From an uncultured archaeon (GTDB taxonomy: Archaea; Asgardarchaeota; Thorarchaeia; Thorarchaeales; Thorarchaeaceae), in NCBI GenBank assembly GCA_964354495.1, contig CAYHAA010000012.1, positions 1 through 32,000 on the forward strand: 32,000 nt of DNA. Direction: 5' to 3'. Positions within the stretch are counted from its first letter, which is position 1; every line of letters begins with the position of its first letter. The notes under the pieces were generated by a model. The model searched no databases and had not been told where the DNA came from. It saw only the letters and a program-made list of their open reading frames with translations. Shown one piece after another: positions 1-32,000 of the stretch. A program made the translations under genes and the position numbers.

Positions 1-425
1 GGAATCAATTCATTGTGCTTGTTGTGAAGAGTGAAGATGAGATCTGCACCATCATCAAGCGTAAGCGTTGGTTTACTCTTCAGAGTCTGCTCGATACACC
101 AATAGTATTCTTCATTGGTCAGTCCATGCCACGCAAAGACTGGCACATTATTGGCAGCAAGGGCAGCAGCTACCTTGTCATTTGTCGAGAGTGGATTGCA
201 TCCTGACCAAGCAACCTCAGCTCCAGCAGCTCGCAGCGTTTCTACTAGAACTGCAGTTTCCTTGGTCACATGTAGACATCCAGCAATTCTCATTCCCTTC
301 AAGGGTTTTGTCTTGGAATATTTCTCCCTCAGATGCATGAGAACAGGCATGTGTTTCTCTGCATAGTCAATGAGGTCTCTGCCTTCCTTTGCAAGGCTCA
401 TATCTTTGACCTTATACTCAACCAT
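1..425 (-). CDS. ahcY: Adenosylhomocysteinase (SAH hydrolase), N-terminal part; runs off the left edge of the window
   Basis: Not in the ORF track. Manual translation from ATG at 425: [29 protein letters not shown]...[18 protein letters not shown]...[11 protein letters not shown]...VFAWHG...LDDGADL. These are hallmark AhcY motifs (GCLHxTxET, CNPLST, DDGAD). Confidence 0.95.
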
Positions 426-514
426 CGTGGATCACGAGCTTGGTAGAAAACCGGCAAGTATATGAATATTCCATAGCGAATCAGAATGAAGTGCACAGGA
501 AGAGAGTGATTAGC

Positions 515-1453
515 ATGGAAATGATGCCATCAGATGTAGAGCGCCATCTCCTTGAGGCTATCGTGCGAAATTCTCGGGATACTCCTGCAATTCTGGGCCA
601 GTCAGTTGGCAAGAGCCGGAACTGGGTATCGCGCACTATCAGAGGATTCGTGAGGAGAGGTATCATACGGGGTTACACGACGATTATTGATCCTGCTCAG
701 GTTCAGGGTGCAAGAGTCACAGTTCTATTCATGAAGAGCAATCCTCGCGAACAGGATGTGAGCGAGAAGCTCATGGAGATAGAAGAACTTGAGTCACTCG
801 ACGGGATTGCTGGTGATTTCTCACTTCTCGGATTCTTCCGATTTGATCGTCAGGGTGCATTTGAGGATTTACTGGACCGAGTGGATAGCGTGGTGGCAAC
901 TTCGGGGGCTGGAAAGTACAATCTGGTCCAAGTACTTACTATATACATGAAGAACCGGTTCAGAATCATCCCCAATGACTCTTCGGAGTCTTACCTCTCT
1001 CAGAAAGAGCTCGCACTCCTTAGGATAATATACTGTCATAAACCAACTCTTGAAAGCCCTTTCCCGCTGACTCAGGAAGAGATTGGTTCTCGGATGAATC
1101 CCCCCCTTAGTCAACCTGCAGTTTCGAAATCTATTGAGAAGCTCTTGACAAAACGTGCAATAATTGGCTACTCTATAAACACGAATTTTTCCCTAATTGG
1201 CCTGCCTGTGAAGTTCTTTGTCAGAATAAAAGTGAGTCCCGGAACTGCGAGTGATATCGCGCAGAAGCTCACTAGTATGCGCGAAGTATGGGACCTCTAT
1301 CGTACAAGCGAAGATTATAGCCTTCTTGCCATGGTCAGAACAAGTAGCGTCATGACCTTCAACCAGTTTCTCAGACGATTGTATGAGAGTGAGGATGTCC
1401 TGGATACTGAGTCTTACATTTCGTTAGAAGAGTGGTTCCTCCCCATTAGATGA
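515..1453 (+). CDS. Tandem (double) Lrp/AsnC-family transcriptional regulator
   Basis: Two HTH + RAM units: ILGQSVGKSRNWVSRTIRGFVRRGIIRGYTTIIDP and SQPAVSKSIEKLLTKRAIIGYSINTNFSLIG...WDLYRTSEDYSLL. ATG at 515 preferred over the track's TTG at 440, which would leave only 14 bp to the divergent ahcY start. Confidence 0.8.
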   Translation: MEMMPSDVERHLLEAIVRNSRDTPAILGQSVGKSRNWVSRTIRGFVRRGIIRGYTTIIDPAQVQGARVTVLFMKSNPREQDVSEKLMEIEELESLDGIAGDFSLLGFFRFDRQGAFEDLLDRVDSVVATSGAGKYNLVQVLTIYMKNRFRIIPNDSSESYLSQKELALLRIIYCHKPTLESPFPLTQEEIGSRMNPPLSQPAVSKSIEKLLTKRAIIGYSINTNFSLIGLPVKFFVRIKVSPGTASDIAQKLTSMREVWDLYRTSEDYSLLAMVRTSSVMTFNQFLRRLYESEDVLDTESYISLEEWFLPIR

Positions 1454-1596
1454 AATTCTAGGCATCTATCATGCCGTGTTTTTTCACCACTGTAGTATCT
1501 TTAACCACTCCTCTTTATCCGAGAAATGGAGGACGAGCCATCATGATAGATGTATAGGTTTCATTTCGGTTCAAAGACCTCTCTTTATTATATGTA

Positions 1597-3654
1597 CTAG
1601 AAACTCCATACATGGAATGAGGTTTCTCCATATTGGAAAGCCCGATATTCAGTTATCCCAAAGAAAGAATATCTTTCTATTAGTTCGTCAATGACAGCTG
1701 TTGCATTTGCCAAATCAAGCTGACAGAACTTTGCATCGGGCATCGCGAGGATGGAATAGCTGTTGTTTCTCAGATATTCAATGAAATAGCCTGCAGATTC
1801 ATCACCCTCATCAGGAGCCCAAGGATCCCCGAAGCCACTCATGGTATAGTAATAGTCCCCGTAATTCCTCATGTAGTAGTTGAATCCACTTTGCCCGAAT
1901 CTTGAGTAGAGAAGACTAGAGTTCCCATTGATGATACTATGAACATATTCTGCGGCCTCATCATATGCTAGATACTCGTTATTCACAGAATAGTGAATCT
2001 GCTGCGGAATAGAAATCGCCCGTTCTCCTACTCCAGCAGCGAATGAGGTAAGTAGAATAATAGTCACGCTCAGCACTGCGATCTTCTTGACACTCTGAAT
2101 TGACGGTGTTGGTATTCCTTTCTTTCCAGCTGCTCTTGAATCTGTGATAATCTTCAGCGTTTCCTGCAGAAATGCTCCAATAAGGAAAAGCGATGAGATT
2201 GCAAGTAAAGACAAAGCTGGTACAAAAAAGCGATCAACTACATGAGGCCAACCTGCATCAAGCGTGAAGAATGCATACCAAGAAGCGTATGTTAGAGTAA
2301 TAGTAAACAGAATCCATGAGCGTTTCCAGACAGCAAGAAGAAACACCAGAAAAATGCTTCCATATCCGAGCGTTCCCCAAAAGACTCCCATTTGAAGATC
2401 AAGCCTAAAGAGATAGTCAAATAGACTGGGTGGTAGAAGATATGTTGGATCTGGGACATACTCCCGACTCACCATTCCTCCCAATTGTACAATTATGAGC
2501 CATGGGCCGAATATTGTTAAGTATAGTAGACAGGATTTGAACCACAGTGTCAGACTCTTTGCATGATTGGATCTGGATATCGCCCATAGCAATAGGATGA
2601 ACACAAAAACAGCGGCTTGAACAAGAATCACATTTTTCCATAAGCTTCCAGTTGCGAGTGATAGAAACAGGGAAAGAAGATAGATGTTGCTGACATTGTT
2701 TCCTGAGGATTTGAAGAATCGGATGAGTAAGAAACAATTCAATGTAAAGAACATCGCCACTCCCGCGGTCAGCATGATTTGAGCAGAGAATACTATCGTT
2801 GGCGTGTAGAGGAGGAAAATCCACCCTGCCACCATCCCCAGTATCTTATGAATTCTGTTTGCTTGCTGCCCCTGCCCCGAGAAGGCTTCCAGGAGGTCTG
2901 ATGTGATTTTCATGATGAACACTGCGGACAGTACCATAAGCAGCACATCAAACAACCTTAGAATCAATAGAGTGACATCTGTGTAACCAAAGAGAAGGAG
3001 TGGCGCCACGTAGGATACTGGCTGTAGCGGACCGAATCTTGCAATATCCCACTCATGTACTACAAAGGATGATGATAGAACAACTAGTGCGCAGAATGCG
3101 CCTCCGATTATTATGTGGGCAACGCGCGACAGCATAGTCTTCTCAAACAAGGAGCGGAAGAACGACTGAATCCGATTCTCTCCTATTATGCCAGCTGCGA
3201 TCAGAATCACTATTGACAGAACAATAACAGCGAGGGAAATAGCAATCCCGACTAATGTCGAATCCAAACGAGAACCAAGTGTGAGTATCCTCTCGAGAAA
3301 CGCGATTCTTCCAAGATGGACTGGTTCATCATCAATTGGTTTTATCGGGGCGAGCAAAAGAGGAAGTAGCAGCAAGGCGTATGCGAATGATGTGCCTGCA
3401 AAGTAACCTACTGTCACTCCATTTCTCTTCAACAGAAACACAATGTCGATCTTCTTGCTTGGTTCGCCTAGAATGTCAGTTAAGAGGTATCCCAGAATCT
3501 CAGGTATGATGAATGCGATTGTAAAAACAAATGCGATTTGCAGTATTATTCCATCTATTAGCATCCAAATCGGGAACAGGAGATAACATGCAATGAGAAG
3601 TACGTATGTAGAGGCTCTCAGTAAGGTTTGGTACGATATGTGACCGATTTCCAA
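1597..3654 (-). CDS. Multi-pass membrane protein, probable GT-C-fold (ArnT/PMT_2-like) glycosyltransferase
   Basis: More than 12 hydrophobic segments. Acidic loop motif PIDDEPVH, then LRLFDVLL, TGSLWKN and DRFFVPALSLLAI (RYxxPxxP-like), plus a soluble C-terminal domain. Sits in a sugar-nucleotide/GT2 locus. TTG start uncertain. Confidence 0.65.
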   Translation of the reverse strand: MEIGHISYQTLLRASTYVLLIACYLLFPIWMLIDGIILQIAFVFTIAFIIPEILGYLLTDILGEPSKKIDIVFLLKRNGVTVGYFAGTSFAYALLLLPLLLAPIKPIDDEPVHLGRIAFLERILTLGSRLDSTLVGIAISLAVIVLSIVILIAAGIIGENRIQSFFRSLFEKTMLSRVAHIIIGGAFCALVVLSSSFVVHEWDIARFGPLQPVSYVAPLLLFGYTDVTLLILRLFDVLLMVLSAVFIMKITSDLLEAFSGQGQQANRIHKILGMVAGWIFLLYTPTIVFSAQIMLTAGVAMFFTLNCFLLIRFFKSSGNNVSNIYLLSLFLSLATGSLWKNVILVQAAVFVFILLLWAISRSNHAKSLTLWFKSCLLYLTIFGPWLIIVQLGGMVSREYVPDPTYLLPPSLFDYLFRLDLQMGVFWGTLGYGSIFLVFLLAVWKRSWILFTITLTYASWYAFFTLDAGWPHVVDRFFVPALSLLAISSLFLIGAFLQETLKIITDSRAAGKKGIPTPSIQSVKKIAVLSVTIILLTSFAAGVGERAISIPQQIHYSVNNEYLAYDEAAEYVHSIINGNSSLLYSRFGQSGFNYYMRNYGDYYYTMSGFGDPWAPDEGDESAGYFIEYLRNNSYSILAMPDAKFCQLDLANATAVIDELIERYSFFGITEYRAFQYGETSFHVWSF

Positions 3655-4070
3655 GAATGATGCATCCCTAGACCGTTCTAGAACTCGACAAAATTGGCGG
3701 TATAAAAAGGTTGCAGCTGACCTGAACCAATACTCGATTAGCTTACTTCATCAGATAAGTCATGGTGTACTGTGAGTGGACGCACTAGGTCGTGCCTTCA
3801 AACGGGCATCTGATTGTAGGGCATCAAAACGCTATGACGATGCAGTCAGCATTCTCAAGTCCGTATTAAAAGAAGATGAATTTGAAAGGCAGATTCGAAA
3901 TTAGTTCAACTGACGGGTTGGCAGCAGATACGAAGCTTCTAAGCTGGCGCAAGGGCTGTGTCTATCTCAGCTTGAATCAGATTAAAAGCACTATTCTTAA
4001 GATAGATTATCTTCAACCGAATGTATGCTTGTCTTGTTGGTTTTAGCTCCTGAAAACAACCGAGTAGTGA

Positions 4071-5363
4071 TTGCCAGTGAATGAAGAATCGATGATTCCG
4101 AAAGAAATTCTTGATCAACTAGAAAGGATATTCGAGGAACAAAAGAGGAAAAATGCATCATCATATGAGTTTCCACTTGTCAAACCAACATTTGATTTTG
4201 ACGAAATCAAGGAAGCACTCGAATCTCTTCTTTCGACTAAAGTGACAATGGGTGAAAAGGTACGTAATTTTGAAGCATCTTTTGCAAAATACATAGGTGT
4301 TCGTAATGCGATTATGGTCAACTCAGGTTCTTCAGCGAATCTTCTTGCTATGGCAATTCTATCAAATTCAAGTATTGAAAATCCACTAATGCCAAATGAC
4401 AAGGTGATAGTTCCCGCGTTGACGTGGCCAACGAGTGTGTATCCAATTGCTGATGTGGGTACATTGCCTGTATTTGCAGATTCGAAGCTTGCCACCCTGA
4501 ACTTGGACCCCGATTCGGTTAGAGCCGCCATGACCCCTGATGTTAGGGCAATCATGGCAGTCCACCTAATCGGAAATCCATGTGATATGAATGAGCTGAA
4601 TGAGATTTGTGATGAGCATGGACTATATCTTATTGAAGACTGCTGTGAAGCTCATGGGGCAGAATTCAATGGCAAGAAGGTAGGGTCATTTAGAGACCTA
4701 GGGACATATAGCTTCTTCTTCTCCCACCATATCTCTACCATCGAAGGTGGAATGGTTGTTACGGATAATGATGAGTATGCAGAACTTGCTAGAGCTCTTC
4801 GAGCCCATGGTTGGACCCGGGATCTAGTGAACCGCAAGAGGGTGGAGAGCAAATATGCAAATCGAGACCCTCGGTTCCTATTCATCAATCGGGGATACAA
4901 TCTGCGTCCGACCGAGATACAAGGCGCATTTGGAATTCACCAGATCAAGAAACTGGACGACTTTGTGAGGCTACGAAGAAGACATGCTTCTATCTTGCTT
5001 GATGCTCTAGCAGATGCAAAGATTGACATCCATGTACAACATGAGCAGGAGCGCGGAAAGCATAGCTGGTTTGGTTTTCCAATGGTTCTCAAAGAGGGGG
5101 ATTGGGCCAGCAGAAGCAAGGTCGTTGAGAGAATGGAAAAGCGGGGAGTCGAGACGAGAGTAGTAATGGGAGGCAATATGGAAGTTCAGCCCGCAAGGCA
5201 GACTTATCCCGCAATGGCTCCAGTGCCGTTGGGTGTAGCTAGTCATGTGGATCGTCTTGGAATGCTCATTGGAGTCCACGCAGAGATGACCGATGAGGAA
5301 TGTAATGACCTCTCGGAGAGAATCATCTCTGCACTGAGAGAGAAACAGACCGATTTGAGGTAA
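4071..5363 (+). CDS. colD: DegT/DnrJ-fold PLP enzyme, GDP-4-keto-6-deoxy-D-mannose 3-dehydratase (ColD)-like
   Basis: NSGSSANLL, EDCCEAHGA, SFFFSHHISTIEGG (His at the Schiff-base Lys position), LRAHGWTRDL, GYNLRP. Adjacent to fcl and gmd. Alternative ATG start at 4092. Confidence 0.8.
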   Translation: MPVNEESMIPKEILDQLERIFEEQKRKNASSYEFPLVKPTFDFDEIKEALESLLSTKVTMGEKVRNFEASFAKYIGVRNAIMVNSGSSANLLAMAILSNSSIENPLMPNDKVIVPALTWPTSVYPIADVGTLPVFADSKLATLNLDPDSVRAAMTPDVRAIMAVHLIGNPCDMNELNEICDEHGLYLIEDCCEAHGAEFNGKKVGSFRDLGTYSFFFSHHISTIEGGMVVTDNDEYAELARALRAHGWTRDLVNRKRVESKYANRDPRFLFINRGYNLRPTEIQGAFGIHQIKKLDDFVRLRRRHASILLDALADAKIDIHVQHEQERGKHSWFGFPMVLKEGDWASRSKVVERMEKRGVETRVVMGGNMEVQPARQTYPAMAPVPLGVASHVDRLGMLIGVHAEMTDEECNDLSERIISALREKQTDLR

Positions 5364-5368
5364 GTGAT

Positions 5369-6307
5369 ATGGAAAAGACAGACAGGATATATGTTGCGGG
5401 ACATAGAGGCATGGTTGGAGGAGCGATTCTCCGCAACTTGGAATCCTCCGGGTACACAGATGTCCTGACTGCTACAAGGGAGCAATTAGACCTGACGGAT
5501 CAACATGCTGTAAGAGCATGGTTTGAAGTGAATAGGCCAGATTATGTATTCCTTGCTGCAGCAAAAGTTGGGGGAATCCAAGCGAACATTTCTTCACCTG
5601 CGACCTTCATCTATGACAATCTGATGATTCAGACGAACGTTATTCATAGTGCATATCTGTCTAGTGTGAAGAAGCTCGAGTTCCTTGGGAGTTCCTGTAT
5701 CTATCCCAGAGAATCAAAACAACCGATGAAAGAAGAGTACATACTGACTGGTCCAATGGAACCGACAAATGAGGCATATGCAGTTGCCAAGATTGCAGGG
5801 TTGAAGATGTGCGAATTCTACAGAAGACAATACGGATTCAATGCAATCACAATCGTTCCGCCAAACCTCTACGGCCCTGGAGATGACTTCTCTATAGAGA
5901 AGTCTCATGTAATTGCAGCCCTCATACGGAGGTTCCATGAAGCAAAGATTCAGAGGAAAAAAAGCGTCACCCTCTGGGGAACAGGAAGCGCTCGAAGGGA
6001 GTTCATGTACGTTGATGACCTAGCGGATGCAGCTGTCTATTTGATGAACGAGTATGATGATGACCAGTTCATCAACGTGGGGACAAGTAGCGATATGTCA
6101 ATCCTTGAGCTTGCGGAATTGGTGAAAGAGACTGTTGGTTTCAAGGGCTCAATCAAACTTGACAGATCAAGACCTGATGGTATGCCAAGAAAACTAATGG
6201 ACAGCTCTAGGTTCGGTCGCATGACTTGGAATAGGATAACGGACATCCGGACAGGCCTGAGACTGACTTACGAATGGTTGCTGGCAAATGCAGAGGCCGT
6301 GCCATAG
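5369..6307 (+). CDS. fcl: GDP-L-fucose synthase / GDP-colitose synthase (ColC)-type epimerase-reductase
   Basis: YVAGHRGMVGGAI, FLAAAKVGGIQAN, FLGSSCIYP, EPTNEAYAVAK, PPNLYGPGD, WGTGSARREF, PDGMPRKLMD. Confidence 0.92.
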   Translation: MEKTDRIYVAGHRGMVGGAILRNLESSGYTDVLTATREQLDLTDQHAVRAWFEVNRPDYVFLAAAKVGGIQANISSPATFIYDNLMIQTNVIHSAYLSSVKKLEFLGSSCIYPRESKQPMKEEYILTGPMEPTNEAYAVAKIAGLKMCEFYRRQYGFNAITIVPPNLYGPGDDFSIEKSHVIAALIRRFHEAKIQRKKSVTLWGTGSARREFMYVDDLADAAVYLMNEYDDDQFINVGTSSDMSILELAELVKETVGFKGSIKLDRSRPDGMPRKLMDSSRFGRMTWNRITDIRTGLRLTYEWLLANAEAVP

Positions 6308-6309
6308 CT

Positions 6310-7365
6310 CTACCCCGGTGTTTCTTCACTATTACTCCACAGGAGACCGTTCTTCTTGAGGAACTCGATACCTTCACTTGGAGGCTCAAGTCCGACACTT
6401 AACATGTCATAATCAACCATTATCCTCACCAGTTCCTTGAATCTTACCTTTGGATTCCAGCCGAGCTTTTTCCGTGCCTTTGAGGGATCAGATAGAAGAT
6501 AGTTGACATCCGAGGGTCGCATGTAACGTTCGTCCTGTTTGATGTATTTCTCCCATTCAAGACCTGCGTAGGAGAACGCTTCAGTGATTAGATCTCTGAC
6601 GCTGTGGGACTCACCAACTCCGACAACATAGTCATCGGGCCTGTCAGCTTGCAGCATTTTCCACATGAGTTCAGTATACTCCGGAGCGTAACCCCAATCG
6701 CGTTTTGCATCCAGATTCCCAAAGTACAGGACATCGATCTTCTTTGCCAAGATTTCTGCGATCCCATGAGTCACTTTTCTCGTGACGAATGTCCTTCCAC
6801 GGCGGGGAGATTCATGATTAAAGAGAATTCCAGAGCAATTGAACATTCCATATGCTTCTCGATAATTCACTGTGACCCAGTGTGCATAGACTTTTGCAGC
6901 AGCATACGGACTCAACGGATGGAATATGGTCTGCTCATTCTGGGGAGGTGGACTTGCACCAAACATCTCAGACGATGATGCTTGATAATAGCGAACATCC
7001 AGTTTGCTCTGTCTGATTGCTTCTAACAGAGCAATGGTCCCAACACCATTCACCATTGCAGTGTATTGAGGAAGGTCAAATGATACACGAACATGACTCT
7101 GTGCTGCTAGATTGTAGACCTCATCAGGTTCAGTTTCCCGAATCAAGAGGCTCAACGAGGAGGCATCGGTCACATCGCCATAGTGCAACTTCAAATGTAC
7201 GTCAGCTTCATGAGGGTCTTGGAAGATGTGAGTTATCCTCTGTGTATTGAAAGTGCTAGTACGACGGATGACTCCATGGACGTCATATCCGCGTGACAAG
7301 AGAAACTCAGCGAGATATGATCCATCTTGTCCAGTGATTCCTGTGATAAAGGCAGTCTTACTCAT
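6310..7365 (-). CDS. gmd: GDP-mannose 4,6-dehydratase
   Basis: [70 protein letters not shown]. Confidence 0.97.
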
Positions 7366-7807
7366 TCATTTCATCCTCTAGAACTGAGTCTTCGTCTTTC
7401 ACTGATACGGGAGAGTAGACCAGAATTATACCCACCGCAATTGCGATTAGTCCTGCAGTATTCAAGTAATCAACTGACTCTGCAAATAACAATATGCCCA
7501 AAGTGAAGACTGTCATCACCGAGAAGGCCAAGAAGAATCCTTCCGATATTCCGAGTGGATTCTTTGACAGGACTACTCCCATGATTAACTTGGCAACCAA
7601 GGATAGGCCAAAGGCTGCAATAATCGGAGCACTAAGAATGAAGGCCAGCCAAAACTCACCCTCCAAGAGCCGTTCAAAAGTGCTACCAACGTCCATGTTT
7701 CCCATTTTCAGCAGGACATCACCGGCGCCATAGATTGCAGTAGCGATAAGAAGAGGAAACCAGAAGGTTGCTCGTGCATACGACGTCATCTTGTCCATCT
7801 CTATCAC
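7358..7807 (-). CDS. 4-TM SMR/EamA (DMT superfamily) protein, ArnE/ArnF-like
   Basis: Four hydrophobic helices with [27 protein letters not shown] and [12 protein letters not shown]. Start overlaps the upstream stop (GTGA); 3' end overlaps the gmd start by 8 bp. Confidence 0.72.
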
Positions 7808-8178
7808 ACCAAAAGGATTATTCCAATCGTGACTAGCGCAAATCCGACAAGCTGGATCTTTTTCAGGTCCTCATTGAATACGATACGACCAGCAAGTACT
7901 GAGAATACTGCGACTGAAGCCAAGTAGATTCCCCCTGCCAAGTAGAGCGGGTTTGATGCCAATATAATTCCATAGAGCCCTTTTACGGCCAGCGTGATGA
8001 ATAATGATAGAATCACAATTGGCGAAAAGAGAAAATGTTTCCAAGATTTCGTATCAAGACCTCTCTCTGATTCCGCAAATGAAGTCATCCCTCCCTTCTT
8101 GAATAGGATTTCTCCTATCACGTGAACAGAGGCGATTCCCATTAATATCAAGATAAGGGTTAGAGTCGCAGAATCCAT
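7804..8178 (-). CDS. 4-TM SMR/EamA (DMT superfamily) protein, ArnE/ArnF-like, paralog of the neighbour
   Basis: [39 protein letters not shown]; 124 aa; SD-like GGTGAG upstream of the ATG. Confidence 0.75.
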   Translation of the reverse strand: MDSATLTLILILMGIASVHVIGEILFKKGGMTSFAESERGLDTKSWKHFLFSPIVILSLFITLAVKGLYGIILASNPLYLAGGIYLASVAVFSVLAGRIVFNEDLKKIQLVGFALVTIGIILLV

Positions 8179-8211
8179 TAGCGATACTCACCGTACAGCA
8201 TTGCAGAGCGC

Positions 8212-8928
8212 TTATGGATACGCTTTATTAATGAATCTCCTCCGCAGAAGAAGTTCGCTCAGGAAGAGTTTCAAGTAAGACAGGCCTACATCAAAGGATT
8301 TCACCTTCGACACGCCTCCAATCCTCCTGTGTTCATGAGTAGGGATCTCGGTTATTCTCATATTGAGTTTTGAAGCGCGAATGGTCATCTGCATTTCAAC
8401 TTCAAATGTCGAGTGAGGCAGGTTGAGATCCTTCATTCTCTCTCTCCAGATGGCGCGAAAACCATTTACCGCATCGGTGACCTTGGCTCTGAAAATCAGT
8501 CGACAAATAGCTGTGAAGAAGAGATTTCCGAAGGTTCTCAGGATTCCTGCGTCATCACTTGTCCCACCCTTGCCGAAACGAGTGGCTATGACAAGATTGG
8601 ATGTCAATACTGCATCTAGGAGTCGCGGGATATCGTCTGGATCTTCATTTCCATCTGGACTGAAAAAGAGGAGAATATCTTCCTTACATTCTTCAAGAGC
8701 GATTAGGAAGGCGCTCCCACGCCCGGGAGATCGACGCTTGGCTACTCGTATTCCTTTGCTCTCCCAGAACTCCCGCGTGCCATCAGTGCTGCCTCCGTCA
8801 ACCAAGAGCGAATTGTCGAACAGAGTGTGAGGTATCTTGTCAGCAAGAGCTCGGGACCCATGAATCTCGTTGTATGTCAATATGATCAATGCCTTTGTGG
8901 GAGTATGCCCTCTCTCTATGATGACCAT
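8212..8928 (-). CDS. GT2 glycosyltransferase, DPM1/polyprenol-phosphate glycosyltransferase-like
   Basis: LTYNE, VDGGSTDGT, GRGSA, FFSPDGNEDP, VIATRF, TDAVNGFRA, FEVEMQM, EIPTHEHRRIGGVSK. Confidence 0.88.
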   Translation of the reverse strand: MVIIERGHTPTKALIILTYNEIHGSRALADKIPHTLFDNSLLVDGGSTDGTREFWESKGIRVAKRRSPGRGSAFLIALEECKEDILLFFSPDGNEDPDDIPRLLDAVLTSNLVIATRFGKGGTSDDAGILRTFGNLFFTAICRLIFRAKVTDAVNGFRAIWRERMKDLNLPHSTFEVEMQMTIRASKLNMRITEIPTHEHRRIGGVSKVKSFDVGLSYLKLFLSELLLRRRFINKAYP

Positions 8929-9093
8929 CGAAATATCTCCGTACGACAGCTGTTAGCATGCATCCTGATAGAAAAAGGGAATACTATAATAATCCATCAG
9001 TTTGAAAAATGAAACTCACAACGGGGAACATTTTTCCAGCAACTCATTTCGCATCAAAGCAGTTGATAAGGGAATGAGAGAGATGCGATAGTA

Positions 9094-9801
9094 ATGAAAC
9101 GTCCTACTGTGGCCCTGGTCTTATTGGTAAAAAACGAGCTGGAGCCCATGAAAGAGGTCATCCCAAAAGTGGACACCGCTCTCTTTGATGACCTTCTTTG
9201 TATGGATGGGCATTCAACAGATGGAAGCGTTGAGTTTCTCGAATCACGGGGCATTCGTGTAGTACAGCAGAAGGAGAGAGGCAGAGGAAAAGCTGTGATT
9301 GAATCAATTGAACAGACAGACGCTGATGCGCTCCTCTTCTTCAGTCCAGATGGAAATGAAGATCCAAGTGACCTGCCACATTTGATTGACACAATGATAG
9401 CTCATCATGCTGATCTGGTAATTGCCTCAAGATTTACCGAGGGCTCAGTTAGTGACGATTCTGATGATCCCTATAAAATCAGAAGAGCTGGGAATATGTT
9501 CTTTTCCAGACTTACCGGGCTGTTTTGGGGTGGCAGTGTCACTGATGCAATTAATGGCTATCGTTTGATAAAGCGAAACCTTTTGAAACATCTAAGGCAA
9601 GATGCGCAGGGCTACAATATCGAAATTCAACAGACAATTAGATGTCTCAAATTAAAGAGGAGAGTGGTTGAGATTCCCACTAGAGAATTGGAAAGAGTGG
9701 GTCCCGCAAAGCAATCACCAACTCTCAAAATGGGATCACAATTCACCAGAGTAATCCTAAAGGAGCTCTTCTTGGGGACTCGTTTTCTCTCAAAGAGCTA
9801 G
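9094..9801 (+). CDS. GT2 glycosyltransferase, DPM1-like, divergent paralog of 8212-8928
   Basis: LVKNE, MDGHSTDGS, GRGKA, FFSPDGNEDP, VIASRF, TDAINGYR, IEIQQT, EIPTRELER. Confidence 0.88.
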   Translation: MKRPTVALVLLVKNELEPMKEVIPKVDTALFDDLLCMDGHSTDGSVEFLESRGIRVVQQKERGRGKAVIESIEQTDADALLFFSPDGNEDPSDLPHLIDTMIAHHADLVIASRFTEGSVSDDSDDPYKIRRAGNMFFSRLTGLFWGGSVTDAINGYRLIKRNLLKHLRQDAQGYNIEIQQTIRCLKLKRRVVEIPTRELERVGPAKQSPTLKMGSQFTRVILKELFLGTRFLSKS

Positions 9802-10051
9802 CTCACTGTTCTCCAACATATGCCAAGCTCATTTGCTCTCTCAAATGCACGTTGCATCTCAACATCTCCAACCCTTCGACTAATGATAAACTGAAGATCA
9901 TAGATGCTGAGGTTCTCTATAATTGTCTGAACGATATCATGGAGAATCTTCCAAAACCAAAGAAGTTGGTACTCAAGTAAGGTCACCAAGACCAAGATTC
10001 TCGAGCTTGTTTTCGGGTGGTCTTCCTGTCTTTCTGTTCCATCCACGGTAT

Positions 10052-10579
10052 TCATACTATGTCTTCAACTGCGCTTCCATATCTGGGGCATGGCCCAAGA
10101 TGCATGATTGCACTGGCAATCAAAAAAGCCGTCCAGATATCAAAGGTCGGCATAAACAAGAGAAATAGCGAACCAATAATGTGATACGGATTTACCCAAG
10201 GCCAGATAATAGAATTATACCAGTGCATCGGAAAATCGAGCACCAAATGTGTTATCACTCCAAGGAAACAAGATACTGCCATCTAGGGAATTACTCGACA
10301 TACATGGTTCAGTTCATCTCTCTCAACCCCGAAGACAAGCGACACAATCGGCGCTTACAGAAAACGTGTGATAGCAGCCGCAAGCAGAGTTTCAATCGTC
10401 AAAGCACCAAGAAGGCAGTGCAAGAAGAGATGGTCTGGAAGACTGGCAAAGAACATCCACATAAATGGGACTTCAATGTCAGGTATGACTGAGCCAACGA
10501 CCAATCCTGGCAGGGACAGACGCTTGTCGGCCTTGGAGACAAGAAACGCAAATAGATAATGGAGATGCGTAGTCGGCAT
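10052..10579 (-). pseudogene. DUF4184 / membrane metal-dependent hydrolase-like gene disrupted by two in-frame stops
   Basis: One frame reads MPTTHLHY...GSVIPDIE...DHLFLHC...ITRFL*APIVSLVFGVERDELNHVCRVIP*MAVSCFLGVITHLVLDFPMHWYN. TAA at 10355-10357, TAG at 10283-10285. The H, PD, H and HxxxD motifs are spread across the fragments. Confidence 0.7.
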
Positions 10580-10655
10580 CTTGATTCAACATCCTGTTGG
10601 TGATTAGCCTGACTATTTGCCATTATCGACGAAACAAGAGTTGTACAGTCATGAC

Positions 10656-12374
10656 TTACTTGTGCATCTCATATCTTCCATTCAACGAATAGACTTCCTT
10701 GATAATCGCCTCATACCTCTCCTTGTCTACATGCGGCTTCATAATCATTCTCAGTAGTATCTCCTGCTGTTTTTCTGTAGTGCTCTGCTTCGAATACATC
10801 TGGAGGGCATATCTTGAGAAGTCACGAACCATGAAATCAAAGATCTGATCGAGCAAGTGGTCCGATATCTTGTAGATCTTGGCATTCTCAATTATCAGTT
10901 GCCCATAGACCACTAAAGAAAACAGCTCTCCCGCATTCAGTATGAAATCAAGGTCCTCGCCCTGTTTCTCATCAGGCGTTGCCTCAGTCATGAACTCATT
11001 GAATACCTCAACCTGTTTCTTGAATATGTTCACATTGGGTAGGTCTACGGTGTCGTACACAGTTCGATAGTCATGGAATCTGATACCGCTCAGGCCTTTT
11101 GTGATACCTTGATTGAAGAGAAACTCATCATCCTTTGGCTCAGATATTGTACCCACAGCAGGGTATTCCTGAGGCATGAAGAAGTACGCTGGCATGAACT
11201 TGATGATCTGTGCCATGTTGACATGAACTGTTCCCTCGAGCTTTGGCAGTGCACGAATATCTCGTGCTGCCATTGAGAAGTAGGTCTCCCCTTCAAAACC
11301 ACGTGCTGCGATGATATCCCATAGGAGGTCAATCACCTTTTCGCCTTCACTCGTGACCTTCATCTTCACAAGGGAGTTGTAGAGGATATACCTTCTATCT
11401 TCCAGAGATGCAGTCCTCATGTAGTCCCCAGCTCTGAGGGCAAAGAGTTTCATGGCCACCAATCGGGCATATGCGTCAGTGAAGAACTGTCGAATATGCG
11501 AGAACTCGGTCACATATTTTCCATAGAGGTATCTGTTGGATGCATGATTGATGGCCTCGTAGAGAGCATGTGTGCAGATACCAATCGAACCCCATCCAAG
11601 ATTGAACTTGCCCACATTGACAGTGTTCAGTGTACAGTCCCAAGCCTCTCTCGCCTTGGAGAGAATATCTGTTTCTGAAATCGGGTAGTCATTCAGCTTG
11701 TACTCCGCAACGTACGATTGCACGTTCACCACATTCCTGACACACTCGTAGTTCGGATGTTGAGAGTCCGCCACAAAGAAGACGTAGTTGCCGTAGTTGG
11801 TATTCTCTGGGTCAGAGGGAACATCTGTCTTCCCGAACACCGAGACCATTCGTGCCACGTTTCCGTTCCCGATATAGTACTTCGAGCCATTAGCTACGTA
11901 CTTACCGTCTCCCAATACCTTCAGGCTCATTTCCGATGAGTAGAGATCTGCTCCGTGGTTCTTCTCGCTCAAGCCAAATGCAAAGACCTCCCCCTGCTTG
12001 AGGTATTTTGCTGCCTTCCTCTTCGCATTCTCATTCTTGCTCATCCAAATTGGCCCAAGACCGAGAATTGAGACCTGCCAGGTGTACCAGTAGTGAAGAC
12101 CATAGAATGCCAGTATCTCATTGAACTCCATGTTCCGCCATGTGTCCCATCTACATCCCTTCTCACCATACTTACTAGGTGTGAGTAACTTGTAGAAAAT
12201 CTCATTCTTCTTAACGAAGTCTAGAAAGTCTTGGTACCAGACTCTCTCATGGTCATCATTCTTGAGGGCGACTTTTCCCTTGTTCTCAAAGAACTGGACG
12301 GTCTTCCTCATTATGTTTCTTGATTCAGCATCTGAGTATTTGCGAGTGAGGTTATTGGGATCCAGTAGAATCAC
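10656..12374 (-). CDS. Acyl-CoA dehydrogenase
   Basis: FAFGLSEKNHGADL, NGSKYYIGNG, GKFNLGWGSIG, LVKMKVT, RALPKLEGTVHVN. GTG start at 12374 follows a GGAGG SD and gives VILLDP; the track's upstream extension is probably not translated. Confidence 0.92.
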   Translation of the reverse strand: MILLDPNNLTRKYSDAESRNIMRKTVQFFENKGKVALKNDDHERVWYQDFLDFVKKNEIFYKLLTPSKYGEKGCRWDTWRNMEFNEILAFYGLHYWYTWQVSILGLGPIWMSKNENAKRKAAKYLKQGEVFAFGLSEKNHGADLYSSEMSLKVLGDGKYVANGSKYYIGNGNVARMVSVFGKTDVPSDPENTNYGNYVFFVADSQHPNYECVRNVVNVQSYVAEYKLNDYPISETDILSKAREAWDCTLNTVNVGKFNLGWGSIGICTHALYEAINHASNRYLYGKYVTEFSHIRQFFTDAYARLVAMKLFALRAGDYMRTASLEDRRYILYNSLVKMKVTSEGEKVIDLLWDIIAARGFEGETYFSMAARDIRALPKLEGTVHVNMAQIIKFMPAYFFMPQEYPAVGTISEPKDDEFLFNQGITKGLSGIRFHDYRTVYDTVDLPNVNIFKKQVEVFNEFMTEATPDEKQGEDLDFILNAGELFSLVVYGQLIIENAKIYKISDHLLDQIFDFMVRDFSRYALQMYSKQSTTEKQQEILLRMIMKPHVDKERYEAIIKEVYSLNGRYEMHK

Positions 12375-12489
12375 TGTTGTGCCTCCTAACAATTGTAGAC
12401 ACAACAGGATGTAAAATGTGTTCTGGCGCCATTTCCATGCCAACACTCTTAAAGGCGCTGAGCATCACTTGCCGTCTTAGGTGCGAACT

Positions 12490-13017
12490 ATGGGTCTCTA
12501 CGAGTTCAATGGCAAGAAACCAAAGGTTGACCCTGAAGCCTATGTATCTCCCAGAGCCTCTCTGATAGGTGACATTGAGATTGGTGCTGAATCGAGCATT
12601 TGGGAGTCTGCTGTGCTTCGCGCTGATATGAACTATATACGGGTTGGAAAAGGCACGTCAATTCAGGACAATGCCACTGTGCATACCACATTCATGCATC
12701 CCACTATCATTGGTGATTATGTGACAGCTGGTCACAACTGCGTAATACACGCATGCAAGATTGGAAACCGTACTGTCGTAGGGATGGGGTCTATTGTTCT
12801 TGATGGCGCCGAGGTTGGCAATGACTGTGTCATCGGAGCTGGTTCTGTAGTGACCAATAATTCGATCATTCCGGATGGAAGTCTTGTCATGGGAATCCCC
12901 GGAAAAGTTGTAAAGGAGGTTTCTGAAACGCTTCGCGAGAATTTCATGAGTGGTGCACAGCTCTACATTGAATTGGGCAAGGCCCATAAGATGTCGGGTT
13001 CTGGAAAATCGTGCTGA
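12490..13017 (+). CDS. Gamma-class carbonic anhydrase / hexapeptide-repeat protein (YrdA/CaiE-like)
   Basis: LIGDIEIG, AVLRAD, IQDNATVH, VTAGHNCVIHAC (His ligands), and left-handed beta-helix repeats. Confidence 0.9.
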   Translation: MGLYEFNGKKPKVDPEAYVSPRASLIGDIEIGAESSIWESAVLRADMNYIRVGKGTSIQDNATVHTTFMHPTIIGDYVTAGHNCVIHACKIGNRTVVGMGSIVLDGAEVGNDCVIGAGSVVTNNSIIPDGSLVMGIPGKVVKEVSETLRENFMSGAQLYIELGKAHKMSGSGKSC

Positions 13018-13041
13018 GACTTCATTTTGCCCTTGCAGTGG

Positions 13042-13605
13042 CTATCTAAGCTCAGGCCCCTCAGTATCACGATGGTATATCTTCGTTTCATCCTGTTTGC
13101 TCCTCAATGGACCACAGAGCTTGAAGGCCGCGATGCATATCAGAGCTGGGACTGCAAAGATCAACGGTACGAAGAGGATGATGAGTACAACGATGAGGAG
13201 TAGCACAGCATTCTCCTGGCCTGTTGATTCCGCAGGAGCCTCATAGACTAAAACATCCTCGCCAACTGCATCAATGAGTGCGCCACAATTCTGACACTGT
13301 ACACGTCCATCCTTCATTCTATGGTGGTCCTTGTAGACGTACTGTGCACTGCACTTTGGGCATTTTATTCTCACACCTTCTCTTGTATCCAGTGTCAAGA
13401 ATGGCTTTCTTGATGGAACAATAGCATCAGAATCATCACTGCTCGCAGCAGGATATTCACCTCGAACAGAGCCAGTAAAGACACGCAGTGCACAATTCTG
13501 GCACTCCACCGAACCATCATCATCAATCTTATCCCAAGTATACAAATATGTTGCCCCGCAAGAGGGACATGTCACGCGATGGCCTCTGCGCCCTTCCGAA
13601 GACAT
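13042..13605 (-). CDS. Double zinc-ribbon protein with a C-terminal TM anchor
   Basis: CPSCGATYLY...CQNCA and CPKCSAQYVY...CQNCG, followed by the hydrophobic stretch LLLIVVLIILFVPLIFAVPALICI. Alternative start at 13635. Confidence 0.7.
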   Translation of the reverse strand: MSSEGRRGHRVTCPSCGATYLYTWDKIDDDGSVECQNCALRVFTGSVRGEYPAASSDDSDAIVPSRKPFLTLDTREGVRIKCPKCSAQYVYKDHHRMKDGRVQCQNCGALIDAVGEDVLVYEAPAESTGQENAVLLLIVVLIILFVPLIFAVPALICIAAFKLCGPLRSKQDETKIYHRDTEGPELR

Positions 13606-13671
13606 AGTATTCGCCTCATGTAGAGTCTGTTTCAAATTGACTTGAATCCAGTCACAGACCTATAACCATCT

Positions 13672-14304
13672 CTACTGAAATACCTTCAAGAGTGTATATC
13701 CCTGAAAAGCAGACCACAGAATCAGTGCGTAGACTGATAATTTCTGCCATACAGCTGTTCCGAACATGTCAAATGCAGGGCTGAAGAAAGCTCCAACGTG
13801 AAGGAAACAAATCACCACGACTACAAACCCAATCAGAGCATAGAGGTTCCCATAGTTCTTGTTGAGAAGTATTGCAATAGAGTAGACGAGAATTCCCAAG
13901 GTTATGAGTAGGAAGAAGAGCATCGTCGTCAGGAAATGTTGGTCTGGATAGACATTTCCAGCAAACAACGCAAGGGCTGAGAGGTTCGGCGCGGCAGCAA
14001 GCACCAGAATGGTGCCTACCCAGCTCAGGCCTTTCAGCACTCCAGTTTCTGTGAATACTGTGCGCATCGCGAATACAAACGGTACCAAGCAGACTGCAGC
14101 ACTTGTACATGCGATATTGAATAGGATGTAGTTCAGCATTGATGGTTGAAGATTTGTTACTGTCAACCCAAGCTCACTGAAGTAGTTCTCTAAGAATGAG
14201 TATCCTCCGGGATATGTCAGCATTGCTATGAATGTTGTAATGATGAAGATGATTCCACCAAGTATTCCCAAATATGCACTAATTCTCTTCCACGACCGAG
14301 CCAT
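13672..14304 (-). CDS. DUF998-like membrane protein
   Basis: About 6 TM helices; YPGGYSFLENYFSELG, conserved His (DQHF) and WQK near the C-terminus. Confidence 0.65.
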   Translation of the reverse strand: MARSWKRISAYLGILGGIIFIITTFIAMLTYPGGYSFLENYFSELGLTVTNLQPSMLNYILFNIACTSAAVCLVPFVFAMRTVFTETGVLKGLSWVGTILVLAAAPNLSALALFAGNVYPDQHFLTTMLFFLLITLGILVYSIAILLNKNYGNLYALIGFVVVVICFLHVGAFFSPAFDMFGTAVWQKLSVYALILWSAFQGYTLLKVFQ

Positions 14305-14445
14305 ATCATTCGCCTCTCCCTAAATCGACTGAAGTGACAGTCTTAGTGTATAGTCACAACCAACTAATAAATGAAATGTACGAACGCCAGTCAATTCGAC
14401 GCGCCACAGGCTGTATCGACGCATCCCGTTGCGGTTGAAGTCGAT

Positions 14446-16197
14446 TTAGGTGTAGCCTCTCTTCTTCAACTCCGCATCGCGAAGTTCCCTTCTCAGTACC
14501 TTTCCAACATTGCTCATGGGCAGGCTGTCTACAATCTCAACCTCTCTGGGACGCTTGTAGCCCGCCATCTCATCTCTCGCCCACTCTATGAACTCTTCAG
14601 GTGTCGCTCTCTCACCATCTTTCAATACAATGTACGCCTTGACGAACTCATTGCTGCGATCTTCTTCACGTGGAATCCCTATGGCTGCTGCCATCTGCAC
14701 CTTCGGATGGGTGAATAGTATGTCCTCGATTTCCCGCGGGTATGCCTTCATGCCACCGACATTGATCATCTGTTTCTTTCTGTCGCTGATGAAAGTGTAG
14801 CCGTTCTCGTCCATTTTGCCAATATCGCCTGTCAGGAAGAAGCGCTTCCCACCAAACGTTCGTATCACATTCGCAGTTTCATCAGGTTTTTTCCAGTATC
14901 CCTTGAAGACCTGTGGGCCGTGGACTGCAATCTCGCCAACCTCACCAACTGGCATCTCTCTCTTCCCTGTTTCCATGTCGACTATCTTGCAGATTGTGTC
15001 TGAGATTGGAAGACCTATCGAGCCGAACTTGCGATATTTGCTGTTCGTGGGATTAATGTGGGTCACTGGTGACGTTTCCGTAAGTCCATACCCCTCAAAG
15101 AGAAGTGTACCTGTCACTGCTTCGAAAGCCTTGGCAACCTCTGGCGGCAATGGTGCAGCTCCTGAACTGCAGATAGTGACTGATGATAGATCGTATTTTC
15201 CGACATTGGGATGATTTGCGATACCAGCATAGAGTGCAGGCACGCAGTTCAAGACAGTTCCTTTGGTTCTTGACAGCTCACTCAACAGATCGGACAGCGG
15301 AGGCTTTCCAGATCTAGGATTAGGAATGCATACCAGTCTTCCGCCGAGCCATGTGGCCATAAGCATTGTCAGCGTGAGGCCATAGCTGTGATACCAGGGT
15401 ATTGCCCCGACAAACACCTCTTCTCCATACCTGACACCGCCCGATCTCTCTGCATCCTCCTCCTCCAAGTAGACCCACTCTGCTATCTGCAGTATGTTTG
15501 ATATCATATTATGGTGGGTCAGTTCAGCACCCTTTGGGTTTCCTGTTGTTCCCCCGGTATAGATTAGAACTGCTGTGTCCATTGGGTCGATGGTGACCTG
15601 AGGTGCCTTGGGTTCATATGTAGAGAGAATCTGCTCATAGAAGACAGTCTTGTCTTGTTCGTAGTACGGACTCTTGGGTATCTTTCCAAGAAGCCCGCCC
15701 AGTACTGCCTTCACTTTGGACAGGAATGGTTTCACACTGCATACAACGACAGTGTGGACTTCAGTGCCCTTGACTGCTTCATAGCATATTGGTGTGAATG
15801 TTGGGTGATCCAGTGCAAACACTATACATGCACCAGTGTCCTTCAGCTGGTAGTTCAGTTCGCCAGCCTTGTATAATGGATTGCATGTTACGACCTTTGC
15901 CCCTGCCTTGAGTGCGCCAAAGAACACAGCAGGGAAGTGAGGCACATTTGGGAGAAAGATGGCTACCTTGTCTCCTTCCTTGATTCCCTTGCTAGCGAGA
16001 AAGTTGGCTATCCTGTCTGCGTGTTCTTTCACTTCGCTGTACGTCTGTGATTTTCCCATGAATACAGTGTAGGGTAAGTGTCCGCTCTTCTCGGCCGCCC
16101 TATCCAACATTGCGAATAGGGGTTCCTTTGGATAGTTCAGGGTCTTCCTAGTACGTTTTGGCCATGCAGCACCTGATTGCCAGTATGCGTCATCCAA
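14446..16197 (-). CDS. fadD: Long-chain-fatty-acid--CoA ligase-like AMP-forming acyl-CoA synthetase (paralog 1, 583 aa)
   Basis: YTGGTTGNPKG, EGYGLTETSP, FFLTGDIG, DRKKQMI, YPREIED, PMSNVGKVLRR. TTG start after AGAGAGGAG. Confidence 0.92.
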   Translation of the reverse strand: MDDAYWQSGAAWPKRTRKTLNYPKEPLFAMLDRAAEKSGHLPYTVFMGKSQTYSEVKEHADRIANFLASKGIKEGDKVAIFLPNVPHFPAVFFGALKAGAKVVTCNPLYKAGELNYQLKDTGACIVFALDHPTFTPICYEAVKGTEVHTVVVCSVKPFLSKVKAVLGGLLGKIPKSPYYEQDKTVFYEQILSTYEPKAPQVTIDPMDTAVLIYTGGTTGNPKGAELTHHNMISNILQIAEWVYLEEEDAERSGGVRYGEEVFVGAIPWYHSYGLTLTMLMATWLGGRLVCIPNPRSGKPPLSDLLSELSRTKGTVLNCVPALYAGIANHPNVGKYDLSSVTICSSGAAPLPPEVAKAFEAVTGTLLFEGYGLTETSPVTHINPTNSKYRKFGSIGLPISDTICKIVDMETGKREMPVGEVGEIAVHGPQVFKGYWKKPDETANVIRTFGGKRFFLTGDIGKMDENGYTFISDRKKQMINVGGMKAYPREIEDILFTHPKVQMAAAIGIPREEDRSNEFVKAYIVLKDGERATPEEFIEWARDEMAGYKRPREVEIVDSLPMSNVGKVLRRELRDAELKKRGYT

Positions 16198-16295
16198 TTC
16201 ACTTCATCTCCTCTCTTGGTAGCGAATCACTGCAATCTCTGATTGCTACCTACCAATAGGATAATGCTGCAGTCCCTCAAATATCTTGAGGAATC

Positions 16296-16328
16296 AAAAA
16301 AGAAGAAGGCGGGAGATAGATCTCCCGC
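16296..16328 (-). terminator. Intrinsic terminator-like hairpin plus pyrimidine/U tract after the upstream fadD paralog
   Basis: Minus strand GCGGGAGA-TCTA-TCTCCCGC followed by CTTCTTCTTTTTT, 9 nt after the stop at 16338. Confidence 0.75.
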
Positions 16329-16337
16329 TAGTCTGGT

Positions 16338-18089
16338 CTACGCTAAGCCTCTCTTCTGTAATTCCTTGGTCCGTAGTTCTCTTCTCAAGACCTTTCCTAC
16401 ATTAGTGAGCGGCAGCGAGGTGACAAACTCGACTTCCTTGGGTCGTTTGTAGCCGGCCATCTTGTCCTTCGACCACTCGATGAACTCATCGGGTGTCGCC
16501 TCGACTCCAGGCTTGAGGACTATGAAGGCCTTGACAAACTCGTTGCTTGGGTCCTCCTTCCTCGGCACACCAATGACCGCAGCCATCTGCACTTTAGGAT
16601 GCTCGTAGAGTATATCCTCAATCTCTCGTGGATACGCCTTTAGGCCGCCTACATTGACCATGTCTTTCTTTCTGTCAGAGATTATAGTGAAACCTTCTTT
16701 ATCCATGTGTCCGATGTCACCGGTGAGGAAGAAGCGTTTTCCATCAATCTGACGGAAGACCTGCTTGTTTTCCTCGGGCTTGTTCCAATATCCCTGCATC
16801 ACCTGAGGCCCTGATACAGCTAGCTCACCAGTTTCACCAATTGGCAACTCCTTGACACCTGTCTCGAGATCTACAATCTTGCAGTACGTGTCTGGTACTG
16901 GCAGACCAATTGATCCGAACTTGCGGTTTGTCTTGTTTGTAGGGTTGACGTGTGTCACTGGTGAGGTTTCGGTCAATCCATATCCTTCGAAGAGGATTGC
17001 CCCTGTGACATCCTCAAAGGCCTTAGCAAGCTGAGGAGGAAGTGGAGCTGCCCCCGAACTACAGACCTTCACAGATTTCAGATCGAACTCCTTCACTTTG
17101 GGGTTGTTGACAATACCTGCATAGAGTGCCGGTACGCAATTGAGAATTGATCCCCTGTACTTCTCAAGTTCTTTCAGTAGTTCTGTCATTGGGGGCTTTC
17201 CAGCACGTGGGTCGGGAATGCAAACGAGCTGGCTGGCAAGATAGGTTGACATAAGCAGGGTCAAAGTGAGGCCATAGCTATGGTACCATGGCAGGGCACC
17301 AACGCACACCTCTTCGCCAATGCGCATTCTTCCGCTCTGAGGATGGTCCTTCGGGTCCAGCCAGACATAGTTGAAGATTTGGAGGACGTTTGAGTACAGG
17401 TTGCTGTGAAGCAATGCTGCTCCCTTTGGCACTCCTGTCGTGCCTCCTGTGTAGAGTATCAGCGCCACGTCTTCCTTACGGTTGAACTTGACATTGGGCG
17501 GCTTGGCTTCAGAACTTGCCACAATGTCATCATAGAAGACAGTCTTATCATCCTCGTAGAATGGGCTCTTGGGTATCTTCCCGAGGAGCCCACCAATCAC
17601 TGCCTTTGCTTTGGGTAAGAATGACTTTATGCCACAGACAATCACTTTCTCCACTTTTGTGTCCTTAATCGCCTCGTAGCATGATGGTGTGAAGACTGGA
17701 TGGTCCAGAACAAAGACTACTCTTGTGCCGGAGTCCTTCAGCTGAAAATTGAGTTCTCCAGGTTTGTAGAGCGGATTACATGTAACTGCAGTCGCTCCAC
17801 TTTTCAAAATGCCAAAGAACACTGGCGGATAGTGCGGCATGTTGGGCATGAAAATTGCAACCCTGTCGCCCTTCTTGATTCCAATGCTTGCCAGATAGTT
17901 GGCAATCTTATTAGCATCTTCTCTTACTTCTGCGTAAGTTCTCTTTATCCCCATGAACACGGTATACGGCAGGTCACCATGCTCGTTGGCTGTCTTGTCC
18001 AGCAAAGCATAGAGTGGCTCGTCCGGATATTCGAGTGAATGGGGCGCTTCTTTTGGCCACTTGTATTTGTGCCAAAGCATCTCTTCCAT
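16338..18089 (-). CDS. fadD: Long-chain-fatty-acid--CoA ligase-like AMP-forming acyl-CoA synthetase (paralog 2, 583 aa)
   Basis: YTGGTTGVPKG, EGYGLTETSP, FFLTGDIG, DRKKDMV, LPLTNVGKVLRR. ATG at 18089 after AGAGAGGA gives exactly the length of paralog 1. Confidence 0.92.
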   Translation of the reverse strand: MEEMLWHKYKWPKEAPHSLEYPDEPLYALLDKTANEHGDLPYTVFMGIKRTYAEVREDANKIANYLASIGIKKGDRVAIFMPNMPHYPPVFFGILKSGATAVTCNPLYKPGELNFQLKDSGTRVVFVLDHPVFTPSCYEAIKDTKVEKVIVCGIKSFLPKAKAVIGGLLGKIPKSPFYEDDKTVFYDDIVASSEAKPPNVKFNRKEDVALILYTGGTTGVPKGAALLHSNLYSNVLQIFNYVWLDPKDHPQSGRMRIGEEVCVGALPWYHSYGLTLTLLMSTYLASQLVCIPDPRAGKPPMTELLKELEKYRGSILNCVPALYAGIVNNPKVKEFDLKSVKVCSSGAAPLPPQLAKAFEDVTGAILFEGYGLTETSPVTHVNPTNKTNRKFGSIGLPVPDTYCKIVDLETGVKELPIGETGELAVSGPQVMQGYWNKPEENKQVFRQIDGKRFFLTGDIGHMDKEGFTIISDRKKDMVNVGGLKAYPREIEDILYEHPKVQMAAVIGVPRKEDPSNEFVKAFIVLKPGVEATPDEFIEWSKDKMAGYKRPKEVEFVTSLPLTNVGKVLRRELRTKELQKRGLA

Positions 18090-18385
18090 GTTTTTATCCT
18101 CTCTATAATGATACCTGACACGAGTCATCGTAGTCAAGATCAGTTGAAGTATTGTCATTCAGCGTAGCATTCGTTGCTCATATTTCCTTCTACTGACAGT
18201 GATTCTTCGCTGTAGCATAACAAATAAGATGGATGGTGCTAGAAATTGACTATTACTACCGTTCATTGTCAATTGGACAATCCTGGACACCGGAGTGCTG
18301 TCCGCCCAGAAAACGGCACTGGGCACAACTTCGTGAGGCCAGCGTTCGTGTCGGGTGAACCTCAGAGTTGTGTTCCTCAGCACAG

Positions 18386-18393
18386 TATATAAA
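18386..18393 (+). promoter_or_regulatory. Archaeal TATA box candidate for the dehydratase operon
   Basis: TATATAAA ending about 24 nt before the TTG at 18417, consistent with a leaderless transcript. It also reads TTTATATA on the minus strand. Confidence 0.55.
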
Positions 18394-18416
18394 CACCTGT
18401 CCAACTTTGTCCAAGA

Positions 18417-19670
18417 TTGAAGCAACTGCTGCATACCCTGCAGTTGTGCGAGGGAGCAATATTGAGTTACGAAGGAATACTCGAACAGTCTAGTGCTGGC
18501 CTGCAGCAGCTTCTCGAGGCCGGTGAGGAGGTCATAGGTTACATTTATCCCCATACGCCACTTGAATTGATACTTGCTCATGGTCTGACGCCGTCATTCC
18601 TGCGAGGCCTACCGGGAGTATCCGGCGGATTTGAGGAGAGTCTGCAGACATTCGCCTGTTCTTATGTCAGGAATCTGTACAGCCAGAGGACTAACGATCA
18701 GATGCCATCTATCACTGGTTTCATCTTTCCAAGCAACACCTGTGATTCTCTTTACAATCTTTCAGATGTGTGGCGCTTTCGTTTCCCGGATGATGTGGTC
18801 TTCCGACTGACATATCCTGCCACAAGGCATGTCAAAGATGGCTCTATTGTGAGATACCTAACAAAGGAACTCCAACTATTGAGCAATAGAATTGAGGAAT
18901 CACTTGACCGTCCATTTATGCCTGAGAACTATCAACGTGCCGTATCACTTGTGGGTCAGTTCCGCGAAGATGCGCAGTATCTGTACAGTGCACGAGTTGC
19001 AGATCCGGCAGTACTATCCTATACCGAACTCTGTCGTCTGATACGCGCCTTTCTTACGACACCAATCCCTGCTGTCGGATTGGAGTTACACGACACTACA
19101 TCATTGGTTCGTAATAAGATTAAGAAGATGGCACTCTCTAACGTTGTCACGTCCATCCTTAAAGCATTCAAGACTGGTCACTTCTCGCAGATCAAGAAAC
19201 TCAAACCATCACACAGATCAAGGATTGCTGTTGCTGGTGGTATGGTGGAACCCCAAGCAGTTGCTAACATCATCACTGGTGTTCGTGGATTCACTGATTC
19301 AAGACTTGTTCTCGATTTACTCTCCTTTGGTTTCAAGACGGCGTTCACTCCGCCCTTGGATGCGAAGGGTGATCCCTTTGAAGAAATGGCGAAGTCCATC
19401 TTATCGGCTCCGGGAGAACCAACCCAGGAAGGACTACGTCATCGGATGATCTATCTTGAAGAGCTTCTGGAACCCCTACAAATTGATGGTCTAATGGTGT
19501 TTGAGCAGTCCTTCTGTGATCCTGACGAATTCGAGGCTCCCTCAATTGAAAGAGCGGCCTCTCGGCAAGGAGTGCGAACGGTCAGAATCCCCATTGATCC
19601 AGAACTGTCTGATAGAGCTCGTATAGAAGTGAGAATTCAGAGTTTCTTGGAGTCCTTTGATAAGACCTGA
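18417..19670 (+). CDS. 2-hydroxyacyl-CoA dehydratase / class I benzoyl-CoA reductase family, beta-type subunit (HgdB/HadC/BcrC-like)
   Basis: TPLELILAHG, TFACSYV, SNTCDSL, QSFCDPDEFE, RIQSFLE: the three-Cys cluster pattern. Confidence 0.8.
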   Translation: MKQLLHTLQLCEGAILSYEGILEQSSAGLQQLLEAGEEVIGYIYPHTPLELILAHGLTPSFLRGLPGVSGGFEESLQTFACSYVRNLYSQRTNDQMPSITGFIFPSNTCDSLYNLSDVWRFRFPDDVVFRLTYPATRHVKDGSIVRYLTKELQLLSNRIEESLDRPFMPENYQRAVSLVGQFREDAQYLYSARVADPAVLSYTELCRLIRAFLTTPIPAVGLELHDTTSLVRNKIKKMALSNVVTSILKAFKTGHFSQIKKLKPSHRSRIAVAGGMVEPQAVANIITGVRGFTDSRLVLDLLSFGFKTAFTPPLDAKGDPFEEMAKSILSAPGEPTQEGLRHRMIYLEELLEPLQIDGLMVFEQSFCDPDEFEAPSIERAASRQGVRTVRIPIDPELSDRARIEVRIQSFLESFDKT

Positions 19671-19680
19671 GGTGAGCATA

Positions 19681-20898
19681 GTGACAGAGACAAAGAAAGA
19701 AGAGAAAGTCTATCGCCAGCTTGAATCAAATTCACTACTCCAACAGATTATGTTCCAGTATATGTTAGAGGGTCAACAGGCCAGTGAAGAAAAGCGTCTG
19801 GCATGGGTGACCTCAGGATTCCCTGTGGAGATTCCTGTGGCAATGGGCGTTGGTGTGAGTTATCCTGAGCAGTATGGAGCTGTCGTAGGGTCTCAAAAGG
19901 TAGGCCCCGAATTGTGTGGCTATGCTGAAGAGATTGGTTACTCGCAGGAGTTGTGCTCTTATGCACGAGCAAGTATAGGTTCAGTGGATAAGCCGAATGC
20001 AAGCCCAATGGGTGGACTACCAGTTCCTCAGGCACTTCTTGCTTCCAACAACATCTGTGGCACTGTCCTCAGATGGTACGATGCAGTATCAGAGCAGACC
20101 GGCGCACCCGTGTTCCTCTTGGACACACCACCGATTGATGGTGAACAACCTGAGCATCACAAAGAGTATGTGAGAAAGGGGATTGACCGGCTTGTGGATT
20201 TTCTTGGGACGACCTTTCACACGACCCTTACAGAGAAGAGAATGCGCGAGGTCGCTGCTCTTTCCAGTAGAGCTGTCAAACTCTATAATCAATCCCTGGC
20301 TGCATGTAAGAATCGACCATCGCCGCTGAACTGTGCTGATCGCTTCTTGGCGATGGCGCCTGTGGTTTCCATGAGAGGTTCTGATCTTATCATCGACTTC
20401 TATCAGGCTCTCTTAGATGAAGTGAACTCAAGAGTGAAAGAAGGCATAGGTGCAATCCGCGATGAGAAGATACGTCTGCTCTGGGACAATATTCCGCCAT
20501 GGCATTCCATTTTCAGGTTCTTTAATGGTCTGGCAAAGAGAGGTGTGGCCTTTCCAGCTGATACTTACACGCATGCATGGTCTGGAGCCATTGAAACTGA
20601 TGACCTATATGGGAGCGTCGTGAGCATATATTCCAATTCGTACCTTAACAAGGGACTTGGGGCAAAGATAGACAAGATGTGTCAGCTGATTGAGGACTAT
20701 GACCTTGATGGCTTCATCATGTTCTCAGTGCGATCCTGCAAACGCTACTCCCTTGGTCAGCTAGTTTCGAAAGAGATCGTTAGCGAACGGACCGGGGTTC
20801 CGGGAGTTGTAATAGAGGGTGACATGGTGGATTCGAGAGTATATAACGAGGCTCAGATACAGACCCGAGTAGATGCACTTCTTGAGATGTTTCTCTGA
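19681..20898 (+). CDS. 2-hydroxyacyl-CoA dehydratase / class I benzoyl-CoA reductase family, alpha-type subunit (HgdA/HadB/BcrB-like)
   Basis: PEQYGAV, ELCSYARASIG, NNICGT, RLLWDNIPPW, RSCKRYSLG, IEGDMVD. GTG start after a GAGGTGA SD. Confidence 0.85.
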   Translation: MTETKKEEKVYRQLESNSLLQQIMFQYMLEGQQASEEKRLAWVTSGFPVEIPVAMGVGVSYPEQYGAVVGSQKVGPELCGYAEEIGYSQELCSYARASIGSVDKPNASPMGGLPVPQALLASNNICGTVLRWYDAVSEQTGAPVFLLDTPPIDGEQPEHHKEYVRKGIDRLVDFLGTTFHTTLTEKRMREVAALSSRAVKLYNQSLAACKNRPSPLNCADRFLAMAPVVSMRGSDLIIDFYQALLDEVNSRVKEGIGAIRDEKIRLLWDNIPPWHSIFRFFNGLAKRGVAFPADTYTHAWSGAIETDDLYGSVVSIYSNSYLNKGLGAKIDKMCQLIEDYDLDGFIMFSVRSCKRYSLGQLVSKEIVSERTGVPGVVIEGDMVDSRVYNEAQIQTRVDALLEMFL

Positions 20899-20908
20899 GG
20901 TACTGACT

Positions 20909-21691
20909 GTGAAGAAACATGGAATTGGTATTGACATCGGTTCGACCACCGCAAAGGGTGTTCTCGTGAATTCCACTCTGAAGATTCTCGCTTCGTATAT
21001 CATGCCCACGGGATCCTCCGGCTCACAGGCTGTGGAGAGAATAATGGAGGAATTGCGGATTTCCTCCAAAATGAAGCTGTTGGGTATTCCAATAATAAGT
21101 ACAGGTTACGGACGCACTCAAGTGGAAAATGCTGAGCAATCAGTCACCGAAATAACATGTCACAGTGTGGGCGTTCACTCGCTGAATCCCGAAATGCGTC
21201 TTCTAGTCGATGTTGGAGGTCAGGACTCAAAAGTGATTCACATCGGTCCGGAAGGCCGACCCGTGAACTTCGAGTTGAATGACAAGTGCTCTGCGGGGAC
21301 TGGAAGATTCCTTGAAGTGATGGCTGGTGTGCTTGGCATCTCCATCAGTGAACTCGGGCCTCTTGCCCTGACGTCAAAGACACCAGCGACAATCAGTAGT
21401 ACGTGTACTGTCTTTGCAGAGAGTGAGGTGATTTGTCATATTGGTGCTGGAAAGGACCCTGCGGACATCGCGGCTGGACTTCATGCATCGATGGCCTCCA
21501 AGATTGCATCTCTCGCTAGACGTGTTGGCATTGTTCGGCCCATCTGCCTGACGGGAGGCGTGGCTCTGAATCCTGCATTCAAGTACTATCTATCAAAGCA
21601 ACTTGGAGCCGAACTATGGGTTCCTGAGAACCCCCAGTTCACAGGAGCTCTGGGAGCAGCTGTTATTGCTATAAGCGGACTGAATAGATAG
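20909..21691 (+). CDS. ASKHA ATPase [4Fe-4S] dehydratase activator (HgdC/HadI-like)
   Basis: GIDIGSTTAK, STGYGR, EITCH, DVGGQDSK, NDKCSAGTGRFLE, STCTVFAESEV, TGGVALN, GALGAA. GTG start after GAGGT. Confidence 0.92.
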   Translation: MKKHGIGIDIGSTTAKGVLVNSTLKILASYIMPTGSSGSQAVERIMEELRISSKMKLLGIPIISTGYGRTQVENAEQSVTEITCHSVGVHSLNPEMRLLVDVGGQDSKVIHIGPEGRPVNFELNDKCSAGTGRFLEVMAGVLGISISELGPLALTSKTPATISSTCTVFAESEVICHIGAGKDPADIAAGLHASMASKIASLARRVGIVRPICLTGGVALNPAFKYYLSKQLGAELWVPENPQFTGALGAAVIAISGLNR

Positions 21692-21739
21692 CGTATCCCA
21701 TTTCCAAGCATACGTCAGTAGCAGCGACCTATGTATCAC

Positions 21740-22309
21740 TCACTCTTTGTTCTTAGCCAAAGCCTCTTCGCCCGCTCTCATGCCCAATTCCAATGCGAGC
21801 ATATTCGTCTTGAGGAACTTCGGCCATTTTTCTTCGATTCTGGCTTTCAGTCCCTCAATTGATAATGCCCTCGTGATGACGGTAAAGGCTCCTAGCATGA
21901 CCATATTCGTCGCTTGTTTGTTACCTACTTCTTTGTCTGCAATCCTTGTCGCCGGGATCTTGTGAACCTTCACTCCCTTCGGAAGCTTACCCTCCACGCC
22001 CACCATGTCTTCATCTATGATGAGGACTCCATCCTCCTTTAGACCGTTGACGTATTCCAGGTACGCAGCTCTACTTAGCGCCACAAACACATCAGGTGCT
22101 ATGACCTTTGGATAGTCAATCTCTTCATCAGAGATAACGACCTCGCTCTTGCTCGCACCGCCACGGGCTTCCGGCCCATATGACTGGGTCTGCACGACGT
22201 ACTTATTGTCATTCAATGCAGCTGTTTCTCCGATCACCACTGCCATCGTGACCACACCTTGGCCGCCAAAGCCTCCGATTCGTATCTCGTACCTGCTCAA
22301 ATCATTCAC
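21740..22309 (-). CDS. korC: 2-oxoacid:ferredoxin oxidoreductase gamma subunit
   Basis: RIGGFGGQGVV, QSYGPEARGGAS, NMVMLGA. Overlaps the beta stop. The 2-oxoacid substrate cannot be determined from sequence. Confidence 0.9.
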   Translation of the reverse strand: MNDLSRYEIRIGGFGGQGVVTMAVVIGETAALNDNKYVVQTQSYGPEARGGASKSEVVISDEEIDYPKVIAPDVFVALSRAAYLEYVNGLKEDGVLIIDEDMVGVEGKLPKGVKVHKIPATRIADKEVGNKQATNMVMLGAFTVITRALSIEGLKARIEEKWPKFLKTNMLALELGMRAGEEALAKNKE

Positions 22310-23147
22310 CCTTGGCTCGACGATGCACCTCTTCTAGAACAGCTGTGTACTCCGGCTTTTCAATATCCACAAACTCACCACATACAATTCTATGATCATA
22401 GTCAAGCTCTGCCTCATGAGGTGGCAGACCATTCTGAATCTCAGCGACCTCCAGTAGGTGCTTATGCATGGCCAAACCATCACCCAATCGGTTCATTCTA
22501 CCGTAAGCTGTGGGGCAGGCTCCTATTATTTCGACGAATGAAAAACCCTTCCTCTTGATTGCCTTCTCCATTGACTTTGTTGCCCTTCGAACTTGGATTG
22601 CTGTCCATCTCGCCACGAAGGTTGCCCCAGATGATGCTGCTAGCTTCACCAAGTTGAATGGATGCTCTATATTGCCAATTGGAGCCGGGCTTGTCTGAGA
22701 AAATCGTTGGTGCTCAGTTGTCGGGCCGAACTGGCCTCCTGTCATGCCGTAGTTGAAATTGTTGATGCAGATGACAGTTATGTCAATATTCCTGCGACAC
22801 GCATGAATGAGGTGATTCCCGCCAATAGCTGCAACATCGCCATCACCACTGACAACAATGACATTGAGTTCAGGGTTAGCTATTTTCACGCCTTCTGCGA
22901 AGGCTATTGCCCTTCCATGAGTTGTATGGTATGTCCCTGTCTTGAAGTACCCTGAAGTTCTTCCTGTACATCCAATGCCTGAAACCACTACGACCTTGGT
23001 AAAATCGATGCCAAGATTATCAATCGCTCTTGCGAGCATGCCTGATACAATCCCTACAGAACAGCCCGGGCAGTAGATGAACGGAGTCCTGTCGGTTCGA
23101 ATGTACTTGGCCATCGGATGCTTCAAGACATGCACTGCTTCTGTCAT
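22302..23147 (-). CDS. korB: 2-oxoacid:ferredoxin oxidoreductase beta subunit
   Basis: YCPGC, SGIGCTG, HGRAIA, SGDGDVAAIGGNH (TPP motif), NNFNYGMTGGQ, ACP. ATG at 23147 preferred. Confidence 0.93.
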   Translation of the reverse strand: MTEAVHVLKHPMAKYIRTDRTPFIYCPGCSVGIVSGMLARAIDNLGIDFTKVVVVSGIGCTGRTSGYFKTGTYHTTHGRAIAFAEGVKIANPELNVIVVSGDGDVAAIGGNHLIHACRRNIDITVICINNFNYGMTGGQFGPTTEHQRFSQTSPAPIGNIEHPFNLVKLAASSGATFVARWTAIQVRRATKSMEKAIKRKGFSFVEIIGACPTAYGRMNRLGDGLAMHKHLLEVAEIQNGLPPHEAELDYDHRIVCGEFVDIEKPEYTAVLEEVHRRAKGE

Positions 23148-23350
23148 GGAGGATAGTCCCATCAAGCTTCGACTGCTAATATGATAAAAGGCTTGTTGAT
23201 GCGGTCGACGCGTCAATTCGTGTCGTGATAGTCAATGATGGCAAAACACACTGATTTCTCTCAATGAAGTGATGAGATGCTTACTCATTGTCTCTCCAAA
23301 GAAGGCTAATATTCATCGACGTCTACCATCATCCGAGAAAGTGGGTCAAG

Positions 23351-24952
23351 ATGACTGGACACGTGATTGAAGCCATCCTAATAACAGACAAGAACAGCAA
23401 TCCTCGATTCTACATGCAGCTTGACCCTCGTGCCTTTGGTATGAATCCTATTCTTGCATCAAGTTTCTTCACGGCTATTGACATGTTCTCAAAAGAGGTG
23501 TTTCAGCAGAGTGCACCCGTCTTCCATGTAGACTATGGAGCTCACGTATTCACAGTATTGAACGGCGAGAATGTGCACATGGTGGCGGTTGGTGTGCAGA
23601 GTCTTAACACCGAGCTCATTCGTGTGCTCAATTCGCTGCTGACTGAATTTGAACAGAAATGGCTTCCAAAAACGCAACTCTTTGATAATGCAGTTTCCTT
23701 CGCAGAGGCTTACCTAGAGCCCTTTGGCGAGAGCGTGATGATGAAGCTCTCTTTTGACGACCTTCCAGACTCATGGGTACCATACTTCACAGTGGATCCG
23801 AATACAATTGTCACATCCAGTGGTACTCTTGTGCCTCTGATCAACGGATCGCGAAACATGAAAGAGATCCTGGAAGTGAGTGGACTTTCAAAGAGAGACC
23901 TATTCCTTGAGATATCCAAGTTATGGGCATATCGAGTCATTCGCTTTCGTAACACACTAAGCTTCAATGATTTCATTTCAGCTCGGACCGAATTCTTTCG
24001 GTATGTGCAGGCCACATCTCGGGAAACCGAAGCATTGCACAATCTACATCCCGAGATGCTTGTTGTCATTCCACGGATTGCAGGTCTGATGGATGGCCGA
24101 CGAACAGTCAGAGAGATACTTGGTGAGCTTGGAGTCTCGTACGATGAACGGGAGATACTTAGAGCACTGGACTATCTGCTTGAGACTGGGGTGATTGAGG
24201 CTCTCTCTCCTGAAAAGAGACGTATTCTTCTGGCAAAAGAGGTTCTCGAAATATCGCTACGTGTGGCTGAAGGATGCTACCCGGCAGGAGATGCCACTAG
24301 AGCTTTGACCTCTGTTATGAATGCAAGTGAAACTCCCGAGACCCTGGGCCAACTTCGTTTTGCAGGCAACCATTGGTTTGTTGATTTTGATGCCAAAATC
24401 CTCGAAGGTCTCGACACCCGAAGGCTCATGCTCCTCTTTGGTGAATGGATGAAGATTCTTGCGCAGTTCCCAGCGGCTCTAGATCCAAAGAACCTCGAAC
24501 CCTTTATCATTGCCCTTACTACTGTTTTCCGAGAGCGCATAGTCAGTCGGTTTGCTCCGTTTGACCTCCGCGGATTTGAGGAGTACTCTTTTTGGTTGGA
24601 ACAGCTGAGTAGCCATGACCGGCTCCAGATTAGAACGATTAAGACAGGTTCGTTGATGCGGACCGTTGATGATGCCACAGAAGAAATGACTTTCACTCTT
24701 GTCACAAGGGGGCAGGCCATCTACGGGACAGAGCGTATCACTAGAATCTGTGCGGCGTCTGGGGTGCCACTGATGGACATACCTCCTGACTATTGGGTGA
24801 AGTGGCAGAAGGTCGAGGGTCTGAAGCGTCTTATGCTCGAGTACTCCAAATTGGGAGCGGCAGCGAAGCTGACTCTGTTGATACTGTCATTACGATTCGG
24901 TATCACTATTCCTAAGACCATCATGTCCACTCCTACGACAATCACATACTAG
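23351..24952 (+). CDS. Longin-domain protein with tandem winged-helix units, NPRL2-like (eukaryotic signature protein candidate)
   Basis: N-terminal IEAILITDK...NPILASSFFTAIDMFSKEV matches the Asgard longin pattern. Repeats LINGSRNMKEILEVSGLS...LWAYRVI and LMDGRRTVREILGELG...LLETGVI. ATG at 23351 preferred. Confidence 0.65.
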   Translation: MTGHVIEAILITDKNSNPRFYMQLDPRAFGMNPILASSFFTAIDMFSKEVFQQSAPVFHVDYGAHVFTVLNGENVHMVAVGVQSLNTELIRVLNSLLTEFEQKWLPKTQLFDNAVSFAEAYLEPFGESVMMKLSFDDLPDSWVPYFTVDPNTIVTSSGTLVPLINGSRNMKEILEVSGLSKRDLFLEISKLWAYRVIRFRNTLSFNDFISARTEFFRYVQATSRETEALHNLHPEMLVVIPRIAGLMDGRRTVREILGELGVSYDEREILRALDYLLETGVIEALSPEKRRILLAKEVLEISLRVAEGCYPAGDATRALTSVMNASETPETLGQLRFAGNHWFVDFDAKILEGLDTRRLMLLFGEWMKILAQFPAALDPKNLEPFIIALTTVFRERIVSRFAPFDLRGFEEYSFWLEQLSSHDRLQIRTIKTGSLMRTVDDATEEMTFTLVTRGQAIYGTERITRICAASGVPLMDIPPDYWVKWQKVEGLKRLMLEYSKLGAAAKLTLLILSLRFGITIPKTIMSTPTTITY

Positions 24953-25056
24953 CACTATAGTTGTTCTGCAAGCTCCGTCGATGAATTCATACGTCATGGC
25001 AATCGTTATCTGATATTCACCGCAATAGGTTTCTGCAATATGTGAGATGTTAGAGT

Positions 25057-25572
25057 ATGAGCCCAACTTATCTTCTCAAGGTGGTCACCGTTGGATCCGC
25101 ATCAGTTGGAAAGACGAGTATCATCATCCGATACTCCACAGGGGTCTTCAGGGAACACTATTCTCCAACCCTAGGAACTGGTTTTGCCTACAAGAAGATG
25201 CAAGTCGACAACAATTTTGTGAATCTCCAGATTTGGGACCTGGGCTCTCAGGCCTTTCTTGAGCGGGTACGGGCAAACTACTACATTGGCACGCAGGGAG
25301 TCATTTTTCTCTTTGATGTCACTACATGGGAAACTCTACATGATGTGATTGAGTGGAAAAAAGAAGTCGATCGAAATGTTGAGGAATACAAGTCTTTGCT
25401 CGTGGCGAACAAGACAGACCTTGTGGAAGAGAGAGTCATCCCTATTGAAGAGGGTCAAAAGATCGCACGCGAACTAGGGATGGACTATATCGAGACCTCT
25501 GTTAGAGATGATAAGAATGTGAACAAGGCTTTCGAGATGATTGCGCGAAGCATTTGTCAATCACTTTTCTAG
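25057..25572 (+). CDS. Rab/Ras-like small GTPase
   Basis: G1 GSASVGKTS, G2 PTLG, G3 WDLGSQ, G4 NKTD, G5 ETSVR; Rab-like LKVVTVG, LQIWD and YYIGTQGVIFLFDVT. No C-terminal prenylation motif. Confidence 0.92.
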   Translation: MSPTYLLKVVTVGSASVGKTSIIIRYSTGVFREHYSPTLGTGFAYKKMQVDNNFVNLQIWDLGSQAFLERVRANYYIGTQGVIFLFDVTTWETLHDVIEWKKEVDRNVEEYKSLLVANKTDLVEERVIPIEEGQKIARELGMDYIETSVRDDKNVNKAFEMIARSICQSLF

Positions 25573-25641
25573 TTTCGATTATCTTGAGTTTGAATGATCC
25601 TTGGAGTCCTTACGATACTCCTGCTCTCTAGACAGAGAGAA

Positions 25642-26616
25642 TCAATCATTAGTCTTCGGGTAATAAGGTGAAGCCGCGAGCATTTGCTTCATCGCCTGTC
25701 CCTTGAATAGTCTGGCAATATATCTCTTGATGCCTAGCATAGACCTCATCTCTTCAAGGTACTGGTCAAATGTTCGAGTCTGATATTTTAGAAGTCGCTG
25801 TGATTCTTCAGTGTCAAGCCAATCGGTGTAATAATACTCCTCGGGCTTCTTTGGCACTCTGAAGGCAGACTCAGGTGGCACTTTCAGACCCATTAACCCC
25901 ATCACCCTCGAAATAAATTCCCGCTGAATCATCTGGTTTGCTTTTCCTCCGCCTATTAGAAGCGTCTTTCTAGATGTCTCGGCCTCTACTACATTTGCGC
26001 AAGCCAGGCCAACATCCCGAGAGTGTACGAACTCGATTCGTTGGTCGAGTGGCATTTCAAACATCAGAGACCTCATATCTGCGCTGATTGCTATTCGCGG
26101 TGCCGCTGTGATTCGCAGGATTGTCCAAGGAAGACTGCATGCTCTTACTATCTTTTCGCAGGCGATTTTCGTTTCAGTGTATGTATCAGTGGCTACCAGT
26201 GGGTCTTCTACGGTTCGTGGTGGCGGGAGGTGCATAGTGGGTCCGAATGTTGATACCGATCCTGGAAAGATGAACTTCGGTCTTTTATCCTGTGCTTCTG
26301 CTGTTTCAATGACGTTCCGAGTTCCCTCAATGTTTATAGCTCTTGCAAGATCAGGCTTTCTCTCAGACAATGGTGGCATGATTCCTACAAGGTGGATAAT
26401 ACAATCGACATCTTCGACACTAGACCTCACAGTCTCGATGTCAAGAATATCTCCCCATATGGTATCAAAGAGGCCTCTCTTTCTCAACCTTTTTTGTATC
26501 TTTTGGCTTGCATTAGTATACAGATCGAAGCATCTTATCTCATAGTCTTTCTCGAAGAGTGCCAACAATGTGCTTTCGCCAATGTTGCCAAAAGATCCAG
26601 TTACTAGAACCCGCAT
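25642..26616 (-). CDS. NAD(P)-dependent epimerase/dehydratase (extended SDR, 3-beta-HSD-like)
   Basis: VLVTGSFGNIG, IIHLVG, YTETK (YxxxK), WTILRI, FVHSRDV. Confidence 0.85.
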   Translation of the reverse strand: MRVLVTGSFGNIGESTLLALFEKDYEIRCFDLYTNASQKIQKRLRKRGLFDTIWGDILDIETVRSSVEDVDCIIHLVGIMPPLSERKPDLARAINIEGTRNVIETAEAQDKRPKFIFPGSVSTFGPTMHLPPPRTVEDPLVATDTYTETKIACEKIVRACSLPWTILRITAAPRIAISADMRSLMFEMPLDQRIEFVHSRDVGLACANVVEAETSRKTLLIGGGKANQMIQREFISRVMGLMGLKVPPESAFRVPKKPEEYYYTDWLDTEESQRLLKYQTRTFDQYLEEMRSMLGIKRYIARLFKGQAMKQMLAASPYYPKTND

Positions 26617-26690
26617 GACCAAAATCCTTTTTCTTCTTGACTTAACTCTTCCCTGTCTAGAGCATCATAAACCAAGAATAGTCACTGGCT

Positions 26691-27827
26691 CTACAGTGCG
26701 TCAATCTCTTTGATTTTGTCAAGAATCTCGTGAGGAAGCTGCGGCATTCCTGCTGGCTTTGCCATTAGATGAACTGGCGTCGAAGCAGCTGCAGCCTTCA
26801 CCATGTAGTAGACTTGTCCAAGGTTCTGTTCTGCGACAATGATCTGGTCAACCTCTGTGGCAATCTGCGCAACCTCATTTTCAGGGAATGGCCACACAGT
26901 CTTGAGCCTCAGCATTCCAACCTTGATGCCCTCTTCGCGGGCAATCGTAATGGCTCTCTTTGCACTCCTTGCTGGCGTACCATACGAGATCACTGCAATT
27001 CTGGCATCATCCAGCTCCACACGGTCAACGTCAATGATTTTATCCGCATTATGCAGTATCTTGTTGTTGAGACGGGTTATGAGTTCAATCTGAACCTTCT
27101 CGCTGTCACTTGGATACCCTCTCTCATCATGAGTCAGGCCAGTGGCATAGAACTGATACTTGGATCCTAACAGAGCCATTGGCGGCACGAGGTCATCGTC
27201 TGCTTTGAATGGTAGATACTCTGATGGTTCCACAGTGGGTGTCTTGCGGTTCTCAATCGTTATGTCTTTTTGATCAGGAATGATTAGTTTCTCTCTCATG
27301 TGGCCCACAGTCTCATCAGCAAGCACATAGACGGGTGTTCGATACCTCTCTGACAGATTGAACGCTTGAACAGTCTGGTCGAACATCTCCTGAACTGATG
27401 CTGGAGTGAGAGCGATTATCTGATAGTCGCCGTGGCTTCCCCATTTTGCCTGCATGATATCGCCCTGTTGACCCCTTGTGGGCTGTCCTGTGCTTGGCCC
27501 TCCACGCATGATATTCACGAGCACAAGCGGTGTTTCAGTCATCACTGCCAAGCCAATTGCTTCTTGCATGAGACTTACACCAGGACCTGAGGTGGCTGTC
27601 ATTGCCTTTGTTCCAGTCCATGACGCACCTATCACGCTTGTAATGGATGCTATCTCATCTTCATACTGGACATAGGCACCGCCAATTTCCGGCATTCTCT
27701 GTGACATCCACTCTGCAATCTCAGTGGCAGGTGTGATTGGATATCCTCCAAAGTATCGACAACCAGCACAGAGTGCACCTTCAGCACATGCAATATCTCC
27801 CATTGTGAACATGATACGTTCGGGCAT
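26691..27827 (-). CDS. korA: 2-oxoacid:ferredoxin oxidoreductase alpha subunit
   Basis: GYPITPATEI, QYEDEIAS, TATSGPG, RGGPSTGQPT, TGLTHDERG, SYGTPAR, AEQNLGQ. Confidence 0.94.
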   Translation of the reverse strand: MPERIMFTMGDIACAEGALCAGCRYFGGYPITPATEIAEWMSQRMPEIGGAYVQYEDEIASITSVIGASWTGTKAMTATSGPGVSLMQEAIGLAVMTETPLVLVNIMRGGPSTGQPTRGQQGDIMQAKWGSHGDYQIIALTPASVQEMFDQTVQAFNLSERYRTPVYVLADETVGHMREKLIIPDQKDITIENRKTPTVEPSEYLPFKADDDLVPPMALLGSKYQFYATGLTHDERGYPSDSEKVQIELITRLNNKILHNADKIIDVDRVELDDARIAVISYGTPARSAKRAITIAREEGIKVGMLRLKTVWPFPENEVAQIATEVDQIIVAEQNLGQVYYMVKAAAASTPVHLMAKPAGMPQLPHEILDKIKEIDAL

Positions 27828-28181
27828 CTACTTCGGCTTCTCCTTCCTCTCTGATGGTTTTGCCTCGAACTCTGGGATTACAGCTCCGTCTTCAAGTGCT
27901 CCCGCTTTGTATGCTTTCTTTGCCTCTTCGCGGTTGGCAAGAAAAATCGCCATATCCGGGCAAATTCGCTCACAGAACTCGCAGTTCACACATGCATCAA
28001 TATCGCACGCAGTGACCGGATGATACCCCTTTCGATTATAGATGTCTGTAAAACATAGGACTTTCTTGGGGCAGAACTCTATACAGAGTCCACACTCTTT
28101 GCATTGCTCTTGAAGAATGACCAGTACCCTCTCTCTCGTCCTTCGGGGTTTTGGTGCAACTGGTGTTGGGACCGAAGACAT
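27828..28181 (-). CDS. korD: 2-oxoacid:ferredoxin oxidoreductase delta subunit (2x[4Fe-4S] ferredoxin)
   Basis: CKECGLCIEFCP and CVNCEFCERICPD. Its stop abuts the alpha ATG; AGGAG SD upstream. Confidence 0.9.
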   Translation of the reverse strand: MSSVPTPVAPKPRRTRERVLVILQEQCKECGLCIEFCPKKVLCFTDIYNRKGYHPVTACDIDACVNCEFCERICPDMAIFLANREEAKKAYKAGALEDGAVIPEFEAKPSERKEKPK

Positions 28182-28385
28182 CTATGCTTTCTCCTGTTGG
28201 TTAAGCAAGACTCATTCTACCATAGAGCTCGCTAGTTGGACATCGATGGAGTGCTATGTTTGATTCATGAAAAATGAATATCCCTTTTTAGCCTTGCCTT
28301 GAGGTCTCTGTAGTCAATGGCAGATTAGCAGGCTTTAAGAGTCATTTTCCGTCACAACTCCATCAAATTATAGGAGTCGCGGGTC

Positions 28386-28853
28386 TTGACCAAACTGGAG
28401 CCTACTGATGAAGAATTGGCTGAGTTAATCAAAGGCAAGACCCTGTCAGTCTACTGGTATATGCTTCGGCATCCAGAGCCATTGACTGCGAGAGAAATTC
28501 AGCGTGGGGCTGATCTCTCCAGCCCATCGCTGTCCATGCACCATCTAGAGCGGCTGCGTCAGTACGGCCTTGTTGAGAAAGATGTTCATGGACAGTACAG
28601 CGTAACACGAGATGTACGAATAGGCATATTGAATCAATTCATGGGAAAGGGTAGGCTCTTAGTACCAAGATACCTGTTCTACGCAACCCTGTACTCGTCG
28701 CTTACAGCAGCTTTTGCTTCTCTGTTGATTTGGTATGCTGACTGGTACTCTGCCACTCTGATTTGTCTCCTAGTATCAGTATGTGTGGTGCTGTGGTATG
28801 AAGCCCTAAAGGTATGGAGAGAACAACCGTTTTCAGAAGGTGATGGAGATTGA
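28386..28853 (+). CDS. Winged-HTH regulator with two C-terminal TM helices
   Basis: LTAREIQRGADLSSPSLSMHHLERLRQYGLVEK, followed by two hydrophobic segments. AGGAG SD before the TTG; 4-bp overlap with the next gene. Confidence 0.75.
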   Translation: MTKLEPTDEELAELIKGKTLSVYWYMLRHPEPLTAREIQRGADLSSPSLSMHHLERLRQYGLVEKDVHGQYSVTRDVRIGILNQFMGKGRLLVPRYLFYATLYSSLTAAFASLLIWYADWYSATLICLLVSVCVVLWYEALKVWREQPFSEGDGD

Positions 28854-29776
28854 AACAGCAGGTTCAAAGTAGCAGCAGTCCGCATGGTTTCCGTCTATGC
28901 TTTGTGATTGCCTCGATTCTCTTGATGCTATCCTCAATACTGGTATCTAGCCCAAGTACCGGGAATTCGTTGATGACTCCAACTGATCTCCGACAAAATA
29001 CGCTCTCTGCTGATCCACCTCGACTGAATCTTACATACCATACTCTTGCTGATCCGACCGAGATACCAGTTCTGTCTGACTCAATCATTGCTGGTGACCA
29101 TGTGATTCTCCGGTCTGTATGGGGCGGGTCTGTTGTGAACAAATCACGTCTTGAAGTAGTTGCTTTAGCGATTCCAGCAACTATTGCAATTGAGCAGAAT
29201 ACGCCTGTACTCGTGATAGACACCAGGAGTCTGGGCAACAACGCGTCATGTTTCATTAATTCCACTGCATGGCTGACAAATGGGACAGTGCTATCCATAG
29301 TCTATCAAAACGTGTATATCGGCAACTATTTTGCACCCGACGTCATGGTGCTCTCTCCCAACGGTGGCGAAGAGTGGACTGGTATAAACACAATTAGATG
29401 GCATGCCTATGACATCAACGTCGATGACTCACTTCGCTATGATGTTCGGATTTCATCTGACTCCGGGGTCACGTTTGATACAGTTGCATCGTCAATATCA
29501 GAGAAATGGTATAACTGGAACTGCTCACAGTATGATAGGCTTGATACCTATGTTGTGGAGATTCGTGCCACGGATGGTATTTATTTCTCGTATGACCTAT
29601 CTGACTCCCCGTTCATGGCAGGAGAGGTGCCCACAAATACCACGACAACTATAACGACTACAAGCAATACTACAACGCCGATAGACTATCGCATTGCTAC
29701 TTTCATTGTGGTATTGCTATCTTCAAGCATTGTGATGGCCTTAGTTGTCTACTATGTGGCGAAGAGATGGTTCTGA
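28850..29776 (+). CDS. Exported beta-rich surface (glyco)protein with a Thr-rich linker and C-terminal TM anchor
   Basis: N-terminal hydrophobic signal, SPNGGEEW Ig-like segment, 8 N-x-S/T sequons, TNTTTTITTTSNTTT linker, then a TM helix and KRWF. Confidence 0.7.
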   Translation: MKQQVQSSSSPHGFRLCFVIASILLMLSSILVSSPSTGNSLMTPTDLRQNTLSADPPRLNLTYHTLADPTEIPVLSDSIIAGDHVILRSVWGGSVVNKSRLEVVALAIPATIAIEQNTPVLVIDTRSLGNNASCFINSTAWLTNGTVLSIVYQNVYIGNYFAPDVMVLSPNGGEEWTGINTIRWHAYDINVDDSLRYDVRISSDSGVTFDTVASSISEKWYNWNCSQYDRLDTYVVEIRATDGIYFSYDLSDSPFMAGEVPTNTTTTITTTSNTTTPIDYRIATFIVVLLSSSIVMALVVYYVAKRWF

Positions 29777-30031
29777 AGGTCAAGTGTTTCGAGGCTTGAA
29801 ATCCCTGAGCCTATCAGCTCATGCCTCCGTGATCTTGTCCAGGAAGTCTGGATCAATGGTATCGTTGTCTACGCTCCCGCGAGAGATACTATCTATCATG
29901 AAGCGACCTCACTGCATAGGAGTGTAGTCCTTTGATTCGAGAAACCTAATGAACAAGCCCCAGACAATGTGACCTTTTGGTAATGGATTTAAGGCTGAAA
30001 ATCACCTCCTCCATCCTGTCGGTGCGTTATC

Positions 30032-30577
30032 TTGACCAGTACTGAGGAAAAAGCCACAATCGAAATCGACCTCCCTGATGACTCCTTTGTTCAAATGATT
30101 AAGAGAATCGGTGGTCCTAACATCCAGAACTGCTACCAGTGTGGCACATGTAGCGGAAGCTGTCCTGCCGGGGCACGAACTAACTATCTTGTGAGGGGCA
30201 TTATTCGAAAGGCGCTCCTTGGCCTCAAGGAGCAGTGTATCTCTGCAAAAGAACTCTGGTACTGCACTACTTGCTATACCTGCACTGATCGTTGCCCACA
30301 AGATGTGAAACCCACTGATGTCATCAAAGCAATTCGAAACATTGCTGTTGCCGAGGGCTATATGCTAGTCCCGCATCAGAAGACAGCTCAAAAGGTTCTC
30401 CAAGCTGGTCATGCGGTCCCTCTGGACAGCGAGTCGTGGCAAAACTTACGTGAGAAGGTTGGTCTTGAGCGAGTTCCACCAAATGCCAGCAGATACGCTG
30501 AAGCAATTGATGAGATACGCAAGATTGCTAAGAAGACAGGTTTTGACAAGCTCGTAGCTGAGAAAGAGGAGAAGTAG
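30032..30577 (+). CDS. hdrC: Heterodisulfide reductase subunit C
   Basis: CYQCGTCSGSCP and WYCTTCYTCTDRCP; GHAVP; directly upstream of hdrB. Confidence 0.93.
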   Translation: MTSTEEKATIEIDLPDDSFVQMIKRIGGPNIQNCYQCGTCSGSCPAGARTNYLVRGIIRKALLGLKEQCISAKELWYCTTCYTCTDRCPQDVKPTDVIKAIRNIAVAEGYMLVPHQKTAQKVLQAGHAVPLDSESWQNLREKVGLERVPPNASRYAEAIDEIRKIAKKTGFDKLVAEKEEK

Positions 30578-30579
30578 CT

Positions 30580-31503
30580 ATGGCTAAGAAATCCTTCTAT
30601 CATTTCCTTGGATGCATCATTCCCCATAGATATCCGAGTGTTGAAAAAGCAGCGAAGCTTGTGTTCAAGGATCTTGGTATTGAACTCCTTGACATGGAGG
30701 GTGCCACTTGCTGTCCTGCTCCAGGTGTCTTTGGATCATTCGATCGAGTGACATGGGCAACAATCGCGGCTCGGAACCTTACGATTGCAGAAGCTGGTGG
30801 CCATTCAATCACGACCGGCTGCAATGGTTGCTTTGCTAGTCTATGGGATGCGAACCATGAACTGAAACATGATGCCGAACTCAGGGAAAAGGTCAACGAG
30901 AACCTCGCAGAGGTAAATCGTGAATTCAAGGGAACCATTGAGGTCTGGCACTATGTCGACGCTCTCTACAAGATAGCAGGTCTGGAGAAGATCCGTGAGC
31001 GGGTCACACGGCCGCTAACAGGGGTTCGGATGGCTCTACATCCTGGTTGTCATTGGATGCGACCAAAAAGCATCAAACAGAAAGATGACTCAGAGAGACC
31101 ACACATATTCCGAGAACTCTGTGAGACCTCGGGCGCCAAATATGTTCCTTACAAGGATGAGCTGATATGTTGTGGTGCCGGTGGCGCAGTCAGAACAGCA
31201 GATGTGAAGCTCGCCCTCGAATTCACAAAGCAGAAGTTCGACAGTCTGATTGAAGCTGGGGGCGCTGACATGATCGTAACACCATGTCCATTCTGCGAGC
31301 TGCAACTGGATATGGGCCAGGTGGAGATTCAGAAGTACTTCGAAAAGGAGTACACCTTCGATATTCTCCATGTTGTTGAACTACTTGCCTTGGCATTTGG
31401 CCATGAGCCAGACGAATTCGGCTTGGCCACGCATCTTCAATACATGCAGCGAAAAACCGAACCTGCATGGCAGCGGATTGGCATCAAAGTGGAAGGATCC
31501 TAG
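30580..31503 (+). CDS. hdrB: Heterodisulfide reductase subunit B
   Basis: FLGCIIP, TCCPAPG, TGCNGC, HPGCH, CCGAGG, TPCPFCELQLD: two CCG domains. Confidence 0.95.
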   Translation: MAKKSFYHFLGCIIPHRYPSVEKAAKLVFKDLGIELLDMEGATCCPAPGVFGSFDRVTWATIAARNLTIAEAGGHSITTGCNGCFASLWDANHELKHDAELREKVNENLAEVNREFKGTIEVWHYVDALYKIAGLEKIRERVTRPLTGVRMALHPGCHWMRPKSIKQKDDSERPHIFRELCETSGAKYVPYKDELICCGAGGAVRTADVKLALEFTKQKFDSLIEAGGADMIVTPCPFCELQLDMGQVEIQKYFEKEYTFDILHVVELLALAFGHEPDEFGLATHLQYMQRKTEPAWQRIGIKVEGS

Positions 31504-32000
31504 TCTTCCATAATGTGTACAATATTCTCTCTTCCACTTCGTAGCCTCTTGATGAGACCACGTTCCTCAAGTGATGTAAGCATCATACTAGCCATTGCCT
31601 GAGACATGTCTAAACCTGCATAGATCTCTCTCTGTGAGCACGATCCTCCACGAGAGGAAAGAAAATCAAAAATCTCCTGCTCTTGACTTGATATCCTCCC
31701 ACTGACAACAACCTCTCTTGCCTTCAATCGTTTTATCCAAGTTGGTATGCGCTCAAGAATGAGTACAGCTCCTGCTGCACCTACTGCGGCGAGTATGCCA
31801 ATGACTAACGAATTGTCTGTGATAGTAGTAACTGTGTCAAAGAGGACTGCAGGCATCAGGTACTTGATGACATAAGCAATCTCCTGTCCTGGGAGAAGAA
31901 CACTTGTTTTCCATGCATATACGGTTCTAATGCCATCCGTATGGTTTGATGTTGCGCTGGGAAAGAGCGGTGCTGCGGCCTCTAAGTCAAGCACAGCATG
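31500..32000 (-). CDS. Membrane-anchored C-terminal winged-HTH protein (COG2512-like); N-terminus lies beyond the window
   Basis: The frame stays open to base 32000, so the GTG at 31994 is probably internal. TM helix LVIGILAAVGAAGAVLIL, then EIFDFLSSRGGSCSQREIYAGLDMSQAMASMMLTSLEERGLIKR. Confidence 0.75.
   Translation of the reverse strand, partial: HAVLDLEAAAPLFPSATSNHTDGIRTVYAWKTSVLLPGQEIAYVIKYLMPAVLFDTVTTITDNSLVIGILAAVGAAGAVLILERIPTWIKRLKAREVVVSGRISSQEQEIFDFLSSRGGSCSQREIYAGLDMSQAMASMMLTSLEERGLIKRLRSGRENIVHIMED

Follow-up and report, generated by a model that had tools for sequence, protein, structure and literature searches.

A candidate three-component glycosylation system with its own supply of GDP-deoxysugars in a rare Asgard archaeal island

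We analysed a 32,000-nucleotide stretch of contig CAYHAA010000012.1, from an uncultured archaeon of the family Thorarchaeaceae (Asgardarchaeota), referred to here as the window. An operon on its minus strand begins with GT2a (8212..8928; 238 aa), a family-2 glycosyltransferase resembling dolichol-phosphate-mannose synthase (DPMS), continues with two small four-helix membrane proteins, A (7804..8178; 124 aa; predicted N-out) and B (7358..7807; predicted N-in), and ends with gmd for a GDP-mannose 4,6-dehydratase (6310..7365; 351 aa). The four genes are tightly coupled. The stop of GT2a lies 33 nt from the start of A, with GGTGA 8 nt before the ATG; the TGA stop of A shares letters with the GTG start of B (GTGA); and the overlap between B and gmd is 8 nt long (ATGAGTAA). 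Protein B has 149 aa when read from the GTG, or 146 aa from an ATG at 7798, 6 nt downstream of the GTG, which is the start used in databases.

GT2b (9094..9801, plus strand; 235 aa), a paralog of GT2a, is divergently oriented, and the AT-rich intergenic region of 165 nt between them (8929..9093) likely carries the promoters of both. On the other side of the operon, the plus strand encodes a ColD-type protein (4071..5363; 430 aa) directly followed by an Fcl-like one (5369..6307; 312 aa). A non-coding spacer of 416 nt (3655..4070) separates colD from a divergent gene for a polytopic membrane protein of 685 aa (1597..3654, minus strand). This spacer contains a TTTTTATA-like element ~45 nt upstream of the start of the large protein, on the minus strand, which we read as a putative promoter; in related loci the same position is occupied by genes for a HypC-like protein and an NTP_transferase. 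The reading frames and family assignments agree with the first-pass annotation, which had described one operon flanked by a second GT2, colD-fcl and a large membrane protein with a DDEPVH loop (residues 108-113).

The sugar-nucleotide genes point to a pathway of the colitose type. Gmd scores 485.9 bits against TIGR01472, above the cut-off of 415. The DegT-family PLP/PMP enzyme (Pfam DegT, 316 bits) has E. coli ColD/WbdK (2gms) as its best PDB match, with 284 bits and an E-value of 1.8e-83 over residues 33-409, as against 208 bits for CDP-sugar E1 and 173 bits for perosamine synthase. The active-site motif with His in place of Lys is present (SHHISTIEGG, aligned with SHHIATMEGG of ColD), and by these sequence features the protein is a ColD-type GDP-4-keto-6-deoxy-D-mannose 3-dehydratase. 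The Fcl-like short-chain dehydrogenase/reductase (SDR) matches the GDP-L-fucose synthase model NF047922 over its full length with 464.7 bits, slightly below the cut-off of 500, and E. coli Fcl (1e6u) with 336 bits. Such scores are compatible with either an Fcl or a ColC-type GDP-4-keto-6-deoxyhexose epimerase/reductase, making GDP-L-fucose and/or GDP-L-colitose. It is the sole gene of this kind in the genome, where the remaining SDRs are merely 29% identical to it. In E. coli O55 and Yersinia pseudotuberculosis, the colitose pathway likewise comprises Gmd, a His-motif ColD and an Fcl/ColC-type epimerase-reductase. The present genes differ in being archaeal, in having lipid-carrier GT2s and a GT-C enzyme as linked genes in place of O-unit glycosyltransferases, and in a reductase that is closer to true Fcl and may serve both a fucose and a colitose branch.

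Both GT2s are Glycos_transf_2 proteins (PF00535 for GT2a) and share 42% identity. They contain no transmembrane (TM) helices and end in a single amphipathic helix, with neither a hydrophobic TM segment nor a C-terminal anchor. Their sole PDB match is the Pyrococcus furiosus Dol-P-Man synthase, PfDPMS (5mlz; E 2.6e-10 for GT2a). None of the curated models of polyprenol-phosphate GT2s (AglJ, Dol-P-hexose transferase, PpgS, ArnC) reaches its cut-off; GT2a matches the first three below it, and the GT2s match the related haloarchaeal AglJ and Dol-P-hexose transferase models weakly. PfDPMS binds its metal through Asp91 and the phosphate of Dol-P through Arg117, Arg131, Ser135 and Lys178 (PMC12992685). 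The aligned residues Asp92, Arg117 and Arg131 are invariant in all 12 GT2 sequences compared, whereas Ser135 is replaced by Asn and Lys178 by Glu. The donor motif also departs, reading SPDGNEDP where PfDPMS has DADxQHPP, with the first Asp of DAD changed to Ser.

GT2a and GT2b are the only members of their subfamily in their own genome, and there is no further glycosyltransferase in the locus or near the GDP-sugar genes within the window. The GT2a clade is found with ColD in five of six loci, a correlation drawn from few and related loci, with one apparent exception, L047, on a short contig. The GT2b clade (support 99/99) accompanies Gmd and Fcl both with and without ColD. These associations make GT2a a candidate Dol-P-colitose (or Dol-P-deoxyhexose) synthase and GT2b a candidate Dol-P-fucose synthase.

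At the sequence level, searches of Pfam, NCBIfam and the PDB find no match for the 685-aa protein, even with a family profile, and it falls outside the curated families Pfam PMT_2/PMT and CAZy GT39/GT83. Only 14 relatives were found among 1.84 billion representatives. PMT_2 is weakly matched by two of 17 relatives, and a distant family member at locus L045 rises barely above the cut-off (26.8 against 26.1 bits). In the AF2 model of the 685-aa protein (pLDDT 86.7, pTM 0.90), two additional N-terminal TM helices precede a GT-C core that starts at about residue 75, and an alpha/beta domain forms the C-terminal part (~560-685). In structural comparison by VIA-align, the model gives Z scores of 20.8-25.9 over 352-466 residues with AglB (25.9), Pmt2 (25.3), ArnT (24.6), ALG12 (24.6), STT3, Pmt4, PglB and AftB. 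The 20 highest-ranking matches (Z 11.7-25.9) consist solely of GT-C enzymes and the GPI-transamidase subunit U, which is itself GT-C-like; unrelated chains begin at Z 10.5. ArnT is the best Foldseek match (E 2.5e-5 in the PDB, 3e-8 in AFDB), and ArnT/PMT_2 families also make up the nearest clusters in the Atlas. The model is thus clearly of the GT-C fold and ArnT/PMT-like.

The DDEPVH motif lies in the first outer loop, after core TM1 (79-100). Among 17 aligned family members, the 16 that cover this region all have one or more acidic residues at 109/110, and the pattern G/D-D-E/A-x-x-H is kept in them with two departures, GGE in P0012 and the absence of the His in P0020. ArnT D55, Pmt2 D92/E93 and AglB D47 presumably correspond to this loop, mapping near residues 107-111 by approximate offset arithmetic.

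Proteins A and B are adjacent paralogs (30% identity, E 2e-13) with four hydrophobic helices each, and their lengths fall within the ~110-150 aa of ArnE/ArnF-type subunits, which likewise have four TM helices and neighbouring paralogous genes. The best HMM matches of the pair are the polyamine/drug exporters MdtJ (E 1.7e-6 for the best member) and EbrA rather than ArnE/F; B also weakly matches ArnF, EmrE and EamA, and A weakly matches EamA, TMEM234, EbrA and ArnE. The window protein scores 18 bits with the MdtJ model, whose cut-off is 122. The ArnE and ArnF models are not reached either (best E 1e-2 to 0.1 for ArnE and 2.1e-3 for ArnF; 12.8 bits for P0003 against the ArnE cut-off of 92), and hhalign gives a probability of 2-4% with ArnE/ArnF. 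Language-model neighbours of the pair are short EamA and ArnE/F-like clusters, and modelling the small protein as a monomer gave a poor result (pLDDT 58). By HMM, A and B are only remote relatives of the drug/metabolite transporter (DMT) and small multidrug resistance (SMR) proteins that reach no defined family.

Heterodimeric SMR pairs are recognised by an opposite Lys/Arg bias of their subunits, and lipid-transporting SMR proteins lack the central Glu (PMC9574504). The opposite bias, general to SMR heterodimers, holds for A and B: it is +2 to +7 in 11 of 11 B members and -5 to -8 in 8 of 8 A members, opposite in all 19 sequences, which fits an antiparallel heterodimer. At the position of EmrE Glu14, located by aligning TM1 with MAFFT and using the G-x4-K pattern as anchor, the A family has an invariant His19 and the B family an invariant Tyr23, where ArnE/ArnF have Ser/Ala. 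Glu23 and Lys27 are also invariant in A, as is an Asp four residues after Tyr23 in B. The position of EmrE Tyr60, the Tyr switch, is Gly in the A family and Glu86 in the B family, while E. coli ArnE and ArnF retain Tyr. Since the Tyr switch is missing and the scores fall far under the cut-offs, we do not place the pair in the ArnE/F family. Nor do we place it with the proton-coupled SMR exporters (EmrE, MdtIJ, EbrAB, Qac and Gdx), as there is no Glu at the Glu14 position and the scores are below the model cut-offs.

The GT2 and the pair form a triad whose genes lie side by side in each of the 11 distinct loci carrying the pair, with one or two GT2s per pair and gmd close by in most. Further Asgard contigs have the same set of genes, with the large protein down to 38% identical, so the arrangement is not a matter of chance. 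In a sample of 301 genomes of the phylum, the pair occurs in eight and the GT-C family in six; both are present in three, always within 4 kb, leaving three genomes in which the GT-C family was found without the pair and five in which the pair was found without the GT-C family. The GT-C gene is often adjacent to the triad, or another GT-C stands in its place, as in L012, where a Pfam-recognisable GT87/PMT_2 protein is the substitute; members of the GT-C family are also found away from the other island genes (L004 and L005). In one lineage, represented by L045, an LPG_synthase_TM protein of the MprF-flippase type replaces the pair beside GT2a, ColD, a dehydratase and the GT-C homolog. The first-pass annotation had read the locus as a lipid-carrier glycosylation system, and this is supported: the large protein has the GT-C fold, the pair lacks the signature of small-cation exporters, and the genes are syntenic in several Asgard families.

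Together, these observations suggest that the locus is, with reasonable probability, an accessory archaeal three-component system for extracytoplasmic glycosylation that uses Dol-P-fucose/colitose and brings its own sugar supply. Most likely, this rare Asgard island makes GDP-fucose and GDP-colitose, loads the sugars onto a lipid carrier, flips them outward and attaches them at the surface. The first step is well supported: Gmd would turn GDP-mannose into GDP-4-keto-6-deoxymannose, which the single Fcl-like enzyme would reduce to GDP-L-fucose, or from which ColD would first remove the 3-OH so that the same Fcl-like enzyme yields GDP-L-colitose. Dolichol phosphate would then receive the 6-deoxy or 3,6-dideoxy hexose from the GT2s, with GT2b probably acting on fucose and GT2a on colitose. 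Which donor sugar the GT2s use, the flipping step and the nature of the acceptor are our inferences. A and B, as an antiparallel DMT/SMR-like heterodimer, may bring the Dol-P-sugar to the outer leaflet, as has been proposed for ArnE/ArnF, and may additionally dock the GT2s. Finally, the GT-C enzyme, whose fold is apparent from the model, would use the acidic motif of its first outer loop to take the sugar off Dol-P and pass it to an extracellular acceptor, most plausibly a glycan already attached to surface proteins. This type of pathway is known from bacteria; the protein families and the lipid-linked sugar would be new.

The locus could instead be a generic glycan island, in which the GT2s are synthases of the usual Dol-P-mannose, Dol-P-glucose or first-sugar (AglJ-like) kind, the GT-C moves mannose or glucose, and GDP-fucose/GDP-colitose are used by soluble glycosyltransferases encoded elsewhere. 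We consider this unlikely. The closest GT2 relatives are indeed Dol-P-Man synthase and AglJ, and the closest characterised ones use GDP-mannose or UDP-hexoses, which speaks against our main reading. An NTP_transferase, possibly a mannose-1-phosphate guanylyltransferase, accompanies the cluster in other loci, and larger islands such as L002 also hold GT1 and GT4 genes. The proposed donor is without precedent, since no polyprenol-phosphate fucose or colitose, or other lipid-phosphate fucose donor, was found in the searchable literature. However, gmd is translationally coupled to the operon of GT2a and the pair and stays beside it across Asgard families, the GDP-sugar genes have no other glycosyltransferase nearby in the window, the GT2a clade tracks ColD, and the donor-binding motif is unlike that of GDP-mannose enzymes.

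The pair might also serve mainly as a membrane tether or activator of the TM-less GT2s, as DPM2/DPM3 do, with flipping carried out by another protein or occurring spontaneously. In mycobacteria, Rv3632 plays such a role for PpgS. Human DPM1/DPM2/DPM3, a type-II DPMS, shows exactly such a split design, with a TM-less catalytic subunit (PMC12992685); here too that subunit is encoded beside small membrane proteins. No other part of the cluster is as constant as the GT2-pair triad. The GT2s share the DPMS-like catalytic domain and the phosphate-binding arginines with both type II and the type III of P. furiosus, and the making of the lipid-linked sugar could be physically coupled to its flipping, a proposal already made for type III (PMC12992685). 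The donor motif and the predicted sugar differ from those of the mannose synthases, and no relation was found between the small DMT-like proteins and DPM2/3 or the GtrA-like domain of type III. Tethering as the main role appears distinctly unlikely, as the pair has the hallmarks of DMT/SMR dimers (its members are paralogs of opposite topology, with charged residues conserved inside the membrane), the number of GT2s per pair varies between one and two, and the substitute in L045 belongs to a lipid-flippase family and is no simple anchor. The tether and flippase roles can coexist.

That the pair is an unrelated SMR/EamA-type exporter of polyamines, drugs or metabolites merely located in the operon is highly improbable: its top HMM matches (MdtJ, EbrA, EamA-type proteins) are such exporters, but no exporter cut-off is approached, the proton/cation-binding Glu14 is absent in all members, and this reading would not explain why a DPMS-like GT2 lies strictly next to the pair in every locus.

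For the preferred reading, a flipped Dol-P-sugar used by a GT-C enzyme, a close functional parallel is the aminoarabinose system ArnC/ArnE-ArnF/ArnT of E. coli and Salmonella, in which a GT2 loads polyprenol phosphate, a small paralogous four-TM pair, DMT/SMR-like and without the central Glu, is the proposed flippase and an ArnT-type GT-C acts outside. Overlapping operon genes are common to both (arnT-arnE-arnF in E. coli). On the other hand, ArnT has no detectable sequence homology to the 685-aa protein despite being its best Foldseek match, the similarity of ArnE/F to A/B is marginal (E 2e-3 to 0.1) with the Tyr switch only in ArnE/F, and ArnC has TM helices that GT2a and GT2b lack. The donor there is a UDP-sugar, here a GDP-sugar; dolichol phosphate is the presumed carrier here, and lipid A is excluded as acceptor.

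A characterised archaeal case of the general logic exists. In Haloferax volcanii, the loading of Dol-P-mannose is the task of AglD, AglR takes part in translocation, and AglS transfers the sugar outside; AglR is described as 28% identical to Agl15, a proposed flippase (PMC3871713). A sugar is thereby placed on a separate dolichol phosphate, taken across the membrane and added to a protein-bound glycan. The Haloferax sugar is mannose, and its candidate flippase is a different one (PMC3871713).

The bacterial seroconversion systems, GtrA/GtrB/Gtr*, CsbB/GtcA/YfhO and the three-component pentofuranose system (Kelly et al. 2024, PMC11127046), also combine a polyprenol-phosphate-sugar synthase, a flippase and a GT-C to add a side-chain sugar outside the cell. 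Shared traits are a flippase component that can be swapped (GtrA, SMR or MATE in bacteria; the SMR-like pair or LPG_synthase_TM here) and an accessory, patchy distribution of the sort typical of surface-variation modules. They differ from the present locus in its archaeal host, its GDP-derived L-6-deoxy or 3,6-dideoxy hexose, the new sequence families of its flippase candidates and GT-C, and the sugar-nucleotide pathway inside the module. The island is present in only two of ~28 genomes of the genus and therefore probably varies the cell surface, as serotype-converting systems do.

The ORF map and family scans reproduced the gene list of the first-pass annotation at the claimed coordinates. 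The large 685-aa membrane protein (1597-3654, minus strand) is followed on the plus strand by a DegT-family protein of the ColD type (4071-5363) and, directly after it, an SDR of the Fcl type (5369-6307). Four genes then lie on the minus strand: gmd (6310-7365), the small 149-aa four-TM protein B (7358-7807), the small 124-aa four-TM protein A (7804-8178) and the first GT2 (GT2a, 8212-8928). The second GT2 (GT2b, 9094-9801, plus strand) is divergent. The overlapping stops and starts described earlier were also confirmed: the stop codon of the first small gene and the start of the second overlap in GTGA, and the second small gene, B, overlaps gmd through ATGAGTAA. A 33-nt spacer with GGTGA is read ahead of the first small gene. 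The B gene has an alternative ATG 6 nt downstream, giving the 146-aa form found in databases.

Among the sugar-nucleotide genes, Gmd passed its equivalog cut-off (486 bits versus 415). E. coli ColD (2gms) is the best match of the DegT protein, at 284 bits, ahead of CDP-sugar 3-dehydrase E1 (208 bits) and perosamine synthase (173 bits), and the SHH motif of the protein aligns with that of ColD, in which His replaces the Schiff-base Lys. The Fcl-type epimerase/reductase is full-length, scores 336 bits against E. coli Fcl and 465 bits against the GDP-fucose synthase model, just below the cut-off of 500, and has no second copy in the host genome. Given the reactions that Gmd, ColD and ColC/Fcl are known to catalyse, the locus can very probably produce GDP-L-fucose and, via ColD, GDP-L-colitose; a single reductase may serve both branches. 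A survey of monosaccharide pathways notes that TACK archaea have neither the fucose nor the colitose pathway. Two homologous loci on other contigs carry a HypC-like 79-aa gene and an NTP_transferase, possibly a sugar-1-phosphate nucleotidyltransferase, between colD and the GT-C gene (L002, 8773-9920; L014, 13901-15048); the window has a 416-nt non-coding gap there (3655-4070).

GT2a and GT2b share 42% identity and are the sole members of their subfamily in the host genome. Neither contains a TM helix; the C-terminal helix is amphipathic. Their sole PDB relative is the Dol-P-mannose synthase of P. furiosus (PfDPMS), and their best curated models, all below cut-off, are AglJ, the haloarchaeal Dol-P-hexose transferase and mycobacterial PpgS. 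In PfDPMS, Asp91 binds the metal, and Arg117 and Arg131 are ligands of the Dol-P phosphate (PMC12992685); their counterparts Asp92, Arg117 and Arg131 are invariant in the GT2 family alignment. Ser135 is replaced by Asn and Lys178 by Glu, and the donor motif DADxQHPP by a conserved SPDGNEDP. The alignment supports, short of proof, a polyprenol-phosphate acceptor for the GT2s and leaves room for a different donor.

A maximum-likelihood tree of 18 GT2s resolved two clades, GT2a and GT2b. The GT2b clade (support 99/99) is found with Gmd and Fcl, whether ColD is present or not. The GT2a clade is supported at 87/88 for its five core rows, with L045_x attached at an open fork. ColD lies on the same contig as the GT2a clade in five of six loci, the exception being a 10.8-kb contig from which gmd is missing too, and no ColD was seen in loci without GT2a. 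In this small, phylogenetically structured sample, the co-occurrence of GT2a with ColD and of GT2b with Gmd and Fcl suggests the hypothesis that GT2a takes the ColD product and GT2b fucose.

Outside the island, the host genome encodes one STT3/AglB oligosaccharyltransferase (926-aa frame) and a third GT2 (contig 3, 134662-135903, L055; contig 8, 62069-62722, L054). The third GT2 (contig 8, 447 aa) adjoins a polysaccharide-deacetylase-like gene; being of a different type, it is uninformative as a pointer to a housekeeping Dol-P-sugar synthase. No canonical TM-anchored Dol-P-mannose synthase was seen in this genome with the AglJ model.

A and B are paralogs (30% identity, E 2e-13), and their families gave consistent weak matches within the DMT superfamily, to MdtJ, EbrA/B, EmrE, ArnF, ArnE, EamA and TMEM234, none near cut-off. 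Language-model neighbours were short EamA-domain proteins and an ArnE/F-like cluster. Profile alignment with hhalign covered TM3-TM4 alone and did not discriminate between families (EmrE probability 67%, ArnF/ArnE 2-4%), and the AlphaFold2 monomer of the 146-aa protein was poor (pLDDT 58, pTM 0.34). One reading of two GT2s next to two four-TM proteins, a set of two split type-III Dol-P-mannose synthases, was rejected because the pair is constant and the GT2 number varies, and because the small proteins are DMT/SMR-like with no GtrA match in Pfam scans.

We aligned the small proteins with E. coli ArnE, ArnF, EmrE, MdtI and MdtJ. At the position of Glu14 of the cation exporters, the A family has an invariant His, the B family an invariant Tyr, and ArnE/ArnF Ser/Ala. 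An invariant Glu/Asp follows four residues further on in A and B, at a position that is Gln in ArnE and ArnF. The Tyr switch is retained in ArnE/F and missing from A/B. The pair, previously put forward as a candidate flippase, thus lacks the signature of small-cation exporters: the essential Glu14 is His or Tyr, and the exporter cut-offs are not approached. Lipid-transporting SMRs lack the central Glu (PMC9574504). Lys+Arg counts were -5 to -8 in 8/8 A-type and +2 to +7 in 11/11 B-type sequences; because they are opposite in sign, A and B would have opposite topologies, a pattern that marks heterodimeric antiparallel SMR pairs (PMC9574504). By these sequence signatures, the small pair is SMR/DMT-like and ArnE/F-like, outside the ArnE/F family. 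The host genome had no match to the ArnE NCBIfam model at E <= 0.01. TMEM234 (PF10639) was matched weakly by 8/8 A-family members (best E 0.0027); it is a eukaryotic four-TM protein of the DMT clan, for which the literature searched held no assigned function.

The large protein could be placed by its predicted structure. Neither the protein nor its family profile had a sequence match in Pfam, NCBIfam or the PDB, and hhalign gave no significant alignment to a single E. coli ArnT sequence (E 0.34). An AlphaFold2 model built from 17 family sequences reached a pLDDT of 86.7 and a pTM of 0.90. Exhaustive structural comparison matched this model to A. fulgidus AglB (Z 25.9), yeast Pmt2 (25.3), ArnT and ALG12 (both 24.6), human STT3B (OST-B, 6s7t; 23.1), Pmt4 (22.6), PglB (21.9) and AftB (20.8). 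The top 20 consisted entirely of GT-C enzymes and the GT-C-like GPI-transamidase subunit U, down to a Z of 11.7, ahead of the first unrelated chain at Z 10.5. Foldseek ranked ArnT first both in the PDB (E 2.5e-5) and among Swiss-Prot models (E 3e-8), and the nearest AFDB and ESM-Atlas clusters were GT39/83, RgtA-D-like and ArnT/PMT_2 families. These matches agree with the GT-C fold expected for 1597-3654, which on this model we regard as almost certain, and we conclude that the protein is an ArnT/PMT-like GT-C enzyme founding its own sequence family. PMT_2 was matched weakly by 2/17 family members, and a distant member from another Asgard family (L045) just attains the Pfam cut-off.

The structural matches begin at about residue 75, which makes the two N-terminal helices an addition to the GT-C core and places the DDEPVH motif, found at residues 108-113 as described earlier, in the first outer loop. 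In GT-C enzymes, this loop holds catalytic acidic residues. The motif G/D-D-E/A-x-x-H is kept in the 16 family members covering the loop, down to 20% identity, with departures in two members (GGE in P0012; His missing in P0020). R206 and R475 are nearly invariant or invariant.

For synteny, we compared contigs with homologs of the large or small proteins and genomes from a 301-genome sample of the phylum. A DPMS-like GT2 directly adjoins the A-B pair in 11/11 distinct pair-bearing loci, forming a core triad, and gmd lies near it in most of them. L002/L014 have the full gene set, with a 38% identical GT-C, and L003 lacks ColD and GT2a and combines GT2b with the pair, Gmd, Fcl and the GT-C. The GT-C family also occurs without other island genes nearby (L004, L005), so that its link to them is frequent and not obligatory. 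In the 301 genomes, the pair was found in 8, the GT-C family in 6 and both in 3, always less than 4 kb apart, against about 0.16 expected under independence; as the genomes are partly kin, the comparison is not a formal test. The island genes co-occur and are syntenic across several Asgard families, so the refuting outcome named in the first-pass annotation, no co-occurrence in other genomes, did not arise.

Two kinds of replacement were seen. In L012, a Pfam-recognisable GT87/PMT_2 GT-C stands in for the 685-aa family. Two loci of another Asgard family, L045 and L046, have a distant GT-C homolog beside a 4,6-dehydratase and ColD. L045 also has GT2a and an Fcl-like gene, and the position of the small pair (4338-6587; G166 contig 93) holds a 379-aa protein without known family and a 365-aa LPG_synthase_TM protein (PF03706, MprF flippase-type), adjoining GT2a, ColD, the 4,6-dehydratase and the PMT_2-type GT-C homolog. 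This looks like a non-homologous flippase replacement. For the assigned roles, the strongest indirect support comes from the non-homologous replacements in L012 and L045.

Bacteria have many well-known examples of three-component extracytoplasmic glycosylation, and one archaeal case has been characterised. The earlier interpretation as a lipid-carrier glycosylation system survived all tests run, and we consider it reasonably likely that the island encodes such a mechanism with a built-in GDP-deoxyhexose supply. The island-encoded Gmd, ColD and Fcl-type enzymes would make the GDP-deoxyhexose; by analogy, the GT2s would load the deoxyhexose on a lipid phosphate, the small pair would flip it, and the GT-C enzyme would transfer it outside the cell. 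In its working, this resembles ArnC/ArnEF/ArnT, bacterial Gtr-type systems (PMC11127046) and the Haloferax AglD/AglR/AglS step (PMC3871713). The island differs from these systems in its host and predicted sugar, in GT2s without TM helices, and in the sequence families of its flippase candidates and GT-C. To our knowledge, Asgard glycobiology is almost unexplored and no system carrying fucose or colitose on a lipid phosphate has been described; a literature phrase search for dolichol- or undecaprenyl-phosphate fucose came back empty, with a coverage that is incomplete and does not prove novelty. An Asgard glycoproteomics paper does not mention deoxyhexose.

It is tempting to speculate further, on odds we put well short of even, that the island yields the first donors to carry L-fucose and L-colitose on a lipid phosphate, with GT2b specific for fucose and GT2a for colitose, that the GT2s and a new antiparallel DMT/SMR-like heterodimer form a physical synthase-flippase unit, and that the orphan GT-C delivers the sugars to surface glycans. 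Should the lipid-carrier reading of the island hold, the locus would contribute a new class of glycosyl donor, a GT-C family recognisable by fold alone, a DMT/SMR-like flippase candidate with clean sequence signatures, and a natural paralogous synthase pair for mapping donor specificity. Which proteins flip Dol-P-sugars is a long-standing question, which a small, genetically defined, reconstitutable archaeal candidate would make directly testable. If A/B are true Dol-P-sugar flippases, their faint likeness to TMEM234 might point towards the still unidentified eukaryotic Dol-P-mannose/glucose flippases.

The host genome is 3.3 Mb and 97.7% complete. Relatives of the large protein are few: 9 in a database of 5.8 billion clusters and 14 among 1.84 billion representatives. 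The named homologs belong to Sifarchaeia, Promethearchaeota and Thorarchaeota MAGs, which identifies the host as an Asgard archaeon. Searches of 25 and 28 genomes of the genus for the large and the small protein found both in the same 2 genomes, so the island is accessory. Its patchy distribution suggests diversification of the Asgard cell surface, possibly driven by viruses.

Several neighbouring genes and ORFs were also observed. A 337-aa regulator (440-1453, plus strand) is encoded immediately downstream of the GT-C gene, on the other strand; it combines two HTH regions with an Lrp/AsnC ligand-binding domain at its C terminus (PF01037, 55 bits). None of the related loci examined has an equivalent at that position, so a link to the island would be no more than conjectural. 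Past GT2b lie two small ORFs without Pfam match (9798-10055, minus strand, 85 aa; 10181-10492, plus strand, 103 aa). Genes of 147 aa and 207-241 aa without known family follow the GT-C gene in three related loci of one lineage (L002, 12048-13353; L014, 17176-18481; L015, 7614-8919). In the window such genes do not adjoin the GT-C gene, and they may be partners specific to that lineage. In the L015 assembly (5502-7582; GCA_016840365.1), two ORFs of 428 and 267 aa make up the GT-C homolog, pointing to a frameshift or assembly error.

Follow-up and report, generated by a model that had tools for sequence, protein, structure and literature searches.

Positions 4071-7365 of the window (the whole 32,000-nucleotide stretch of DNA that was analysed) probably encode a GDP-L-colitose-type pathway, which forms the sugar-making half of an eight-gene accessory cassette at 1597-9801 comprising colD, fcl, gmd, two GT2 genes, two genes for small SMR/EamA-like proteins and one for a GT-C enzyme (Table 1). 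The initial annotation had described a pathway of three genes; the colD-type, fcl and gmd genes are present as proposed, but this frame was too narrow for the eight-gene cassette. Judging from the encoded proteins, the Asgard cassette is likely to direct GDP-colitose synthesis, and colitose, a rare sugar, probably becomes attached at the cell surface by way of a lipid carrier. The host had been suspected to be an Asgard archaeon, in agreement with the nearest homologues, which are named Sifarchaeia, Promethearchaeota and Thorarchaeota, and with a Ras-family GTPase gene in the window. The cassette is a well-supported addition to a known enzyme family and not a novel kind of system.

Table 1. 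Genes and key codon of the cassette, with window coordinates and putative functions
Feature	Coordinates	Strand	Length	Putative function	Remarks
colD-like gene, P0001	4071..5363	+	430 aa	PLP/PMP-dependent NDP-4-keto-6-deoxyhexose 3-dehydratase, ColD type
CAC codon, His219	4725..4727	+		Replaces PLP-binding Lys of DegT aminotransferases	Preceded by Ser218
fcl, P0002	5369..6307	+	312 aa	Fcl-family 3,5-epimerase/4-reductase; candidate GDP-L-colitose synthase (ColC analogue)
gmd, P0003	6310..7365	-	351 aa	GDP-mannose 4,6-dehydratase	Convergent with fcl
P0273	7358..7807	-	149 aa	Small multi-pass membrane protein, SMR/EamA-like; candidate ArnE/F-like lipid-linked-sugar flippase subunit
P0274	7804..8178	-	124 aa	Second small membrane protein, SMR/EamA-like	Overlaps the P0273 gene by 4 bp
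P0275	8212..8928	-	238 aa	GT2 of the polyprenyl/dolichyl-phosphate sugar synthase type	PF00535
P0276	9094..9801	+	235 aa	Second GT2, type as P0275	PF00535; divergent from P0275
P0277	1597..3654	-	685 aa	GT-C fold membrane glycosyltransferase	Divergent from colD, with a 416-bp intergenic region between

The active site of the ColD-like protein P0001

A histidine had been proposed to stand in P0001 where DegT aminotransferases carry their PLP lysine, and this was confirmed: the CAC codon is in frame with the colD-like ORF, for which TTG 4071 and ATG 4092 are alternative start codons, and encodes His219, the first His in SFFFSHHISTIEGG. In the HMMER alignment, His219 pairs with His188, the catalytic histidine of E. 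coli ColD (2gms), and the dipeptide Ser218-His219 with Ser187-His188, of which Ser187 is also of importance for ColD chemistry. The mutants deposited as 3b8x (N) and 2r0t (K) depart from 2gms at the His188 column alone. Ser218, His219 and His220 are invariant in 145 ColD-like sequences, so that His219 represents a family signature and no chance histidine. In Lys-bearing DegT paralogues, including the one of the same genome, the columns of Ser218-His219 are occupied by Thr-Lys. The RAHGWTR motif noted earlier is likewise present, within the stretch LRAHGWTRD that spans residues 243-251 and includes Trp248.

The E1/RfbH/DdhC and SpnQ enzymes, which form the sister family, also carry His for Lys and are alike in length (about 430-445 aa). 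They had been said to differ in the motif around this histidine, and the RfbH/E1 references indeed read FYPAHH where P0001 reads FFFSHH. E1 is further distinguished by a four-Cys [2Fe-2S] motif, the need for a reductase and rfbF/rfbG neighbours, none of which applies to P0001. While the RfbH references contain the complete E1 motif C-X57-C-X-C-X7-C, P0001 retains only its first Cys, and the other three columns are occupied by a gap, Leu and a gap, as is likewise the case in E. coli ColD. The lack of the [2Fe-2S] cluster in ColD versus its presence, together with a reductase, in E1 has been described in a review as a mechanistic distinction between the two families (PMC8987622). Since the motif is absent in the ColD type, a reductase partner should not be needed, and P0001 would require neither this protein nor an iron-sulfur cluster.

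Family placement and probable substrate of P0001

Among solved structures, P0001 matches ColD best (2gms, 1.8e-83, against 2e-60 for E1 and 8e-50 for perosamine synthase). A phylogeny with ColD and E1 had been suggested as a check, and in the resulting tree P0001 falls inside the ColD-like clade (support 100/99), apart from the E1/RfbH clade as its sister (100/97); the ColD-like clade is also separate from the Lys-bearing aminotransferases. It is thus very improbable that P0001 acts as a normal sugar aminotransferase of the DegT type or as a CDP-sugar dehydratase of the E1/RfbH type, as its homologues' public names ('DegT/DnrJ/EryC1/StrS aminotransferase' or 'CDP-6-deoxy-D-xylo-4-hexulose-3-dehydrase') and its top NCBIfam match, the RfbH model NF011936, would have it. 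The former is contradicted by the lack of the Schiff-base Lys, in whose place the family has its invariant His. The latter is contradicted by the score to the RfbH model, which at 309.7 lies below the cut-off of 423, by the loss of three of the four Fe-S cysteines, by the absence of FYPAHH and by the position outside the E1 clade; besides, no rfbF, rfbG or CDP-glucose genes were found within the window.

The comparison with ColD (WbdK) of E. coli O55 (2gms, 3b8x, 2r0t, 3gr9), a GDP-4-keto-6-deoxy-D-mannose 3-dehydratase, revealed a shared fold and a full-length alignment. Both proteins contain Ser-His-His with His at the Lys position as well as RAHGWTR, both lack the [2Fe-2S] motif, and the genes of both have gmd and a member of the Fcl family as neighbours. 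P0001 differs by some 30 additional residues at the N terminus, its archaeal host, an identity of only 39% and its place in the other half of the clade, and the Asgard cassette lacks the O-antigen wzx/wzy context. E. coli ColD belongs to one half (half A, 92/93), whereas P0001 belongs to half B (87/87), where there is no characterised enzyme. The earlier assignment of P0001 as a ColD-type enzyme therefore stands with regard to clade, Fe-S motif absence and His, and is weakened by the uncharacterised half and the low identity to E. coli ColD. On these sequence features, P0001 is supported as a putative ColD-type 3-dehydratase with His for Lys and without an Fe-S cluster. An apparent colD pseudogene in the sister genome G012 was rejected, as the 'TAG' is a stop positioned five codons sooner, giving a 425-aa protein compared with 418-427 aa in Asgard homologues.

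Genomic context, namely conserved synteny and the bona fide gmd alongside, points to GDP-4-keto-6-deoxy-D-mannose as the substrate of P0001. However, some half-B members adjoin non-Gmd 4,6-dehydratases, for example in Heimdallarchaeum L022 and in alphaproteobacteria, or non-Fcl reductases, and a half-B context in Haladaptatus combines gmd, a LegB-like SDR and colD. In the cultured Haladaptatus pallidirubidus YIM 93656, GtrA-GT2 and gmd-SDR-colD-like genes are located on a plasmid. The proximity of non-Gmd dehydratases implies that the family may not be GDP-specific. P0001 might then act on another nucleotide sugar or yield another 3,6-dideoxyhexose instead of L-colitose, for instance one formed without C5 epimerisation. 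We regard this as improbable, as the cassette encodes no 4,6-dehydratase besides a bona fide Gmd and no reductase besides an Fcl-family epimerase/reductase, both being retained beside colD across Asgard relatives.

Gmd, the Fcl-family protein and the proposed pathway

The gmd and fcl genes were found beside the colD-like gene where they had been annotated, and P0003 is a genuine Gmd by the curated cut-off (TIGR01472, score 485.9, cut-off 415). No dedicated mannose-1-phosphate guanylyltransferase, including bacterial-type ManC (TIGR01479), was found in the genome; the absence of ManC is no evidence against GDP-mannose synthesis. The nucleotidyltransferases found in the genome are two archaeal GlmU-type proteins and one protein of 287 aa, the latter 74% identical to a counterpart encoded within the cassette of L116.

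In the proposed pathway, Gmd would convert GDP-mannose to GDP-4-keto-6-deoxymannose. P0001, charged first as PMP from PLP and glutamate, would then use His219 as the acid/base that expels the C3 hydroxyl, releasing GDP-4-keto-3,6-dideoxymannose and ammonia. Finally, P0002 would catalyse C5 epimerisation and an NAD(P)H-dependent reduction at C4, with GDP-L-colitose (3-deoxy-L-fucose) as the product, whose stereochemistry we infer, like the GDP nucleotide.

The gene of P0002 follows colD after a gap of 5 bp, and the genome (97.7% complete) encodes no further Fcl homologue. The score of P0002 to NF047922 (Fcl, GDP-L-fucose synthase) is 464.7, a near miss of the cut-off of 500, and the equivalents of the catalytic S107, C109, Y136, K140 and H179 are kept. 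Like P0002, the GDP-L-colitose synthase ColC (WbdJ) of E. coli O55 and Yersinia pseudotuberculosis is an Fcl-family SDR in which Ser, Cys, Tyr, Lys and His are conserved and which is encoded directly beside colD, and non-Thr164, non-Pro207 and Met212 are common to both. Nevertheless, P0002 is not orthologous to characterised ColC, which groups with Paracoccus and two MAG sequences in a long-branch clade of its own (100/100) that excludes P0002. The identity of P0002 is 50% to E. coli Fcl, against 38% to E. coli ColC. P0002 could thus also, or only, make GDP-fucose. The Gmd product is a substrate for both Fcl and ColD, and it is conceivable that the cassette mainly serves fucose, with P0002 chiefly making GDP-L-fucose while ColD diverts part of the 4-keto intermediate; both GDP-sugars would then be made, and the two GT2s might take one each. 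This would fit the GT2 gene numbers, as colD-bearing cassettes carry two and L115, a natural colD-less variant (within 14 kb), carries one.

The lineage of P0002 renders this fucose-centred explanation unlikely, if less so than that of another dideoxy sugar. P0002 belongs to an Asgard Fcl clade (100/99) whose members were found only directly downstream of colD, in contrast to the Fcl of the colD-less L115 cassette and of two colD-free genomes of the same genus (G010 and G015), which cluster near E. coli Fcl. The pocket motifs differ as well: colD-linked Fcl proteins have P/C164, A/S207 and non-F272 (E. coli Fcl numbering), those free of colD have T164, P207 and F272, and E. coli ColC sorts with the former at these three positions. 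A phylogenetically controlled comparison, with 2-4 independent pairs only, was without power; the raw association of this signature with colD linkage is not a statistic, and the signature thus lacks phylogenetically independent statistical support. Together, the distinct lineage and the pocket differences suggest adaptation to a 3-deoxy substrate. The proposal that fcl acts as ColC hence finds indirect support in the sole Fcl homologue, its proximity to colD and its colD-linked lineage.

The membrane and probable transfer half of the cassette

The remaining genes probably serve the transfer of colitose. One or both of the short GT2s would probably charge dolichyl phosphate with the sugar. The top NCBIfam matches of P0275 are AglJ (8.8e-28), dolichyl-phosphate hexose transferase and PpgS, all under their cut-offs, and P0276 matches AglJ (1.5e-31), dolichyl-phosphate hexose transferase (2.5e-15) and PpgS. 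The two small proteins, which are kept in all cassettes, would probably flip the lipid-linked sugar. P0273 shows a weak match to MdtJ (0.0023) and, by Atlas features, resembles EamA clusters (0.95) and a cluster named ArnE/F (0.94), and P0274 shows weak matches to EamA (0.0062), TMEM234 and ArnE (0.1); at E values of 0.002-0.1, the likeness of the pair to ArnE/F is weak. A predicted complex of P0273 and P0274 scored a weak 0.34 (best control, 0.00).

P0277 had no Pfam or NCBIfam match, and its family was assigned by fold alone. Its AF2 model (pLDDT 74, pTM 0.79) aligns with STT3, AglB, PglB, Pmt and ArnT at Z 19-22 over 345-470 residues with an rmsd of 4-6 Å (VIA-align); the top 47 rows of this ranking are all GT-C, after which Z falls below 7. 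ArnT is the best Foldseek match, and the Atlas PMT_2 clusters reach 0.98. The model thus identifies P0277 as a predicted ArnT/PMT/STT3-like GT-C membrane fold. This protein family was found only in Asgard archaea and has the same phyletic pattern as colD. P0277 would probably move the sugar to an extracellular acceptor, comparable to the Arn and Gtr systems.

The Arn (ArnC, ArnE/F, ArnT), Gtr (GtrA/B/C) and mycobacterial PpgS-type systems carry out single-sugar modification via a polyprenyl-phosphate carrier. They consist of similar parts, namely a GT2 that serves as polyprenyl-phosphate sugar synthase, small membrane proteins resembling flippases, and a GT-C transferase, which are co-encoded with the biosynthetic genes of the sugar as in the cassette. 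In contrast to them, the Asgard cassette would use a 6-deoxy or 3,6-dideoxy hexose from a GDP donor, contains two GT2 genes and a GT-C without a Pfam/NCBIfam model, and its flippases are candidates only.

Distribution and implications

The cassette is present in two of the 25 genomes of the genus, and this patchiness speaks for an accessory surface-variation trait. Complete copies are kept in L116, L117 and the sister genome G012; L106 and L107 are partial contigs. Asgard relatives with as little as 62% identity still have the colD-fcl pair, the two genes being 9-40 bp apart, and their adjacency is retained at eight Asgard loci. Among the sequencing runs listed for sampled words, none was of RNA; these words occurred at shares of at most 0.2 in wetland metagenome contigs, a figure that has no bearing on expression or habitat.

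More tentatively, we speculate that the cassette constitutes a module of surface-glycan variation that is specific to Asgard archaea and horizontally shuffled, in which a dolichyl-phosphate-colitose donor is used by an unclassified GT-C 'colitosyltransferase' and the decoration switches between L-fucose and L-colitose depending on whether colD is carried, together with a matched Fcl lineage. No description of dolichyl-phosphate-colitose, a lipid-linked 3,6-dideoxyhexose donor, was found for any organism. If the product is confirmed, the cassette would be a rare case in which the delivery of a deoxysugar relies on a lipid-phosphate carrier together with a GT-C enzyme.

The experimental record of colitose comes from bacterial lipopolysaccharides. 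Our literature search found no paper reporting colitose or ColD from an archaeon; in one survey of genomes, predicted pathways for colitose are implied for archaea outside TACK (PMC7725333). The cassette has no bearing on eukaryogenesis. If the product is confirmed, 3,6-dideoxyhexose chemistry would reach Asgard archaea and, via related loci, haloarchaea, and a function could be assigned to the large uncharacterised half of the ColD-like family. The cassettes with and without colD would then also provide a natural pair for the adaptation of Fcl-type enzymes to 3-deoxy substrates.

The dehydratase and its family

The initial annotation had seen a histidine in place of the PLP lysine of DegT aminotransferases, together with RAHGWTR, in the colD-like protein. 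Both are borne out by translation and by alignment with E. coli ColD (2gms): His219, the first His of SFFFSHHISTIEGG, is encoded by CAC at 4725-4727 and aligns with ColD His188, and RAHGWTR spans residues 244-250. 2gms is the top match among all solved structures (1.8e-83; residues 33-409 colinear), with weaker matches to E1 dehydrase (3bcx, 2e-60) and perosamine synthase (8e-50), and the mutants 3b8x (N) and 2r0t (K) depart from it exactly at the His188/His219 column. The top NCBIfam match, RfbH, scores 309.7, well below the cut-off of 423, and public annotation describes the homologues as generic DegT aminotransferases or CDP-sugar dehydrases. The description given of fcl and gmd is likewise correct.

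Table. Genes of the window discussed here; the first eight lines make up the cassette.
Feature	Position	Strand	Remarks
Polytopic membrane protein, 685 aa	1597-3654	-	upstream of and divergent from colD
colD-like DegT-fold protein, 430 aa	4071-5363	+	ORF translation
fcl	5369-6307	+	464.7, just short of curated cut-off 500
gmd	6310-7365	-	485.9, above curated cut-off 415
Small multi-pass membrane protein	7358-7807	-	downstream of gmd; overlaps 7804-8178
Second small multi-pass membrane protein	7804-8178	-	downstream of gmd; overlaps 7358-7807
Short GT2	8212-8928	-	beyond small membrane proteins; divergent from 9094-9801
Short GT2	9094-9801	+	divergent from 8212-8928
Acyl-CoA dehydrogenase	10656-12446		near the genes of 14446-21691
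Two AMP-forming acyl-CoA ligase paralogues, divergent from 2-hydroxyacyl-CoA dehydratase alpha/beta and BcrAD/BadFG activator	14446-21691
2-Oxoacid:ferredoxin oxidoreductase subunits, two blocks	21740-23216 and 26691-28181	-	about 3.5 kb apart
Ras/Rab-family small GTPase	25057-25572	+	PF00071, 4e-43; typical of Asgard genomes

References from annotated records comprised ColD, ColC, Gmd and Fcl of E. coli O55:H7, the Qipengyuania rfbF-rfbG-rfbH cluster, Rhodococcus rfbH, the gmd-fcl-colD-like cluster of a Paracoccus and a cluster on a Haladaptatus plasmid; the set was enlarged by 80 genome loci with relatives and by representatives of the full HMMER scan. In the alignment, the RfbH references carry FYPAHH, confirming what had been claimed for E1/RfbH, whereas F[FY]SHH is found in the ColD-like proteins, and T-K stands at the same columns in Lys aminotransferases, the source genome's own paralogue among them. 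The E1 iron-sulfur motif C-X57-C-X-C-X7-C is complete in all five RfbH-type sequences, while the window protein and E. coli ColD retain only its first cysteine, the remaining three columns being a gap, a leucine and a gap. This missing motif is the dividing line between the two mechanisms, as ColD hydrolyses the enamine and remakes PMP from glutamate, whereas E1 and SpnQ require a reductase (PMC8987622).

In a careful maximum-likelihood tree of the dehydratase family (58 rows), the ColD-like proteins form a clade of 44 rows (support 100/99), sister (99/91) to the E1 clade (100/97), and the Lys enzymes fall outside both. One half of the ColD-like clade, half A (92/93), contains E. coli ColD and Paracoccus; the other, half B (87/87), contains the window protein, nested in an Asgard clade (100/97), besides haloarchaeal, Heimdallarchaeum, Bathyarchaeia, Woesearchaeota and various bacterial sequences. 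The assignment to the ColD-type family thus stands, as the protein branches within the ColD clade. It resembles E. coli ColD in the SHH motif and the absent iron-sulfur motif, but is only 39% identical and lies in the other half-clade; it is no close orthologue of any characterised ColD.

The role of Fcl

The proposal that fcl acts as ColC held only in part. The window Fcl shares 50% identity with E. coli Fcl and 38% with ColC of the same species. ColC stands on a long branch in a clade of its own, joined by Paracoccus and two MAG sequences (100/100); the window protein lies outside this clade and, on sequence, is no orthologue of ColC. Three lines nevertheless support a ColC role: the window fcl is the sole Fcl homologue in the source genome (97.7% complete), Asgard contigs whose ColD is as little as 62% identical still have the colD>fcl pair, 9-40 bp apart, and the colD-linked Asgard Fcl proteins form one clade (eight rows, 100/99). 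Three colD-free Fcl, two of them encoded in congeneric genomes (G010, G015) and one in the colD-less cassette L115, form a separate clade (100/99) near E. coli Fcl.

The catalytic residues of E. coli Fcl (GMER), S107, C109, Y136, K140 and H179, are conserved in every Fcl aligned. In E. coli Fcl numbering, colD-free Fcl have T164, P207 and F272, while the colD-linked ones carry P/C at position 164, A/S at 207 and L/H/W at 272, a pattern that covers E. coli ColC, the Asgard clade and a bacterial clade of 15 members; position 164 lies inside the P-x-N-L-Y-G pocket motif. That the signature tracks colD linkage is suggestive only, the phylogenetically independent pairs numbering two to four and giving no power. 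An Omnitrophota MAG (L056) holds two Fcl paralogues in one locus (9016-9909 and 655-1710), of which the copy 92 bp from a ColD-like gene has the linked signature (A164, A207, W272) and the distal one the canonical Fcl signature (T164, P207, F272).

The GDP-colitose interpretation is partly supported, with the ColD-type family and a Gmd above its cut-off in favour and the lack of orthology between Fcl and ColC against, and we consider it rather probable that this pathway best explains the genes.

Nucleotide specificity

GDP specificity of the window dehydratase rests on gene context, since some half-B ColD-like genes adjoin 4,6-dehydratases scoring far under the Gmd cut-off. SHH-bearing genes of this kind, with neighbours at about 150-160 bits, occur at L022:9017-11206, L031, L035, L039 and L043, in Heimdallarchaeum and several alphaproteobacteria; their products may be ColD-type enzymes that dehydrate a different nucleotide sugar. 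On a plasmid of Haladaptatus pallidirubidus (L100; NZ_CP085304.1, 224023-228980), GtrA and GT2 genes are divergent from gmd, a LegB-like SDR gene and a ColD-like gene whose product shares 44% identity with the window protein. The reductase there belongs to a type other than Fcl, and the pathway may therefore end in a different GDP-3,6-dideoxyhexose. This cultured haloarchaeon offers a tractable test bed.

The wider cassette

Both GT2 proteins match AglJ, dolichyl-phosphate hexose transferase and PpgS best, each under the cut-off. The small membrane proteins match SMR, EamA and ArnE weakly and resemble EamA and ArnE/F clusters by language model. Complex prediction gave weak support for their pairing (score 0.34, the best of three controls giving 0.00; contact agreement between runs of at least 81%, partner pLDDT at least 67); in calibration, 58 of 80 solved complexes and 2 of 110 mismatched pairs attained the mark used, and at values up to 0.60 only 7 of the same 80 did so, together with both passing mismatches. 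The 685-aa protein has no match in Pfam or NCBIfam and only nine relatives among 5.8 billion proteins, all four with a source name being from Asgard archaea. Its AF2 model (pLDDT 74, pTM 0.79) aligns with STT3, AglB, PglB, Pmt1/2/4 and ArnT at Z 19-22, the first 47 rows all being GT-C enzymes before Z drops below 7, and Foldseek ranks ArnT first. The parts list is shared with Arn-, Gtr- and PpgS-type systems, in which a sugar, once made, is loaded on polyprenyl phosphate and flipped, and a GT-C enzyme then transfers it outside the cell; such a lipid-carrier route is plausible but unproven for the cassette.

Distribution and host

The entire cassette is present in the sister genome G012 (86-97% identity per protein), in a Sifarchaeia contig (L117) and in a JGI contig (L116), where a nucleotidyltransferase has been inserted and identity of the GT-C is just 38%; the partial contigs L106 and L107 show it as well. 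The source genome encodes elsewhere (L120, G000:C7:123381-124244) a 287-aa nucleotidyltransferase 74% identical to that in L116 (8069-8920), a candidate sugar-1-phosphate nucleotidyltransferase supplying the pathway. L115 (Promethearchaeota contig JBHLOW010000018.1, 5104-11046) has one GT2, fcl of the colD-free lineage, gmd, both small proteins and a GT-C 68% identical to the window's, and colD was not found within the 14 kb examined; it represents a natural fucose-type version of the cassette.

A search of 24 further genomes of the genus found colD and the GT-C in G012 alone and any Fcl in just three. As its flanks also vary from genome to genome, the cassette appears to be an accessory, mobile trait. 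G014, of the same genus, lacks the ColD cassette and encodes an E1/RfbH-type FYPAHH 3-dehydratase (L007, G014:C81:2637-3899), so routes to 3,6-dideoxyhexoses seem to differ from member to member within a single Asgard genus.

That the host is an Asgard archaeon is supported by the Ras-family GTPase and by the names of the nearest homologues (Sifarchaeia, Promethearchaeota, Thorarchaeota, Lokiarchaeota, Heimdallarchaeum). This GTPase lies between the oxidoreductase blocks with an SDR and an unannotated 554-aa ORF.

A genome survey (PMC7725333) notes that TACK archaea lack the pathways for fucose and colitose, a remark implying that these had been predicted in other archaea. Our literature search found no experimental link of colitose or ColD to an archaeon; the finding is thus a sound re-annotation, adding one more member to an already known kind of enzyme, from a host not reported before.
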